From positions 12,747-76,746 of the forward strand of contig JADFLW010000003.1 in NCBI GenBank assembly GCA_022564195.1: a stretch of DNA of 64,000 bases, read 5' to 3'. The notes beneath the pieces are model-generated. The model worked only from the letters and a program-made list of their open reading frames with translations, was not told the origin of the DNA and ran no database searches. A program made the position numbers and the translations under genes. Shown here piece after piece: positions 1 to 64,000 of the stretch. Every line of letters starts with the position of its first letter. Position 1 is the stretch's first letter. Source of the DNA: Patescibacteria group bacterium. Lineage in GTDB: Bacteria; Patescibacteriota; Microgenomatia; UBA1400; Chisholmbacteraceae.

Positions 1-1
1 T

Positions 2-265
2 GCCATCTTCTACCATCGCAGTCCCGATAGCCTATCTGAGGCATTCAGGCAGGCGAAATGGATGGCACAGCGTCCATACAAGCTGGGGATACTAGGTCGC
101 GGGATTACCATGGCACGAACCTCACTACCGATTTCACTGATTGTCGGCGTTGTGAAAGCCGCTCGATACAAAACGCCATCGTTTATCCTTTTCAAAATCG
201 TCGTTGATTTCGCGTCTTTCTTGGGGATCACACGCATGTTCGTTGGGAGACAACGGGTAAAATAA
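2..265 (+). CDS. 3' end of an upstream gene (hypothetical), partial at window start
   Basis: Open reading frame with no stop from position 2 to TAA at 263-265. No recognisable motifs. Confidence 0.25.
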   Translation, partial: AIFYHRSPDSLSEAFRQAKWMAQRPYKLGILGRGITMARTSLPISLIVGVVKAARYKTPSFILFKIVVDFASFLGITRMFVGRQRVK

Positions 266-276
266 TAGACACCACT

Positions 277-1668
277 GTGATGAAGAAAGTAAAGATCAAC
301 ACTATTGGAGCCATCGTTGTCCTGGCGCTGATTCTGCGGCTTATCGCAATCAATCAATCGCTTTGGCTTGATGAGGCAATCAACCTGATCGCTGCCCGCG
401 ACCTGAGTCTGACAGGCTTGCTGTTTACCTACATGATTGGTGATTTTCATCCTCCGCTATTCCACACCATGCTCTGGGGCTGGTTCAAAATTTTTCCTGC
501 AGGTGAAGTATCAGCAAGAATACCGTCAGTGATCTTTGGTGCTGCAACGGTTGTTGTAACATACAACATTGCAAAGTTAGTGACGAAAGGGGAAAAGTAT
601 CAGTCACATATTTCCCGGCTCTCCGCGTTCCTTCTTGCAACATCGGGCCTCCATATCTACTATTCGCAAGAGGCACGGATGTATGCGCTTGCTGCTTTCT
701 TTACAACCCTCACATTCTTTGCTCTCCTTCAACTCAAAGAGGAACCCTCACCACAAAACAAGGCATTGTTTACAGGATCGTTGGTATTGATGCTTCTGTC
801 TGACTATCAACCCTGGTTGCTCCTTCCACTTTTCTTTGTGCTACGCCCGGGCCTCACCGCATTTGCGACACTCATGACACTCCCGTGGTGGCCAATGCTT
901 TCCCGTCAGATTGAGAGAGGATTAGAAACAACCCAAGCCTTCCCTGCTTGGGAGACAGTGGTGGGGACACTTTCAATAAAGTCGGCGCTACTTGTCCCAG
1001 TGAAATTCATGGTCGGTCGAACCTCAATAGACAACAACCTGATCTTCGCTTTGGCTCTGTTGATACCAGTCAGCGTCGTACTGATAAGCATCTTTAAGGC
1101 CTTTCAAAAAAGAAAATGGTATCGACGCGTACTACAGGGCTGGCTTGCTGTTCCGTTTGTTGTTGCGGCAATAGTCTCACTCAAGATCCCAGTATTTTCC
1201 TACTTCCGATTTCTGTTTGTGCTCCCTGTATTTTATTTGTTGATAGCGCTCGGAGTGACACGCTTGTCTGTGAGATACCAGAAGCTTGCAGTCGCTGTGT
1301 TACTTGTGACCAACATTATTTCTGCTGGAGCCTATCTTTTTCTTCCACGGTTCCATAGGGAAGATTGGAGGGGAATGGTTAACTACGTGCAACAACTCGA
1401 TCCAGCTGGTACCTTGGTTGTGTTTCCCAGTCTTGCACAATCAGCAGCATTTGACTATTACAACACCAACCAACTACGAACTCAAGACAAAAAAACCCTG
1501 GATCTTCATGAAAACGCGGGGACAGTGTTTCTTGTAAGATATGTTAGCGAAATCTTTGATCCCGAGAATCAGTTGGTTGAGGCACTACAACGCAATGGGT
1601 TCGAGAAAGTCAGCGAAGTTGCATTCAGGGGTATTCTCATCTGGCAGTATAAACGAGTTGATCTATGA
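277..1668 (+). CDS. GT-C family membrane glycosyltransferase (ArnT/PMT-like, GT39/GT83-type)
   Basis: 463 aa with many TM helices and an N-terminal 'DFHPPLFH' loop motif typical of ArnT/PMT-type GT-C enzymes. Has a C-terminal soluble domain. The stop overlaps the next start (ATGA). Confidence 0.6.
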   Translation: MMKKVKINTIGAIVVLALILRLIAINQSLWLDEAINLIAARDLSLTGLLFTYMIGDFHPPLFHTMLWGWFKIFPAGEVSARIPSVIFGAATVVVTYNIAKLVTKGEKYQSHISRLSAFLLATSGLHIYYSQEARMYALAAFFTTLTFFALLQLKEEPSPQNKALFTGSLVLMLLSDYQPWLLLPLFFVLRPGLTAFATLMTLPWWPMLSRQIERGLETTQAFPAWETVVGTLSIKSALLVPVKFMVGRTSIDNNLIFALALLIPVSVVLISIFKAFQKRKWYRRVLQGWLAVPFVVAAIVSLKIPVFSYFRFLFVLPVFYLLIALGVTRLSVRYQKLAVAVLLVTNIISAGAYLFLPRFHREDWRGMVNYVQQLDPAGTLVVFPSLAQSAAFDYYNTNQLRTQDKKTLDLHENAGTVFLVRYVSEIFDPENQLVEALQRNGFEKVSEVAFRGILIWQYKRVDL

Positions 1669-2795
1669 GAATCGCAATCGACGTGACCGGAAGCATCTAC
1701 AAAGGCACCGGTGTGGCAACATACTACACCAGTCTTATTCCGAAACTGCTCGAGATCGGTGGTGATCACGAATTCATATTGTTTGGATACTCCCTGCGAC
1801 GCTTCGGCGATCTTACTCTTGCACAACGCAAGTTCCTTTTTCCGCCTAGACTTGCAGAGCTCGTTTGGAACAAACTGCATGTCTTCCCGATAGAAAAGCT
1901 GATTGGCAAATGCGACATTCTCCACGCATGGGACTACATCCAGCCACCGACAGAGAAGGCAAAGCTGGTAACGACCATTCACGACCTCACACCACTGAAA
2001 TTCCCAAAACATCAGCATCCAAGGACGCTCTCCGCATACAAGTCGGGGTTGCATTGGGTAGAAAAGCAAGCCGCAGCGGTCATTGCTGATTCCTACTCCA
2101 CGAAGGAAGACATCGTAAATCTTCTCAAGATTCCCGAGAAAAAGGTTCATGTCGTTTATCTTGCGGCACCCCAAGAGTTTCACGCATTTAGAGGTCAACA
2201 TGAGAATACACAAGACGTGAGCGTAGATCAGGTGAAAAGAAAATACGGGATTGAAGGCGAGTACATCTTGTCCGTTGGGACGCAGGAACCACGCAAGAAT
2301 CTTAATCGCACGATCAAAGCCTATGAGGCGCTGAAGATGGACAAATCACTGGCTATCGTGGGTCAGTTTGGATGGGGAAAAAAGATTAGACCCGTGAAGG
2401 GCGTAAAGATCTTAGGATTCGTTCCAACTGAGGACTTGCCGGCGCTCTACGCAGGGGCCTCGTGTTTTGTCTATCCCTCGTTGTATGAAGGCTTTGGTTT
2501 ACCGGTATTGGAGGCGATGGCCGTCGGCTGTCCGGTTGTGACCTCCGATCGGGGGAGCTTAAGAGAAATAGCGGGCGAAGCCGCAGTTGAGGTGAACCCT
2601 GAATCCATAGAAGCCATTGCCTTCGGTATCAGGGTGGCGCTGGAGAGGGGAGAAGAGTTGAGGGAGAAAGGCATAGCCCAGGCCCAGAAGTACACATGGG
2701 AAGCCACTGCCAGGAAAACGCTGGAAGTCTATGAGAAAATAGGCCGCAGAAAAGTTGAAAGGAAGATAAGAAAAAACGGTAATGAAAAAAGCTGA
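1665..2795 (+). CDS. glycosyltransferase family 4 (GT-B fold)
   Basis: Carries the 'EGFGLPVLEAMAVGCPVVTSDRGSLREIAG' GT4 signature (E-x7-E). Confidence 0.8.
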   Translation: MRIAIDVTGSIYKGTGVATYYTSLIPKLLEIGGDHEFILFGYSLRRFGDLTLAQRKFLFPPRLAELVWNKLHVFPIEKLIGKCDILHAWDYIQPPTEKAKLVTTIHDLTPLKFPKHQHPRTLSAYKSGLHWVEKQAAAVIADSYSTKEDIVNLLKIPEKKVHVVYLAAPQEFHAFRGQHENTQDVSVDQVKRKYGIEGEYILSVGTQEPRKNLNRTIKAYEALKMDKSLAIVGQFGWGKKIRPVKGVKILGFVPTEDLPALYAGASCFVYPSLYEGFGLPVLEAMAVGCPVVTSDRGSLREIAGEAAVEVNPESIEAIAFGIRVALERGEELREKGIAQAQKYTWEATARKTLEVYEKIGRRKVERKIRKNGNEKS

Positions 2796-3098
2796 AACCA
2801 AACAACTCGAAGATATCCTCTATGTTGCCCAACTTGCCGCGATGGAAGCAGGCGATTATGCCCTGGAACATTTTATGAGGGTGCATGTCTTAAAAGAAAA
2901 ACCGATGTCAATAGATGAGGTGACCTCATGGCACGTCGCTTCGATCACCCAGCCGGAGCGCTTTTCATCAAGGAAGTAGGAGGGAAAGTTTCAGATACAG
3001 AAGGAAGACCCATCGATTGGAGAGAAACGAAACCGGTCCACATCGTTGCCAGTAACGGCACAATTCACAAGCGATTTTTACAAGTTCTCAAGGAGTAG
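2782..3098 (+). pseudogene. inositol monophosphatase (SuhB/IMPase family) remnant with internal deletion and frameshift
   Basis: An N-terminal fragment (frame 1, about 48 aa, 'ILYVAQLAAMEAGDYALEHF...DEVT') and a C-terminal fragment (frame 3, 2928-3098, 'GALFIKEVGGKVSDTEGRPIDW...IVASNGTIHKRFLQVL') both look like IMPase. Only about 105 of the expected ~260 aa are present. Confidence 0.45.
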
Positions 3099-3291
3099 GA
3101 ATCGAGAAAGTTCTTCTTCTTCGAACAGCGGCCGCAGTGCTGAGAAGAAGAGAATCAAGGTAGGAAGACAAGGTTCAATAAAGCAGTTTCGAAATGGAAG
3201 ATATTCCAAGAATATACATTGTAGGTAACACGAGAAGAAGGTAGCGAGGGAAGACAACGTGGGTAGATTGAAAAAGAAGATAGATGAGAAT

Positions 3292-4274
3292 TCATCCGAG
3301 AAGAATCTGTGGAGGCTTCAAAGGCAATCTTCGGAATTCTTTTTTCACCAGCAGAGAAAAAGTAGCCAAAATGGCGAGCGGCCAAGCGATCCAATACTCG
3401 GCAACTGGCTGAATCGGGGGTGTTGCGAACCAGGTCCGCCATTTTCCTAAGAAAAGAATCCTCCATATCTCAAACCAGGGATATTCCGGTAAGTACGATC
3501 GATAAAGCCTGGCGATCTTGATATGAAGCGACAAAAAATCCAAAGGAGAGTGAAAAAGAAAAAAGACTGCATAGGAAAGAAGATAGACAGAGAAACTCGA
3601 AGCCGCTACCGAAAAGAGTGCATGTCGCAACTGAGGCACGCGTTTAAGTACCAAGACCACAAGGACAAAAGCCAGAAGCAGCAATCCAGTGAACACAACT
3701 TTAGTTGCCATTGCCAACCCCACGGCAGCGCCAAGAAGCAAGAGGCGTTTTCTTGAGAAGCGTGACCGAGTAAGTAAGGAAAGAGCAAGAAGCACGAACA
3801 CAAGCTGAGGAAGATCCAGATTTACGCTCGTGCTTCGCTCAAGAAACAGTGGATCGAAGACCAAAACAAGTGAGGGAAGAAGATTCAATGGAGTTGAGAC
3901 TGCAACGCGCCGAGCAAGAAGATAAGTGAGGAATACAACCACAAGACTTGCCACAAACTGCACAATCAGAATGTTGCCGAAGGCCAAGATCGAAACTCCA
4001 AAAAGGTATTTGACTAATGGAGGATCTTCGAAGTTAACGACAGAGGGATCTTTTCCGCGAATGTACTCTAAAGCCGCGAATGTCCGAAGGTCTTCGTCGC
4101 TCATGTTGCCGAAGAACTCGTATCCTTGCCCCAAGTTGTATTGTGAATGCAGCCAGATTTGGCGAAGCCGCTCATTGTCGGTGATTTGCATAGGGACATT
4201 TGAGAACGAAAAGACAAGCTTCACGGCAATGACCAATGTAAGAACAAGAGTTGCGACATGCGCTTTTTTCATCG
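3292..4274 (-). CDS. polytopic membrane protein, possible GT-C-like glycosyltransferase
   Basis: Multi-TM N-terminal half with a soluble C-terminus. Start chosen at the internal 'MKKAHVATLVL' (complement 4272-4274), because the longer ORF would run into the divergent neighbour gene. It is the only - strand gene in the glycan cluster. Confidence 0.4.
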
Positions 4275-4340
4275 GCAAGATAGAGTATACACAAGCCCCA
4301 CAATATCCCTGCCACACTCCGTGGTGATATACTTTAAAGG

Positions 4341-5453
4341 ATGCATCTTGGAATAGACGGCAACGAGGCAAACATCAAACGTCGAGTTGGAAGCAATATC
4401 TACGCCTACGAGCTGCTTTCGTGGTTTCAAAAGTTGGACAAAAAGAGCAATTTCACCATCTATTTGAAGTCACAACCTCTAGATGATCTGCCTAAACCTC
4501 AAGAGAATTGGCAGTACCGTGTTATAAAACCCACTACACTCTGGACGCGCTGGCGATTGCCGCTGGATCTTTACTTGCATCGACCAAAACCCAATGTCTT
4601 TTTCACACCCGGACATTATGCTCCAAAATTCTGCCCAGCACCATTTGCGATTGCTATTATGGATCTCTCTTTCATCCATTTTCCAGAAATGTTTCGTAAG
4701 CAAGACCTCTATAAACTCACCAACTGGTCACGTGATTCAATCCTCCGTGCCGATCACATTTTCACGATCTCGAATTTTAGCAAGGATGATATAATCAAGA
4801 ACTATTCTGTTCCAGAGGAGAAAGTAACGGTAACCTACCCGGGGTTCGATCAAGAAAGATTCGGTAGGAGGATAAGCCCTCAAGAGATCGAGAGGATAAA
4901 AAAAAGGTACAATATCGTTGGGGATTACCTACTCTATGTTGGTACACTACAACCCAGGAAGAACTTGACAAGATTAATCCGAGCCTTCGCTCAGATAAAA
5001 GGTACACATCACAGTCTCGTCATCGCTGGAAAGAAAGGTTGGCTCTATTCGAAAATCCTTGATGAAGGAAAACAACTCGGGGTAGAAGACAGGGTGCGCT
5101 TTATCGGATACGTCACTAACAAGGATGCGCCGGCACTCATGAGTGGCGCAGAAGCTCTGGTCTTGGTGAGCCTCTATGAAGGATTCGGTATTCCGGTTCT
5201 AGAAGCCATGGCACTAGGAATCCCGACGGTCATCTCAGGCACCTCAAGCTTGCCAGAGATAGCAGGGGAAGTAGGAATAATGGTAGATCCCAAAGATGTG
5301 AAAAGCATAACCAGAGGTCTTGATCAGGCAATTCAATTAAATGAATTCCAGAGAAAAGAGAACGCCGTGAAAAGTAAAGTACAAGCAAAGAAGTTTACTT
5401 GGAAGCAAGCAGCCGAGAAAACACTGGAGGTGCTCTATGAGCTCGCCGTTTAA
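4341..5453 (+). CDS. glycosyltransferase family 4
   Basis: 'EGFGIPVLEAMALGIPTVISGTSSLPEIAG' motif. AAAGGA SD-like sequence upstream. Confidence 0.8.
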   Translation: MHLGIDGNEANIKRRVGSNIYAYELLSWFQKLDKKSNFTIYLKSQPLDDLPKPQENWQYRVIKPTTLWTRWRLPLDLYLHRPKPNVFFTPGHYAPKFCPAPFAIAIMDLSFIHFPEMFRKQDLYKLTNWSRDSILRADHIFTISNFSKDDIIKNYSVPEEKVTVTYPGFDQERFGRRISPQEIERIKKRYNIVGDYLLYVGTLQPRKNLTRLIRAFAQIKGTHHSLVIAGKKGWLYSKILDEGKQLGVEDRVRFIGYVTNKDAPALMSGAEALVLVSLYEGFGIPVLEAMALGIPTVISGTSSLPEIAGEVGIMVDPKDVKSITRGLDQAIQLNEFQRKENAVKSKVQAKKFTWKQAAEKTLEVLYELAV

Positions 5454-6042
5454 AGATAGAATGGGGAACCAATTGACTTGGAAGGAGGCAATCCCGAAAA
5501 TTGGATTTCGTTTCCAAAGTTACTATCTTGAATTCTTGACAGCACTTCTTTGGTGGTTGGGCTTCCTGCCATCTCACACGGTAAGAAAACTCCTTTTGAA
5601 AGCCGCTGGCATGAAAATCGGGAAGAAATCCTATATCCATATTGGCTTGAGGACTTATGACCCGAGAAATATCACGATTGGTGAGGGGACTATCGTTGGC
5701 GATTACGCTACCCTAGATGGAAGGGACATGTTAGAAATTGGGAATCATGTTGATATTGCATCAGGAGTCATGATCTTCAATGGAAGCCGCGATATCCACA
5801 CAGAAGACTTTACGCTCGTTTTAAAACCAGTCAAGATCGGAAATTATGTATTCATTGGACCAAGAGCAATTATTCTCCCGGGCGTGACAGTCGGGGATGG
5901 TGCAGTCATCGGGGCTGGAGCGGTAGTAACAAAAGATGTCTCGCCAAAAACATTAGTAGGCGGTGTCCCCGCCAAAAAGATTCGAGATCGAGACGTGAAG
6001 GAATTGAAATACCGCTTGGGAAGGGCCAGACTATTTTTCTGA
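5437..6042 (+). CDS. hexapeptide-repeat (LbH) sugar O-acyltransferase, WcaF/NeuD-like
   Basis: Repeated [LIV]G-x4 hexapeptides ('IGNHVDIASGVMIF...IGPRAIILPGVTVGDGAVIGAGAVV'). Has an N-terminal TM segment. Confidence 0.65.
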   Translation: MSSPFKDRMGNQLTWKEAIPKIGFRFQSYYLEFLTALLWWLGFLPSHTVRKLLLKAAGMKIGKKSYIHIGLRTYDPRNITIGEGTIVGDYATLDGRDMLEIGNHVDIASGVMIFNGSRDIHTEDFTLVLKPVKIGNYVFIGPRAIILPGVTVGDGAVIGAGAVVTKDVSPKTLVGGVPAKKIRDRDVKELKYRLGRARLFF

Positions 6043-6117
6043 TATGAACCGATATCCATAGCCGTATTCTTATTCCTCTTCAAACTTGATGCCACCTACG
6101 GAGCGTAAGTTTTAGCC

Positions 6118-7005
6118 ATGCAACTTACCATAATTATCGTAAGCTTCAACACCAAGGATCTCCTTAGAAAGGCAGTGAAGTCAATACCCACAAAGCCCGA
6201 TTGGGAAGTGATCGTCGTTGACAACGCCTCAACCGATGGATCCGTTGAGATGCTCAAAGAGGAATTTCCTGGTGTAAAGCTCATCACAAACAGCGAAAAT
6301 CTAGGATTTGCCAAAGCAAACAACCAGGGGATCAAAACGTCCTCTGGGAAATTTGTTCTACTGCTGAACTCAGATACCCAAGTGAAAAAGGATGCATTAG
6401 AGCAGCTGGTTGAGTTTATGCAAAAAAATCCGCAAGTTGGCATCGCAAGCGGGCAACTGTTAAATCCCGACGGATCCATACAACCGCAAGGAGGTTATCT
6501 CCCACACCTTTCCAATATAGCCTTCTGGATGCTGTTTATCGATGACATCCCCGCGATTGGTAAGTATCTTTGGCCATATCACATCACCGATCGTAAAAAA
6601 TTCACAACAGAGCGCCGAATTGGGTGGGTCGGGGGAACAGCAATGATGATAAAAAGGGTAGTCTTGGAAAAAGTTGGGCTACTTGACGAGGAAATTTTCA
6701 TGTACGCCGAAGATGTTGAGTTCTGTTTAAGAGCGCAGGAAGCAGGTTTCCTCGTTGCGATCTCCCCTTTGTCAAAAATCATCCACTACGGGCAGCAAAG
6801 CAGTGGCGGAGCTCCTTCTGCTGCGTGGCTGGGGGAGTACAAGGGGATAAAATACATTTTCAAAAAACACAAACCTAGCTGGGAATATCCCATCGTGAGA
6901 TTGTTGTTGAAACTCGGAGCACTACTGAGGATGGGCATCTTTGGTATACTTCAAGGCAGAAAGGACGCGTATGAAGCGTATAAAAAAGCTCTTCAGTTGG
7001 CTTGA
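6118..7005 (+). CDS. glycosyltransferase family 2
   Basis: 'IIIVSFNTKDLL...VIVVDNASTDGS' GT2 N-terminal signature with DxD-type motifs. Confidence 0.75.
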   Translation: MQLTIIIVSFNTKDLLRKAVKSIPTKPDWEVIVVDNASTDGSVEMLKEEFPGVKLITNSENLGFAKANNQGIKTSSGKFVLLLNSDTQVKKDALEQLVEFMQKNPQVGIASGQLLNPDGSIQPQGGYLPHLSNIAFWMLFIDDIPAIGKYLWPYHITDRKKFTTERRIGWVGGTAMMIKRVVLEKVGLLDEEIFMYAEDVEFCLRAQEAGFLVAISPLSKIIHYGQQSSGGAPSAAWLGEYKGIKYIFKKHKPSWEYPIVRLLLKLGALLRMGIFGILQGRKDAYEAYKKALQLA

Positions 7006-8569
7006 CAAGCACATCCTTGAACTACTTTCAGGCCTCCTTTTAGTGTTCATCCCCCTTTATCCGAAATGGCCACTGCTGGATGTGCTCCCAGGCTACATCG
7101 TTCGTCTGCGCCTGGAGGATTTCCTCATTGCCGGCGTCCTCGCCGTGTTTTTAGTTCAGTTATTGCGGAAAAAAGTAAGCGTAAGAGAAAATCCGCTGGC
7201 ACTGCCGATTCTTCTCTATTTAGGAATCGGACTGCTTTCTTCGATTTCAGCGCTTTTCATAACAAAAACTGTTCCCCTGGAAAGAATCCACGTTGCAAAA
7301 TTGTTTCTCCATTGGGCGAGACGAGTCGAGTACATGTCTCTTGCTTTCGTTTTCTTCTCAGCTTTGAAAACGACTCGACAAGTAAGACGGATGGTTACCA
7401 TTCTGGCTCTGGTGATGGTGACAATCACGCTCTACGGGTTTGGGCAGAAGTACTTCCAGTGGCCGGTGTACTCGACAATGAACAGAGAATTTGCCAAAGG
7501 ATGGCGGTTGGTCCTCACTGAAAATGCCAGAGTCCCCTCAACATTCGCAGGCCACTACGACTTTGCAGCCTACAACGTAATCATTCTTGCAGTGCTGGCA
7601 GGCTTGATGTTTCACGGCTCCAAAGCCAGAGTCTCCAAAATAATTATCATCGTCTTCATCGCCGGTTTTGCATCTCTGCTTCTTACCGCCTCAAGGACAT
7701 CATTCATAGCATACTTGGTTGCAGTGAGTGTCGTGATTTTCGCGTTATCATTTCGATACAGCCTAAAGTGGGCAGCAACGCGGTGGGTAGGATTTGTGGC
7801 CCTCAGTCTCATTGGCATGTTGTTCTTCGGAGACCTCTCTCAAAGATTCGAGCATTTTCTCAAACTTGGTCGGATAAAAGACTACATCGCTTTCGAAATA
7901 TTGAATCTGAAGAGTCAAGAACAAGAAAAGGTTAGTCAAACGCAAGTATCTCAAGATTTGGCGCTGGTGTACACAGAAACGGACCAACCTCCAATCCCAG
8001 CAGAGCCAGTTGAGCTCCCGCCTGGGGTGTTTGAGTATATTCCGGAGGCCTTTCCTGAAGCAACCCTCTCAGCGGATGCAGGTCCAGAGGTTGCCACGCT
8101 TGTCGGAAAACCAAGAACCTATTCACCAGCTGCGTTTACCTTCGGATTATCATCAGCAATCCGATTCGATGCGCTCTGGCCCAGGGCATGGAAAGGATTC
8201 TTGAGGAATCCACTGCTCGGAACAGGATATTCAACACTGACCAAGACGCAGCTGACGGAGTTCACCGAAGCAGAGTCGACAGATAACGACTTCTTGCGAG
8301 CCTTAGGCGAAACTGGGATTTTAGGGTTCATGAGCTTCTTTGGAATCTTAGGGTTCGCGCTCGTGACACTCTGGAAAAAGAGAAAGGCAATAGAGGACCC
8401 GTTCTTGTTTGCGCTGACAACAGGAATCGGAGGAGCAATCGTCGGCATGCTCGTCAATGGCCTGTATATAGACGTATTCGAAGCCTCAAAAGTCGCATAC
8501 ACGTTTTGGGCGATGATGGGAATATTATTTGCCTCAATCAGAATAGCAACGAAAAAATCAGTAAAATGA
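6941..8569 (+). CDS. O-antigen ligase/Wzy-like polymerase family membrane protein
   Basis: About 10 TM helices. The 'LLTASRTSFIAYLV' region resembles the Wzy_C/O-antigen-ligase domain, and there is a large periplasmic loop. An alternative start lies at 6971. Confidence 0.5.
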   Translation: MVYFKAERTRMKRIKKLFSWLDKHILELLSGLLLVFIPLYPKWPLLDVLPGYIVRLRLEDFLIAGVLAVFLVQLLRKKVSVRENPLALPILLYLGIGLLSSISALFITKTVPLERIHVAKLFLHWARRVEYMSLAFVFFSALKTTRQVRRMVTILALVMVTITLYGFGQKYFQWPVYSTMNREFAKGWRLVLTENARVPSTFAGHYDFAAYNVIILAVLAGLMFHGSKARVSKIIIIVFIAGFASLLLTASRTSFIAYLVAVSVVIFALSFRYSLKWAATRWVGFVALSLIGMLFFGDLSQRFEHFLKLGRIKDYIAFEILNLKSQEQEKVSQTQVSQDLALVYTETDQPPIPAEPVELPPGVFEYIPEAFPEATLSADAGPEVATLVGKPRTYSPAAFTFGLSSAIRFDALWPRAWKGFLRNPLLGTGYSTLTKTQLTEFTEAESTDNDFLRALGETGILGFMSFFGILGFALVTLWKKRKAIEDPFLFALTTGIGGAIVGMLVNGLYIDVFEASKVAYTFWAMMGILFASIRIATKKSVK

Positions 8570-10014
8570 ATACAGAAATTGTCCAAAATAAAAAAGAGTA
8601 TTTCTTAATCTCAATAATATTGGTTTTTGCCGTAATAACAAGACTTTATAGAATAAATTCCCCGCTCGCTGACTGGCACTCATGGAGGCAAGCCGATACT
8701 TCAGCGGTAACAAGAAGATTCGTAAATGAAGGCATAGACGTACTTCATCCACGCTATGACGATCTCTCAAATATCCCTTCTGGTAGGGACAATCCGAATG
8801 GATGGCGATTTGTCGAGTTTCCGTTTGTCAATGCCGGGACAGCTGTGCTGTACAAAGCACTTCCGGTAATTTCTCTCGAAGTTTGGGGCAGACTGCACTC
8901 AATTATGTTCTCGCTTGGGGCCGTCGTGCTGATCTTTCTTATTGTCAGAGACTTGGTAAGCGCACGCATTGGCTTGTTTGCAAGCGCGGTGTTTGCCCTT
9001 TTACCCTTTAACATCTACTTCCACCGGACAATCTTACCGGAAGTACCAATGGTGTTCTTTTCGCTTGCAGCTGTGTACTTTTTTCATCGTTGGTTGGAAA
9101 CCAAAAAATCCCGTGATTTCGCCCTTTCTGTCGCAGCTTCTGCCTTAGGGGTGCTGCTCAAACCATACGTGCTGTTTTTAGGATTGCCGATGCTGTATCT
9201 CACATACAGAAAGTGGGGAAGAGCAGCAGCAAAACAAAAATCGCTCTATCTTTACCTAGTACTTACGTTGATGCCTTTTGTGCTTTGGCGTCTTTGGGCA
9301 GCAAGATTCCCGGAAGGAATTCCCGCCTATACATGGCTGTTGAATGGAACGGGGATACGATTCAGACCCGCTTTTTTTCGCTGGATTTTTGCCGAACGAT
9401 TCGGAAAGCTCATTTTAGGATACTGGGGGCTGATTCCTTTCGGCATCGGTCTCATTCGCAAGCCTCGAGAAAAATGGGGCTGGTTTTTCCATTGGTGGCT
9501 GGTCGCAATGCTCCTCTATCTCGTGGTCTTTGCAACGGGCAACGTCACCCACGATTACTACCAAATCTTCATCACCCCGATCATCGCAATCTTCGTCGCC
9601 CTCGGCATAGACGGTTTACTCAGGATGCCCCGGAAAGTGTTCAGCCGTGGGCTCACGCTTGCACTGCTCCTCGTTTCTCTGGGATTCGGGCTCGGATTCT
9701 CATGGTTTCACATCCGTGATTTTTTTAACATCAATCACCCAGAAATTGTTTCCGCAGGCGAAGCAGCCAATAAAATACTTCCCGAGAACGCAATAGTGAT
9801 AGCACCCTATCAAGGAGATACCGCATTCTTATACCAGATCAATAGACCTGGCTGGCCAATCGGAGGTGATATAAAAAGGAAAATTGAGCTCGGGGCAACC
9901 GACTACGTCACCGTGAATTTCGACGAAGAGGCGAATTTTCTTTTGGAGCGTTGTAAGCCTGCACTACAACTCGAGCAGTTTGCCATCGTAAGTCTTCTAC
10001 ACTGCTCGCTATGA
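8566..10014 (+). CDS. GT-C family membrane glycosyltransferase (PMT_2/ArnT-like)
   Basis: 'HSWRQADT' loop motif after TM1, many TM helices. Start placed at 'MNTEIV', giving an ATGA overlap with the upstream stop. Confidence 0.55.
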   Translation: MNTEIVQNKKEYFLISIILVFAVITRLYRINSPLADWHSWRQADTSAVTRRFVNEGIDVLHPRYDDLSNIPSGRDNPNGWRFVEFPFVNAGTAVLYKALPVISLEVWGRLHSIMFSLGAVVLIFLIVRDLVSARIGLFASAVFALLPFNIYFHRTILPEVPMVFFSLAAVYFFHRWLETKKSRDFALSVAASALGVLLKPYVLFLGLPMLYLTYRKWGRAAAKQKSLYLYLVLTLMPFVLWRLWAARFPEGIPAYTWLLNGTGIRFRPAFFRWIFAERFGKLILGYWGLIPFGIGLIRKPREKWGWFFHWWLVAMLLYLVVFATGNVTHDYYQIFITPIIAIFVALGIDGLLRMPRKVFSRGLTLALLLVSLGFGLGFSWFHIRDFFNINHPEIVSAGEAANKILPENAIVIAPYQGDTAFLYQINRPGWPIGGDIKRKIELGATDYVTVNFDEEANFLLERCKPALQLEQFAIVSLLHCSL

Positions 10015-11201
10015 AGATTCTGATGATTACCCCCTATCTGCCGTACCCATTGCTCTCAGGAGGCCAAATCCGAACCTACAATCTTTTGAAAAATCTCAAA
10101 GACAAACATGAAATCCACCTCTACGCACTCATCAAAGACGATGCCGAGAAGAAGTCTGTTTCAGAACTTGAAAAGTTTTGCAGGACGGTTAATTTATTCA
10201 AAAGAAGCAAACGCCCTTTCACCCTTCGTAATGTGCTTTTAGCCGCGGTCACCCCATACCCTTTTTTGGTAACCAGAAATCTTCCAATCAAGGCAAAATC
10301 AGTGATCACGAACGCACTCAACAAAGGTAACTTTGATCTCATTCACGCAGAAACCTTCTATGTCATGCCAAATATTCCCCAAACGCCGGTGCCGATTCTC
10401 CTTGTTGAGCAGACGATAGAATATCTCGTGTATCAGGACTTTGTAAAACAGTTCAGAGTAGCCCCATTAAAGCCGTTCCTCATGTTTGATGTCTACAAAA
10501 TTAAACGATGGGAGAAGTACTACTGGAGGAGAGCCAAGAGACTCGCCACCATGTCCGAAGAAGATAGACAGTTCATACGTGAGGTTGTGCCTGAAGCAAA
10601 AATTGACGTTGTGTCCAATGGGGTGGACGCAGAATTTTTTCAAGAAGTGAAGCGCAAAAGGCTTTCTTCGCCGGTCGTGTTGTTTGTCGGCCAATTCAAG
10701 TGGATGCCCAACAGAGACGCCGCCCACTTCATTCATCGGGAAATTTGGCCTCACATAAAACGTGCCGCTCCCGATTGCAAGTTGTGGATTGTTGGAAGAC
10801 ATCCAACGGCAGATATCCAAGCCCTAAACAACGAACCTGATGTTGTTGTCGATGACGGGATAGAGGACATTCGTCAGGCGTATGCGGCGGCAAGCGTATT
10901 GTTAGCGCCCATTCGAAGTGGCAGAGGAACAAAGTACAAGATTTTGGAGGCAATGGCATCCGGGACACCAGTGGTCGCCACCTCCCTGGGAATTGAGGGA
11001 ATCAAAGCCGTGAACGGAACCCACGTCTTGATTGCGGATGACGCTGAGGGATTGGCAGAGAAGACAATAGAAATTCTCTCAAACCAGGAAAAAGCCAAGG
11101 GCATCGCTGAAGCTGCCAAAAAACTCATTCTGAAGCACTATAATTGGAAGAAGATATCACGAGAGCTCGATAGAATCTACAGACAATTAGGAAAAGCATG
11201 A
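10011..11201 (+). CDS. glycosyltransferase family 4
   Basis: 'KILEAMASGTPVVATSLGIEGI' motif. Confidence 0.8.
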   Translation: MKILMITPYLPYPLLSGGQIRTYNLLKNLKDKHEIHLYALIKDDAEKKSVSELEKFCRTVNLFKRSKRPFTLRNVLLAAVTPYPFLVTRNLPIKAKSVITNALNKGNFDLIHAETFYVMPNIPQTPVPILLVEQTIEYLVYQDFVKQFRVAPLKPFLMFDVYKIKRWEKYYWRRAKRLATMSEEDRQFIREVVPEAKIDVVSNGVDAEFFQEVKRKRLSSPVVLFVGQFKWMPNRDAAHFIHREIWPHIKRAAPDCKLWIVGRHPTADIQALNNEPDVVVDDGIEDIRQAYAAASVLLAPIRSGRGTKYKILEAMASGTPVVATSLGIEGIKAVNGTHVLIADDAEGLAEKTIEILSNQEKAKGIAEAAKKLILKHYNWKKISRELDRIYRQLGKA

Positions 11202-12103
11202 AGCTCAGCATCGTCATTTTAAACTTCAACACACGCGAGTACGTCCTCCAGTGCTTGCGATCCATAGAAGAGCAAAATATCGATCCGAAGGCGAATACGC
11301 TGGAAGTCATTGTCTCCGATAATGGATCAACTGATGGATCTGTTGAGGCAATACGGGAAAAATTCCCTTGGGTGAAAATCATTGAGAATAAGAAAAACAT
11401 CGGATTCGCCGCCGGAAATAACAGAGCGATAAAGCAAGCTCGCGGAAAGATCATCTTGCTTTTAAATTCGGACACCATCGTTCTCCCAGATTCCTTCGAG
11501 AAGATGCTTGAGTTTTTAGATAAGACTAAAGATGCTGGTGCGGCAACGGCGCGCCTTGAACTTAAAGATGGGGCGTTAGATCTGGGGTGCCACCGCGGTT
11601 TTCCAACGCCCTGGAATGCGATAACATATTTCTTAAGACTCGAGAGGTTATTCCCCAATGTGCCAGTGTTTTCCGGATACCATCAGTCTTGGAAGGATTT
11701 CAACGTGGCCCATGAGGTCGATGCGATTTCGGGGGCCTGTTTTTTTGTGCGAAGAAAGGTCGTCGAAGAAGTGGGATTGCTCGACGAGCGCTACTTCATG
11801 TATGCAGAGGACCTGGACTGGTGTATGCGGATAAAAAAAGCTGGTTGGAAGATTTACTACGTTCCCGACGCCAAAATCACCCATTTTAAAAAGCGATCGG
11901 GAAGAAGCAAGGCCGAGGGATTGCCAGTATCCCCAGAAACGAGGAAACTGCGAGCAAAAACGATTACCTATTTCTATGACACCATGAGGATCTTCTATGA
12001 TAAACACTACAAAGAAAAGTATCCTAGTTGGCTGAGAGCACTCGTAGTAGCAGGAATCTGGCTGCTCACAGCAGTAAAACTCATCCGCAACCGCTTTCTA
12101 TGA
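11198..12103 (+). CDS. glycosyltransferase family 2
   Basis: 'LSIVILNFNTREYV...VIVSDNGSTDGS' motif. Confidence 0.75.
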   Translation: MKLSIVILNFNTREYVLQCLRSIEEQNIDPKANTLEVIVSDNGSTDGSVEAIREKFPWVKIIENKKNIGFAAGNNRAIKQARGKIILLLNSDTIVLPDSFEKMLEFLDKTKDAGAATARLELKDGALDLGCHRGFPTPWNAITYFLRLERLFPNVPVFSGYHQSWKDFNVAHEVDAISGACFFVRRKVVEEVGLLDERYFMYAEDLDWCMRIKKAGWKIYYVPDAKITHFKKRSGRSKAEGLPVSPETRKLRAKTITYFYDTMRIFYDKHYKEKYPSWLRALVVAGIWLLTAVKLIRNRFL

Positions 12104-12186
12104 AGCGTACTGGCTCTCTAAGAAAGATATCTAAGGGTACGAATGCTGAAATCTCGCCGAAGCCCCGCTTGGTGGGACGGAGGCGG

Positions 12187-13323
12187 ATGAACATTGGTAT
12201 CGATGCCCGCTTTTGGGGATTGGAACATGCTGGCCTCGGGCGATACGTCATGGAGCTCGTCTCCCACTTGGCTCGCCTCGATCGAAAAAACCGCTACACG
12301 CTTTTCTTACGCAAACCTTACGATAAGGAATTAAAGCTTCCAAAAAACTTTGCGCTTGTGAGTGCCAATATCCGCCACTATACCATCGAAGAGCAATGGT
12401 TGCTTGCGGAAATATTTTCCAGGGCAAACCTCGACCTCCTTCATGTTCCCCACTTCAACGTCCCGCTGCTTTATAGAAGACCATTCATCGTGACCATTCA
12501 TGACCTGCTATGGCATGAGGTGAAAGGGCTGTCGGTGACGACCCAAAATACGCTCGTGTATCTCGTGAAATACATTGGATACCGAGCAATCGTTTCCCGC
12601 GTATTAAAGAATTCAGTGCGCATTTTAGTTCCGAGCAAAGTCATACGAGACAAGCTCGTCAACGAGCGTAGAGTAGAGAGAAAGAGAGTTCAAGTGACCT
12701 ACGAAGCGCCGAGCAAAATTTTTAGACCAGTAAGAAAGAAAGCGTCAATTCTTGCCAAATATCGGATCACCGAACCGTTTGTAATCTACGTGGGAAGTGC
12801 CTATCCGCACAAAAACATCGCCGCCGCCGCCGCCGCCGCCAAACTTATCAACGACCGTGGACACACAATCAAGCTTGTTGTTGCCAGCTCCCGCTCGGTC
12901 TTTTTAGATCGATTACGCAGGGAGCTTAAAAAGCAGGGGTCAGAAAAATTTGTGCGCCTCGTAGGATTCGTTCCCGACTATGACTTGGTCATCCTCTTTG
13001 CTCACGCGAAAGCTCTGATTCAACCATCATTGTCGGAGGGATTCGGGCTCACCGGGTTGGAAGCGATGGCCGCCGGACTCCCGGTGATTGCATCGAAGCT
13101 CAAGGTATTTGAAGAAATCTATAAGGACGCGGCTGTCTACATCGATCCGCAGTCGCCGGAAGAAATAGCTGATGAACTCGAAAAGATGGTAAGCAACGAA
13201 AACCTAAGACAACGTGTCATCAAAGCTGGCCTGTCCCGCACAAAGCAATTTAGCTGGTCTCGTCTTGCAAAAAAGACCCTACAAGTGTATGAAGATGCAG
13301 CGGAAGCGCAAAGGAAAGCATGA
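12187..13323 (+). CDS. glycosyltransferase family 4
   Basis: 'EGFGLTGLEAMAAGLPVIAS' motif. Start set at 'MNIGIDARF', preceded by a GGAGG SD, rather than the longer ORF start at 12028. Contains a poly-Ala run. Confidence 0.75.
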   Translation: MNIGIDARFWGLEHAGLGRYVMELVSHLARLDRKNRYTLFLRKPYDKELKLPKNFALVSANIRHYTIEEQWLLAEIFSRANLDLLHVPHFNVPLLYRRPFIVTIHDLLWHEVKGLSVTTQNTLVYLVKYIGYRAIVSRVLKNSVRILVPSKVIRDKLVNERRVERKRVQVTYEAPSKIFRPVRKKASILAKYRITEPFVIYVGSAYPHKNIAAAAAAAKLINDRGHTIKLVVASSRSVFLDRLRRELKKQGSEKFVRLVGFVPDYDLVILFAHAKALIQPSLSEGFGLTGLEAMAAGLPVIASKLKVFEEIYKDAAVYIDPQSPEEIADELEKMVSNENLRQRVIKAGLSRTKQFSWSRLAKKTLQVYEDAAEAQRKA

Positions 13324-14435
13324 GAACGGCACTCGTCTACGACAGGGTAAACAAAATCGGTGGGGCGGAACGGGTGCTTGGCACACTGCACAAGATGTAC
13401 CCGGCTGCCCCGCTTTTTACTGCCGTCTATCATGAGAAGAATGCGCCTTGGGCGAGAGAATGGGATGTCCGACCATCGTTCTTAAATCTCTTCCCACTGG
13501 CCCGTTCAACCCATGAGTTATACCCTTGGCTCACACCGCTCGCCTTTGAAAGCTTCGATTTTGAGGGATTCGACATGGTCATAAATGTCACCAGTGCTGA
13601 AGCAAAAGGAATTCTTACCAAGCCAGAGACCGTGCACCTCTGCTATTGCCTGACACCCACGCAATACCTTTGGGTCAACCCGAAACTATATGAGGAAGCC
13701 ATCCCTCGAATCTTAAGACCGCTAGCCAGGCCCGTATTTTCCTATTTGCGGCACTGGGATAAAATTGCCAGTCAACGCCCGGATGAGATGATCGCAATTT
13801 CAAAAACCGTTCAACGAAGGATTAAAAAGCACTATGGGCGAGATACAGAGGTAATCTATCCACCCGTGGATGTTGAGCGATTCAAGCAAAAGGAAACCAA
13901 GGACAAAGGGCCGCCAACCAACGATCATTTTCTCGTCGTTTCTCGACTCGTTCCATACAAACGCATAGATCTTGTGATTGATGCGTGCAACGCACGTAAA
14001 GTTCCATTGATTATTGTTGGCACGGGGCTTGAGATGAAAAAGCTGAAGCGTCGTGCGGGACCAACGATCCAGTTTGTAGGAAAATTGACAGAGAGTGAAC
14101 TCGTTATGTACTATCAAAGATGCCGTGCCCTGATTTTCCCACAAGAAGAGGATTTCGGCATCAGCGTTGTTGAAGCGCAAGCGGCAGGCAAGCCAGTGAT
14201 TGCCTTCAACAAAGGAGGAGCGACAGAAATCATTCGGACAGGGAAAACGGGCATCTTTTTTTCTCGCCAGAAAGTTGCATCGCTTGTCAACGCAATGGAA
14301 GAGTTTGAAAAATCACAGTTCAGCGCAAGAGTCTGTCAAACAAACGCCAAGCGTTTCAGTAAGGAAAGATTTATGAGAGAATTGAGAATAAAGGTGGAGG
14401 AGCTATGGCAGGAGCACAGAAGAAAATCCCGATAA
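13320..14435 (+). CDS. glycosyltransferase family 4
   Basis: 'FGISVVEAQAAGKPVIAFNKGGATEII' motif. Confidence 0.75.
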   Translation: MRTALVYDRVNKIGGAERVLGTLHKMYPAAPLFTAVYHEKNAPWAREWDVRPSFLNLFPLARSTHELYPWLTPLAFESFDFEGFDMVINVTSAEAKGILTKPETVHLCYCLTPTQYLWVNPKLYEEAIPRILRPLARPVFSYLRHWDKIASQRPDEMIAISKTVQRRIKKHYGRDTEVIYPPVDVERFKQKETKDKGPPTNDHFLVVSRLVPYKRIDLVIDACNARKVPLIIVGTGLEMKKLKRRAGPTIQFVGKLTESELVMYYQRCRALIFPQEEDFGISVVEAQAAGKPVIAFNKGGATEIIRTGKTGIFFSRQKVASLVNAMEEFEKSQFSARVCQTNAKRFSKERFMRELRIKVEELWQEHRRKSR

Positions 14436-15502
14436 AAGTCCTCATCATGTGTGGTGGAAAAGGCACCCGTATGTGGCCGATAAGCAACATCGGCCACCCG
14501 AAGCAGTTTGAGAATCTTCTGGGGAAACAATCAATGTTTCGACAGACCATAGAACGGGTGCTGAAAGGATTCCCGCCCGAGGACATCTATGTCGCTACGA
14601 GCGAGAAATTCGCCAAGTTTATCAAAAACCAAGCGCCAGAAGTTCCTCATGATCATTTCATCCTGGAACCAGCGATGAGGGATAATTTGGGAGCAATTGG
14701 TCTGGCAGCCGCGGTTATCAATCATCACCACCCTGACTCAGTGATGATTATTCTCTGGGGATCTGATCATATCGTCAAAAAGGTAGATAAGTTTTTGCAG
14801 GCGTTAAAACAGGCAGCCCAGTTGGCTTACGAGAACGACGTTATCGTCCACGTTGACACGTCTCCCAGTTATCCATCAGTGCACAATGGCTGGATAAAAA
14901 TCGGAAAGCGAATAAAAAAAATTGGAGACAACGAAGTGTACGAATTCATTTGCCAAGTGGAGAAGCCCGACAAAGAAACCGCAAAAACATTTTTCCGCTC
15001 CCGCAACTACCTCATTCACGTCGGGTACATGGCTGCAAAACCCGCTTTGCTTTTACGCTACTACCGCGAGTACGCTCCTGACGCCTACAAAGTCATCAAG
15101 AGAATTCAGCAAACAATTGGCACCAGTAAATTCAGAAAAACGTTAGAAAGAGAGTATCCTACGTTTGAAAAAGTTTCCGTTGACTATGGATTGTTTGAAA
15201 AACTTCCACCGAAAAGTCAGTGGGAGCTCCCAGTTGATATGGGTTGGATCGATGTCGGAACCTGGGAACTTCTGTATCTTGGACTCGATAAAGACGAGAA
15301 AGGAAATGTCGTGATCGGTGAAGCCCACCTTATTGATACAAAAAAATCACTGATCATAAGTAAGAATAAGGGAGTGATAGGGGTAATTGGCTTGCAAGAG
15401 ATGATTGTTGTGGAAACGGACGAAGGACTGTTGGTATGTCCTTTGAGTGCGGCTCCCAAAGTAAAGCAACTATACAACGAGCTGTACGAGAGGCCCAAGT
15501 AA
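14405..15502 (+). CDS. sugar-1-phosphate nucleotidyltransferase, mannose-1-phosphate guanylyltransferase-like
   Basis: N-terminal 'LIMCGGKGTRMWP...PKQF' NTP-transferase signature. The size and C-terminal domain resemble ManC. Confidence 0.6.
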   Translation: MAGAQKKIPIKVLIMCGGKGTRMWPISNIGHPKQFENLLGKQSMFRQTIERVLKGFPPEDIYVATSEKFAKFIKNQAPEVPHDHFILEPAMRDNLGAIGLAAAVINHHHPDSVMIILWGSDHIVKKVDKFLQALKQAAQLAYENDVIVHVDTSPSYPSVHNGWIKIGKRIKKIGDNEVYEFICQVEKPDKETAKTFFRSRNYLIHVGYMAAKPALLLRYYREYAPDAYKVIKRIQQTIGTSKFRKTLEREYPTFEKVSVDYGLFEKLPPKSQWELPVDMGWIDVGTWELLYLGLDKDEKGNVVIGEAHLIDTKKSLIISKNKGVIGVIGLQEMIVVETDEGLLVCPLSAAPKVKQLYNELYERPK

Positions 15503-15514
15503 CAGATTATTGCA

Positions 15515-16150
15515 ATGATGAAAACCAACTGGTACTTCGAGCCAGTCAAAAGGGTCATGGATATCATTCTAGCGCTGGCACTCATGGTGGTATTCTTGCC
15601 GATCTGGATTGTGATCCCGATCCTCGTCATCCTCGATTCTCCAGGCCCCATAATTTACCGGCATCGAAGAGTAGGCAAGGGAGACAAGGAGTTTTGGATG
15701 TATAAGTTTCGGAGCATGGTGCATAATGCCGATGAGATTCTCTTTAAAAAAGACAAAAAACTTTTGAAAAAGTTTAAAGATAGCGACTGGAAACTTGAGA
15801 AAGATCCGCGAATCACGATACTGGGAAAAATCATGCGCTCAATCACCATCGACGAATTCCCCCAACTCCTAAACGTCCTCAAAGGAGAGATGAGTCTTGT
15901 CGGCCCCCGAGCCTATGTGAAGGAGGAGTTGAAAGAACAACAGCGTAAGTACCCAGAAACAGAAGCCTGGATTGAAGACATTCTGACAATCAAGCCAGGG
16001 ATCACCGGGCCATGGCAAACATCGGGCCGCAATATCGTGCCCTTCAACGTACGAGCCGAGATGGACGCAGAGTATGCAAGAAAGAAATCGATTTTGGAAG
16101 ACATGATCATTATTCTCAAAACACCAGGGGCGATGTTCAGCAAATGGTAG
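15515..16150 (+). CDS. polyprenyl-phosphate sugar phosphotransferase (PglC/WbaP C-terminal-type initiating enzyme)
   Basis: 'DEFPQLLNVLKGEMSLVGPRA' bacterial sugar-transferase signature. It is the short one-TM form. Confidence 0.8.
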   Translation: MMKTNWYFEPVKRVMDIILALALMVVFLPIWIVIPILVILDSPGPIIYRHRRVGKGDKEFWMYKFRSMVHNADEILFKKDKKLLKKFKDSDWKLEKDPRITILGKIMRSITIDEFPQLLNVLKGEMSLVGPRAYVKEELKEQQRKYPETEAWIEDILTIKPGITGPWQTSGRNIVPFNVRAEMDAEYARKKSILEDMIIILKTPGAMFSKW

Positions 16151-16160
16151 AGGGAAAACG

Positions 16161-18122
16161 ATGAAGAAAATACAGTTGCTTAAGTTCTCCAAAGAGAAGA
16201 AACAGGCAAACCCAAATAGTAGAGATGAACAACAGCCAGTTCAAGCTGAAGCGGAGGATAGCCCGGGGAAACCGAAACCCCGCTGGCTGAAAGGGATTGG
16301 CATCGCGCTGGCCGCAATTTTCCTTATCGGAGGATTAGCCACGAGCGTTGCTGCCCTACAGGCCCGCAGTGTCGCTGCAGCTGCGAAAAAAACGGTGCAA
16401 GCCGCAAGAGCGGCGTACGACGCGGGCAAAAACCAAGATTTAATTGCCGCCAATCAGCAACTTGAGGACGTAAAAGCCAATCTCGACGAAACACAGCGTC
16501 GCTTTCAGACCTTGAGTTGGACCAAGTGGATCCCAATCGCTGGCAGCTACTGGCGTGATGGGGATCATGCCCTGAACGCGGCAAAAGCGAGCCTAGAAGC
16601 TGCTGATGTATTGGTGGACGCGATCGAGCCATACGCGGACGTCTTAGGCTTCAAGGGCCAAGGCAGTTTCCTGGGCGGCACAGCAGAAGACCGGATCGTG
16701 AAGGCATTAGAGACCTTGGATAAAGTTACCCCGCAACTCGATATCGTCGCCGAAAAATTAGAAATTGTCAATCAAGAACTTGGACAAATCGACCCGAAGA
16801 GATATCGCTTCACATATCAAGGGACAAAAGTCGATGACACAATTCGATTGGCGCAAAATTTGGCGCAAGATACGCTCTTCGCGGTGACCAAGGCCAAACC
16901 GGCAATCGAGAAACTACCAAAGATCATGGGCGTAGAAGGGGAAAGGAAGTACATGGTGCTGTTTCAAAACGATGCGGAATTGCGAGCAACTGGCGGGTTC
17001 ATGACAGCCTTCGCCATATTACGCATCGAGAAAGGAAAAGTATTCCAGGAGAAAAGCGAGGATATCTACGCCTTGGATAGCAAATTCAACTCCCGTATTC
17101 CAGCGCCAGAAATTATTCGTAAGTACCTTCCGCTCGTCTATCGCTATAACTTACGAGACATGAATCTCTCTCCCGATTTCAAGGTGTCAATGGACGAATT
17201 TTCTGGATACTACAATGAACTGCCTGGCGAACCGGAAATCGACGGAATCATTGCCGTCGACACCCAGGTATTAAAAGACATCGTCGAAGTCCTTGGTCCG
17301 ATCGAAGTGCCAGGCTACGGCACCTTCACCGCGGAGAATGATCCGCGATGCGAGTGTCCACAGATTGTTTACGAATTAGAGCTGTTGGTGAGCAGACCAG
17401 TTGCGACGTTGCGAAAAGACAGAAAGGGGGTGTTAGGACCCATGCTGCAGACCATTCTCATGAAATCTTATGCCGCACCAAAACAAATTTGGCCGAATCT
17501 GTTTCAGGCAATAATCCGCAATGTGGACGAGAAACACGTTCTGTTTTATTTCTACGATTCTGAGGAACAACGGGCGATGGAGCTTCTCAATATCGCTGGG
17601 CGAATAGAGGAGTATGAAGGCGATTATTTTCATCTTAATGACACGAACTTTGCGGGGGCCAAGTCCAATATGTTCACCGATCACCAAGTAGAGCAAATAA
17701 TCGAAGTGGCAGATGACGGAACCATCACCAAAACCGTAACCATCAAATACCAAAATCCACACCCGCCATCGAATTGCAATCTCGAGGCGGGAGAGCTCTG
17801 TCTCAACGGCACCTTGCGCGATTTTGTCCGACTCTATGTACCGAAAGGCAGCACACTCATAGAAGCATTGGGTTCAGAGGAGGAGGTAGAAACCAAGGAA
17901 GATCTCGGAAAGACGGTGTTTGAAGGCTTCTTCACTCTACGGCCGCAAAGCCAGGCAAAATTGATCTTCCGCTACACACTGCCATTCAAAGCCAGCCAGG
18001 ACTACAACCTGCTTATCCAAAAACAGCCGGGAAAGCGAGCCCCAACCTACACCATCATCACCCCAAGCTCAAAAGAAGACTTCACCCTCAAAACCGACAA
18101 ACAACTCTCCCTCCCGCTCTAG
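16161..18122 (+). CDS. membrane-anchored hypothetical protein (possibly DUF4012-like)
   Basis: 653 aa with a basic N-terminus, a single TM helix and a large extracytoplasmic domain. It lies next to the glycan cluster. The family assignment is uncertain. Confidence 0.4.
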   Translation: MKKIQLLKFSKEKKQANPNSRDEQQPVQAEAEDSPGKPKPRWLKGIGIALAAIFLIGGLATSVAALQARSVAAAAKKTVQAARAAYDAGKNQDLIAANQQLEDVKANLDETQRRFQTLSWTKWIPIAGSYWRDGDHALNAAKASLEAADVLVDAIEPYADVLGFKGQGSFLGGTAEDRIVKALETLDKVTPQLDIVAEKLEIVNQELGQIDPKRYRFTYQGTKVDDTIRLAQNLAQDTLFAVTKAKPAIEKLPKIMGVEGERKYMVLFQNDAELRATGGFMTAFAILRIEKGKVFQEKSEDIYALDSKFNSRIPAPEIIRKYLPLVYRYNLRDMNLSPDFKVSMDEFSGYYNELPGEPEIDGIIAVDTQVLKDIVEVLGPIEVPGYGTFTAENDPRCECPQIVYELELLVSRPVATLRKDRKGVLGPMLQTILMKSYAAPKQIWPNLFQAIIRNVDEKHVLFYFYDSEEQRAMELLNIAGRIEEYEGDYFHLNDTNFAGAKSNMFTDHQVEQIIEVADDGTITKTVTIKYQNPHPPSNCNLEAGELCLNGTLRDFVRLYVPKGSTLIEALGSEEEVETKEDLGKTVFEGFFTLRPQSQAKLIFRYTLPFKASQDYNLLIQKQPGKRAPTYTIITPSSKEDFTLKTDKQLSLPL

Positions 18123-18158
18123 CCTCCCATCTCACGTGCTAAACTAGAAAATAACTCT

Positions 18159-18704
18159 ATGCGCTCGCGTACTTACAAAACCGAAGGCATCATTCTCCAA
18201 CGTCTAAACGTTGGTGAGGCAGATAGGATTCTGACGGTATTTACGAAAGCACAAGGAAAAATCAGATGCATCGCCAAAGGCGTGCGCAAACCAACCTCAA
18301 GAAAATCCGCAAGTATCGAGCTTTTCAATCGGACGACGCTGTTTATTGCTAGGGGCCGCAACTTGGACATTGTCACCCAGACGGAGGTTGTTGAAAGTTT
18401 TCCTAAGATAAGAAAGAAACTCAAGGCAATCAAGGCCGCCTATCATGTGGTTGAGCTCGTGGAGCTTCTCACTGCGCAGAATCAAGAAAACGCACGTGTT
18501 TATGAGCCGCTGCTTAGTATCTTAAGAACCATCAACAAGCAGTCACATGCCACACGACGCCAAATCTCCGGGTTCGAGAAGGAGTTGCTCAGAGAACTTG
18601 GATTCGGTACGCCAAAGCAAGATTCGCAGGCAGCCCTCATACAGTTCATCGAGTCGATCATTGAAAAGCGCTTAACATCTATAGAAATCTTCAAAGATAT
18701 CTAG
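18159..18704 (+). CDS. recO: DNA repair protein RecO (short form)
   Basis: N-terminal OB-fold pattern 'EGIILQRLNVGEADRILTVFT...G.RK..S' typical of RecO. Confidence 0.55.
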   Translation: MRSRTYKTEGIILQRLNVGEADRILTVFTKAQGKIRCIAKGVRKPTSRKSASIELFNRTTLFIARGRNLDIVTQTEVVESFPKIRKKLKAIKAAYHVVELVELLTAQNQENARVYEPLLSILRTINKQSHATRRQISGFEKELLRELGFGTPKQDSQAALIQFIESIIEKRLTSIEIFKDI

Positions 18705-18755
18705 CAATTTTCATCGTTTCCCTCTCAGTACTCATTCGTGTGATACGATATCCCT

Positions 18756-20111
18756 ATGGCAAAATTAGAGGAAGTCGTTGCACTCGCTAAACGCCGGGGG
18801 TTTGTTTATCCCGGAAGCGAGATTTATGGGGGTTTAAAGGGTTTTTGGGATTATGGACCTCTTGGAGTTGAATTGAAAAATAATATCAAAAGCGCATGGT
18901 GGAACGAAATGGTTTACGGGCGTGACGATGTTGTGGGGATTGACGCGGCCATAATCATGAATCCCAAAGTTTGGGAAGTATCCGGTCATACAGAAGCATT
19001 CACAGATCCTTTAGTTGAGTGCAAAAAGTGTCATAAGCGATTTAGAGAAGATCATGTTGAAGAGAGAAAAAAAATTCATAAAAAGATTCGTTACAAGACT
19101 AAAGGAGTAAGTAATATTACACTTACAAATGAAGATAAGTATTATTTATTTTGTTCTGATGGAGTAAGTCACGAATTTACAGAGCCGAGAGTTTTCAATC
19201 TATTAACAGAGGTTTTTTTGGGTGTCACTGAGCCCAAACAAAAAACATATCTTAGGGGAGAAGTTACTCAAGGAGTTTTTGTGAACTTTAAGAATATTCT
19301 TGATTCGACTTCTATGAAAGTCCCTTTTGGAATAGCGCAGATAGGAAAGGCGTTCAGAAATGAAATTACTCCGGGGAATTTTACTTACAGAACTCGTGAG
19401 TTTGAGCAGATGGAGCTTGAGTATTTCATCAAGCCAGATGAACAGCAAGCTGAAAAAACATTTGAGTACTGGAAAAAGGAGCGGATGGATTGGTATATTT
19501 CTTTGGGCATGACAAAAGAGAACTTACGTTTTAGAAAGCATGGGAAAGACGAAAGAGCACATTATGCAAAGTTTGCTGAGGACATTGAGTACAAAGCGCC
19601 TTTTGGTTGGAGTGAGTTTGAGGGGATTCATCACAGAGGAGATTGGGATTTGGGAAGGCACAAATTATCTTATAAAGATGATGAAACTGGAAAAGAATAT
19701 ACTCCTTGGGTTATAGAGACATCTGGTGGTGTTGATCGGTCTACCCTGTTTTTCTTAATTGACGCATATTATAAGGCTAAAGATAGGGTGGTTCTTAGAC
19801 TCCACCCCCGTCTTGCTCCTTACAAAGTAGCTGTTTTTCCGTTGTTGGCCAATAAGCCAAAGCTTGTCGAAAAAGCAAGGAAGGTCTTCGGCAAGCTCAG
19901 ACTCTCGTTTCACTCGACCTGGGATGATCGGGGTAACATCGGAAAGCGATACTACGCGCAAGACGAAATCGGGACCCCCTGGTGTGTGACAATTGACTTT
20001 AAAACCTTGGATGATGATACGGTGACGGTACGGGATCGCGACACGACCAAGCAGGAGCGTGTGAACATCACCAAACTGATAGCGTATTTCGATGAAAGGC
20101 TTAAAACCTAA
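18756..20111 (+). CDS. glyQS: glycine--tRNA ligase (dimeric class II type)
   Basis: 'RGFVYPGSEIYGGLKGFWDYGPLG' and the class II motifs. Confidence 0.85.
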   Translation: MAKLEEVVALAKRRGFVYPGSEIYGGLKGFWDYGPLGVELKNNIKSAWWNEMVYGRDDVVGIDAAIIMNPKVWEVSGHTEAFTDPLVECKKCHKRFREDHVEERKKIHKKIRYKTKGVSNITLTNEDKYYLFCSDGVSHEFTEPRVFNLLTEVFLGVTEPKQKTYLRGEVTQGVFVNFKNILDSTSMKVPFGIAQIGKAFRNEITPGNFTYRTREFEQMELEYFIKPDEQQAEKTFEYWKKERMDWYISLGMTKENLRFRKHGKDERAHYAKFAEDIEYKAPFGWSEFEGIHHRGDWDLGRHKLSYKDDETGKEYTPWVIETSGGVDRSTLFFLIDAYYKAKDRVVLRLHPRLAPYKVAVFPLLANKPKLVEKARKVFGKLRLSFHSTWDDRGNIGKRYYAQDEIGTPWCVTIDFKTLDDDTVTVRDRDTTKQERVNITKLIAYFDERLKT

Positions 20112-20925
20112 ACTCATTCCAATTCTTCTCCTCGCATTGCTTGTTGTTGCCGGAATCTTGGGCTTGAAGTTCTTGCGATCGCGAGGTGAGGATCAAGAAG
20201 AAACCCGAGGATCTGCTCCGAGAGTTGAACCGGTTAATCAGCTCCCGATCAGTCTGCGTCCGTTTACCCTAATCATCCCAAGATCGGATGGAAGAGAAGT
20301 ACGCATCATTATCAACCGCTTAGAAAGCGCTTCGCAAGCTGAATACGAACTTGAGTATCAAGCCGGCACGCTTCTTCAGGGAGCATTCGGAAAAATCGAC
20401 TTTACGAAAGAAGAGGCGCCAGTGACGAGAAATATCCTTCTTGGCTCTTGCAGCGCTGGAGGAAAGTGTAGCTATCACGAAAACGTCATCGGAGGGACGC
20501 TTCTTCTCCGCTACGCAAACGGAGAAACCACGGCGCTCAAAAGCGAGTGGAACTTTCAAGTGATGAGCGAACAAGAGGGGCGATTCACCTCCCGCGACGC
20601 AAAGTTCACGTATGATGTCGGAAAAAACGGCCTCTCTGCTCGCACCTTCGTGATCATTGCACAGACCATGGGATTGCCAGCACCGGTCGATGGAGAAGTG
20701 GTCGGCGGCCCCTACGCGGTGAGTTTGCCCAAAGGAGTTTCACCAAGAGCGAGAGAGATAGAGCTTACATTGCGTGCGAGCACCACCGATTCGAATGTCA
20801 AACTCTTGGGTTGGACAGAAAACGGCTGGATCGAATACGAGGTCAAACAAAGCGGAAAAACCCTCGAAGCCGTTGTCGACCAAGCCACCACCTTCGTTGC
20901 GGTAATAACTCCAAGCACTCCATAA
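20092..20925 (+). CDS. hypothetical secreted/membrane-anchored protein
   Basis: N-terminal signal/TM segment. No recognisable motifs. Confidence 0.35.
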   Translation: MKGLKPKLIPILLLALLVVAGILGLKFLRSRGEDQEETRGSAPRVEPVNQLPISLRPFTLIIPRSDGREVRIIINRLESASQAEYELEYQAGTLLQGAFGKIDFTKEEAPVTRNILLGSCSAGGKCSYHENVIGGTLLLRYANGETTALKSEWNFQVMSEQEGRFTSRDAKFTYDVGKNGLSARTFVIIAQTMGLPAPVDGEVVGGPYAVSLPKGVSPRAREIELTLRASTTDSNVKLLGWTENGWIEYEVKQSGKTLEAVVDQATTFVAVITPSTP

Positions 20926-21004
20926 GTCAGTCAAACTCTCTTTTAATCCGCCTTCGCGAAAATCTCCGGCCTTTCAGGCCTGAGAGCTTCAATCTGCCTC
21001 TTGA

Positions 21005-21054
21005 CAAAGTGCATCAAAGTGCTCTTGAATGGTAAGTAGTGGTGAAAAGTGGTG
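21005..21054 (+). promoter_or_regulatory. MraZ-box-like direct repeats (AAAGTG[C/G]) upstream of mraZ
   Basis: 'CAAAGTGCatCAAAGTGC' then 'AGTGGTGaaAAGTGGTGaa' with about 10-bp periodicity, about 60-100 bp upstream of the mraZ ATG. TATAAAT at 21064-21070. Confidence 0.35.
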
Positions 21055-21112
21055 AATCAACCTATAAATAGAGATAGTCTCTAATCCTCTGCCTGGGGTA
21101 GATGAAAAAGCA

Positions 21113-21544
21113 GTGTTCATAGGAATTTATTATCACACATTGGAAGCAAAAGGCAGGCTGGCGATACCAGCAAGCTTTCGTCGCAACCTTGACAAGGGAA
21201 GTGTCGTAACTCGGGGACTTGATGGATGTCTTTTTCTCTTTCCTGCCCGCGACTGGAGAAAGTTCGTAAAAAAACTCCAACAAAGTCCTTTAACCCAGAA
21301 GAAAGCCCGCGAATTCGTACGGCTCATGACGCACCAAGCAGCAGAGGTTGAATTTGACAGCCAAGGAAGGACAAGAATACCAAGTTACTTGCAGGAGCTT
21401 GCCGGTTTGAAAAAGGAGGTGGTCATTGCCGGATCACTCGACAGGATAGAAATTTGGGACAAAGCACGCTATCACCGATACATGAGAAAGATTGAAGAAA
21501 GAAGCGAAGAGATTGCTGAAAGCCTAACAGAACTCGGTATTTAA
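21113..21544 (+). CDS. mraZ: transcriptional regulator MraZ
   Basis: 'GRLAIPASFRRNL...GLDGCLFLFPARDW' double MraZ-domain pattern. Confidence 0.85.
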   Translation: MFIGIYYHTLEAKGRLAIPASFRRNLDKGSVVTRGLDGCLFLFPARDWRKFVKKLQQSPLTQKKAREFVRLMTHQAAEVEFDSQGRTRIPSYLQELAGLKKEVVIAGSLDRIEIWDKARYHRYMRKIEERSEEIAESLTELGI

Positions 21545-21701
21545 GGTTATATACGGCGGACAGAGAAAGGAGAGGCGATGACGATGTTCAACGGCGAAGA
21601 AATACGCGAGAAGCTGCAAGACCATCTGAGCCGACTCCAAGTTCAAACCCAGATTGAGGGACAAGAGCCCCCAAGAGAGGAGGAAATGCCTCAAGCAAAC
21701 G

Positions 21702-22628
21702 ATGAGCAACCACAAGAAGGGTAAGCATGTCCCGGTGCTGACCAAGGAAGCGATTCAAGGACTGAATGTACAAAAAGGAAAGCAATACATCGACGCGACT
21801 GTAGGGGACGCAGGACATGCAACAAGAATCATAAAGAAAGGAGGACTCGTTTTAGCCATCGATTGGGATCCAGGGGCCGTAAAAAGGGCAAAACAACGGC
21901 TGAAGGAAGTTTGCCTTGCCCCAAACCAGGTTTTGCGGGGCCCTACCCAGCCGTTCATCTGTGTCGTCGGGAACTTCAAGAACTTGGCAAAGATTGCAGG
22001 AAAATACGGATTCGGTCACCCAGCAGGCATTCTTTTCGATCTTGGAGTATCCTCACCCCAACTTGAAGATCCAAAGAGGGGCTTAAGCTTCACAAAAGAA
22101 GGACCGCTTGACATGCGACTGGATCCTTCACTGAAACGCACGGCAAAGGATTTGATCAACGAATTGAGTCAGGAGGAGCTCTATGAGATTTTTACTCGAA
22201 ATGCTCAGGAGGAGCTGGCTCGGCCAATTAGCAAGGCTATTGTCCGCGCCCGTCGCCTAAAACCAGTAGCGACAACAGTTGAGCTTGCCGAAATTGTACG
22301 GGGTGTCGCTGCAACCAGGCGAGGAAGGAGCAAGCTCCATCCGGCAACTAAGGTATTTTTGGCATTACGCATAGAAGTAAATGAGGAAACTGCCAACCTC
22401 AAAGAAGGGGTCTTCCAGGCAATCGACTTACTTAGACCTGAAGGGAGACTCGTGGTCATAAGTTTCCACGAAACCGAAGACAGAATCGTCAAGCACGCCT
22501 TGCGAAAGGGGTTGAGAGAAAAAAAACTCACGATTCTCACACGAAAGCCCATGACAGCATCGATGCCTGAGAGAACAAGGAATCCGAGAGCACGAAGCGC
22601 GAAACTGCGAATCGCCGAACGTCTATGA
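21702..22628 (+). CDS. rsmH: 16S rRNA (cytosine1402-N4)-methyltransferase RsmH/MraW
   Basis: 'HVPVLTKEAI...YIDATVGDAGHA'. Start taken at ATG 21702. The ORF track extends it to a TTG at 21654. Confidence 0.85.
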   Translation: MSNHKKGKHVPVLTKEAIQGLNVQKGKQYIDATVGDAGHATRIIKKGGLVLAIDWDPGAVKRAKQRLKEVCLAPNQVLRGPTQPFICVVGNFKNLAKIAGKYGFGHPAGILFDLGVSSPQLEDPKRGLSFTKEGPLDMRLDPSLKRTAKDLINELSQEELYEIFTRNAQEELARPISKAIVRARRLKPVATTVELAEIVRGVAATRRGRSKLHPATKVFLALRIEVNEETANLKEGVFQAIDLLRPEGRLVVISFHETEDRIVKHALRKGLREKKLTILTRKPMTASMPERTRNPRARSAKLRIAERL

Positions 22629-22930
22629 ATCGAAAACCATCTGAAGCACCACATCGGAGGCTGATAGCGATAGCTATCGTGTCTGTTGTAACCTTCTTGG
22701 CGGCGAACCTGTTTGTTTCCAATGTATTGGCGACAAGCGGTGAAAAGTTGCGGGACCTGAAGCGTAGGCAGGAGAATCTCCTGGATCAAAATAGCAGATT
22801 AAGAGCCGAGATCATTGAAAAAAGCGCCCTCACGGCCCTTGAGGATCGGGCGCAAAAGCTTGGATTTGTTAAATCGACTCAGACCTTGAGCATCTCTTCG
22901 CAACCACCAGTAGCGATGCATCAACAATGA
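22625..22930 (+). CDS. ftsL: FtsL-like cell division protein
   Basis: Small single-TM protein with a coiled-coil, located between rsmH and ftsI, with ATGA overlaps on both sides. Confidence 0.5.
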   Translation: MNRKPSEAPHRRLIAIAIVSVVTFLAANLFVSNVLATSGEKLRDLKRRQENLLDQNSRLRAEIIEKSALTALEDRAQKLGFVKSTQTLSISSQPPVAMHQQ

Positions 22931-24672
22931 TGAAGCGACGCCTGAATTTCTTGCTTGCAGTTCTTCTTCTGACAACGGTAGCCATCGTCATCCGTCTCTT
23001 CTACTGGCAAGTGATCGCCGCGGAGCAGTTAGTTGTCCTCTCAGAAAGCCAACTGCAAGAAACTTACGAAATTCCCGCAATGCGAGGCGAAATCCGCACC
23101 AGCGATGGATTTCCGCTGGTGACGAACAAGAAAACATTTTTGGTATACGCCTACCTCCCTCAACTTGAAAAAACTCGCGAAGAGGTGGCAGATGCCCTAA
23201 ACCCTATTCTCGCATCACTCATGTTTCAAGAAGCCTCGCCTTCTGCCCAGCCTGCACTGACCTCACGAGAAAACGAGGCACATGAAGCGCTTCTTATGAA
23301 ACTGAAGCGTCAGGATGTGCTGTGGATTCCACTCGTCCGAAACGCCCAAAATTGGCAAAAAAAAGCGGTCGAAAAGCTTGAGATCAAAGGCATAGGAACA
23401 GAGTTCTCTTTCAGGCGAGAATATCCAGAGGCATCCATGGCAGCCAGCCTTTTAGGGTTTGTCGGAAGTGACATTGCTGGAAATCCAAAAGGCTATTTTG
23501 GTGTCGAGGGACACTACGGTCTGGAACTCAAGGGGAGGCCCGGCTTGGTGCGGCATGAAAAAGATGCTTCAGGAAAGCCAATTCTGATCGGGAATTTCAG
23601 TGAACTCGAAGCCAAAGACGGAAGAAATTTGGTGCTCCACCTGGACCGAGCCATACAAAGAATCGTCGAAAAAAAGCTTCAAGAGGGGCTTGAGAAATAC
23701 AAAGCAGTACGGGGAGAGGTTGTGATTCTTGAGCCCAAAACTGGAGCCGTGATTGCTATGGCTTCTCTCCCAGGTTACGATCCTTCGCAATTCCATCGGT
23801 ACGACGAGAAATTGTACAAAAATCCCGTGGTCTCGGAAGCATACGAGCCGGGCTCCGCGTTTAAAGTGCTTGTCATGGCAGCAGCGCTGGAGGAAGGAGC
23901 AGTGAAACCAGAAACCCGCTGCACAATATGCGATGGACCAGTGAACATCGGAGGATACACAATCCGTACTTGGAACGATGAATATCATCCGGAGATGACC
24001 GTGCGAGAAGTCATCCAATACTCAGATAATGTCGGGATGGTGTTCACGGCTTCCAAGCTGGGCTTGGCGAAACTCCATGAATATTTAGTCCGTTTCGGGA
24101 TTGGAGAAAAGACGGGAATTGATCTCGAGGAAGAGACCGCAGCATCACTGCGACCGAAAGAGGAGTGGAAAGAAATAGACATCGCAACAGCCGCGTTTGG
24201 TCAGGGAATCGCGGTGACCGGCATCCAAATGGTACGAGCGGTTGCCGCAATAGCCAACAACGGAATCATGATGGTTCCTCAAGTCGTGCAGAGGGTAGAG
24301 GGAGACAGGACAGTAGAAATTCAGCCAAAAATAGTGAAAAGAGTGGTATCGGAAGAAACGGTAGAGATCCTAACGGAGATGTTGGTCAATGCGGTTGAGA
24401 ACGGGGAAGCCCAATGGGCAAGACCAAAAGGATTTAAAATTGCCGGCAAGACCGGTACATCGCAAATCCCGGTCGCAGGGCACTACGACGAAGAAAAAAC
24501 AATCGCAAGCTTTATTGGATTTGCCCCCGCCGATGACCCGAAGTTTGTCATGCTCGTCAAACTGAGAGAACCGGGAACCTCACCTTGGGGATCCGAAACA
24601 GCAGCGCCACTCTGGTTTTCAATTGCCAAAGACCTGTTTTATTACTACGGAATCCAACCGCAGATATACTAA
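22927..24672 (+). CDS. ftsI: penicillin-binding protein 2B/3, FtsI transpeptidase
   Basis: SxxK ('SAFKV'), SxN ('YSDN') and KTG ('KTGTSQ') motifs, with an N-terminal TM segment. Confidence 0.85.
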   Translation: MMKRRLNFLLAVLLLTTVAIVIRLFYWQVIAAEQLVVLSESQLQETYEIPAMRGEIRTSDGFPLVTNKKTFLVYAYLPQLEKTREEVADALNPILASLMFQEASPSAQPALTSRENEAHEALLMKLKRQDVLWIPLVRNAQNWQKKAVEKLEIKGIGTEFSFRREYPEASMAASLLGFVGSDIAGNPKGYFGVEGHYGLELKGRPGLVRHEKDASGKPILIGNFSELEAKDGRNLVLHLDRAIQRIVEKKLQEGLEKYKAVRGEVVILEPKTGAVIAMASLPGYDPSQFHRYDEKLYKNPVVSEAYEPGSAFKVLVMAAALEEGAVKPETRCTICDGPVNIGGYTIRTWNDEYHPEMTVREVIQYSDNVGMVFTASKLGLAKLHEYLVRFGIGEKTGIDLEEETAASLRPKEEWKEIDIATAAFGQGIAVTGIQMVRAVAAIANNGIMMVPQVVQRVEGDRTVEIQPKIVKRVVSEETVEILTEMLVNAVENGEAQWARPKGFKIAGKTGTSQIPVAGHYDEEKTIASFIGFAPADDPKFVMLVKLREPGTSPWGSETAAPLWFSIAKDLFYYYGIQPQIY

Positions 24673-24707
24673 GTGCGGAAATCCCCCAGTTTAGTATAAT
24701 TTCAGCC

Positions 24708-25973
24708 ATGAAACCCAGTGCAGGGGAAGTGTTGAGAAACCAAAGGGCAGTTGTGTGGATTCGTGGTCTGATTCCGCATCGTTTGCTGAATAGGGTGTAT
24801 CATTTGCCTCGAGCAGTGATCGCAAATGCGGTATATAGGTTTCCTTCTAAAAGGCTCACCGTTGTTGGTGTGACCGGAACCAAAGGAAAAACGACAACCG
24901 CTCACATGATGTACCATATTTTGAGAGAGCAGAAGAAGAACGTGTTGCTCATCTCAACCATCGGTGCGTTCTTTGGCCCAACCAAGATTGACACAGGACT
25001 GCATGTCACAAATCCTGAACCATTTGCGCTGCAAAAACTCCTCCGTCAGGCAGCGGACGAAGGATACGAGTATGTGGTCCTCGAGGTCACAAGCCATGGA
25101 CTGGCTCAATTCAGAAATTGGGGAATTCGGTTTGCCTTGGGGGTGTTCACGCAAGTGCGCGCCGATCATATCACCTACCACGGAGGGGTAGAGGAATATA
25201 AGAAAGCCAAATCCAGGCTCGTAAAAATGTCAAGCAAAGTTGTGCTCAACAGTGATGATCCGAGCCTAAAGTACTTGCTATCCGTGGCCAAACAACACGA
25301 TGTTCCCGCAGTTTTCTATAAAGGAAGTGAAAAGCGCCTTAAGTCTCAGAATGAAGAAGCTGCAATTGCTGCGGCAGTGGAGCTTGGGATTAGAGAAAGC
25401 GAAAGCCGGAAAGCGCTGGAATCATTTCCCGGGATTCCTGGCCGCATGGAGGTGATGAAAAAAAGACCGTTCACTCTTGTCATCGATTTCGCCCACACTC
25501 CAGAGAGTTTGGAGGCCTCACTGAGTGAGCTCCGTCCGATGGTAAAGAAAGACGGGAAGTTGCTTGCGGTCTTCGGCTGTGCCGGTGACAGAGATCCGGG
25601 TCGAAGAAAGATGGGCGCCGTGGCTGCAAAATTGTCAGACATGTTTATCATCACCGCTGAAGATCCCAGGACAGAAGGGGTTGAGAAGATAAGCGATGAG
25701 ATCAGAAGGCACGCGCTATCAGCAGGAGCAAGAGAGATCCCGCTTAAAAAAGCCGTACCGTCGAACAAGAAAAATGGAGCGACGTTCACTCATATCCCAG
25801 ACAGACAAGAAGCAATAAACTTCGCAATTGCCAATGCAAATCCCGGTGATGTGATAGGATTCTTTGGCAAGGGTCATGAGAAGAGTATGTGTTTTGGTGC
25901 GACAGAATACACCTGGTCCGAGCATAAGGCAGTGCGAAAAGCGTTATCATTACGGGAGAAAGGGAAAAGATGA
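24708..25973 (+). CDS. murE: UDP-N-acetylmuramoyl-tripeptide synthetase (MurE-type Mur ligase)
   Basis: 'VVGVTGTKGKTTTAHM' Mur-ligase P-loop. Start at 'MKPSAGE', downstream of the ftsI stop. The amino-acid specificity cannot be determined from the sequence. Confidence 0.75.
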   Translation: MKPSAGEVLRNQRAVVWIRGLIPHRLLNRVYHLPRAVIANAVYRFPSKRLTVVGVTGTKGKTTTAHMMYHILREQKKNVLLISTIGAFFGPTKIDTGLHVTNPEPFALQKLLRQAADEGYEYVVLEVTSHGLAQFRNWGIRFALGVFTQVRADHITYHGGVEEYKKAKSRLVKMSSKVVLNSDDPSLKYLLSVAKQHDVPAVFYKGSEKRLKSQNEEAAIAAAVELGIRESESRKALESFPGIPGRMEVMKKRPFTLVIDFAHTPESLEASLSELRPMVKKDGKLLAVFGCAGDRDPGRRKMGAVAAKLSDMFIITAEDPRTEGVEKISDEIRRHALSAGAREIPLKKAVPSNKKNGATFTHIPDRQEAINFAIANANPGDVIGFFGKGHEKSMCFGATEYTWSEHKAVRKALSLREKGKR

Positions 25974-27247
25974 GCCAAGTTACCGCAGTCCTCCTTGCAG
26001 GTGGTGTCGGCAAGCGCCTTTGGCCAATGACTCAGGATAAAAGCCTCCTTCGATTTTTGGACAAACCGCTCATTGCGCATACAGCCTTGGCACTGAGGAA
26101 CGCCGGAATTACGCATGTGGTTGTAGTCGCCAACAGACAAAATCAAAAAGCACTACAGGAGCTCAAGGGAGGAACGGTAGTCGTTCAAAAGAACCCTCTT
26201 GGAATGGGGGATGCCATGCTGACGGTGCGAACCCACATCAAAGGAAGCTCGATCCTTGTCGTCAATGCTGCCGACATTGTCGATCAAAAGTTGTACGAAA
26301 ATATTCTCCAGAAAGCTCAAAAGACGAGTGCGGACATCATTATTCCGGGCTTGGAAAGAAAAGAGTATTTTCCTGGGGGATACCTGAGAATCGAGGGGGG
26401 GAAAGTGGTCGAAGTAGTTGAGAAGCCTGGAGAGGGAAGGCGGCCGAGCAATTTGGTCAATCTGGTCGCGCACTTTTTCCGAAACGCGAATGAGTTTCTT
26501 GAAAAGATTCAAAAGACGGATTCAAAAAGAGATGATGTGTACGAGCAGGCCTTGTCCGCGCTTCTCAAAACCAAGAAGGCGGAGGTAATTCGCTACAAAG
26601 GCCCGTTTGGATGGATAAAATACCCCTGGGATATCTTGGAGATGTCAAGCCTTTTCTTGAGAGAAAGAGTGAGCACATCGAGCATAAGCCGAAAGGCATC
26701 CATTCATGGTTCAGCAATCATTGAAGGCCCGGTGGTTATTGAGAGCGGGGCGAAGGTGCTCGAGCACGCAGTGATCAAAGGCCCGACATACATTGGAGCC
26801 AACTCCACAATTGGAACAAGCGCCTTGGTTCTTGAGTCGATGATAGGGAGAAATTGTATGGTTGGCTTCGCGAGTGAGGTAGCAAGGAGTTATCTGGGGA
26901 ACGGGTGTTGGCTGCATACCAACTACATCGGCGACTCGGTGTTCGAAGGGGAAAACTATTTGGGCGCAGGTGCCGTGACCGCAAATTTCCGATTCGATGA
27001 AAACAACATCCATTCAACAGTAGAGGGAAAAAGGATGAACACGAAACGGACCAAACTCGGAGCTATCCTTGGTCGAGGTGCCCGTGTTGGAGTCAACGCC
27101 AGCCTGATGCCGGGAGTGAAAATCGGCTCGGGTGCATTCGTTGGTCCCGGTGTCGTGCAGTATTCGGATATGAATGCTCAAGGTCGAGTATTCATGGATC
27201 GAGCTCTAGTTCGTGAGTCAATACGAAAGAAGAAAAACGATCAATGA
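25970..27247 (+). CDS. bifunctional-type sugar nucleotidyltransferase (NTP-transferase N-domain + LbH C-domain, GlmU-like)
   Basis: 'LLAGGVGKRLWPMT' nucleotidyltransferase signature plus C-terminal hexapeptide repeats. Confidence 0.55.
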   Translation: MSQVTAVLLAGGVGKRLWPMTQDKSLLRFLDKPLIAHTALALRNAGITHVVVVANRQNQKALQELKGGTVVVQKNPLGMGDAMLTVRTHIKGSSILVVNAADIVDQKLYENILQKAQKTSADIIIPGLERKEYFPGGYLRIEGGKVVEVVEKPGEGRRPSNLVNLVAHFFRNANEFLEKIQKTDSKRDDVYEQALSALLKTKKAEVIRYKGPFGWIKYPWDILEMSSLFLRERVSTSSISRKASIHGSAIIEGPVVIESGAKVLEHAVIKGPTYIGANSTIGTSALVLESMIGRNCMVGFASEVARSYLGNGCWLHTNYIGDSVFEGENYLGAGAVTANFRFDENNIHSTVEGKRMNTKRTKLGAILGRGARVGVNASLMPGVKIGSGAFVGPGVVQYSDMNAQGRVFMDRALVRESIRKKKNDQ

Positions 27248-27990
27248 AGAATGTCGCAGCGATCGTTCTTGCTGCCGGAAAAGGAACACGAATTAACGCC
27301 CTGACAACCAACAAAGTTCTGTTCCCACTAGCGGGGAAGCCAATGATTGGATACACTGCTGAGCTTCTCCGCAAGACAGGTGTTTCTCCAATTGTGGTTG
27401 TGGTCGGCTTCAAGGGGAAGGAGGTCATGCGCTTCTTAGGCCGCGGATTTGTGTATGTCAATCAAGGCAAGCTTCTTGGCACGGGCCATGCGGTTCAAAA
27501 AGCAATGACAAAGCTACCCCAAGAAACAAAACAGACATTGGTGCTCAATGGAGACGATTCGGCGTTTTATACTCCGCAATTGTTGAAAGATTTAATAAAC
27601 CTTCATCTCAGATCTCACGCGGTCATGACCGTTCTTTCGGTCGAAAGGAAAGATCCAATAGGATACGGACGAATACTTCGGGATCGAAATGGAGAAGTTA
27701 CAGGAATTCGGGAGGAAAGGGATGTTACGGAAAAAGAAAAAAGGATAAAGGAAATCAACACGGGCGCCTATTGTTTCTCAGTGAGCTTCCTCAGAAAGTA
27801 CCTCAATAATATCAGAAAAAATCCCGTGAAAGGCGAATACTATCTCACTGATTTGGCAGAGTTAGCCGTGAAGGACAATCTAGACGTGGAGGCAGTCAAA
27901 GTGGATGATGAGACAGTCTCGTTGGGGGTGAATTCCCTGGAAGAATTGAAACAAGCAGATCGGCTGATGAGACAGAAGCTCAAGTCATGA
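27244..27990 (+). CDS. UDP-GlcNAc pyrophosphorylase-like nucleotidyltransferase (GlmU N-terminal domain only)
   Basis: 'LAAGKGTRINALTTNKVLFPLAGKPM...LGTGHAV' matches the GlmU uridyltransferase motifs. There is no LbH domain. Confidence 0.55.
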   Translation: MKNVAAIVLAAGKGTRINALTTNKVLFPLAGKPMIGYTAELLRKTGVSPIVVVVGFKGKEVMRFLGRGFVYVNQGKLLGTGHAVQKAMTKLPQETKQTLVLNGDDSAFYTPQLLKDLINLHLRSHAVMTVLSVERKDPIGYGRILRDRNGEVTGIREERDVTEKEKRIKEINTGAYCFSVSFLRKYLNNIRKNPVKGEYYLTDLAELAVKDNLDVEAVKVDDETVSLGVNSLEELKQADRLMRQKLKS

Positions 27991-28703
27991 TAACTATTCA
28001 TCTCTCACCAGATGCATATAGCGTTGTCACTGAAACCTCTGAAGGAAATATCGATGCTCGATTTGGTAAAAAGAGCCTGATCCAAAGCAATATCAAAAAC
28101 ATCGCAAAGCAACTGAAGATCAATCCATTGGATTTCGTCCAAATGCGACAAGTGCACAAAACACATATAGCGCGAGTTGGGAAAGCTCATCGAGGGACAA
28201 AGATCAAGGAAGTCGACGGCTTGATCACCGATGAGCCAGATGCTGTCCTGATGCTCCGTGTGGCTGACTGCATTCCGGTATTTCTTCTCGATCCCCAAAC
28301 CCGCGCAATCGGATTAGTCCATTCTGGATGGAGAGGGTCGATAGGAAAAATCATCCTTGTCGCAATCGAAAAGATGATGCTGGAATTCAACACGAACCCT
28401 CGTGATCTACACATAGCTCTCGGCCCATCAATCCAAGCCTGCTGCAACAGATGGGAAAGACCACCGCTGCAACTGGAGCTTCCCGAATGGGAGCCGTTTG
28501 TTACAAAAAAAGGAAATGGATTTGCGGTCGATCTTCCGGCATTCGTGGTCGACACTTCCATCAAGGCAGGCGTCAAAAGAGAAAACATAACCATGTCGAA
28601 AAATTGCACGGTAATGGATCGTAAATTTTTTTCCCACAGGCGATCTCAAGAAACCGGTGAAGCGGAAGGTCGCTTCGCCACAATTATAGGGCTAAAATCC
28701 TGA
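27987..28703 (+). CDS. pgeF: peptidoglycan editing factor PgeF / YfiH (Cu-oxidase_4, DUF152) family
   Basis: 'ADCIPVFLLDP...GLVHSGWRGS' conserved Cys/His motifs. Confidence 0.7.
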   Translation: MITIHLSPDAYSVVTETSEGNIDARFGKKSLIQSNIKNIAKQLKINPLDFVQMRQVHKTHIARVGKAHRGTKIKEVDGLITDEPDAVLMLRVADCIPVFLLDPQTRAIGLVHSGWRGSIGKIILVAIEKMMLEFNTNPRDLHIALGPSIQACCNRWERPPLQLELPEWEPFVTKKGNGFAVDLPAFVVDTSIKAGVKRENITMSKNCTVMDRKFFSHRRSQETGEAEGRFATIIGLKS

Positions 28704-28762
28704 AATAAGGATAGACGGCCGTCGACACAGATTCAGGATTCAAAAGCAAAAAACTCAAGATA

Positions 28763-30172
28763 ATGAATATCAACAGGATACACAACATCCATTTTTCTGG
28801 AATAAAGGGCGTCGGGATGACTGCGCTTGCTCTCTATGCTCAGGATATGGGGAAGAACATCACCGGTAGTGATGTTGCCGAAGAGTTCGTTACCCAAAAA
28901 GTTTTACAACGTCGCAACCTTCCGATATCGGTGGGACTGAGTGAAGACAGTGTGCCTCCTGATACAGGAGCGTTGGTGTATTCGGCAGCCCATCCCAAGA
29001 ATCCGCAAATTCGATATGCAGAGAAGAAAAGCATTCCTGTATTGAGTTACGCCCAAGCCTTGGCGCAGTTGACAAGCGAGAAACAAATCGTTGCGGTCTG
29101 CGGAGTGGGAGGGAAGTCAACCACAGCCGCAATGATTGCAACAATTCTTCATAAAGCTCGGATGAGCCCAAGCTTTGTCATCGGAGTCGGGAATATCTCA
29201 AGCTTTGGCGTTCCAGGTAGATTCGTGGAAGGCAAACATGCTGTTGTCGAAGCGGATGAGTACGTCACTGTCCCAAACGCAGATATGACTCCCAAATTTC
29301 TTTATCTCAATCCCAAGATCATCGTGGTAACCAATATCGAACATGATCACCCTGACGTCTACAAAAACTTGGACGAAACAAAGCAAGCATTCCAAAGATT
29401 TTTCCGGCATCTCCCCAATGATGGATTGCTCGTGGCAAACATCGACAGCGCGAATGTGCAAAGCGCTTTAGTAAGCCTAAGAGAACTAAGGTTCAGCGCA
29501 GAGGTCGTGACCTATGGATTCTCACCGCAAGCGGACTGGCACATAGAAAAGATAGTGGTGAAAGACAATAAGACGCAGTGCACGGTAGGATTCGATGGAG
29601 TAAGCGCCGAGCTTACCTTAAGCATCCCGGGAAAGTTCAATGCGGCCAATGCTGTAGCTGCCATGGTAGTCGCCACTCATCTCGGCGTAGCTCACAGGGT
29701 GTCACGGCAAGCGCTCGAACAATTTAGAGGGACTAAGCGGCGCTTCCAACGCATCGGGAGTTTCAAAGGAGTAGAGGTTTGGGATGACTACGCACACCAT
29801 CCAAACCAGATCCAAGCCACACTTGCCGCCGCAAGAAACTGGTTTGCCAAACGAAGGCTCGTTGTCGTCTTCCAACCGCATACCTACTCAAGGACCAAAG
29901 CCCTGCTTGAGGATTTCGCGCAAGCCTTGAGTTTGGCTGACGAAGTCATCGTCACCGAAATCTACGCCTCAGCCCGAGAGAAAAAGGACCCATCAATATC
30001 AGGAAGCGTACTTGCCCAACGCACAGCGAAGCACCTCAAGAGCAGCAGATACATTCAGAAGGATGCCGTGCTAGAATATCTGAGAAGCTCCACAAAAAGC
30101 GGAGATGTAGTCATGACTCTGGGAGCCGGAGATATTTACAAAGTGGCAGAAGAAATGGTTGGAAGCGGATGA
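28763..30172 (+). CDS. murC: UDP-N-acetylmuramate--L-alanine ligase
   Basis: 'IHFSGIKGVGMTALALYAQDMGKNITGSD' MurC N-terminus and 'GVGGKSTTAAM' P-loop. Confidence 0.85.
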   Translation: MNINRIHNIHFSGIKGVGMTALALYAQDMGKNITGSDVAEEFVTQKVLQRRNLPISVGLSEDSVPPDTGALVYSAAHPKNPQIRYAEKKSIPVLSYAQALAQLTSEKQIVAVCGVGGKSTTAAMIATILHKARMSPSFVIGVGNISSFGVPGRFVEGKHAVVEADEYVTVPNADMTPKFLYLNPKIIVVTNIEHDHPDVYKNLDETKQAFQRFFRHLPNDGLLVANIDSANVQSALVSLRELRFSAEVVTYGFSPQADWHIEKIVVKDNKTQCTVGFDGVSAELTLSIPGKFNAANAVAAMVVATHLGVAHRVSRQALEQFRGTKRRFQRIGSFKGVEVWDDYAHHPNQIQATLAAARNWFAKRRLVVVFQPHTYSRTKALLEDFAQALSLADEVIVTEIYASAREKKDPSISGSVLAQRTAKHLKSSRYIQKDAVLEYLRSSTKSGDVVMTLGAGDIYKVAEEMVGSG

Positions 30173-31149
30173 AGAAAGCATACAGGAAGTGTGTTGATGC
30201 TCTCGGTAAGAATAGAATTCAATTGAATGAACCGCTGGCACGGCACACCTACATGAAGGTCGGCGGACCTGCCGATCTCTTCTTCGTCGCCCAAAATAGC
30301 AATGAACTAAAAAAAGCCGTTCGCGCTGCAATGAAGCTCAGCATCCCATATTTCATTCTGGGGGGAGGATCGAACATCCTCGTCGGCGACAAAGGAATAC
30401 GAGGGTTGGTGATCAAAAACCGTGCGGACAAGATCACAATTCATAAATTCAAAGGAAGAATGAAAGATAAAAAAGTGGTTGTTGAAAAGGCACAAGTGGT
30501 GGCCGAGAGTGGAGTGATTACCAATCTTCTTGTCCGCAAAACAATCGAGGAAGGTTTAGCCGGGCTGGAACATTTTCTCGGGGTACCAGGCACGATAGGA
30601 GGGGCAATCTATAACAACTCCCACTACCAGAAGGAGCTTATCGGGAATTTTGTGGAAGAAGTGGCGGTTTTGAATACGGAGGGAAAAGAACATACGTACA
30701 AAAAAAGTGAGATGGACTTTACCTACGATTACTCCATCCTCCAGGAAACACACGAGACGGTACTCACAAGCACCTTCCTCTTGAAGGGGGGAAATCCGAG
30801 AAGAATTTGGAAGAAAGCAGAGCGGTTTGCCAAGCGCCGTGCCGATACCCAACCACTGAGCTTCCCCAGCTCTGGATGCATCTTCAAGAACATTGAATCC
30901 AAAAATGGGACCTACGGCACAAATATTCGACAATACACGGCGGCCGGATACTTGATTGAAAAAGCCGGGCTCAAAGGCACAAAGCTTGGGAAGGCACAGG
31001 TCAGCGAGAAACATGCAAGCTTCATCATCAACACCGGAGGTGCAACGGCAAGTGAGGTCGTGGAACTTATTGATATCGTTCGAGCCAGGGTAAAAGAGAA
31101 ATTTGGGGTCACGTTGGAGATGGAAGTCTTTAAAGTAGGGCAGTTTTAA
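30169..31149 (+). CDS. murB: UDP-N-acetylenolpyruvoylglucosamine reductase
   Basis: 'MKVGGPADLFFV...ILGGGSNILV' FAD-binding MurB pattern. Confidence 0.85.
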   Translation: MKKAYRKCVDALGKNRIQLNEPLARHTYMKVGGPADLFFVAQNSNELKKAVRAAMKLSIPYFILGGGSNILVGDKGIRGLVIKNRADKITIHKFKGRMKDKKVVVEKAQVVAESGVITNLLVRKTIEEGLAGLEHFLGVPGTIGGAIYNNSHYQKELIGNFVEEVAVLNTEGKEHTYKKSEMDFTYDYSILQETHETVLTSTFLLKGGNPRRIWKKAERFAKRRADTQPLSFPSSGCIFKNIESKNGTYGTNIRQYTAAGYLIEKAGLKGTKLGKAQVSEKHASFIINTGGATASEVVELIDIVRARVKEKFGVTLEMEVFKVGQF

Positions 31150-31157
31150 GGATACGA

Positions 31158-32474
31158 ATGGAAAAATTCATCATCCAGGGAGGAAGAGAACTTCACGGCT
31201 CCGTCCGGCTCGGAGGCGCGAAAAACTCAAGCTTCAAGCTCATGATCGCGTCTCTATTGGCTCAAGGAGAAACGCGTCTTTTAAACATCCCACTCATCAA
31301 TGATGTGGAGATCACCCGGCAGATAATCGATCACTTGGGAGGCCGAGTCCGCAGCGCCGGAGAACGGTTGCTTTGCGTTGATGGTACAAATCTCACAACG
31401 AATGAAGTTCCTCAACGCTTCGGAAAACACTCTCGTGCCTCGACGATGTTCATCGCCCCCTTGCTTAGTAGATTCAAGAAGGCGGTTGTCCCATTGCCAG
31501 GAGGAGATAAAATCGGCGCTCGTCCCTTAGACAGGCATTTCGCCGTATTTAAAGCGCTTGGTGCAACCGTCACACAACGAGGCAACGTGGTTGTCGTTTC
31601 CGCAGACCGATTGACTGGTTCACACTACAAATTTGAAAAGAATAGCCATACTGGAACTGAAACGGCGATCATGGCCGCGGTACTGGCTGTGGGCAAAACG
31701 ATCCTGGAAAACGCGGCAGCAGAACCTGAGGTCGACGACCTTATCACTTTTCTCACGAGCATGGGTGCCAAGATTCAAAGGAAGCCCGGTCGCAGAATAG
31801 AGATCATCGGAGTGAAGAAACTTATCCCGACAATCCACCGCATCATGCCGGATCGAAATGAGGCGGTATCCTTCGCCTGCGCGGCGGTTGCAACAGGTGG
31901 AGACATCATTGTGGAAAACGCAAGAGAAGAACATCTCAAAGCGTTTCTCCATAAGCTTGAAGAAGTGGGGGGCGGGTATGAAGTAGGAAGTTTCGGCATT
32001 CGATTTTACCATCAAGGAGCCTTTAGATCGGTTGATGTGGTTACGAAACCGTATCCCGGATTCATGACTGACTGGCAACCGCTCTGGGCCGTGCTGATGA
32101 CGCAAGCCAAGGGCACCGCGATCATCCATGAAACGGTTCACAACAACCGATTCCAGTATGTTCGAGATTTAAGAAAGATGGGTGCCAAGATTTCGCTTTT
32201 CAATCCAAAAGTTACAAATCCAAGAAGGTTCTATAATTTCAATCTTCAAGACGATCGTCCGGAGTATCGCCACGCTGCCAAAATTCAGGGCCCGACGCCA
32301 CTGAAGGGAAGAGAGCTTAAAGTTCATGATCTCCGCGCCGGGGCAACCTTGGTTTTGGCAGCCCTGATTGCCAAAGGGCAAAGCACCATAACTGGAGTGG
32401 ACCATATTGACAGAGGCTACGAAAATCTCGATGGCCGACTGATTGACTTAGGTGCTAGTATAAAGAGGTTGTAA
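31158..32474 (+). CDS. murA: UDP-N-acetylglucosamine 1-carboxyvinyltransferase
   Basis: 'IQGGRELHGSVRLGGAKNSSFKLMIASLLA' EPT-fold signature. Confidence 0.9.
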   Translation: MEKFIIQGGRELHGSVRLGGAKNSSFKLMIASLLAQGETRLLNIPLINDVEITRQIIDHLGGRVRSAGERLLCVDGTNLTTNEVPQRFGKHSRASTMFIAPLLSRFKKAVVPLPGGDKIGARPLDRHFAVFKALGATVTQRGNVVVVSADRLTGSHYKFEKNSHTGTETAIMAAVLAVGKTILENAAAEPEVDDLITFLTSMGAKIQRKPGRRIEIIGVKKLIPTIHRIMPDRNEAVSFACAAVATGGDIIVENAREEHLKAFLHKLEEVGGGYEVGSFGIRFYHQGAFRSVDVVTKPYPGFMTDWQPLWAVLMTQAKGTAIIHETVHNNRFQYVRDLRKMGAKISLFNPKVTNPRRFYNFNLQDDRPEYRHAAKIQGPTPLKGRELKVHDLRAGATLVLAALIAKGQSTITGVDHIDRGYENLDGRLIDLGASIKRL

Positions 32475-32529
32475 TAAAGGGGAAGGGAGGTGGTTGGGAA
32501 GCAAAAATAGCAAAGAAGCGTGTGGTCCC

Positions 32530-32735
32530 GATAGCGCTGGCGCTTATCGGGAATACGAGGAAGGGGGATCCCCCGACATCACGTCGGGGGGATCGGACTC
32601 CCGGTGTAAAATACCGGGGAGAATCTGCGGAGACCCCCTGGTTGTTCGGCCAACCACAACGGACGGATCAAAACCTCGCAGTAATGTGGGAGACAGAGTC
32701 CAACCGAAGCCGAAAGGGTTTTCTTCATCCCTAAT
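32530..32735 (+). ncRNA. glmS ribozyme: candidate glmS ribozyme (GlcN6P-responsive self-cleaving riboswitch) in the glmS 5' leader
   Basis: In the order seen in the Bacillus glmS ribozyme: 'AGCGC' (cleavage-site region, about 32533), 'ACGAGGA.GGGGG' (32554-32566), 'ACUCCCGG' (about 32597-32604) and 'AAAGGGUUUUCUUCA' (about 32714-32728). Compare GACGAGGA, CCUCCCGGCUG and GUAAGGAUUUCUUCA in Bacillus. It lies about 100-300 nt upstream of glmS. Confidence 0.5.
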
Positions 32736-32823
32736 AATTTCCTGATTATTGAACATCAATAAGGAGGAGTGTTTTGTGTGGTGAAACTAGTGTATTTTCA
32801 CCCTAAACCTAAACGCTAATGAT

Positions 32824-34605
32824 ATGTGTGGAATTTTCGGATACGTAGGTCACCAAGAAGACGCAGCCGACATCGTCTTTGAGGGCTTAAAAAGATTGGA
32901 ATACCGCGGATACGACTCTTGGGGAATTGCGGTCAAAAAGCCAGGAACGGGCAGCAAAAATACCTTTGCGATCAGGAAAAGAACGGGAAAGATCGGAAAC
33001 GCCAAGGTCAGTGACCTCCCCAAAAGCAGCTTTGGTTTAGGACACACGAGGTGGGCAACCCATGGTGGGGTAACCAAAATTAATGCCCACCCACATACCG
33101 ACTGCACAGGTTCCATTGTCTTGATCCACAACGGCATAATCGAGAATTACGAAAAGTTGAAAAAGAACCTTATAGCCCACGGCCACCGTTTTGTGTCCGA
33201 AACAGATAGCGAAGTTGCGGTCCATTTGATTGAAGAGCTCAACAAAACCTGCTCATTCACAGAGGCAGTTCGCAAAGCTTTTCTTAAGTTGGAGGGCTTA
33301 AACGCCATAATCGTCATGCATCCGCGAGCGCACACATTTGTTGGGGTCCGGAACGGATCGCCACTTGTCGTTGGTTTGGGAAAGGGAGGAAACTACCTTG
33401 CCTCAGATGCTGCCGCTCTCCTGCCTCACACCAAGAAGGTGTACTTTTTAGAAGATAACGATTTGGTGGTAGCAGACGCAGAGAATGTCCAAATCATCGA
33501 GGTGAAAACGGGGAAGAGAAAGAAGATCAAGCCGCGTACGCTTACCTGGAGCATAAAGCAAGCTGAAAAAGGGAAGTACCCCCATTTCATGATCAAAGAA
33601 ATTCATGAACAGCCGTCCATACTCTCTGAGATTGCTTCGAGTGGTCTCTCTAATGCCAAAAAGCTCAGCAAACATATCGATCAGGCCTTCGACACCTACA
33701 TGGTGGGCTGCGGAACCGCTTCATATGCCTGTATTGCAGGTTCCTACCTTTTTTCCAAAATCGCCAATCGTCATATCAACTGGGCTGTTGGAAGCGAATT
33801 CGGATATCAGCTAGACTTTTTAACCCCAAAAAGCCTGGTTATGGCACTCTCTCAATCTGGCGAAACAATAGATACACTTGAAGCGGTGAAGAAAGCGAAA
33901 GGGAAAGGCGCAAAGATTTTTGCACTTGTCAATACACTTGGGTCGTCTCTGTATCGTGAAGCCGACTATTCAATGCTCATTGGTGCAGGACCAGAGAAAG
34001 CCGTCGCCTCCACAAAAGCCTTCACTGGAAAGCTTGCCCATCTGGTGCTTCTTGCATACGCTCTGGCCGGCAAACCAAAGAGTGGTCAATCGACACTCTT
34101 GAAAGCCGCAAAGGCAAGCAAGACAGTCCTCACTCCTGAATCTAGGGCGAGGATAAAAAAACTCGCGGAGAGGATGAAAAACAAAGAGCACATCTATGTT
34201 ATTGGAAGAGGCTTATCGTACCCCGCGTCGCTAGAAACCGCATTAAAAATCAAAGAGATCTCCTACATCCATGCCGAAGGATTCGCGGCTGGAGAATTGA
34301 AGCACGGCGTGATCGCGCTTGTCGAGAAAGGTACCCCTTGCATTGCCTTTTTACCTAACGATGAAACGTATGGTGCCAATCTCGCTGGCGCGATGGAAAT
34401 GAAGGCCCGTGGCGGCTCCATCATCGGGATTTCCCACAAGCCGCACGAGGTCTTTGATTTCTATATTCCAGTGGCAGATGCTCAAGAAGCCACGATCATT
34501 CCCAATGTCATCGTCGGTCAAGTCTTAGCCTATTATCTCGCGATCGCGCGCGACCTCGACCCCGACATGCCCCGCAACCTCGCTAAATCCGTAACGGTGA
34601 AGTAA
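32824..34605 (+). CDS. glmS: glutamine--fructose-6-phosphate aminotransferase
   Basis: 'MCGIFGYVG' Ntn-amidotransferase start followed by two SIS domains. Confidence 0.9.
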   Translation: MCGIFGYVGHQEDAADIVFEGLKRLEYRGYDSWGIAVKKPGTGSKNTFAIRKRTGKIGNAKVSDLPKSSFGLGHTRWATHGGVTKINAHPHTDCTGSIVLIHNGIIENYEKLKKNLIAHGHRFVSETDSEVAVHLIEELNKTCSFTEAVRKAFLKLEGLNAIIVMHPRAHTFVGVRNGSPLVVGLGKGGNYLASDAAALLPHTKKVYFLEDNDLVVADAENVQIIEVKTGKRKKIKPRTLTWSIKQAEKGKYPHFMIKEIHEQPSILSEIASSGLSNAKKLSKHIDQAFDTYMVGCGTASYACIAGSYLFSKIANRHINWAVGSEFGYQLDFLTPKSLVMALSQSGETIDTLEAVKKAKGKGAKIFALVNTLGSSLYREADYSMLIGAGPEKAVASTKAFTGKLAHLVLLAYALAGKPKSGQSTLLKAAKASKTVLTPESRARIKKLAERMKNKEHIYVIGRGLSYPASLETALKIKEISYIHAEGFAAGELKHGVIALVEKGTPCIAFLPNDETYGANLAGAMEMKARGGSIIGISHKPHEVFDFYIPVADAQEATIIPNVIVGQVLAYYLAIARDLDPDMPRNLAKSVTVK

Positions 34606-34614
34606 GCGAGTCTT

Positions 34615-34989
34615 GTGATTTGCTATACTACTTCTGTTATGCGAAGGCACATCACTGCGTTCGGGCTCGCCTTTTCCGGAATCTGGTATGCTTGGCGCAC
34701 GCAGCCGAATTTTGTTGTCCACTCGCTGTTTACCGCTCTGGTAATTGGCCTTGGTGTGACGCTAGAGATTTCGCACGTTGAGTGGGTAGCACTCCTGCTG
34801 ACCGTCATACTCGTTTTCGTGGCGGAGATGATAAACACCTCGATCGAGTCAATGACGAATCTCATCACCACGGAACACCGGAAAAATGCCAAAATCGCCA
34901 AAGACGTGTCAGCGGGAATGGTATTAACGGCAGTAATTGGCGCCCTAATCATTGGTCTCGTCATCTTCGCACCAAAGATACTGCGTTGA
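34615..34989 (+). CDS. dgkA: diacylglycerol kinase / undecaprenol kinase (DgkA family)
   Basis: Three TM helices. 'EMINTSIESMTNLIT' and 'AKDVSAGMVL' match DAGK_prokar motifs. Confidence 0.65.
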   Translation: MICYTTSVMRRHITAFGLAFSGIWYAWRTQPNFVVHSLFTALVIGLGVTLEISHVEWVALLLTVILVFVAEMINTSIESMTNLITTEHRKNAKIAKDVSAGMVLTAVIGALIIGLVIFAPKILR

Positions 34990-35081
34990 ATAAGAAACAA
35001 GTAATAAGTGACAGGAAAAGAATTCTTAGGTCTTAAACCTTAAACATCAAACATTAAACGTTAACCATTAGTCATCAGCCC

Positions 35082-36110
35082 ATGGCTTTGCTCCTCGGAC
35101 TTCTCATCTTTTCCTTCCTGACAACGGCCATTTTGATCGTGCCGTTCATCAATCTTCTCTATAAACTTCGCTTCCAGAGAGGCCAGCAACGAACTCGTGA
35201 CGCATTTGGAAAACTCACACCAATATTCAATCGTTTCCATAGCGCAAAAGCCGGAACACCGGTAGGTGGTGGATTGCTGGTCATGATCGTCGTCGCGATC
35301 CTCTTCTCGATAGTATTTCCGCTTATTCGGTTTGTAGGTGTTCCTATAACCGAAGTCTATCCCCTTCGCGACGAGGTAAATATCCTGTTCTTCACCTTCA
35401 TCGCCTTTGGTCTTTTGGGCCTCTACGATGACTTCATGAAATTCTTTGGAGTCGACAAAAAGTTCTTCGGACTCCGACTGCGTCATAAGTTTGTCATACA
35501 ATGGATCCTGGCGTTGATCGTTGCCCTCCTTTTGTATGTCAATCTGAAGATCGACATCCTAAACATCCCGTTTGTCGGGGTGTTCAAGCTGGGGTGGTGG
35601 TACGTGCCTTTTGCTGCGTTCACGATTGTTGCATTTACCAATGCATTTAACATCACCGATGGACTCGATGGTTTAGCGACGGGGTTATTGATGATCGCCC
35701 TGTTTGGCTTTTGGGTCATCTCTGCTTCAATTTTGGATACGCCCTTGTCGGTGTTCCTAACCCTATGGTTGGGGGCACTGATCGCGTTTTTGTATTTCAA
35801 TGTCTACCCGGCAAGAATCTTCTTAGGCGATGTCGGGGCCCTCGCTTTCGGAGCAACACTGGCGGTCGTGGGACTACTGCTTGGAAAGATATTAGCACTC
35901 GTGGTCATCGGGGGGCTCTTCGTCATTGAGATTACATCAAGCCTTCTCCAGCTCACCTACAAACGCTTCTACGGGAGGAAGCTATTCCCCGTAGCGCCGG
36001 CGCACCTGTGGTTGCAGCACATCGGATGGGAGGAGCCCAAGATCGTGACAAGAGCTTGGCTGGGCGGGATCATGCTTGCGATCTTCGGCGTCTGGTTAGC
36101 TGTGATCTAA
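35082..36110 (+). CDS. mraY: phospho-N-acetylmuramoyl-pentapeptide transferase
   Basis: 'NAFNITDGLDGLATG' and other MraY loops, with 10 TM helices. Confidence 0.9.
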   Translation: MALLLGLLIFSFLTTAILIVPFINLLYKLRFQRGQQRTRDAFGKLTPIFNRFHSAKAGTPVGGGLLVMIVVAILFSIVFPLIRFVGVPITEVYPLRDEVNILFFTFIAFGLLGLYDDFMKFFGVDKKFFGLRLRHKFVIQWILALIVALLLYVNLKIDILNIPFVGVFKLGWWYVPFAAFTIVAFTNAFNITDGLDGLATGLLMIALFGFWVISASILDTPLSVFLTLWLGALIAFLYFNVYPARIFLGDVGALAFGATLAVVGLLLGKILALVVIGGLFVIEITSSLLQLTYKRFYGRKLFPVAPAHLWLQHIGWEEPKIVTRAWLGGIMLAIFGVWLAVI

Positions 36111-36147
36111 AGCTTCAAAAGGAGAGTTCCCCTGATATAATGAGCCT

Positions 36148-36939
36148 ATGCGACAAGATGCCATAGGCGTCTTTGACTCTGGGGTGGGCGGACTCTCGAT
36201 TTGGCGCGAAATTCGGCGTTTGCTTCCACGGGAGAACACGGTCTATGTCGCAGATCAAAAACACCTTCCGTATGGGGAAAAAAGCGATGAAGAAATAAGA
36301 GGCAGGTCCGAAAAAATCACCAAGTACTTGTTAGATCAAGGATGCTCGCTCATCGTCGTCGCCTGCAACAGTGCCACCGTCTCAGCACTCGCTCAGCTCC
36401 GTCGTCAGTTTTCCATTCCCTTCGTCGGCGTCGAGCCGGCAGTCAAACCGGCTGCCCGAAAAAGCAAGACAGGAGAAATAACGATTCTTGCAACAACCAA
36501 GACCGCAACAAGCAAAAGACAACGGAGTTTGTTAGAGCAGCATGCGAACTCAGTAAAAGTCAATCTTCTTGCGGCACCAGAGTTCGTTGAGCTTGTGGAG
36601 AAAGGGGAGATCGACACTCCTCGCGCATCACGCAGAATCGCTGCCTTTTTGCGATCACACAACCTGGGGAAAAGCGACGTTTTTGTTCTCGGGTGCACCC
36701 ACTACATCTTTTTAAAAGACACGATAAGAAACGCTTTACCGGACCATGTCACGATCATCGAGCCGTCAAGGGCGATAGCCAAGAGAGTCGAGTCGATAAG
36801 AAAAAATCAAGTGAGAAAAACGCAACAAAAGCCGGGAAAGCAGAGGTTCATGACCACCGCAAATGTGGTTCGCTTCACAAACGTTGCCCAAAAGCTTATC
36901 GGAGGCGCAATAGAATCAGCAGGGAAGCTCGAGGTATGA
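36148..36939 (+). CDS. murI: glutamate racemase
   Basis: 'IGVFDSGVGGLSI...VVACNSATV' Asp/Glu racemase motifs. Confidence 0.85.
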   Translation: MRQDAIGVFDSGVGGLSIWREIRRLLPRENTVYVADQKHLPYGEKSDEEIRGRSEKITKYLLDQGCSLIVVACNSATVSALAQLRRQFSIPFVGVEPAVKPAARKSKTGEITILATTKTATSKRQRSLLEQHANSVKVNLLAAPEFVELVEKGEIDTPRASRRIAAFLRSHNLGKSDVFVLGCTHYIFLKDTIRNALPDHVTIIEPSRAIAKRVESIRKNQVRKTQQKPGKQRFMTTANVVRFTNVAQKLIGGAIESAGKLEV

Positions 36940-38291
36940 CGCCATTTGAAAAATTCAAAAAGGACTTTCAAGAGAAACGCGTGTTGATATTTGGTATCGG
37001 GTTGCTCGGGAGAGGGATTGACGTTGCAAGAACGTTCGCGAGTATCGGATCTCACGTGTTAGCGACGGATCTCAAAACACGAAAGATGTTAAGACCATCA
37101 TTGGAGAAACTTGAAGGAATACCCGTCGAATTGAGGCTTGGCGAGCATAGGCTAGAAGATGTGTTAAACGCCGATGTGCTCATTCGCAATCCCGCGGTAC
37201 CTTGGCATCACCCACTCCTTGACCGTGCTAGAAAAAAGGGGATTCCGATTCACATGGATTCGAGCCTGTTTGCCAGATATTTCCCGGGTAGAATAATCGG
37301 CATCACCGGAACCCGCGGTAAAACCACGACCACAATGATGATCTTTAAATTGCTAAAAAATCAGAAAGGCTTGAGAGTTGTGCTTGCCGGCAACGCAACG
37401 AGAACAGCAAATATACGGCTTTTGAAAAACGCTTCACCCGATCAAATAGCAGTGATGGAACTCTCCTCATGGGAACTACAAGGATTCCGACACCTGCGTG
37501 TAAGCCCGCACATTGGAGTTATCACCAACATCTACAAAGATCATCTCAATCGGTATAAAGCTATGGAAGAATACGTTTCAGACAAAGAAGCAATTTTTGC
37601 CTTTCAGAAAGAAAAGGATTACATTCTTTTAAATAAGAAGAACGCCTGGACCATGGATATGGCCAAACGAGCCCCGTCAAAGGTAATCTGGTTCTCTGCG
37701 AAAGACTTTCCCTCAATTTGGACGCTCAATCTCATTGGCAGCCACAACAGAGAAAACGCGGCCGCAGCGCTGAAGGTGGGCAGGCTCATGGGTATGCGCC
37801 AGGGGACAATGAAATCCGTTTTTTCGCGATTCCAACCAGTTCCGCACAGGTTAGAAACCGTCGCCGAGTTGAGAGGCGTGCGATTCATAAACGATACAAC
37901 ATCGACCACCCCAATTGCCACTCTGAAGGCGCTGCGGGCGATTTCGGCTCCCACGATCCTTTTGGTGGGAGGAAACAGCAAGAACTTGCCTCTCAATGAG
38001 TTAGCCCGGGAGATTTCCAAAAAAACAAAAGGTGTGCTTCTCCTGCGAGGCGATGGAACCGCCAAACTCAAAAAAGAGCTTCAGCGTCACAAGAAAGCGC
38101 CGATCCTCAAAGAGAATCTCTCTTTAGAGAAAGCAATTGAAGCCGCAGCCAAGACAGCAACTTCCGGTGATGTGGTCCTTCTCAGTCCCGGATTCACCTC
38201 ATTTTCTGAGTTCAACAACGAATTCGAACGTGGAGAGCGCTTCAAGGAAGTTGTAAAGAACTTGGCCGCTAAAAAGAGGAAGAAGAAGTAG
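36936..38291 (+). CDS. murD: UDP-N-acetylmuramoylalanine--D-glutamate ligase
   Basis: Rossmann N-terminus 'VLIFGIGLLGRG' and 'GITGTRGKTTTTMM'. Start at 'MTPFEKF', an ATGA overlap with the murI stop. The ORF-track start at 36693 is an upstream extension. Confidence 0.8.
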   Translation: MTPFEKFKKDFQEKRVLIFGIGLLGRGIDVARTFASIGSHVLATDLKTRKMLRPSLEKLEGIPVELRLGEHRLEDVLNADVLIRNPAVPWHHPLLDRARKKGIPIHMDSSLFARYFPGRIIGITGTRGKTTTTMMIFKLLKNQKGLRVVLAGNATRTANIRLLKNASPDQIAVMELSSWELQGFRHLRVSPHIGVITNIYKDHLNRYKAMEEYVSDKEAIFAFQKEKDYILLNKKNAWTMDMAKRAPSKVIWFSAKDFPSIWTLNLIGSHNRENAAAALKVGRLMGMRQGTMKSVFSRFQPVPHRLETVAELRGVRFINDTTSTTPIATLKALRAISAPTILLVGGNSKNLPLNELAREISKKTKGVLLLRGDGTAKLKKELQRHKKAPILKENLSLEKAIEAAAKTATSGDVVLLSPGFTSFSEFNNEFERGERFKEVVKNLAAKKRKKK

Positions 38292-38303
38292 CGTAACGTA
38301 TCT

Positions 38304-39407
38304 ATGCGCAGCCGCAGAACTAAACCAAAAGAACTCAAACAGACACAACGCAAAAGCATGGACCATGTCCTGCTCATTACGACCAGCATCCTCACCCTCT
38401 TTGGGGTGCTCATGGTGTATGACGCCTCTGTCGTTGAGGCCTACAGAGATTTCTCTGATAAATTTTATTTTGCAAAGCAGCAACTGGTTTGGGCGGGATT
38501 GGGTCTCATGCTGATGCTTGTTGTTTCCCAAATTCCATATCAGCTCTTCCGACGAGTGGCACTCTGGGCATTCGCGGCAACGGTTCTCATGCTCCTTCTG
38601 GTTCTCATTCCCTCAATTGGGACGAAAGTCTTGGGCGCTCGTCGCTGGATCAACATCAGAGGCTTCACTCTCCAACCAGCGGAACTAGCAAAGCTGACGT
38701 TGGCGATGTATTTAGCTTCCTTTCTGGAAAAAAAGCAGCCGTTTATCCAGTTCGCGCTGATTACGGCTGCAGTCGTTGGGCTCATCATGCTTGAGCCTGA
38801 CTTAGGCACGGCCACGGTGATGGCGAGCATCGCAGTAGCAGTCTACTTTTTTTCAGGAGCACCTCTGCGGGCGATATTTGCGGTTTTAAGCGCTGGTCTC
38901 CTTGGAGGCTTTGGCTTCATTGCCACCTCCGAATACAGAAGGGCGCGGGTGGCAACCTTTCTGGATCCTTCAAAGGATCCTCTGGGAATCTCCTACCATA
39001 TTCGACAAGTGCTCATCGCCTTAGGATCCGGTGGCGTGTTTGGCGTCGGAATAGGAAAATCTAGGCAGAAGTACGAGTATATTCCGGCTGCAACCACGGA
39101 CTCGATCTTTGCAATCGTTGCGGAAGAATTAGGATTCATTGGGGCGGCAGTGTTGATCGCCCTCTTCGTCGTGCTCTTCATACGAAGCTTCAGTATCGCA
39201 AAACGGGCTCCGGATCAATTTAGCAAGCTACTGGCTGGCGGTATAGCGACGTGGATAAGTATTCAGACCCTCATCAATTTGGCGACAATGGTCGCGCTAC
39301 TTCCACTAACAGGAGTACCCTTGCCACTGATTTCGTACGGTGGATCGTCAACCATAGCCACTTTAGTGGGAGTCGGCATGCTCCTAAGCATCTCAAAAAG
39401 TTTGTAG
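38304..39407 (+). CDS. ftsW: cell division protein FtsW (SEDS peptidoglycan glycosyltransferase)
   Basis: 10-TM SEDS architecture and its position between murD and murG. An alternative start lies at 38358. Confidence 0.8.
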   Translation: MRSRRTKPKELKQTQRKSMDHVLLITTSILTLFGVLMVYDASVVEAYRDFSDKFYFAKQQLVWAGLGLMLMLVVSQIPYQLFRRVALWAFAATVLMLLLVLIPSIGTKVLGARRWINIRGFTLQPAELAKLTLAMYLASFLEKKQPFIQFALITAAVVGLIMLEPDLGTATVMASIAVAVYFFSGAPLRAIFAVLSAGLLGGFGFIATSEYRRARVATFLDPSKDPLGISYHIRQVLIALGSGGVFGVGIGKSRQKYEYIPAATTDSIFAIVAEELGFIGAAVLIALFVVLFIRSFSIAKRAPDQFSKLLAGGIATWISIQTLINLATMVALLPLTGVPLPLISYGGSSTIATLVGVGMLLSISKSL

Positions 39408-39412
39408 GACCC

Positions 39413-40552
39413 ATGGATAGCAATACACGACGCAAGAAACTGCTTATTACCGGAGGGCACCTCACGCCCGCCATTGCCGTGATCCAGCGGCTTAAGAACC
39501 ATGAGTGGGAAGTGATCTTTATGGGGCGCAAAGTCGCGCAAGAAGGAACCAGCGATCCAGCAAGAGAAATGCAGGAAATTCCAAAGCTTGGGGTCAAGAT
39601 CATTACAATACCGGCCGGAAAACTTCCTCGGCACCTCAGCCTTCGCTCTATGCTTGCCGTTCTTCGCTTCCCCGCTGGTCTCCTTGCGGCTTTCTGGCAC
39701 ATCATGCGTTTACGCCCTGACGTGATCCTCTCATTTGGCGGATATGTCGCCCTGCCAACGGCACTGGCCGGGAAAGTGCTAGGCATCCCAATTGTCACCC
39801 ACGAACAGACGCTGACCAAGGGCCTTGCAAATGCAATCATTGAACGATTCGCAGATGCCGTTGCTGTTTCTTGGAAAGAAACGAAGACCATTTTCAAAGG
39901 AAATGTGGTAGTAACCGGCAATCCGCTGCGAGAAGAGATTGTCCGCTCAGATGGATGGAAAGTGCCAATCCAAAACACGAACATTCCGCTGCTGTATATC
40001 ACTGGAGGAAATCAAGGAGCACATCGAATAAATATGGTAGTCAAAAAGGCGCTGCCGCAACTTTTGAAAAAGTATGCCATCGTGCATCAATGCGGATCGG
40101 CCAGAGAAAAAAGTGATTACACGATGCTCCTTCAAACGAGAGCATCTCTACCAGACGAACTGAAAAACCGCTATGTCATACGCGATTGGTTCCAAGAGTC
40201 GGAGGTGGCCTGGCTCTTAAGAAATGCGGATCTGATTATCTCTCGTTCAGGAGCAAACACGATAACGGAAATCGCATACACGGGCGCGACAGCCCTATTC
40301 ATTCCTCTGCCCATTGCAGGAAGAAATGAGCAGCTTGCCAACGCAGAGTTTATAAAGGCCGCGGGCACGGCCGAGATTTTACTCCAAAGTAAGCTTTCGC
40401 CAGTCACGCTGAGGAAAAAAATTCGGCAGATGCTTAAGGACCTTACCAACTACAAAAGAAATGCAGCAAAAGCCCGCGCCTTGGTGGTTCCCAACGCCGC
40501 CAGAAAGGTCATCAAGCTAGTTGATCAAGTGTATGAGAAAGCGAAGAAGTAA
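39413..40552 (+). CDS. murG: undecaprenyldiphospho-muramoylpentapeptide beta-N-acetylglucosaminyltransferase
   Basis: 'LLITGGHLTPAIAV' N-terminal G-loop, GT28 fold. Start at 'MDSNTRRKK', just after the ftsW stop. Confidence 0.85.
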   Translation: MDSNTRRKKLLITGGHLTPAIAVIQRLKNHEWEVIFMGRKVAQEGTSDPAREMQEIPKLGVKIITIPAGKLPRHLSLRSMLAVLRFPAGLLAAFWHIMRLRPDVILSFGGYVALPTALAGKVLGIPIVTHEQTLTKGLANAIIERFADAVAVSWKETKTIFKGNVVVTGNPLREEIVRSDGWKVPIQNTNIPLLYITGGNQGAHRINMVVKKALPQLLKKYAIVHQCGSAREKSDYTMLLQTRASLPDELKNRYVIRDWFQESEVAWLLRNADLIISRSGANTITEIAYTGATALFIPLPIAGRNEQLANAEFIKAAGTAEILLQSKLSPVTLRKKIRQMLKDLTNYKRNAAKARALVVPNAARKVIKLVDQVYEKAKK

Positions 40553-41303
40553 GAGACGAGAGGGAAGGGTCTTTCAAGCTTCGTCCATGAGATACCTTGT
40601 GGTGACCAAAAAGCATCTTGCTTGGGTTCTCGGGGCTGGAGTTGCAACAACACTGGTTGGGTGGCTGCTGTTTGCGGGGTTCACCATCAAGACAATAGCC
40701 TGCCAGAAAGATGAGGGAGAGTGCAATGAGCAAGTGGAAGCAGAGCTTAAGCAGTTGATGGGAAGCTCGCTCTTGACATTCCGAAGCGAAAGGCTGGTCG
40801 TGAAGCTAACAAGCGCAGATCCGGCGATTGAAAAAATAGAGGTGACGACCAGATTTCCAAATCAACTTCTCGTTCATATTCGCTCTCGTCAACCAGAAGT
40901 AATGTTAAAAACGACACAGTCTTCAAAAGCGCTCATCGCCGACGCACAAGGGATGGTGTATAAAGTGGCAGACCCGGAAGACGGATGGTTGCCGCTGATC
41001 GTTTCTGATGCTCTTGCAGGCGAAACAATCGGAAAAAAGATTACCGATCCACCCCTCCTTGCCGCGATAAAGCTTGCAACAACCCTCAAAGAGCACTTCA
41101 TAGCGTTTCGCGAGATCAGAATCCAAAACGCAAGTTTGCTCGTTTCTGTGACTAAACAAACAGTGGCGGTGTTTTCACACGAGAGAGACATCGAAAAACA
41201 GGTTAGCTCTTTACAATTAATTCTTTCCCAAGTTACAATAGGCTCGGAGCCGATAACTATTGATGTGAGGTTTAAAAAGCCCGTGCTGCGAATTATTGAG
41301 TAA
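40536..41303 (+). CDS. ftsQ: FtsQ/DivIB-like cell division protein
   Basis: Basic N-terminus, a single TM helix and a POTRA-like periplasmic domain, in the correct position. The start is ambiguous between 40536 and 40587. Confidence 0.5.
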   Translation, partial: RKRRSKRREGRVFQASSMRYLVVTKKHLAWVLGAGVATTLVGWLLFAGFTIKTIACQKDEGECNEQVEAELKQLMGSSLLTFRSERLVVKLTSADPAIEKIEVTTRFPNQLLVHIRSRQPEVMLKTTQSSKALIADAQGMVYKVADPEDGWLPLIVSDALAGETIGKKITDPPLLAAIKLATTLKEHFIAFREIRIQNASLLVSVTKQTVAVFSHERDIEKQVSSLQLILSQVTIGSEPITIDVRFKKPVLRIIE

Positions 41304-41360
41304 GGAGGGAACGAAGGCGCAGGATCAGGCGCATAGTAGACAGCGACGAACGGATACGAT

Positions 41361-42653
41361 ATGCAGAAAGGTAAAATGATAGCTTCAATAGATGTCGGAA
41401 CGGATAAGATCACGACAATCATTGCTTCCGAAAATCCCGAGACAAAAAAGATAAACGTCATGGGTGTTGCCGCCACTGGCTCGAAAGGAGTCCGAAAAGG
41501 ACAGATCGTCGATATCGATGAGGCAACAGATGCAATAACAGAAAGCGTCGAAGCAGCAGAGAGGATGGCCGGGTACAGTATCACTCAAGCGGTGGTCTCT
41601 ATTGGGGGTGCCCACCTTTCTTCCCAGAATTCCAAAGGAGTGGTTGCAGTGGCGGAACCCGAAGGCGAAATCACCAGTGAGGATGTGGAGCGAGTGATCG
41701 AGGCCGCCCGCGCGGTATCACTCCCATCGGCAAGAGAAATTATTCATGTGATACCGAAAAACTTTACCGTCGATTCTCAAGATGGGATCAAGGATCCGGT
41801 GGGCATGAGTGGAGTGCGATTGGAAGCCGAGGCGCACCTGGTTACCGGCTCTTCCACGGCGATTCGCAATCTCACAAAATGCGTGAATGAGATAGGAGCC
41901 GATGTGACGAGCATGGTATTCACGGGTCTGGCTGCCGCAGAATCAATCCTTACTGAGACGGAGAAAGAACTTGGAGTCGTACTCGTGGATATCGGGGCAG
42001 GAACAACCTCAATCGTGGTCTACATCGAGGGCAATCTTTCCTATTCCTCTGTTCTGCCGATTGGGGCCCGAAATATCACGAATGACTTGGCGATCGGAAT
42101 GCGGATAAGCTCCGAGAGTGCAGAGACTATCAAACGCCATCTTTCAAAAGCCAAGAAATCACGGGGGAACACTGCTCAGGAAAAGATGGAAAAAAAGGGA
42201 GAGGAGCTTGATCTTGGCAAGCTCAATTTAAAAGAGGAACTGAAAACAGCCTCCCGCAAGACGTTAGTAGAAGGCATCATCAAGCCAAGGCTCCATGAGA
42301 TCTTCACCATGATAGGAATTGAACTGAAAAAATCCGAGACAGCTGGCCAAACACCTGCCGGGTTAGTTGTCACCGGGGGAGGAGCGGAAACAATAGGAGT
42401 GAACCAAGCCGCCAAACGAACGCTTTCCATGCCGACACGTATTGGTATTCCAAAAGGACTTTCTGGTCTGATTGAGGAAATTCAATCTCCGGCATATGCT
42501 GTTTCCAGCGGTCTTGTGCTCTACGCTGCCAGGAAAGTACCCACAACCCGCGGAGCATTCGGTATGACCACCCTCACTGGAGTAATGGGACGGCTTCCTG
42601 GAAAAGGATTGGCAGTGAAAATCACCGACTTCATCAAGTCTTTCTTGCCCTGA
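41361..42653 (+). CDS. ftsA: cell division protein FtsA
   Basis: Actin-like ATPase motifs ('IASIDVGTDKI', 'GGGAETIG'). An alternative start lies at 41376. Confidence 0.85.
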   Translation: MQKGKMIASIDVGTDKITTIIASENPETKKINVMGVAATGSKGVRKGQIVDIDEATDAITESVEAAERMAGYSITQAVVSIGGAHLSSQNSKGVVAVAEPEGEITSEDVERVIEAARAVSLPSAREIIHVIPKNFTVDSQDGIKDPVGMSGVRLEAEAHLVTGSSTAIRNLTKCVNEIGADVTSMVFTGLAAAESILTETEKELGVVLVDIGAGTTSIVVYIEGNLSYSSVLPIGARNITNDLAIGMRISSESAETIKRHLSKAKKSRGNTAQEKMEKKGEELDLGKLNLKEELKTASRKTLVEGIIKPRLHEIFTMIGIELKKSETAGQTPAGLVVTGGGAETIGVNQAAKRTLSMPTRIGIPKGLSGLIEEIQSPAYAVSSGLVLYAARKVPTTRGAFGMTTLTGVMGRLPGKGLAVKITDFIKSFLP

Positions 42654-42700
42654 ACCTCAGCCATAGATCTGTTCCCATACCTTGAAAAAAACAACAAATA

Positions 42701-43858
42701 GTGTATAGTGTGAGCCACTTCAAGAAACATATGGGACTTGTCAAGCCTGATCTGAATACATTTGCAAAGATAAAAGTTCTCGGTATCGGTGGCGGCGGCA
42801 GCAACGCGATAAACTCCATGATCAAAAGCCAGCAAATCCAAGGCGTTGAATTCGTTGCCATCAACACCGACGCGCAGGCGCTTCTAACCTGTCATGCTGA
42901 AGAAAAAATCCAAATCGGAGAAAATATCACGAAGGGATTAGGTTCAGGCGCTGATCCCGAAATTGGTCGTCAAGCAACGGAAGAATCCAAGGAGAAGCTG
43001 AAAAACTTTTTAGTGGACACGGATATGGTCTTCCTCACCTGTGGCATGGGCGGAGGGACCGGAACCGGCGGATCACCGATCATTGCCGAAGTTGCGAAAG
43101 AGTCCGGCGCCTTAACTGTGGCAGTGGTCACAAAACCGTTCGGATTTGAAGGAACGCGCAGAATGGTCGTGGCTGATGAAGGAATTGAGAATCTGAAAGA
43201 AAAGGTGGACACATTGATTGTGATTCCCAACGAACGAATACTGGATGTGGTTGATAAGAAAATGACGCTTCTTGAGGCATTCAGAGTTGCAGACTCGGTA
43301 CTGGGAGAGGGGGTTCAGGGAATTTCGGATCTCATTACCACACCGGGCTTGATTAACGTGGACTTTGCTGATGTGCGCTCAATCATGACGGACGCAGGCT
43401 CGGCGCTCATGGGAATAGGCACTGGAGTAGGAGAAAATCGCGCAACAGCGGCGGCAAGAATGGCGGTTGCAAGTCCCCTTCTTGAAGTCTCCATCGATGG
43501 GGCGAGGGGAATCTTGTTCAATATCACTGGTGGACCCGATCTGACGATGAGCGAAGCCAATGAGGCTGCAAAGATCATTTCCGAGTCCGCTGATGCAGAT
43601 GCAAATATCATTTTCGGAGCGACAATTGACGAAGACATGGTGGATCAAGTAAAGATCTCGGTCATTGCCACGGGATTTGATGAGACGAGACAACGATTGC
43701 AGCGCTTCGCCGCTCCAACCGCGCAAAAGCAAGCCGCTCCAGATGAAGATGAAGAAGTGAAAAAGGAAGATGAAGAAGCTCCCCCGAAAGCGGACGGCGA
43801 AATCGATCAGTACGAAGACGAGCTTGACATTCCGGCGTTTCTTCGACAAGGCCGATGA
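42701..43858 (+). CDS. ftsZ: cell division GTPase FtsZ
   Basis: '[11 protein letters not shown]' and '[10 protein letters not shown]' tubulin signature, with an acidic C-terminal tail ending 'DIPAFLRQ'. An alternative start lies at 42731. Confidence 0.9.
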
Positions 43859-43947
43859 AAACTGACCAACAATCTCCGCATTTGCGCCTCATTTGATCCC
43901 TCACGCTCTGCCAGGGTAAAATACTCTCATCTCCAAAAACTGAGATA

Positions 43948-46900
43948 GTGTTACCGATGATGAAAAACCATACACCCAAACCAGTTGATGCCGTACCAGA
44001 TTTCCCACTACTTGAGAAAAATCTCCTCGACTATTGGCGCAAGTCAGGGATTGTTGACAAGTATCTTCAGCGAAACGACAAATCCAAAAAGTACTTCAGC
44101 TTCATTGATGGCCCGATCACCGCTAACAACCCGATGGGGGTACACCATGGCTGGGGACGGACCTACAAGGATGTCTGGCAGCGGTTCTACAACATGATGG
44201 GCTTCAAACAGCGCTTCCAGAATGGCTTTGATGCCCAAGGCCTCTGGGTAGAAGTCGAAGTGGAAAAGCAGCTTGGGTTCAAAACCAAAAAAGATATCGA
44301 AAAGTATGGCATCGCCAAATTTGTCCAAAAGTGCAAGGACCACGTGATGAAATATTCCCGAATCCAAACCGAGCAATCCAAACGCTTAGGTTACTTCATG
44401 GATTGGGACAACTCCTACTACACTCACTCCGATGAGAACAACTACATGATCTGGCATTTCTTAAAGGAATGCCACAAGAACGGCTGGCTCTATAAAGGAA
44501 AGGATTCCGTTCCCTGGTGTCCCCGCTGCGAAACCGCCATCAGCCAACACGAGATGTTAACCGAGGATTACAAGGAAGTCGTGCATGAGTCGATTTATCT
44601 GGCGTTACCAATTGAGGGGAGAAGGAATGAATATCTTCTGGTGTGGACCACAACCCCTTGGACGATCCCAGCCAATATCGCCGTAGCAGTCGATAAAAAA
44701 CTCGACTACGCGCTGGTGAAAAGCGAGGGAGGAAAGACGTATTGGGTGGCCCACGAGACTGTCAAAAGGGTGTTTTTAAATGTGAAGCATCGGATGGTCA
44801 GAACTGCCAAAGGCAGCCAACTCGTTGGGCTGAAGTACCGAGCTCCTTTTGACGACCTGCCCGCAGTCCAAAAGGTCGCAAGAGAAAATCCGAAGACATT
44901 CCACACCGTGATCCCAACCGACACGCGAATCTTGCAAATCCTGACAACTGAGGGAACAGGGCTTGTGCACACTGCTGTCAGTGCAGGGAGCGAGGACTTC
45001 AAACTCGGAAAAAAACTGGGACTTCCGATGATTCCAGTCATTCAGGATAACGCTGAGTATTTTCCCGAATTTGGTGTGTTATCCGGGAAAAACGCCAAGA
45101 AGCACCCAGAAGTGGTTCTGGACGAGATCAGAGCCTTGGATGAGAAACCAGGGCAGCACTGGGCCTTCAAGATTGAGAATTATTTACACCGGTATCCCAC
45201 CTGCTGGCGCTGCAAAACGGAACTTGTCTGGAAGGTGACCGACGAGTGGTATATAGCAATGGATAAGCCATCGAAGTCAAAAGCCAAAACTCAAAACTCA
45301 AAAGTCAAAACCCTCCGAGAGAGAATGATGGAGGTTACAAAAAAAATCCGCTGGATTCCGACCTTCGGGCTTGATCGAGAGCTTGATTGGCTTGAGAACA
45401 TGCAGGATTGGTTAATCAGCAAAAAGAATCGGTATTGGGGGCTGTGCTTGCCAATCTGGGAGTGTGAAGAGTGCGGCGGCTTTGAGGTTATCGGCTCCAA
45501 AGTGGAGCTCAAAAAACGTGCCGTCGACGGCTGGGATCAATTCCAAGGAAAAAGTCCTCACAAACCGCAAATTGACAAGGTCAAAGTGAAGTGTAAAAAG
45601 TGCGGCGAAACGATTTCACGGATCGAGCCAGTTGGAAGTCCATGGCTGGACGCGGGAATCGTGCCATTTTCGACAATCTCGAAGGATAACAAAAGCGCTC
45701 CCTTGTATAGGGCCCACAGGAGTCAGTGGGAGAAATGGTTTCCCGCGGACTTCATCACCGAGAGCTTCCCCGGGCAGTTCAAGAACTGGTTTTACTCTCT
45801 GATTGCCATGGCGACAGTCTTGGAGAATAAAGAGCCGTTCAAAACTGTGCTCGGCTTTGCAACACTTCTTGGGGAAGACGGTCGCCCGATGCATAAAAGT
45901 TGGGGGAACGCAGTGGAGTTCAATGAAGGGGCGGATCGGATTGGGGTTGACGTCATGCGCTGGATGTATGTCACTCAAAATCCGACCCAGAACCTCCTTT
46001 TCGGTTACCAAACCGCCTCCATGGTGCGTCGACAGTTTCACCTCATTCTCTGGAACTCATACCGATTCGTCGCCAACAACATGGCGGTGGAAAAACCCGA
46101 TCTGAAAAAGAATCCGAGAAAACTCGACGTCCTTGATCGCTGGATTCTTTCGCGCCTCAACAACACAACGGATAAAGTCACGAAAGCACTCCTTGATTAC
46201 AACGCCAATGATGCAGCCAAACACTTGGACGAGTTCGTTCAAGACTTCTCAACCTGGTACATCCGTCGCAGCCGCGAGAAAGTAGGCCCCACAGCCAACA
46301 ATCAGACTTCAAAATTCGCGTTCTATCACACATCAATTGAAGTCTTAACGACACTATCAAAGCTCCTTGCTCCATTCACGCCTTTCATTGCCGATGTAAT
46401 CTTCCGCAATCTCACCGGAGAAACATCCGTTCACCTTGCGGACTGGCCTAGGGCAGATAAAAAAATGATAGATAGAAATCTTGAAGAAAAAATGGAGATC
46501 GCTAGAGAAATTGTTGAAGGACTACATGCACTCCGAAAGAAACACTCACGGAAAGTAAGACAGCCGTTGAGAGCTTGGTCATTTGATGCAAAAGAAAAAA
46601 ATGTTTTCAGAAACTACCCTGGAATACTTGAACTGATAGAACATGAAACAAACGTCAAAGTATTTATTCCAGCTGATGAACGTCTGCTTAATTTGGAAGA
46701 AAGAAAGGATGCCAGAGTTGAGTGGACGAAAGTCTCAAGTAAGTATCTTGGGGAGATTACCATCTATCTAGATTTGAATCTGACAAAAGAGCTAGAGAGA
46801 GAAGGGAACGCAAGGGAACTGATCCGACGCATCCAGAAACAGCGCAAAAAATTGGGAACGAAACTCAATGAAAAAGTGGTCGTAACCGTGCCAACAATAC

Positions 46901-46989
46901 CGAAAGGTTTTGAGGAGGAAATCAAACGAAGAACTCTGACAGGAGAATTGACAGAAGGGAAACCGTTCAAGGTAGTAAAGGCCAATTGA
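43948..46989 (+). CDS. ileS: isoleucine--tRNA ligase
   Basis: Class I 'P..ANN.MGVHHG' HIGH-type and 'MHKSWGN' KMSKS-type motifs, plus a large editing domain. 1013 aa. Confidence 0.85.
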   Translation: MLPMMKNHTPKPVDAVPDFPLLEKNLLDYWRKSGIVDKYLQRNDKSKKYFSFIDGPITANNPMGVHHGWGRTYKDVWQRFYNMMGFKQRFQNGFDAQGLWVEVEVEKQLGFKTKKDIEKYGIAKFVQKCKDHVMKYSRIQTEQSKRLGYFMDWDNSYYTHSDENNYMIWHFLKECHKNGWLYKGKDSVPWCPRCETAISQHEMLTEDYKEVVHESIYLALPIEGRRNEYLLVWTTTPWTIPANIAVAVDKKLDYALVKSEGGKTYWVAHETVKRVFLNVKHRMVRTAKGSQLVGLKYRAPFDDLPAVQKVARENPKTFHTVIPTDTRILQILTTEGTGLVHTAVSAGSEDFKLGKKLGLPMIPVIQDNAEYFPEFGVLSGKNAKKHPEVVLDEIRALDEKPGQHWAFKIENYLHRYPTCWRCKTELVWKVTDEWYIAMDKPSKSKAKTQNSKVKTLRERMMEVTKKIRWIPTFGLDRELDWLENMQDWLISKKNRYWGLCLPIWECEECGGFEVIGSKVELKKRAVDGWDQFQGKSPHKPQIDKVKVKCKKCGETISRIEPVGSPWLDAGIVPFSTISKDNKSAPLYRAHRSQWEKWFPADFITESFPGQFKNWFYSLIAMATVLENKEPFKTVLGFATLLGEDGRPMHKSWGNAVEFNEGADRIGVDVMRWMYVTQNPTQNLLFGYQTASMVRRQFHLILWNSYRFVANNMAVEKPDLKKNPRKLDVLDRWILSRLNNTTDKVTKALLDYNANDAAKHLDEFVQDFSTWYIRRSREKVGPTANNQTSKFAFYHTSIEVLTTLSKLLAPFTPFIADVIFRNLTGETSVHLADWPRADKKMIDRNLEEKMEIAREIVEGLHALRKKHSRKVRQPLRAWSFDAKEKNVFRNYPGILELIEHETNVKVFIPADERLLNLEERKDARVEWTKVSSKYLGEITIYLDLNLTKELEREGNARELIRRIQKQRKKLGTKLNEKVVVTVPTIPKGFEEEIKRRTLTGELTEGKPFKVVKAN

Positions 46990-46999
46990 GGCCATTTCT

Positions 47000-47039
47000 A
47001 CACATTAAATGTGTCCGAATAAAATTCACATTTAATGTG
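47000..47039 (+). promoter_or_regulatory. tandem palindromic operator-like sites upstream of rodA
   Basis: 'ACACATTAAATGTGT' (47000-47014) and 'CACATTTAATGTG' (47027-47039) are two near-identical palindromes about 27 bp apart. A TACAAT -10-like hexamer sits at 47062-47067. Confidence 0.35.
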
Positions 47040-47076
47040 TAAGTGAACGCTCGAGGTATGTTACAATGGCGCCACG

Positions 47077-48150
47077 ATGCGAAGGCAGTTCTTTGACCCT
47101 TGGATCATTGGATCCATAATTGTTTTGCTTCTGTTTTCGCTCATTGTTTTGCGAAGTGTACTTCCTGGTGAGATTGGTCAACAACTCCTATTTGTCATCT
47201 TAGGAGTCGTAGCCTTTCTTTTCTTGTCTCAAATCGATTATCGCATCCTTAGTGAACTTTCGCGATTCTTCTATGGGGTGGCAGTTGTACTGCTCGTGGC
47301 GACCCTTATCTTCGGTCAGGCAACACGCGGCTCAGTGCGCTGGCTCGAAATTGGACCACTCACCATTCAACCATCAGAGTTCATTAAACCGGTGATGATC
47401 CTCTTTTTGGCGACGTTCGTGCACACGAGAAGCCTTCGGCGAGGACGAAACTTAATGTTGTACGTGCTGTTCACGGCGTTGCCGGTTCTTCTGGTTTTCA
47501 AACAACCCGATCTGGGCAGTGCCCTGGTCCTATCGATCATTGGCCTGTCGATTGCCTTCACGGCAGGGATACCCTTGATGTTATTTGGGCTGGTTCTAGG
47601 GGGGACCACACTCAGCCTGCCACTTATTTTCCAATTTCTTAAACCGTATCAACAGGATCGGCTCCTGGCGTTTATCGACCCATTTGCCGATCCTTTAGGG
47701 AGTGGGTACAACGTCATCCAATCGATGATTGCGGTTGGAGCCGGAAAGCTTTTTGGTCGTGGACTTGGCCATGGAACACAGTCCCAGTTGAGGTTCTTAC
47801 CAGAACGCCACAGCGATTTCATATACGCATCTCTAGCAGAAGAGCTCGGATTCATCGGAGCAGGGCTCGTATTGGCTAGTTACTTCGTACTGCTCTATCG
47901 CTTATTCAGTTCAATCAAAGAGGATTGCGAGCCGCTGGGAAGCCACATCTTAGTAGGCATCCTCAGTATGTTCATGTTTCAGGTGACGGTCAACATCGGA
48001 ATGAATATCGGTCTTTTACCGATAACGGGAATCACTCTGCCCCTCATCTCTTCAGGGGGAAGTTCAATGCTGGCGACCATGATAAGTCTTGGAATTGCAC
48101 AGTCCGTTGTTGGCCGCAACAAGTCTCGCCAGACAATTGAAATACGATGA
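47077..48150 (+). CDS. rodA: rod shape-determining protein RodA (SEDS family)
   Basis: Second SEDS paralogue, with 10 TM helices. Confidence 0.75.
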   Translation: MRRQFFDPWIIGSIIVLLLFSLIVLRSVLPGEIGQQLLFVILGVVAFLFLSQIDYRILSELSRFFYGVAVVLLVATLIFGQATRGSVRWLEIGPLTIQPSEFIKPVMILFLATFVHTRSLRRGRNLMLYVLFTALPVLLVFKQPDLGSALVLSIIGLSIAFTAGIPLMLFGLVLGGTTLSLPLIFQFLKPYQQDRLLAFIDPFADPLGSGYNVIQSMIAVGAGKLFGRGLGHGTQSQLRFLPERHSDFIYASLAEELGFIGAGLVLASYFVLLYRLFSSIKEDCEPLGSHILVGILSMFMFQVTVNIGMNIGLLPITGITLPLISSGGSSMLATMISLGIAQSVVGRNKSRQTIEIR

Positions 48151-48230
48151 TTTCCCAGGTATAATCACTTCTCTAGAAGACAGGAAGAGAAAAATCAGCC
48201 CTATACGCTAGACGCTATACCCTAAACGCT

Positions 48231-48578
48231 ATGCAATACGCCATTATTCAAACAGGGAGCAAGCAGTACAGAGTGAAAGCTGGCGATGAAATTATTGTCG
48301 AGAAGATTCAAGGAGCAGAGGGTGATAAAGTAACCTTCGACAACGTTTTGCTGGTTGCCGACCCAGGTAAGGCGACAATTGGGCAGCCGCACCTTATACA
48401 CTTTGCGGTTACCGGTAAAATTGTTGCCCAGACCAAGAGCAAAAAGATTCGGGTAGCAACCTATAAAGCGAAATCTCGTTACAGAAAGGTCAAGGGCCAC
48501 CGCCAACAGGTAACCAGGGTAGCTATAGAGGCAATCTCCAAAAAGGGAAGAATCGCGAAGAAACCTTCGAAAAGATGA
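48231..48578 (+). CDS. rplU: 50S ribosomal protein L21
   Basis: 'MQYAIIQTGSKQYRVKAGD' canonical L21 N-terminus. Confidence 0.9.
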   Translation: MQYAIIQTGSKQYRVKAGDEIIVEKIQGAEGDKVTFDNVLLVADPGKATIGQPHLIHFAVTGKIVAQTKSKKIRVATYKAKSRYRKVKGHRQQVTRVAIEAISKKGRIAKKPSKR

Positions 48579-49750
48579 ACCGCTACCTGGTAGTTTTAGG
48601 AAGAAAAACCACTCTTGCTTTTGCAGAGCTCCAGACCGTACTGAGAAGAAACGAAAAAGCTGCAAGCCGAATATCCATAACGCCGGTTCACCACACCGCA
48701 ATCGTGGAGTCTGAGTCCGAACTTGATTGCAAGGCATTGATGGCCATTCTCGGTGGGACAATCAAAATAGCAGTGTTAGGGAAAAGAGCAACATCGAAAA
48801 ACTTTCCCGATAGACTAGTAACAATCCTCCGAAATGAAAGTATTGGAAAAGCACGCTTGAGGTTCGGTATCAGCCTTGTAGGAAGCCGAGGAGCAAATCA
48901 ACGATTTCTCCTCCCAAAAATCCTCAAAGCTCGCCTGTCACACGAGAAGATTGAGACAAGATTCATTCTACCGAGAAGATCAAATGAATTATCAAGCAGC
49001 CAAGTAAAACTCGTGGATCTCACTGAGCTTTATGTGGTGTGGTCAGGGACCGATATTGAAATAGGCAAAACCGTTGCACTACAAGATTTTGAAGGATTTG
49101 CAAATCGTGACTACAAGCGCCCGTATGCGGATCCCAAGACGGGAATGTTGCCTCCGAAAGTGGCAAGAATGATGGTGAATCTGGCTTTCCCTCAAAAAAT
49201 ACGGCCCACAATGTGGCTCCTGGATCCGTTTTGCGGCACAGGCACGATTGCCATGGAAGCCCTGATGCTAGGCATGAACACAGTAAGCAGCGATCATTCT
49301 CACAAGAAAGTGGCAGGAACCCGGGCAAATCTTACCTGGCTCTGCAAGGAAGAAAAATGGAAAACCAAATGGCGAGTTATGCAGGGTGATGCGACGAAAG
49401 TATCCCAAATGATCGAAATCAAGGTTGACGCAATCGTTACCGAGCCTTTCTTGGGATCGCCGAGGTTTACTGCCCAAAAAGTTCCGGACATCATCAAGGG
49501 ATTAAACAAGCTCTATCTGGGAGCGCTGAAAGATTGGCGGAAATGTTTACGGAAAAATGGAAGGGTCGTGATGGTCATCCCGGAAATACGCGTTGGGAAT
49601 CTCGTGAAAAGGGCAGATCTCGTCATTGACAGGTGTGAAAACCTCGGATATACTCTCGTCGCCGGTCCCTTTGAATATGACCGCCCGCAAGCACGGGTGA
49701 GAAGGCAAATCATCGTCTTTGAAAAACAAATAGCAAGGAAAGTGGAATAA
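48575..49750 (+). CDS. THUMP-type RNA (guanine-N2-like) methyltransferase, UPF0020/Trm11/RlmL-like
   Basis: '[14 protein letters not shown]' SAM motif I and 'VTEPFLG' (DPPY-like motif IV). The N-terminal domain is THUMP-like. Confidence 0.5.
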
Positions 49751-49752
49751 AG

Positions 49753-49998
49753 ATGGCAAAGGCAAAACAATCAGGAAAAGCCACGCAGCGAACGACCCGA
49801 CCAGGAAAGCGTCTGGGGGTGAAGATTTTTGGTGGCCAAAAGGTAAAAACCGGAATGATCATTGTCCGTCAGAAAGGCAGCAAGTACCATCCGAGTCAGG
49901 GAGTTGGTATGGGCCGGGATCATACACTTTTCGCACTAAAGGACGGAGTCGTAGAGTTTAAAGTACGCCGCGGAAGGCGAATCATCATGGTACAGTAA
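49753..49998 (+). CDS. rpmA: 50S ribosomal protein L27
   Basis: '[43 protein letters not shown]' matches L27. Confidence 0.9.
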
Positions 49999-50008
49999 CC
50001 AAGAGATT

Positions 50009-50824
50009 ATGGAGAACAACGAGAAAAAGCCCAGCGAGCTTCAGATCGACCAACTGCAACCGAACCCCCTTCAGCCGCGAGGATCAATTACTCCCGATAC
50101 ACTCCAGGATCTGGTGGAGTCTATCAAGGAGCACGGCGTTTTGGAGCCTCTGATCATTGCCCATACCCCAGCCGGGTACCAAATCATTGCCGGAGAGCGT
50201 CGCTGGAGGGCAGCCAAAATTGCGGGCTTGAGTGAAGTTCCGGTGATCCTCAAAGAAACAACTCCGCGTGGAATGCTAGAAATGGCCTTAGTGGAGAATG
50301 TTCAGCGAACCGACCTGAATCCGATCGAGCGGGGAAAGGCATTTCAGCGTCTCGTGACCGAATTCAACCTCACAACTGGAGAAGTCTCAAAGAGAATCGG
50401 CAAAAGCGCCTCATTTGTCTCAAATACCCTGCGCATCCTAACGCTCCCAGACGCGCTAAAAGATGGGGTGTTAACCGGGATGATTACTGAGGGACACGCG
50501 CGAGCCCTGGCAGCAATCGAAGATGAAGCAGTCATGATCGAGGCATACAAGATCGTTCTGCGTGAAGCAGGCTCAGTTCGCCGCGCCGAAGAGCTAGCAA
50601 GAAGAATGAAAAAGAAAAAGCGGCGCAGTCTCCTGGATGATCAGCTCATTGTAGACAAAAAAATCGACAGAATGCAGGAGGAAATGACAAACGCGCTTGG
50701 TGAGAGATCAAGAGTTTCATTGAAACGATCAAGAGTGGAAACGAAGCTGGCTATTGTGTTGAAGGGCACACCCACAGACACAGAGAAAAACCTCAAAAAA
50801 ATCTACAAAGCCATAATCTCCTAG
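50009..50824 (+). CDS. parB: ParB/Spo0J-like partitioning (ParB-N nuclease-fold) protein
   Basis: 'LEPLIIAHTPAGYQIIAGERRWRAAKIAGLSEVPVI' ParB box and an HTH. No parA lies adjacent to it. Confidence 0.8.
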   Translation: MENNEKKPSELQIDQLQPNPLQPRGSITPDTLQDLVESIKEHGVLEPLIIAHTPAGYQIIAGERRWRAAKIAGLSEVPVILKETTPRGMLEMALVENVQRTDLNPIERGKAFQRLVTEFNLTTGEVSKRIGKSASFVSNTLRILTLPDALKDGVLTGMITEGHARALAAIEDEAVMIEAYKIVLREAGSVRRAEELARRMKKKKRRSLLDDQLIVDKKIDRMQEEMTNALGERSRVSLKRSRVETKLAIVLKGTPTDTEKNLKKIYKAIIS

Positions 50825-50861
50825 ACCCCCATACCAAACCCTAAAACCCTAAACCCTATAC

Positions 50862-51437
50862 TTAATATGCTGCCTCAGCGATGAATCCAACCCGCTGAGG
50901 AGGCCAATACCGCACCCATGCCCGACCGACGATATTCTCCGCCGGCACTGGACCCCAACCACGTGAATCGCTCGAATGTCCCCGGTTATCCCCGAGAACG
51001 AAGTACTCATCTTCTCCAAGACGTAGGGTAAAGGGTTTATTTCCAGGTGTGCCTGTTCCAAAGGCAGTTTCATTGGGAAGATAGGCTTCCGAAAGCGTGG
51101 TCCCATTGACCAAAATTTCCCCTTCTTGGATTGTGATGGTCTCCTGAGGCAAGCCGACGATGCGTTTGACAAAGTCGCATTGCAGTTCCAGAGGGCAGCG
51201 TGCACTCGGCGGCGCACGGAAAATAATCACGTCACCTCTCCTCGGATCGTTGAATCGATAGGAGAACTTATCGGTCAGAAGGTACTCTCCATCCAAGAAA
51301 TTGGGCCACATCGAATTCCCGTTGATCTGGTGTGGCTGGATCAAGAAAAGGTAGATAATCACAAAAATGGCCATAGCAACGACGACCGTCTCGATGATGT
51401 CCAAAAAAAAGCGGGCAATCAACCGCAGAAGCTTCAT
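50862..51437 (-). CDS. lepB: signal peptidase I
   Basis: 'GNSMWPNFLDGEY' (Ser box) and 'VLGDNRGHSSDSRGWGPVP' S26 motifs. Confidence 0.85.
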   Translation of the reverse strand: MKLLRLIARFFLDIIETVVVAMAIFVIIYLFLIQPHQINGNSMWPNFLDGEYLLTDKFSYRFNDPRRGDVIIFRAPPSARCPLELQCDFVKRIVGLPQETITIQEGEILVNGTTLSEAYLPNETAFGTGTPGNKPFTLRLGEDEYFVLGDNRGHSSDSRGWGPVPAENIVGRAWVRYWPPQRVGFIAEAAY

Positions 51438-51456
51438 GAGCGTATTATGCCTCTCC

Positions 51457-51485
51457 TTTCGCCCGAAGGCAAGAACTGATATAAT
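51457..51485 (+). promoter_or_regulatory. putative promoter of tRNA-Val (extended -10 TGaTATAAT)
   Basis: 'TGATATAAT' at 51477-51485, 11 nt before the tRNA 5' end. The -35 is weak. Confidence 0.3.
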
Positions 51486-51496
51486 ACGAGATGGTT

Positions 51497-51572
51497 GGGC
51501 TCATAGCTCAATCGGCAGAGTGCTTCGTTCACATCGAAGAGGTTCCAGGTTCGAGTCCTGGTGAGCCCACCA
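51497..51572 (+). tRNA. tRNA-Val: tRNA-Val (anticodon CAC), CCA encoded
   Basis: Manual cloverleaf. Acceptor GGGCTCA/TGAGCCC. D-arm GCTC..GAGT. Anticodon stem CTTCG/CGAAG with loop TTCACAT. T-arm CCAGG-TTCGAGT-CCTGG. Discriminator A followed by CCA. Confidence 0.8.
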
Positions 51573-51574
51573 AT

Positions 51575-51910
51575 ATGAAAATCGTCTCTCTCGAGAAACT
51601 CAAAGATGAACCGCTGACTCACAGTCCTAAGATCAAGAAACGGGTTTTGCTAAAAAAAGGAGAGGTTCCTCATCTGACAAGTTTCTCACAAGCCACTTTC
51701 AAGCCTGGACAAATCGCCAGCGAACACGTCCATGAGGATATGTACGAAGTCTATTTAGTTCAAGGTGGAACGGGCCTGATCAAAGTCGATGGAAAAGTAC
51801 ACCAACTCAAAAAAGGCGACTGCGTGATGACTGAGCCAGGAGAGAACCACGAATTCATCAACACCGGCTCCGAGGACTTAGTCCTCACCTACTTCGGAAT
51901 ACAAAAGTAA
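51575..51910 (+). CDS. cupin-domain protein
   Basis: 111 aa with 'GQIASEHVHEDMYEVYLVQGG...GENHEFIN' double-His cupin motifs. The ORF-track start at 51491 overlaps the tRNA and is rejected. Confidence 0.6.
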   Translation: MKIVSLEKLKDEPLTHSPKIKKRVLLKKGEVPHLTSFSQATFKPGQIASEHVHEDMYEVYLVQGGTGLIKVDGKVHQLKKGDCVMTEPGENHEFINTGSEDLVLTYFGIQK

Positions 51911-52006
51911 AGGAAATTCTTCTTAGGGAAAAAAGAAACCAAATAAGAACGCGTGTATGTAGGGATTGAAGAGAAAGAGAAAGCCAAACCCCAAAAAGGG
52001 GAGGTG

Positions 52007-52037
52007 AGATAGGCTCAGAGCCCACCTCACCTGTTCT
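52007..52037. terminator. bidirectional hairpin terminator between the cupin gene (+) and the island operon (-)
   Basis: 'AGGTGAG-ataggctcagagcccac-CTCACCT' is a 7-bp stem. On the - strand it is followed by CCCCUUUUUGGGG and a U-rich tract. Confidence 0.35.
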
Positions 52038-52199
52038 CTCGCCGCCTCACAAGGCCATTGTAGGCCCAGAGTCCCAGGCCTCCCGCACATAGTGGGAAGA
52101 CGGAGGAAAATGACGAGATTGCTCAACACCTCTCGCACTTCAGTAAGCTCATGGATGCGATCCGACCGATAGCTAAGCGGCCGTGTGATCACGAGCGCG

Positions 52200-53639
52200 T
52201 CAGCTCTCCGCAACAGCTGCTGGGCGAGCAGGAGCCGGACGTCCGAGCCCGAGCTCCTCGGCGTAGTAGGTGATCGGTTTATCCCTCGTCTCCCTGATGA
52301 GGTCCTTTTGGGCGAACACCCACCGATTGGTAGCCTCATTGCCATTCCAGTAGACAGCTTTCACCCGCTTGATTTCGTCATACTGATCACTGGTGGTAAG
52401 GTTTTTAAGCTTCCGGCACTTCGACCTACCCACATTGATCTTCGGATGGTCAGCTAAAGGGTTGTCGGTGAACAACCACAAGAGAGTCGAGAGCGAAAGC
52501 ATCTTCTCCCGAGCAAAGTAGGCTTCGGTGGTCTGCTCCCCTCCTTGCTCATAGAGAACGTCGACGATGAGTGTCAGGCTTCGTTCCTTGCCGTCTCCGT
52601 TCGGCCGCGAGTCCCTGTACTGGCCTTTGATCGCCAGAAGCTCTGTGCCAAAGGCGATTGATTGGACGGAAATGGCTCCCGGAATCCAAGGCTGGCCTTC
52701 GGTTTTGAAGTCGCCTTCCGTTCTGAAGACCGGGCTGCGGGAATGGCCCTGGACGACCTTCGTCCCCGAGGTCTTGATCGCGATCACGCGTTTCCCGGAA
52801 GCCGTCAGCCGCCGAGCGCGCTTGATGAAAAACTCTCCCATCTGCACCCAGGCGAACATCGGGGTGACCCCTTCTGGCGCAGCATAGAGCTCCACTCGAG
52901 GATCTTCCAGATGGCCCATGAACAGCATATCATCGCTGAGGTCCGTGTAGTCCTCTTCCCGCTCTCCGGCGATGCAGGCCATGAGATGAAAGTCTGAGTA
53001 CTGATCCTCCTCCATCATCAACATCGCTGCCCTAAAAATCGCCCGTAGATTCATGGTCTTGCCAACTCCACCTGGACCGGCAATCCATAGACCGTGGCCT
53101 TCGCCGAGCGGCCATCCGCCACGGAAAATGATCCCGAGGACAGGTTCGTACTCTTCGTCCCAGGAAACCCGGCGATCGAAGTAGTCGAGTGGAAGAGGTT
53201 TGTTGGGATAGCGGCCGAAGATCTTGTTCTGATCCTCCTCGTCCGGCTTCGCAACCAAAGTGGGCCAATTTCGGACCACCGCAGCGTCCGTTTCCCCGTT
53301 GACGGAAATGATCTGAGTGATAGGGTCCGGAGGAACCTCTTCCTCGTTGTCGGATCTGCTGCTCGATCTGTCAGGCGGCTCCCGATAGAGGATAAGATCC
53401 CCTTCCCGTAATCCCCACAGCTCCACAGTAGGGGAAGGAATGAATCGGCCCCTTGCAAGGGACTCAGCAAAAATCTCACTCCTGGGGAATTTCGCCAACT
53501 TCTTGGCGTTTGGCGGGATGACCACCGTATCTGGAGTTCCCCATTTGCCGTATACAGGTCTCTGGCTCTGAGGGAGCTCCGAGAGGGGTCGTTGTAGTAC
53601 CAACCCACGCTTCGGTTTATCATCTTGTGTACTCAACAC
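52200..53639 (-). CDS. P-loop NTPase (island gene A), function unknown
   Basis: Walker A 'GPGGVGKT' in mid-protein and a candidate Walker B 'LTLIVDV'. The start is re-set to GTG at 53637-53639, because the conserved hairpin+SD leader motif ('GGAAAGGAG' + 8 nt) sits immediately upstream. The ORF-track ATG at 53699 lies inside that leader. Confidence 0.55.
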   Translation of the reverse strand: MLSTQDDKPKRGLVLQRPLSELPQSQRPVYGKWGTPDTVVIPPNAKKLAKFPRSEIFAESLARGRFIPSPTVELWGLREGDLILYREPPDRSSSRSDNEEEVPPDPITQIISVNGETDAAVVRNWPTLVAKPDEEDQNKIFGRYPNKPLPLDYFDRRVSWDEEYEPVLGIIFRGGWPLGEGHGLWIAGPGGVGKTMNLRAIFRAAMLMMEEDQYSDFHLMACIAGEREEDYTDLSDDMLFMGHLEDPRVELYAAPEGVTPMFAWVQMGEFFIKRARRLTASGKRVIAIKTSGTKVVQGHSRSPVFRTEGDFKTEGQPWIPGAISVQSIAFGTELLAIKGQYRDSRPNGDGKERSLTLIVDVLYEQGGEQTTEAYFAREKMLSLSTLLWLFTDNPLADHPKINVGRSKCRKLKNLTTSDQYDEIKRVKAVYWNGNEATNRWVFAQKDLIRETRDKPITYYAEELGLGRPAPARPAAVAES

Positions 53640-53648
53640 AAGTCTTTC

Positions 53649-53678
53649 TCCTTTCCTAGTGGGCCTCAGGCCCAACCG
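53649..53678 (-). promoter_or_regulatory. conserved leader hairpin + SD motif (copy for gene A)
   Basis: Gene-sense 'CGGUU-GGGCC-UGA-GGCCC-ACUAGGAAAGGAG'. A degenerate second copy lies at 53721-53750. Confidence 0.5.
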
Positions 53679-53996
53679 GTCAGTCCGTTTTCCAGTCATT
53701 GCTGGATTGGGAACAGGCTACCCTCTAGTAGTGGGCCTCTGGTCCAAAAGGAAATCTCTAGAGAGCATTCCGTTCCCAATCCGTACGCGTTCTTATTTGG
53801 TTGTCAAGGAGCTAATGCGAAGCATAAGCTCCGCACCCGCCAATATTTTTCGAGGGAGTATACGGCTGACTAAGCAGTAAGCCGACCATCGATAAAATAT
53901 GGTGGGAAAGTGCTATCCCGCTCAAGCGGGATCCAAATGCCCGCCCCAACAAACGCCAAATGTCTGTTTGCAGGCGTCTTATAAATTGTCAATTTT

Positions 53997-54063
53997 CCTC
54001 TGTTTCGCCCTCCGTAGCTTTAGCGTAGGGGGCTCATCAGTCAGCCTTTGGCTGAAACAGAAA
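53997..54063 (-). ncRNA. hammerhead ribozyme, type III (HHR-1)
   Basis: Gene-sense 'UUUCUGU U|UCAGCC-AAA-GGCUGA CUGAUGA G-CCCCCUACGC-UAAA-GCUACGGAGGG-C GAA ACAGAGG'. Canonical CUGAUGAG...CGAAAC core. Stem III UUUCUGU/ACAGAGG, stem I UCAGCC/GGCUGA, GUU cleavage triplet. Confidence 0.6.
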
Positions 54064-54225
54064 ACAACACAACAAAATCAAACTACAACCCCCTTCACAC
54101 AAACAAACAAACAAACAATTCATCAACCCCGCAAATGGGATTGAGATGTCTGCCGAATTTCGGTGAAGAGAGGGTGAGGGAGGGATCCCAAACTTCGGGA
54201 TCCCATTCCCATGTCAACGTCCCTC

Positions 54226-54576
54226 TTAGGACCGCCACGGTCTTCGGCCTATCCATTCGGCTGTTGGGAGGTCATTCCCGCGCCATCGTCCGTTGGATCG
54301 CAATGGATCCTCATTGACGACCTGACGTAAAAGCCCAATGGAAAGGGCGATCGCGCCGATGATGCCAACGAAAACGGCCAGGAAGCTCGAAACCAAACGC
54401 GAGAGTAGTGGAATGGACTCCACCAAATCTCGCTGAGCCGACGTTAACTCGCCGCCCGACGGAAAGCCAAATGCCGCAAACACATGAAGCGCGAATATGC
54501 CTCCCAGGAAAGGTAGGAGCAAATGAGGCCGATGAAAAGTGCTAAATGGACTCGGAAGTACCAGTCCGAAAACCAT
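54226..54576 (-). CDS. small two-TM membrane protein (pilin/VirB2-like topology)
   Basis: 116 aa. GAGGAG SD 8 nt before the ATG. Hydrophobic N-terminal segment, polar loop, second TM helix. Confidence 0.4.
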   Translation of the reverse strand: MVFGLVLPSPFSTFHRPHLLLPFLGGIFALHVFAAFGFPSGGELTSAQRDLVESIPLLSRLVSSFLAVFVGIIGAIALSIGLLRQVVNEDPLRSNGRWRGNDLPTAEWIGRRPWRS

Positions 54577-54677
54577 TTCGGTACGCTCCTCTCATTCGGC
54601 TCTTTCCTCTTAGCTCCCAAAGGAGCACGTCCGCGATTCTTGCCGTTTCCCGCGATCCAACCCCTCAAAGTGATCAA
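54444..54677 (-). CDS. possible small one-TM ORF (TTG start) overlapping the previous gene in another frame
   Basis: Preceded by a perfect copy of the conserved hairpin+SD motif ('CGGUU-UGGCC-AGA-GGCCA-ACUACGAAGGGAGG'). Overlaps the 54226-54576 gene by 132 nt, so one of the two is probably mis-modelled. Confidence 0.2.
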   Translation of the reverse strand: MITLRGWIAGNGKNRGRAPLGAKRKEPNERSVPKWFSDWYFRVHLALFIGLICSYLSWEAYSRFMCLRHLAFRRAAS

Positions 54678-54680
54678 ATC

Positions 54681-54716
54681 CTTCCTCCCTTCGTAGTTGG
54701 CCTCTGGCCAAACCGG
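54681..54716 (-). promoter_or_regulatory. conserved leader hairpin + SD motif (copy for small ORF)
   Basis: See the leader-motif finding. Confidence 0.45.
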
Positions 54717-54914
54717 ATACTGGAACGCTTCATTGGGCGATTGATCCCGAATGAAGGATAAAACGGATAAGTCCGGGAGGAGCAGGTTCGAGAGAACCCA
54801 ACTCCTCTTTTTTTGGCTAGCGCCGATCAGATCAAGAGCAAGAGCAATGCATACCCCAGCCATTTCAACTGAACGTTTTGGAACATGATCGCTCCTTCCA
54901 TCGAATCGTCGTGA

Positions 54915-56537
54915 CTAAGACGACGAATCGTTCTCATCAACCTCTCGGAGTTGAGACGGTCTGGTTCGACCGCCTGACGATTTCCCGCGACGAAGCCGTA
55001 GCGAGACGCGCCCCCGTGACACCGCGGTATCCCCCGACGCCAAAGCGCTATCGTCGACTTCGCGTAGGGTAGAGGATCTCTTCGCCGGCTGCGCAACCTC
55101 CGGTGGTTGAGCCACATCCGTGACCCGATCCACCACAGTCGGCTGCAGTTCACGATACTTCTCTTGCACGTATCGCGCCTCGATGTCGGCGATGTGCCAT
55201 CCCTGACCGAGCAACCGGGCAAACAGCCTGAGCGTAATACCAGAGCGAAGGCAGAACGCGATCGCGTCGTCCCTCTCAAGACCAGCGTCTTCGATGCGCT
55301 TACGCTTGTAGAAGGTATCGCTGTCCCACAGCGCTTCGAGCTCTGCGCGAAATTTCGCGTTGTCTTGCTTGAGCTCGTCAAGCGAGCGGGTGATCACCGG
55401 ACGGCCCGGGAGTTCATCAGAGAACTCCTCCTGAACCTCCGCAATGGTGACCCCAGGCATAGCCAGTTCTTGCCCGATCTCGAAGCCTTCAAAGCTCCAA
55501 TGATCGGGATCCTCGACTGTGGCCTCGTCAATCGTGGAGGGTTCTGCCTTGATCCGAAGCAGGGCGTCGTAATGAACCATCACTGCCTGGAAAGCCTCCT
55601 CCGCCTGCGCATCGGTCGCGCCTCCAGCAAGGGCCTCCACTCCAGCTGCATTCGCTCGACTCTCAGCTGTGCCTCGAAGCTGTAGCATGAACGCTGCGCG
55701 TCGTCGAATCTTGCCCCGAGCATTCATGAAAGCGACGGCATTCTCCCTGTAGAGAGCCAAGTCGTGTGCCCGTGGCCCGGCCCTGGAGGGGAAGCTCAAG
55801 CTCATGACATCCTCTTTCTGGAATCTGCGCTTGTTCCACCACTTCCTGAGTCGACTCGTCTTGATATCATTATCGAGCAGGTCAGGATCGGTGCGGGCCA
55901 ACACGTCTTCGATCATCGTCGTCGGCGTCGCCGAGATATACATATCCTCCCCGGCCTTGAATAGGCTGGGAATGGTGACACCGCCTTTGCGATGTCGCAT
56001 CTCATCAGTGTAGATGAGATACCTGTCTTGGCGTTGCTGCCAGCGAAGGACGTGGTACGTAAGCGTCGGCGTGAGGAACGCAAGCACAGGCCACGCCCAA
56101 AACGCCATCCCCCATTCGGGGGCCGATGGGTCGATCAACTTGAAATCGGGGACGTCTGGCGAAACCGTGATCGCCGCTACAAATGCGCCCAACGCCAAAT
56201 TGATGAACGACACCGTGACAGCCAGGAGAAACGGCCCAAAGATGCTAAAACCGAAGGCGAAGGGAGACCATTTGAGAAACTCCGGCCAAACGTACGCCTT
56301 CTTGCTCATTTCCAGCACCTTTTCAAGCCTAACTCCTGCCTCGAGTTCGCGCGTCCGCTTCTTCTCACTCACGAGGAAGAAAAAGTCGAAGACACGCTGG
56401 ATCACCTTCTCCCCGAAAGGGAAGATCATCAGTGTTGCAGAGAAGATGATCCAGACGCAAACCACGATGATGGCAAGGCCAACATACGCGGCTGCATCCG
56501 ACGGAAGTACCTCTGAAAGGAACTCTTCGAACGTCAC
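54915..56537 (-). CDS. membrane protein with N-terminal TM bundle and large cytoplasmic domain (island gene B)
   Basis: 540 aa, with 3-4 N-terminal TM helices and no P-loop. GTG start (complement 56535-56537) 8 nt after an AAGGAG SD that lies within the conserved leader motif. Confidence 0.5.
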   Translation of the reverse strand: MTFEEFLSEVLPSDAAAYVGLAIIVVCVWIIFSATLMIFPFGEKVIQRVFDFFFLVSEKKRTRELEAGVRLEKVLEMSKKAYVWPEFLKWSPFAFGFSIFGPFLLAVTVSFINLALGAFVAAITVSPDVPDFKLIDPSAPEWGMAFWAWPVLAFLTPTLTYHVLRWQQRQDRYLIYTDEMRHRKGGVTIPSLFKAGEDMYISATPTTMIEDVLARTDPDLLDNDIKTSRLRKWWNKRRFQKEDVMSLSFPSRAGPRAHDLALYRENAVAFMNARGKIRRRAAFMLQLRGTAESRANAAGVEALAGGATDAQAEEAFQAVMVHYDALLRIKAEPSTIDEATVEDPDHWSFEGFEIGQELAMPGVTIAEVQEEFSDELPGRPVITRSLDELKQDNAKFRAELEALWDSDTFYKRKRIEDAGLERDDAIAFCLRSGITLRLFARLLGQGWHIADIEARYVQEKYRELQPTVVDRVTDVAQPPEVAQPAKRSSTLREVDDSALASGDTAVSRGRVSLRLRRGKSSGGRTRPSQLREVDENDSSS

Positions 56538-56540
56538 ATC

Positions 56541-56576
56541 TCACACTCCTTCGTAGTGGGACTCTGTCCCAACCGA
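56541..56576 (-). promoter_or_regulatory. conserved leader hairpin + SD motif (copy for gene B)
   Basis: Gene-sense 'CGGUU-GGGAC-AGA-GUCCC-ACUACGAAGGAG'. Confidence 0.5.
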
Positions 56577-56624
56577 ATGAACCATACGCGTCGTTGCGCG
56601 TGGGCTCGAAAATGAACCCGACGG

Positions 56625-56683
56625 AGTCGGGGCCACATTAGAGCCCACTGCCTGACACGCAGGCACTCTCTACGAATGATCAA
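56625..56683 (-). repeat. conserved leader block (copy 1 of 2)
   Basis: About 85% identical to 60808-60852: 'TCGGGGCCACAT.AG.GCC.AC.GCC.GACACGCAG..ACTCTCTA'. Confidence 0.5.
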
Positions 56684-56782
56684 TTCCCATCTTTCCTTTC
56701 TATAATCTTGTTGTGTTGTCAAAGTGCGTATCCCTCGCCCGTATACCACGCTCGCATTGAGCAGGTTTGAGTTTGGAATGTA

Positions 56783-56854
56783 TTCTGTTTCGTCCCTCCA
56801 TAGCTTATTAGCGACGGGGGACTCATCAGGTCCGACGTATATCGGACGACAGAA
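56783..56854 (-). ncRNA. hammerhead ribozyme, type III (HHR-2)
   Basis: Gene-sense 'UUCUGU C|GUCCGA-UAUACG-UCGGAC CUGAUGA G-UCCCCCGUCGC-UAAUAA-GCUAUGGAGGGA-C GAA ACAGAA'. Perfect 6-bp stem III, 6-bp stem I, canonical GUC cleavage triplet. Confidence 0.65.
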
Positions 56855-56943
56855 AAACACAACAAGTAGAGCGAGGGGGGGAGAAGCAAGATGGGTGGGT
56901 GGACCGAAGGTCCACCCCTGTAGCGAGCGTTCGCTACCCCATC

Positions 56944-58407
56944 TCACTTCACCGTTGTTGCCGCGCAGGTCCCAAGGACCAACCACGGGTCCATCCAACC
57001 CCGATTCATCTCTCCGTAGAGAACGAAGTCATCGGGATGCTGATCGGAAACCCCGATATGGACATGCGATCCAGCATCGGGATTCTCAGAAGAAGGCTTC
57101 GGATAGACGTCGCCGGTATTGCCGCACTCGCCGATCTTTTGGCCTTTCTTCACCTTCCTTCCCGGGATCATCAAGAACGCCTTCTTGTCAAGGTGGGCGT
57201 ATACAACGTAGATCCCACCATGATCGATCCAGATATGCTTTCCGAACCCGGTGATCCCATCCATGAGCGTACCGGACGAGGGCTTGATGATCTTCCCGTC
57301 CGCGAGAGCCACGATCGGATCGCCTGTCGAACAGTCGAAGTCTCCACCGTAGTGGATGATGATCTTCTTGTGTCCATCCTCGTCTTCGACCTCGCGTTCT
57401 TCGAGCCACTCCCCAGTCACTACGATTGGGAAGCCTTCCGGAAACGGCGCTTCAAGAAACCCCGTCACTTCCGGCAGGAGCCCGAGCGCATCCAGGAGGT
57501 CGATGATCCATTTCCTGAGGAAGTCAAACATTCCCCAGTCAACGGTGTCTTCCGACCCTCCCGTGCCGATGACGCCGACGTCCCCAACGAGAGCATTGAT
57601 CTCTGCAGCCCTATTGACCAGGACTCCGACATAAACAAAGTCGCAGTTCCAACTGCAGTACAACGCATCGATCTTCTCTTTGCGAGACAGATTCGCTCTG
57701 TAGCCGATGGCATGCAACCAGGCGGGGATCGCGTGGAAGGAAACCTTCTCAGACCAGAAGTCACAACTTCGAACTTCGTCGTCGTTGCTCTTCTTCAGAT
57801 ACTTCTGGCAGACGATCTTCGCCGTTGTCGGTAGCCAACCGCCCCGACCCATCTCTCCGGCGCCACAGTGGCTTATGTAGCCCCCGTAGCCCTCGTAGAT
57901 ATAGGCGCGGGCGATCGGATTGCGATCCCGGACATCGTGTTTGCGCCAGTGTCGCATCATCCACCGGGCAGCGGCTAACTCCTTGCGAAGTTGCCGAGGG
58001 TTATGACCCCAGCGCTGCTTGATGCTCGATTGCCAGTCGCAGGAGCCCATGTTGTTCCCACTCGCGGATTCAAACTGCTCGATCGTGAGCAGAATGCCGA
58101 TGTCGATGTTGGCGCCGAAGCGGCGGTTACACCATAAACGCCCGGCCTCGGCATTCGCCACGGCTGAGGGAGAAAATCCCAGGGATGCAACTCGCTCCTG
58201 ATCCTCAGGGGACAGGGCAAAGTCGTATCCGCCGCAGCCGAGTCCCAACCAACGACTAACGATCTCGTTGTAGGAGTTGGGAAAGGTGGCGTGGGCGTAC
58301 CACGCGAACATGATCCCGGTAAAGGAACCGAAAATCAACAGAGGTACGCCCATCAAACTCACCAGCCCGATGAATCTACGCAGGAGTCGTTGTCCTGCAT
58401 TCATCAT
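56944..58407 (-). CDS. membrane-anchored cell-wall hydrolase with C-terminal M23 (LytM) peptidase domain (island gene C)
   Basis: N-terminal TM segment. C-terminal 'HYGGDFDC.TGDPIVALADGKII...HIWIDHGGIYVVYAHL...GECGNTG...GSHVHIGV' matches the M23 HxxxD...HxH pattern. Translationally coupled to gene D, 9 nt downstream of its stop. Confidence 0.7.
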   Translation of the reverse strand: MMNAGQRLLRRFIGLVSLMGVPLLIFGSFTGIMFAWYAHATFPNSYNEIVSRWLGLGCGGYDFALSPEDQERVASLGFSPSAVANAEAGRLWCNRRFGANIDIGILLTIEQFESASGNNMGSCDWQSSIKQRWGHNPRQLRKELAAARWMMRHWRKHDVRDRNPIARAYIYEGYGGYISHCGAGEMGRGGWLPTTAKIVCQKYLKKSNDDEVRSCDFWSEKVSFHAIPAWLHAIGYRANLSRKEKIDALYCSWNCDFVYVGVLVNRAAEINALVGDVGVIGTGGSEDTVDWGMFDFLRKWIIDLLDALGLLPEVTGFLEAPFPEGFPIVVTGEWLEEREVEDEDGHKKIIIHYGGDFDCSTGDPIVALADGKIIKPSSGTLMDGITGFGKHIWIDHGGIYVVYAHLDKKAFLMIPGRKVKKGQKIGECGNTGDVYPKPSSENPDAGSHVHIGVSDQHPDDFVLYGEMNRGWMDPWLVLGTCAATTVK

Positions 58408-58416
58408 GCACCGCCA

Positions 58417-60717
58417 TCACCACTGGCGTCCGGTGACATTCAGGATGCTGTCCGGAATGTCGTTGATCAGGTTGTAGTACACTTCGTCCCGATCCACCGG
58501 ATTCCGCACGATGATGCGGTAATACGGCATCTTCCGGAACCAGAGTTCCAAGGGGAAGGATTCGGCAAACCCCTCGATGAACGCCTTGACCTGATCGACC
58601 GTGTGCGCCGTAGCCACGAACCAGATGCGATCCTTATGGATCCCGTCCAGGGCATACACGCACCAGTCGCGTCCTCGCATGCCGATATCGTGGGGGATCA
58701 TGCCCAGCTCTTCATGCTTAGTGAGCGCCGGCCAGGCGTAGATGTCTTCGATGGTCAGCGAACAGATCGGGGGCGTCGGCCACTCATAGCCGGCATACCC
58801 GGTCTCCCACTCCTCATACTCGGGCGTCACTCCCTCGATATCGTCGGGCGGGACTGCCCAGTTCCTGAAGCGGAGGTTGAACTCCTCCAGATCAGCGAGC
58901 ACGTAGTGGGAGTAGGCGAAACTCTTGATCGAAGGCATGAGAAGCTCTGGCATACCGACGAACTTGCCCGTCTTCCACCATTGCTTTGCCTTGGCTTGAA
59001 CCCGGGCGCGTGCCTGCGCTTCTACCTTGCGCATCAGTTCCATCTGGTCCTCGACGGTGTGCGCATCTGCGATGCTCACCACGTTGATGTCACCACCGTG
59101 GTGCTTGACCCAGTTGATGGCACCCTCTTGCCTGGCAGTCGTCAAGGCAACACGCTTGCCGAAGGGGCCGACCTGGTTGCCGCCGAGGGCAGCGTCCCAA
59201 GTGGTCTTCCCGCGTTCACCTTTGCCAATGAGCAGGAGATGTTTGTAATTCTCCCGATCGATGAAGACCGGATGCCCGGTCTCCTCGTCTTTGCCCCAGT
59301 AGTGGGTACCCTGGATCTCGCCGATCCCGTTGACCGTCGAGACCAGCCCGTGCAGCAGCTCATCAGCACCAGTCGTAACCGTGTGCCGGAACCGAGTCAG
59401 GGGATAGTCCAAGATCGGATCCAGTGGCGGTGCCCCAGGAATCATTTTCCGGAACGCCTTCTGCAGCTGGTCAAACAGCCCCGTGACTCTGTGCCACTCT
59501 CCCAGGTTGCTGAGCCTGAGCTCAACATCGTCGAACTTGGGCATCCGCCCGTTTTCGATCTGGGAGGAGGTGCGGAGGAGCGTCGTGATGTACAGCTCTC
59601 GGGATTGAAGATCACCCTCAAACCACGGCAGCTTGACGCGCTCACACTGAATCCAGATGTCCAGATCCAGCTCCGGGTCAAGTAGATCCTGCAGAAACTC
59701 GTGCGGGAACGGACCCTTCCAGATCCTGTAGGCGCGATCGCCCAAGATGTAGTAGTCATGCCGCCATTTCGGGCGGATCGGGCAAGCAACCTCCAGGGGA
59801 GGCAGTGGTCGTTCAGCCAGCTTGATCGGCCGGCGGTGAATCACCGAGTGCAGGAACGAACCGAACAGCTGATAGGGCAGCACCAAGCCGCCCATCGCCG
59901 CCGAAGTCCCGCGACTACCGATGAACGCACCCGAGAGACCAGTAATGATCAGGTTCCTCTCGTAGAGTTCCTTCCCATCATAGCCCTGTTGGTAGTCACC
60001 CAGGGCAGCGTCTTGGATCTCGTCGATCAGAATCTTATAGGGGCGATTCCCCTGACGCCTGATCTCGTCCAGATGTCTCTTGAAAGGTTCCACGATCATC
60101 GGCGAGTTGAGAAGGAGCATGGTGATGACGTTGCCAAGATGGGAGTCACCCCAATGGTGTAACATCAAGTTGATACCCGCCACCACATGACGTGTGCCGT
60201 CCTCGTCAGGCACGGTATATCCGTGCTGGAGCGGTCGATTGTGAAACACAACCGATCGCCATTTCTTGCGAGTTGCGGTCGGATCGCTGTCAGCCTTCTT
60301 TCGCCAATTGGATGGCCAAAGGCGAGCCAGAGTGGCAAACAGTCCTTTTCGATCCGAAAGCTCGAGCGGAGCGACCATCAGCATATTGCCGTAGCGTGTT
60401 TCTGCGGTCGCGCGAAGCCCCAAGATTTCTTCAGCGGTTCCCTCGTCAACATTGGGATCCCTTTTCTTGCGGGCTGAGATCCTCAGCGGTTCACGCTGAG
60501 GTTTGCTCCCCATTTTCTCTTCCATTACGGAAGGAAGAAGGGGCGCCGGTGTCCTCACTCCCCGAGCGAGCATATGGCCAACCTCTGGCAGTTCCGGCTC
60601 TGGTTGTTCCAGATCCGGTTGTACCGCCTCCGGTTGTTCCACACTGTGGTCAGCCTCTGGCTGTGGCTGTACCACAGTCCCGTCAGGGTGAACCTCTGCC
60701 TGTGCGTCGGTATTCAT
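58417..60717 (-). CDS. large P-loop NTPase (VirB4-like or SF3-helicase-like; island gene D)
   Basis: 766 aa from ATG 60715-60717, 4 nt after an AGGAGG within the conserved leader. Walker A 'LLLIGKGERGKTT' at about residue 500, with candidate Walker B 'NVVSIAD' or 'YVLADLEE'. Acidic Pro/Glu-rich N-terminus. The ORF-track start at 60828 is an upstream extension through the leader. Confidence 0.55.
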   Translation of the reverse strand: MNTDAQAEVHPDGTVVQPQPEADHSVEQPEAVQPDLEQPEPELPEVGHMLARGVRTPAPLLPSVMEEKMGSKPQREPLRISARKKRDPNVDEGTAEEILGLRATAETRYGNMLMVAPLELSDRKGLFATLARLWPSNWRKKADSDPTATRKKWRSVVFHNRPLQHGYTVPDEDGTRHVVAGINLMLHHWGDSHLGNVITMLLLNSPMIVEPFKRHLDEIRRQGNRPYKILIDEIQDAALGDYQQGYDGKELYERNLIITGLSGAFIGSRGTSAAMGGLVLPYQLFGSFLHSVIHRRPIKLAERPLPPLEVACPIRPKWRHDYYILGDRAYRIWKGPFPHEFLQDLLDPELDLDIWIQCERVKLPWFEGDLQSRELYITTLLRTSSQIENGRMPKFDDVELRLSNLGEWHRVTGLFDQLQKAFRKMIPGAPPLDPILDYPLTRFRHTVTTGADELLHGLVSTVNGIGEIQGTHYWGKDEETGHPVFIDRENYKHLLLIGKGERGKTTWDAALGGNQVGPFGKRVALTTARQEGAINWVKHHGGDINVVSIADAHTVEDQMELMRKVEAQARARVQAKAKQWWKTGKFVGMPELLMPSIKSFAYSHYVLADLEEFNLRFRNWAVPPDDIEGVTPEYEEWETGYAGYEWPTPPICSLTIEDIYAWPALTKHEELGMIPHDIGMRGRDWCVYALDGIHKDRIWFVATAHTVDQVKAFIEGFAESFPLELWFRKMPYYRIIVRNPVDRDEVYYNLINDIPDSILNVTGRQW

Positions 60718-60757
60718 ACGACCTCCTAATGGGTAGTCGGCCTCTTGGCCGAACCGA
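60718..60757 (-). promoter_or_regulatory. conserved leader hairpin + SD motif (copy for gene D)
   Basis: Gene-sense 'CGGUU-CGGCC-AAGA-GGCCG-ACUACCCAUUAGGAGG'. Confidence 0.5.
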
Positions 60758-60807
60758 AAGACTTTTCGCGTCATTGCGCGATTGGCCCAAAAATGATCCC
60801 GACAACG

Positions 60808-60852
60808 TCGGGGCCACATCAGGGCCAACCGCCCGACACGCAGACTCTCTAG
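60808..60852 (-). repeat. conserved leader block (copy 2 of 2)
   Basis: See 56625-56683. Confidence 0.5.
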
Positions 60853-61010
60853 GAGATCTCAAAAATCCAATAATTCCTCGCTCTATTCTTGTTGTGTTGT
60901 CAAAGTGCTATCCCGATGAGATGTCGGGATTTCATTGCCCGCATACGCAAACGCTTCTCGTTCACAACGCGGGCCGTAAATAACTCAGGTTGTCAAGTTT
61001 GTCTGTTTCG

Positions 61011-61082
61011 CCCTTCGACTGCCTGTCCTACTGACAGTCCGCTCAGGGGCTCATCAGGTCCGACGTATAGCGGACAACAAAC
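61011..61082 (-). ncRNA. hammerhead ribozyme, type III (HHR-3)
   Basis: Gene-sense 'GUUUGU U|GUCCG-CUAUACGU-CGGAC CUGAUGA G-CCCC...(extended stem II)...GAAGGG-C GAA ACAGAC'. Stem III GUUUGU/ACAGAC with a G-U pair. Stem I covaries with HHR-1. Confidence 0.6.
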
Positions 61083-61242
61083 AAACACAAACAAGAAGAA
61101 GCGACACTCTCTACCAAAGACAAAAAACCAACAAACCAACCCCGCTACTGGGATTGAAAAGGTTCTTTGCTTGAGCAAAAGAGTGAAGGTGGATAGAGAG
61201 GGTTCAAACATCGAACCCCCTCCTATCACCTGTGCATTCCCA

Positions 61243-61626
61243 CTAGCCATCCTTCCCATCTTGGCGTTTCGCCAACGTCGCTCGGTCCTCTGGACCTTGA
61301 CCACGGGTGGTGAAGATCCGTTGAAGGGTAACGTCCCGCTTCAACAGGGTGTCGAACGGCTTGGCCCGTCTGTTGCTTTTCCTCGCCTCAATCAGATGCG
61401 AGTTCGTCTCCCAAAAGAGGTGTAGGAAAAACAAGCTAACATAGGCCATTGCGATAACGGCACTCACCACCGTGATCAACGGTAAGTCGCCTTCGAGGAG
61501 AAGGCTCATCTCGTTGTACACGAGGAGCAAGTCAGAACCGACCAAGATAAGTAGGACGGCCCGTAACCGCATTGGGTGGGAAGTATCCACAAGCCAGTAG
61601 TGAACTGACCTGACTCGCTCATACAT
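61243..61626 (-). CDS. small two-TM membrane protein, translationally coupled to gene E
   Basis: 127 aa. The ATG overlaps the gene E stop (ATGTATGA). GGGAGGT SD upstream. Confidence 0.4.
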   Translation of the reverse strand: MYERVRSVHYWLVDTSHPMRLRAVLLILVGSDLLLVYNEMSLLLEGDLPLITVVSAVIAMAYVSLFFLHLFWETNSHLIEARKSNRRAKPFDTLLKRDVTLQRIFTTRGQGPEDRATLAKRQDGKDG

Positions 61627-63397
61627 CGCTCACCTCCCGGAGATAGCGCGATGGCCCTTGCCGCTTTCGAGGCTGGGAACGTTGAGCCCGTACTGGACGA
61701 GCCACGTTTTCCTCCATAGGGACATCTGCGGATTGGCGCAGCTGCCGTGTACGCCGACGCTCGTCCACCGATCTCGTCACATGGACTATCGCGCCAGTTG
61801 CCCACTTTGCAGGCCTAAGCTGCGGATTGATTTTGGCAGCGATGTCAGCAGCCGTATCTTGCACTTCAAAGTAGCGAAGCGGAAGCCTTCTCATGCGTTC
61901 CGCAAACCCAGGAGATTCCTCTCGGAAGCCCTCAGGCCGAGCAGACGGATCCCGTAGGATACCAGCCTGTCCGTCGACGGAATCGTCAGCCATCCAAGCA
62001 CTGCCGGGCTGAGAGACAGATCCGCTCACGCGTCCGACTCCCGGTTGACGGAGCGCCCCAGGCTGATCGCCAGTGCGTACCCTTCCGGGAGCTCGAGTAT
62101 CGCTGATACCACCAGCACTTCCTTGAGATGCGGAAGCAGTCGGCCTTCGAAGACGACTCCCGAACTGGAGGGAAACCTTGGTCTCCTCTTCCTTCCGGGA
62201 GAGCGATCTGGATCCAGCTCGCCTGCCGCGATATCGACCGGTCGGACCGGTCGCACGGGAACCTGGGGTTCCCCTCACCGGCCCTCGACGACTTCCTCCT
62301 TTCGCATCGCGCAAGCCACCCAACCTGTCGCCTGGCTTTCCCTTCGTACCAAGAGGTGGGTCCTTGGAAGGACTGCCTTTGTCCGAGGGAGCAGGAGGCA
62401 CCATCGGCCCGGGTGGCGGAAGCCGCGCTTGGCCAGAGCGTTCGTCGCGGAGTCGCGCTTGGCTCGGTCCACCAGTAGGGATTGGCCCTGTAGTAGCGGT
62501 GGCCGTTGCGGTTGTGGTCCGCCGATAGCGTCTCACGTCAACGCCTCGCAGACCAGCGACGCCAGCCGCGTCGAAGCTCCGCAGCGTGCTGCGTCGCCTT
62601 CTGCCTTCTTGCGCTTGCACTGCCTGTCCCTCTGCTTCCTTGAAGGAGGTGACTGGCGCAAACACCAGTGCGATGACCGGCAGTATGACGTAGCAGATGA
62701 GCTGCGTGAGTCCGAGCACCCAGGCATAGAGCCCGATGTTGGCGGTCTGTGTCGAGATTGGTCCTACTTCCAGCGTCGGAGTCCCGCTGACCAGAAACGT
62801 GATCATGCTGAACCCCCAACTGAAAAGCAGCCAGCCGACAACTTGCGCTACCCAAACATTCATGGGTCTCGTGTTACCCACGATCACGGTGGCGAAAATC
62901 GCAACCACGTACGTCAGCAGCATAATGGCCTGAACGTACCGGTGGATCAACGCAACATTGAGGATAACCCCCACCAGCATTGGCGCATTCACGATGTCGG
63001 CGATTGAAGGGCTCGTCAAGCCAAACGCTTCTGCGATCGAAAAGAGGCTGATATCGTCAGGTTGAAGTCGCGACCCGACCAGGGTGAGCGCCGGGATGAC
63101 AGCCCCCACAAACCCTGCCCCGAAGGTGAGGATCTGCCATTTGATGACACCTCCTGTGTCCTGTCTACTTGCCGCCTGCAGCGCCTTGTACGTCGCCAAC
63201 GGCACGAGAATGAGCAGGATGCGAGTCAACCTCCGATATTTCTCAAGATCCGGTTTCAGAAACCAGAGCCCGAGCCACTTCTCGTTGATCGCTCTCAGGA
63301 TATCTCCGATAGGACCGAGAGGTTCCTCACTGCTGCACGCGGCGAGAATCAACCCACCAAGCATCAGCAGCAGGAGAGACAGCGCCTTGCGTTTCAT
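61619..63397 (-). CDS. polytopic lipoprotein with long disordered Arg/Gly/Pro-rich C-terminal region (VirB6/TrbL-like topology; island gene E)
   Basis: Lipobox 'LILAAC'. About 6 TM helices in the N-terminal half. Low-complexity 'RGxRG/PGxxG' tail. 'TTTATATATTGP' Thr-rich run. Confidence 0.55.
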   Translation of the reverse strand: MKRKALSLLLLMLGGLILAACSSEEPLGPIGDILRAINEKWLGLWFLKPDLEKYRRLTRILLILVPLATYKALQAASRQDTGGVIKWQILTFGAGFVGAVIPALTLVGSRLQPDDISLFSIAEAFGLTSPSIADIVNAPMLVGVILNVALIHRYVQAIMLLTYVVAIFATVIVGNTRPMNVWVAQVVGWLLFSWGFSMITFLVSGTPTLEVGPISTQTANIGLYAWVLGLTQLICYVILPVIALVFAPVTSFKEAEGQAVQAQEGRRRRSTLRSFDAAGVAGLRGVDVRRYRRTTTATATATTGPIPTGGPSQARLRDERSGQARLPPPGPMVPPAPSDKGSPSKDPPLGTKGKPGDRLGGLRDAKGGSRRGPVRGTPGSRATGPTGRYRGRRAGSRSLSRKEEETKVSLQFGSRLRRPTASASQGSAGGISDTRAPGRVRTGDQPGALRQPGVGRVSGSVSQPGSAWMADDSVDGQAGILRDPSARPEGFREESPGFAERMRRLPLRYFEVQDTAADIAAKINPQLRPAKWATGAIVHVTRSVDERRRTRQLRQSADVPMEENVARPVRAQRSQPRKRQGPSRYLREVSDV

Positions 63398-63401
63398 GGC
63401 G

Positions 63402-63956
63402 CTACCGTGGAGCTGCCGGTTCCGCGAACTCCTGAGTGAAATGGTCGATGATGTTCACTCCTCGAGGGGGCAGGAAGCTGTCGAAACCGATCAGTTCACC
63501 CGCGATCCCGATGACGATGATGATCCCGACCATGATCCCGATCCAGGTGCCTATGGGCGAAGGTGCGCCTGCTGCCGTCGGTCTCCTCACGTTTAACGGC
63601 CCGAAGAAGACCGCATAGAGAATAACCAACACACCGGCGACGATGACGTACCAGTGAATTCTCAACAGAAATCTCTCTTCGTCTTCACCTTCCTGCAGCA
63701 AGACGCCCATGAGCAAAATGCCCGTGAACGCCGTTGCCTGCAGACGCGTTCCAGAAATGGGGCCATAGTTACGCTCCCCGATTCTGGCGAGATCGATCCT
63801 CGCTGTCAGCCGCTGAAGCGGTTTCAGCAGAAGGATCGCGATCGTGTAGAGCAAAGCCAACACGATCAACGGGTTGGGCTCAAGCAGAAACTGCACAAGC
63901 CCCGAAAATGGGGTGGAAAGCATCGCCACTCCATGAGCAAAAAGTGTGTCCAACAT
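63402..63956 (-). CDS. small polytopic membrane protein (island gene F)
   Basis: 184 aa with 4 hydrophobic segments. AGGAG SD 8 nt upstream, preceded by a covarying leader hairpin. Confidence 0.45.
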   Translation of the reverse strand: MLDTLFAHGVAMLSTPFSGLVQFLLEPNPLIVLALLYTIAILLLKPLQRLTARIDLARIGERNYGPISGTRLQATAFTGILLMGVLLQEGEDEERFLLRIHWYVIVAGVLVILYAVFFGPLNVRRPTAAGAPSPIGTWIGIMVGIIIVIGIAGELIGFDSFLPPRGVNIIDHFTQEFAEPAAPR

Positions 63957-63961
63957 AGTGG

Positions 63962-63995
63962 ACTCTCCTATCTAGGGGTGATTGATTCACCCTCC
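63962..63995 (-). promoter_or_regulatory. conserved leader hairpin + SD motif (copy for gene F)
   Basis: Gene-sense 'CGGAG-GGUGA-AUCAA-UCACC-CCUAGAUAGGAGAG'. Confidence 0.4.
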
Positions 63996-64000
63996 GGTCA

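What the first reader, a model, noticed from the sequence alone, without database searches (positions are those of the whole stretch)
56625..61010. Modular repeated intergenic architecture: hairpins, HHR, 'TTGACAAAGTGC' box, conserved leader block, hairpin+SD
The three long intergenic regions of the island share the same parts in the same order when read on the gene-sense strand. First come stable 3'-UTR hairpins after the upstream gene, such as GGGTGGACC-GAA-GGTCCACCC and GGATCCC...GGGATCC. Next is a U/A-rich tract. Then the hammerhead. Then one or two TTGACA boxes: 'CTTTGACAACACAACAAGA' in copies 2 and 3, and a TTGACA directly abutting stem III in copies 1 and 3. A small covarying hairpin follows ('ATCCCGC..GCGGGAT' or 'ATCCCGA..TCGGGAT'). 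A block of about 55 nt, roughly 85% identical in two copies, comes next ('TCGGGGCCACAT...GACACGCAG..ACTCTCTA'). The hairpin+SD leader closes the module.

This looks like a duplicated cassette for processing plus re-initiation or regulation, placed between operon segments.
Basis: seen in the sequence. Interest (0 to 1): 0.6.

Follow-up and report, generated by a model that had tools for sequence, protein, structure and literature searches.

The report
rRNA-operon-style junctions with hammerheads between genes
The repeated intergenic modules are real. They look like copies of the control signals of ribosomal RNA operons (a boxA antitermination site plus long-range pairing between the two ends of each gene block), with self-cleaving hammerhead ribozymes at three junctions, which gives bacterial hammerheads a possible job.

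Summary
The genes lie on the minus strand of a GC-rich island (about 51,940 to past 64,000).

Each long intergenic region reads, in order:
- 3'-UTR hairpins
- a G/U-rich tract
- a type III hammerhead (three in the window)
- a hairpin followed by GCACUUUGACA
- a C/A-rich stretch
- a long conserved hairpin
- a small hairpin with a CAANGA loop
- a hairpin next to the Shine-Dalgarno site

Two reinterpretations follow.
- **The "TTGACA box" is not a promoter.** It has no -10 element, and relatives carry TTTAACA instead. It matches boxA, the NusB/NusE antitermination site of rRNA operons. A 31%-identical relative carries the perfect consensus GCUCUUUAACA four times.
- **The stretch after each boxA pairs with the next G/U tract.** In unbiased scans that tract, 1.8-4 kb downstream and just before the next hammerhead, is the global best partner. 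This holds in four diverged lineages, with different sequences at equivalent junctions. The same scan recovers the known leader-trailer helices of an E. coli rRNA operon.

The best reading is a long operon of a mobile element, transcribed under boxA-type antitermination and cut into end-paired mRNA segments. All of this is computational. Ribozyme cleavage, Nus binding and RNA pairing are untested.

The parts
61192..61227 (-). 3'-UTR hairpin after the 127-aa gene (61k junction)
   Evidence: Located; sequence read.
61136..61156 (-). CAAUCCC...GGGGUUG hairpin at the start of the trailer region (61k)
   Evidence: The same motif occurs at 54123-54143 and in L001, L005 and L013.
61079..61102 (-). 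Trailer strand (G/U tract) of the segment that encodes the 184-, 592- and 127-aa genes. Its leader partner lies about 250 nt beyond the window end, after the boxA at L002 6452.
   Evidence: the leader of boxA EA 9691 has its global best partner here (-27.3 kcal/mol, z about -7); 27 Watson-Crick and 2 G-U pairs.
60997..61086 (-). Type III hammerhead, 61k copy. Cleavage is predicted 3' of U at 61076 (GUU triplet). Stem lengths I/II/III are 5/4/10 bp.
   Evidence: descriptor search; alignment. Rfam scores it only 20.5 bits, in a wrong register.
60984..60996 (-). TTGACAAC directly after stem III. Not conserved in relatives; role unknown.
   Evidence: Absent in L001 and L005. No -10 element.
60910..60930 (-). 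boxB-like hairpin AUCCCGA-CAUCUCA-UCGGGAU, one nucleotide 5' of boxA
   Evidence: It covaries with GUCCCGC/GCGGGA, UCCGAC/GUCGGA and GCGGAGC/GCUUCGC at other junctions.
60876..60908 (-). boxA-like motif GCACUUUGACA (60898-60908) running into the leader strand ACAACACAACAAGAAUAGAGCGAGG
   Evidence: motif; global best partner is the trailer at 56856-56877 (-35.6 kcal/mol, z about -8)..
60778..60833 (-). Its apical part is terminator-like.
   Evidence: 23 pairs, 6 of them with compensatory changes in 4 sequences..
60766..60781 (-). H2: hairpin with CAAUGA hexaloop
   Evidence: one in every leader, 58-68 nt before the start codon; covariation.
60715..60751 (-). H3 hairpin CGGCC-AAGA-GGCCG, then ACUA, the SD (AGGAGG) and the ATG of the 766-aa ATPase gene
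   Evidence: repeat family D1.
56897..56940 (-). Two 3'-UTR hairpins after the M23 peptidase gene (56k junction)
56856..56877 (-). Trailer strand CCCUCGCUCUACUUGUUGUGUU. It pairs with the 61k leader 4.0 kb upstream.
   Evidence: -34 to -35 kcal/mol, 21 bp with a 2-nt bulge. The cognate pairing beats the boxA leader in its own IGR (-27.7).
56783..56854 (-). Type III hammerhead, 56k copy. Cleavage is predicted 3' of C at 56848 (GUC). Stem lengths 7/5/6 bp.
   Evidence: Rfam scores it 15.2 bits.
56700..56727 (-). boxA-like GCACUUUGACA (56717-56727) plus leader strand. No boxB hairpin in this copy.
   Evidence: global best partner is the trailer at 54062-54082 (-22.7 kcal/mol, z about -6).
56598..56651 (-). 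H1 long hairpin, 56k copy
56586..56601 (-). H2 hairpin with CAACGA loop
56532..56570 (-). H3 hairpin GGGAC-AGA-GUCCC, then ACUA, the SD and the start of the 540-aa gene
54697..54807 (-). Reduced junction without hammerhead or boxA: a 3'-UTR hairpin, an H2-like hairpin (loop CAAUGA), then H3 and the SD
54123..54204 (-). 3'-UTR hairpin GGGAUCCC...GGGAUCCC and the CAAUCCC hairpin (54k junction)
54062..54082 (-). Trailer strand UUUGAUUUUGUUGUGUUGUUU. It pairs with the 56k leader 2.6 kb upstream.
   Evidence: It has no good partner in its own IGR (-17.0).
53995..54064 (-). Type III hammerhead, 54k copy. Cleavage is predicted 3' of U at 54056 (GUU). Stem lengths 6/4/8 bp.
   Evidence: (Rfam RF00008, 37.3 bits, E = 7e-5).
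53901..53934 (-). boxB-like hairpin followed by a truncated box, AGCACUUUCCCACC
   Evidence: The same unit occurs at L002 2747.
53772..53834 (-). Second hairpin, then boxA-like GCUCCUUGACA (53802-53812) and the leader strand AACCAAAUAAGAACGCGU..GGAUUGGG
   Evidence: The motif is identical to Aquifex rrn BoxA at positions 2-9 (PMC3177189); the partner is at 51937-51968.
53637..53782 (-). Leader of the Rho-like gene: H1 (53704-53782), H2 with CAAUGA loop (53691-53706), H3 (53661-53673), SD and GTG start
52002..52032 (-). 14-bp hairpin plus U-run after the Rho-like gene (terminator-like)
51937..51968 (-). Last trailer, at the island end: CAAUCCC..ACGCGUUCUUAUUUGGUU. It is an 18-nt perfect complement of the leader at 53785-53802.
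   Evidence: (18-mer). The equivalent pair in L013 and L007 shows a compensatory change.

Best explanation
**What it is.** The island is part of a rare, unclassified mobile element. Its genes form one long minus-strand operon divided into blocks. Every junction between blocks carries a copy of the logic used by ribosomal RNA operons.

**Proposed mechanism.**
1. A hairpin plus a boxA-like sequence (GCACUUUGACA) emerges in the nascent RNA and recruits the host NusB/NusE-type antitermination complex. RNA polymerase can then cross the long untranslated junctions and the terminator-like hairpins without Rho-dependent or intrinsic termination.
2. The C/A-rich stretch that starts inside boxA is a 'leader strand'.
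3. After the gene block is transcribed, a G/U-rich 'trailer strand' emerges and pairs with that leader. This closes the block into a loop, as in the leader-trailer helices that flank 16S and 23S rRNA.
4. At three junctions in the window, a type III hammerhead sits immediately 3' of the trailer and cuts the transcript.
5. The upstream block is left with its 3' end (2',3'-cyclic phosphate) tucked beside the helix.
6. The downstream RNA starts with a 5'-OH and the folded ribozyme body. The next boxA follows 50 to 170 nt after the end of the ribozyme.
7. Downstream in each leader, a long hairpin (H1), a CAANGA-loop hairpin (H2) and a hairpin next to the SD (H3) set the stability or translation of the first gene of the block.

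**Shown.** The sequence elements, their order, the long-range complementarity and its covariation, and the match to boxA.

**Inferred.** Self-cleavage, Nus binding, antitermination, RNA-level pairing in vivo, and the roles of H1-H3.
For: **Hammerheads.**
- Three hammerheads meet the consensus core and stem rules, on the sense strand only.
- Homologous ribozymes sit at syntenic junctions in L001/L005 and L022.

**boxA.**
- The motif occurs 6 times in the composite element, always on the sense strand and always intergenic.
- In the window it occurs 3 times per 12.1 kb of island sense strand, 0 times antisense, and 3 times per 103.8 kb of host sequence counting both strands.
- Relatives carry GCTCTTTAACA, a perfect match to the published consensus GYTCTTTAANA (PMC5725501): once in L001, four times in L022 and twice in L021.
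- The window copy GCUCCUUG is identical to Aquifex rrn BoxA at positions 2-9. G2, C5 and Y6, the positions reported as critical, are kept (PMC3177189).

**Leader-trailer pairing.**
- An unbiased scan compared the 32 nt after each boxA with every 40-nt window of the element. The global best hit is the next trailer downstream for 5 of 5 leaders in the window-type element (z -6 to -8).
- The same holds for 3 of the 4 testable leaders in the L001 type, with the fourth resolved, and for L007 and L013.
- It also holds for 4 of 7 intergenic leaders in L022, with 2 more ranking second, and for 2 of 2 in L021.
- Sequences at homologous junctions differ completely between lineages yet stay complementary. 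One example is AACAAGAAGAAGC/GCUUCUUCUUGUU against AAGAAAGACCGAAA/UUUCGGUCUUUCU. Another is CCAAAUAAGAACGCG/CGCGUUCUUAUUUGG against CCAAACAAGAACG/CGUUCUUGUUUGG.
- The cognate upstream leader beats the leader in the trailer's own IGR in all three window cases.

**Positive control.**
- The same motif and scan on an E. coli rrn operon find exactly the two known boxA sites and their known partners just after 16S and 23S (z -7 and -5).

**Literature.**
- boxA anchoring is proposed to hold the leader near the RNA exit channel so that it pairs with the trailer on emergence.
- An engineered hammerhead fused after the 16S trailer is functional (PMC10250234).

**Leader hairpins.**
- H1, H2 and H3 covary.
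Against: **No experimental data.**
- There is no transcript, cleavage or binding data of any kind.

**Weak points in the boxA assignment.**
- The window's boxA copies match the gamma-proteobacterial consensus at only 9 of 11 positions, with A at position 4 and G at position 9.
- The host's own rrn boxA could not be obtained, and the host taxon is unknown.
- The boxA resemblance was noticed after the fact.
- One boxA-like copy in L001 (GCACAUUA) has a transversion at a position reported as intolerant.

**Weak points in the pairing and hammerhead evidence.**
- Duplex energies are about the same on the sense and antisense strands. Pairing at the RNA level, rather than a DNA-level inverted repeat, is therefore inferred from context only.
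- The hammerheads score below the Rfam gathering threshold (15-37 bits against 48.5). Two use GUU rather than GUC.
- Hammerheads are absent or decayed at equivalent junctions in some relatives, so they are not essential to the architecture.
[quoted passage not shown] The helix and the ribozyme may therefore compete rather than cooperate.
- H2 instances were selected by requiring a stem, which inflates the covariation count.
Confidence: 0.6

Rival explanations
1. This is plain ribozyme processing with end protection, and no antitermination is involved. The hammerheads cut the polycistronic RNA into block-length mRNAs, as proposed for clustered prophage hammerheads. The leader-trailer complementarity and the hairpins only protect the new ends from exonucleases. 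The resemblance to boxA is coincidental, or reflects another protein's site.
For: - Clustered hammerheads that flank gene blocks in prophages are documented and cleave in vitro (PMC3088659).
- The complementarity itself is well supported.
- The window's boxes are imperfect matches to the consensus.
Against: - The architecture persists at junctions that have no hammerhead: 3 of 6 in the window type, 3 of 5 in the L001 type, and most in L022.
- In the most distant relative the box becomes the exact canonical boxA at four junctions. That is hard to explain by chance.
- The arrangement of hairpin, boxA and leader strand is the same as in rrn operons (PMC10250234).
Confidence: 0.2
2. The TTGACA boxes are -35 elements of internal promoters that re-initiate transcription after each processing or termination module.
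For: - TTGACA is the exact sigma-70 -35 consensus and recurs at every junction of the window-type element.
- Terminator-like hairpins precede it.
Against: - No promoter is predicted at any box. No -10 element lies at 16-18 nt, and total promoter-like hits do not exceed shuffled controls (4 against 4.7).
- A host promoter upstream of the tRNA shows a canonical extended -10 (sequence read), so the host does use -10 elements.
- Relatives have TTTAACA or TTTAAAA at the same place, while the flanking GC.C and the following leader strand are conserved.
Confidence: 0.05
3. The complementary pairs are DNA-level inverted repeats that flank gene cassettes. They would be sites for a recombinase that inverts or shuffles cassettes, not RNA helices.
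For: - Sense and antisense duplex energies are equal, and several pairs are perfect 15-18-mers.
- One cassette, flanked by identical junctions, appears duplicated in one assembly.
Against: - No recombinase was found in about 22 kb of the element.
- The leader arm always directly follows a sense-strand boxA. The trailer arm always directly precedes a sense-strand hammerhead or the block end.
- The extended helices use G-U pairs, up to 10 in one duplex.
- No inverted variants were seen among three assemblies.
Confidence: 0.05
4. Segments bounded by hammerheads become covalently closed circular mRNAs. The 3' end made by one ribozyme docks, through the leader-trailer helix, next to the body of the previous ribozyme. 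It is then ligated by the reverse hammerhead reaction or by an RtcB-type ligase.
For: - All six intact hammerheads in three lineages keep the same proximal stem III (CUGU-H / GAAACAG), although stems I and II vary. The 5' strand of one could therefore pair with the body of another.
- Hammerhead cleavage yields 5'-OH and 2',3'-cyclic phosphate ends (PMC10250234); that these are RtcB substrates is my own knowledge.
- Circular products were raised as a possibility for clustered hammerheads (PMC3088659).
Against: - The first and last segments have only one hammerhead or none, yet still carry leader-trailer pairs. Circularisation therefore cannot be the general purpose.
- Perreault et al. looked for circular or spliced products in other systems and saw none.
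- The conserved stem III may simply reflect common descent.
Confidence: 0.07

Closest known systems
rRNA operon antitermination and leader-trailer helices (boxB-boxA-boxC; rrnTAC; PMC10250234, PMC3177189)
   Same: - A hairpin is followed by boxA, then a leader strand that pairs with a trailer strand placed just after a multi-kb payload.
- The unit is repeated for successive payloads in one transcript (16S then 23S; here up to six blocks).
- The helices covary while boxA stays conserved.
- My scan gives the same kind of signal on E. coli rrn.
   Different: - The payloads are protein-coding gene blocks with SD sites, not rRNA.
- The leader strand starts inside or right after boxA rather than a few nucleotides later, and there is no separate boxC.
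- Separation of the blocks is by a built-in hammerhead at some junctions, not by RNase III (not excluded here).
- The whole thing sits on a mobile element.
Clustered hammerhead ribozymes flanking genes in prophages (Perreault et al. 2011, PMC3088659)
   Same: - Several same-strand hammerheads lie between gene blocks of a horizontally acquired element.
- Processing of a long transcript into block-length mRNAs is proposed.
   Different: - That work did not report an associated boxA, long-range leader-trailer complementarity or conserved leader hairpins.
- The function there was left open.
Lambda nut sites and N-mediated antitermination; boxA upstream of CRISPR arrays and suhB (PMC2800207, PMC7665894, PMC5725501)
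   Same: - A boxA element is used outside rRNA operons, including by a mobile element, to protect long or untranslated transcripts from Rho.
   Different: - In lambda the order is boxA then boxB, and it needs the phage N protein. No N-like protein has been identified here.
- Those systems have one or two sites per transcript and no leader-trailer pairing or ribozymes.
Engineered 16S constructs with a hammerhead fused after the trailer (Warner et al. 2023, PMC10250234)
   Same: - A type III-style hammerhead sits directly 3' of a trailer strand and leaves a few nucleotides appended to the helix.
   Different: - That arrangement is artificial and built on rRNA. Here it is natural and built on mRNA.

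Membership tests
Hammerhead ribozyme, type III (Rfam RF00008) | Conserved core: C3 U4 G5 A6 N7 G8 A9, G12 A13 A14, the A15.1-U16.1 pair, and H17 not G | tested here: met
   All three window copies, plus L001, L005 and L022, have the full core. Their cleavage triplets are GUU, GUC, GUU, GUA, GUU and GUA. The criteria are those of PMC3088659.
Hammerhead ribozyme, type III (Rfam RF00008) | Three stems, with stems I and II closed by loops and stem III open. Base pairs adjacent to the core (1.1-2.1, 10.1-11.1) must be intact. | tested here: met
   Stem lengths I/II/III are 5/4/10, 7/5/6 and 6/4/8 bp. The core-adjacent pairs are G-C, G-C and U-A. Stems I and II show compensatory differences between copies.
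Hammerhead ribozyme, type III (Rfam RF00008) | Score at or above the Rfam gathering threshold (48.5 bits) | tested here: not met
   Scores are 37.3, 20.5 and 15.2 bits. Two copies were aligned in a wrong register, using a GUC inside the loop of stem I.
Hammerhead ribozyme, type III (Rfam RF00008) | Self-cleavage | not testable with these tools
   Needs in vitro transcription.
boxA (NusB/NusE binding site of antitermination complexes) | Sequence match to the boxA consensus (GYUCUUUAANA), with G2, C5 and Y6 conserved | tested here: inconclusive
   The window copies GCACUUUGACA (twice) and GCUCCUUGACA match 9 of 11 positions and keep G2, C5 and Y6. GCUCCUUG equals Aquifex BoxA at positions 2-9. 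Relatives have perfect 11/11 matches.
boxA (NusB/NusE binding site of antitermination complexes) | Located in transcribed RNA on the sense strand, upstream of a long transcription unit, with an adjacent hairpin (boxB) | tested here: met
   All copies are on the sense strand and intergenic. A hairpin lies 1-4 nt 5' of the box at 4 of the 6 boxA sites of the window-type composite (2 of the 3 inside the window) and in L022.
boxA (NusB/NusE binding site of antitermination complexes) | Match to the host's own rRNA-operon boxA | not tested
   No rRNA operon is in the window.
boxA (NusB/NusE binding site of antitermination complexes) | NusB/NusE binding and Rho-resistant elongation | not testable with these tools
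   Needs EMSA, ChIP or reporter assays.
rRNA-type leader-trailer helix | The sequence just 3' of boxA is complementary to the sequence just 3' of the payload | tested here: met
   The global best partner in whole-element scans is the cognate trailer for 5 of 5 leaders in the window type, and for most leaders in three other lineages. The E. coli control is.
rRNA-type leader-trailer helix | Covariation that maintains the helix | tested here: met
   Homologous junctions in four lineages carry unrelated but mutually complementary sequences. There is a single compensatory U-A to C-G change in the Rho-block helix.
rRNA-type leader-trailer helix | The payload is a ribosomal RNA | tested here: not met
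   The payloads are ORFs with SD sites. No rRNA was found by Rfam.
   No promoter-like site lies at any box on the minus strand. Total hits do not exceed shuffled controls. The TTGACA is not conserved in relatives.
Viroid-like or retrozyme circular RNA | A short non-coding unit bounded by identical hammerheads in tandem | tested here: not met
   The units are 2.8-4.2 kb, protein-coding, and bounded by different hammerheads.

The most novel reading that the evidence does not exclude
A family of mobile elements has copied the whole transcription and processing logic of rRNA operons onto protein-coding genes. Each gene block is loaded with a Nus-type antitermination complex at its own boxA. It is then looped by boxA anchoring and closed by a leader-trailer helix. 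Finally it is released by a hammerhead whose stem III competes with that helix.

In the boldest version, the hammerhead-bounded blocks are ligated into circular mRNAs through hybrid ribozymes that share the invariant CUGU/ACAG stem III. This would give bacterial hammerheads a defined function, and it would be the first case of mRNAs matured like rRNAs.
Probability: 0.3. Interest if true: 0.9.

Novelty: new variant of a known kind. Interest (0 to 1): 0.8.

Why it matters
**Why it matters.**
- Hundreds of hammerheads are known in bacteria and phages, and their function is still unclear. Here they sit at a fixed place in a conserved, interpretable architecture, immediately after a trailer strand and shortly before a boxA. 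That yields concrete, testable roles: releasing a completed, end-paired mRNA block, and re-arming antitermination.
- If the boxA and leader-trailer reading holds, Nus-dependent RNA looping is not restricted to rRNA and lambdoid phages. It could then be a general device that mobile elements use to express long operons with long untranslated junctions.
- The element also encodes its own Rho homolog, so the antagonist of boxA complexes is part of the same operon.
- The leader-trailer scan used here is simple and could be run genome-wide to look for further non-rRNA examples.

Tried and rejected
**Rfam and structural searches.**
- At gathering thresholds, Rfam finds only a tRNA and a glmS ribozyme in the window. 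The hammerheads are below threshold. No other ribozyme class was found in L001 or L002.

**Promoter reading of TTGACA.**
- Rejected.

**Local pairing.**
- I first assumed the G/U tract paired with the box in its own IGR. The energy matrix shows the upstream cognate leader is better in all three cases, and the 54k tract has no local partner.

**Strand-asymmetry test.**
- Comparing G-U against A-C pairs, to separate RNA pairing from DNA repeats, gave no difference. E. coli rrn also shows little difference, so the test has low power.

**Protein annotation of the island.**
- Pfam and PHROGs recognise only the M23 peptidase domain.
- The 766-aa P-loop protein has no match in PDB sequences, plasmids or phages. 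It gives only weak hints of FtsK/HerA.

**Collection scans.**
- Protein-pattern scans of genome, viral and JGI metagenome contigs found nothing.
- A DNA pattern (G/U tract plus hammerhead) recovered only pieces of the L001-type element and unrelated hits: L003, L004, L008 and L009.

**Literature.**
- The last word-indexed protein search, run with a profile, returned only the two close homologs.
- The phylogenetic survey of boxA by Arnvig et al. 2008 is not held in the library.
- My recollection of Firmicute rrn leaders, in which boxA GUUCUUUGAAAAC runs straight into the stalk strand, could be backed only indirectly, by a Mycoplasma spacer primer.

**Host taxonomy.**
- It could not be determined.

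Full report
**1. Setting**

GC content rises from about 48% to about 57% at window position 52,000. From there to the window end, all long ORFs lie on the minus strand:
- 184 aa (63402-63956)
- 592 aa (61619-63397)
- 127 aa (61243-61626)
- a 766-aa P-loop protein (58417-60717)
- a 487-aa protein with an M23 peptidase domain (56944-58407)
- 540 aa (54915-56537)
- a small gene near 54.2-54.7 kb
- a 479-aa ATPase (52200-53639)

Only the M23 domain is recognised by Pfam or PHROGs. The 766-aa protein has two homologs among 5.8 billion clustered proteins, and no match in plasmid or phage records. The island is therefore part of a rare, unclassified and probably mobile element.

The identical sequence occurs in three independent metagenome assemblies. 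This excludes an assembly artefact and extends the element about 10 kb beyond the window end. I built a sense-strand composite, called EA here, in which EA position p equals window position 73957 - p.

**2.

A descriptor search required the hammerhead core and three stems. It finds exactly three hammerheads in EA and two in the 46%-identical relative (L001 plus L005). All are on the sense strand and none is antisense.

The window copies are at 60997-61086, 56783-56854 and 53995-54064. The predicted cleavage positions are 3' of 61076, 56848 and 54056.
- They satisfy the consensus rules of Perreault et al. (PMC3088659).
- They fall below the Rfam threshold (37.3, 20.5 and 15.2 bits against 48.5). 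Two were aligned in a wrong register.

The two largest junctions share 186 nt at 77% identity, E = 1.5e-30.

Corrections:
- The tract before the ribozyme is G/U-rich, not U/A-rich.
- The small hairpin is missing from the 56k copy.
- The third module lies at 53.6-54.2 kb, outside the given coordinates.

**3. The TTGACA box is not a promoter**

- The promoter scan finds nothing at the boxes on the minus strand. Total hits do not exceed shuffled controls.
- In relatives the same position reads TTTAACA or TTTAAAA.

Read on the sense strand, the box is GCACUUUGACA (twice) and GCUCCUUGACA. This resembles boxA, the NusB/NusE site of rRNA antitermination complexes.
- The published gamma-proteobacterial consensus is GYTCTTTAANA (PMC5725501).
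- Aquifex rrn BoxA is GGCUCCUUGGCA, and G2, C5 and C6/U6 are reported as critical (PMC3177189).

A motif written from the observed boxes (and therefore matching them by construction) hits six times in EA, always on the sense strand and always intergenic. It hits three times in 103.8 kb of host sequence counting both strands, and never on the island's antisense strand.

**4. The long-range pairing**

The C/A-rich stretch that begins inside each boxA is the reverse complement of a G/U tract. The matching tract is not mainly the one in the same junction. It is the one that ends the same gene block, 1.8-4 kb downstream.

I tested this without prior assumptions. The 32 nt after each boxA were compared by RNAduplex with every 40-nt window of the whole element.

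For all five distinct leaders of EA, the global best partner is the next trailer downstream:

| boxA (EA) | Best partner (EA) | Where the partner lies |
|---|---|---|
| 6111 | 8831 | end of that block |
| 9691 | 12841 | just 5' of the 61k hammerhead |
| 13049 | 17071 | before the 56k hammerhead |
| 17230 | 19861 | before the 54k hammerhead |
| 20145 | 21981 | the island end |

The z-scores are -6 to -8.

In window coordinates, the pairs that lie fully inside the window are:
- leader 60876-60908 with trailer 56856-56877, 21 bp with a 2-nt bulge
- leader 56700-56727 with trailer 54062-54082
- leader 53772-53812 with trailer 51937-51968, an 18-nt perfect match plus a second 8-bp helix

The cognate upstream leader beats the local one in all three cases.

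**5. Independent lineages**

*L001 type (46% identity).* Three of the four testable boxA leaders have their best partner at the next trailer. The fourth was ambiguous in the scan and was assigned to the next trailer from the duplex detail; the fifth leader's trailer lies beyond that contig and was confirmed in the near-identical L007. One trailer lies inside the 3' end of the peptidase ORF at a junction without a ribozyme.

*The last block (the ATPase gene).* I predicted a complement downstream of the gene in two other contigs, and found it.
- L013: ACCAAATAAGAACGCG with CGCGTTCTTATTTGGT.
- L007: AACCAAACAAGAACG with CGTTCTTGTTTGGTT. This is a compensatory change relative to the window.

*More distant relatives.* A full HMMER search gave 56 remote homologs of the 766-aa protein.

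The 22-kb locus L022 is about 31% identical.
- It has a type III hammerhead at the syntenic junction.
- It has seven intergenic boxA motifs on the sense strand, and an eighth match inside a coding region that I treat as a false positive.
- Four of the seven are the exact canonical GCTCTTTAACA, each preceded by a hairpin.
- The leader scan ranks the expected trailer first for four leaders and second for two.

In L021 both leaders rank first.

The helices at homologous junctions have unrelated sequences in the different lineages. That is strong covariation.

**6. Positive control**

On an E. coli rrn operon, the same motif finds exactly the two known boxA sites. The same scan finds their known partners immediately after 16S (-39.8 kcal/mol, z -7) and after 23S (-22.8, z -5).

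The island junctions therefore behave, under this test, just like rRNA leader-trailer units. The literature supplies a mechanism.
- BoxA bound to NusB/NusE on the polymerase is proposed to keep the leader next to the RNA exit channel, so that it pairs when the trailer emerges.
- An artificial hammerhead fused after the 16S trailer is functional (PMC10250234).

**7. The rest of the leader**

- **H1.**
- **H2.** A small hairpin with an invariant CAANGA loop follows. It occurs once in every boxA leader of EA and of the L001 type, 58-68 nt before the start codon. Its stems covary fully. The instances were picked by requiring a stem, so this count is inflated.
- **H3.** The hairpin next to the SD also covaries; I count at least eight different stems.
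- The roles of H1-H3 are unknown. RNase III processing, protein binding or translational control are all possible.

**8. Interpretation**

Most likely (confidence 0.6), this is a long operon of a mobile element expressed under boxA-type processive antitermination. Each gene block is closed by a leader-trailer helix. Hammerheads cut the transcript right after some trailers.

The new 5'-OH RNA would be an obvious Rho substrate. A fresh boxA follows 50-170 nt after the end of each ribozyme, which would fit re-arming of antitermination after each cut.

[quoted passage not shown] Helix formation and ribozyme folding may therefore be coupled or competing.

Hammerheads are facultative.
- They are absent at some equivalent junctions.
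- The copy is decayed in L013.
- L021 has a variant copy with an A-A at 10.1/11.1.

**9. Limits**

- Nothing has been tested experimentally.
- The window's own boxes are 9/11 matches to the consensus.
- The host and its rRNA boxA are unknown.
- The strand-asymmetry test was uninformative, so RNA-level pairing rests on context.

**10. Novelty**

Already known:
- clustered hammerheads in prophage operons (PMC3088659)
- boxA outside rRNA operons (PMC5725501, PMC7665894)

Full-text searches that combined hammerhead, boxA, leader-trailer and mobile elements returned no paper, by title and abstract, that describes this combination; the hits were not read in full. I rate it a new variant of known kinds, with high interest.

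Noticed in passing
window 52200-53639 (-); relatives P0004, P0005, L007 749-2035: The last gene of the island encodes a divergent homolog of the transcription termination factor Rho. A profile of four family members matches Rho structures at E = 6e-13 across the ATPase domain, and by eye the N-terminus resembles the RNA-binding OB fold of Rho. The window copy has KT where relatives and Rho have the Walker B LD, so it may be catalytically inactive. A mobile element that encodes Rho alongside multiple boxA sites is unusual.
   Followed up: partly
window 60766-60781, 56586-56601, 53691-53706, 54726-54739; EA, EC, L013 and L022 leaders: A small hairpin with an invariant CAANGA hexaloop occurs once per leader, at a fixed distance from the start codon. 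C1 and G5 could pair, giving an AAN pseudo-triloop with a bulged A, as in iron-responsive elements. This is probably a protein-binding site; no partner has been identified.
   Followed up: partly
L003 (JGI contig Ga0003068J53076_1096500), 342-430 and 1004-1092: An unrelated contig holds two identical hammerheads 662 nt apart in a tandem repeat. This is the signature of a small viroid-like or retrozyme-like circular RNA.
   Followed up: no
L015 1-2842 versus 3565-6406 (upstream of the window end): A 2.8-kb cassette (genes of 462, 110, 142 and 64 aa, with its junction) appears twice in tandem at 99.8% identity in one assembly. A second assembly breaks exactly at the repeat. It is either a real duplication by recombination between repeated junctions or an assembly effect.
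   Followed up: partly
window 32506-32716 (+): A glmS ribozyme lies in the host part of the window (Rfam 55.8 bits, above threshold). This is a hint about the host lineage, which was not determined.
   Followed up: no
window 51497-51569 (+) and 51585-51910 (+): A tRNA gene and a small cupin gene lie just outside the island end (last trailer at 51937-51968; GC jump near 52000). In the relative L001 the other end of the element abuts two tRNA genes. No integrase was seen in the available 22 kb.
   Followed up: partly
window 54444-54677 (-) versus 54226-54576 (-): Two overlapping reading frames follow the 54.7k hairpin+SD. The first is a 77-aa ORF starting at TTG 54677, directly after the SD. The second is the 116-aa ORF called by ORF listing. 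Which one is expressed is unclear.
   Followed up: partly
L013 230-300; L021 2785-2870: Hammerheads decay at equivalent junctions. L013 keeps the G/U tract and a stem I-like hairpin but has lost CUGAUGA and GAAA. L021 has CUGAUGAA...AGAAAC, with an A-A opposite at 10.1/11.1. The leader-trailer pairs remain intact in both.
   Followed up: partly
window 52002-52015, 54160-54185; L002 2540-2560: C/U-rich stretches that resemble the 16S anti-Shine-Dalgarno sequence (UCACCUCC, CCUCACC) follow the 3'-UTR hairpins in most trailers. They could pair with SD regions or mimic the 16S 3' end.
   Followed up: no
EA 6255-6295 (L002 about 3015-3055): In one leader, the hairpin+SD is followed by a three-codon mini-ORF (TTG AAT ACC TAA) about 125 nt before the annotated gene. 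It is either a leader peptide or a decayed start.
   Followed up: no
L001 5111-5842: The L001-type element encodes a 243-aa protein with a precomputed hit to the C-terminal domain of the RNA polymerase alpha subunit. That is another sign that these elements manipulate host transcription.
   Followed up: no
L008 (Pararhizobium MAG) 2551-2619; L009 (Rhodoferax MAG) 6014-6099: Two genome hits to the pattern of G/U tract plus hammerhead were not inspected. They may be unrelated hammerheads or chance matches.
   Followed up: no
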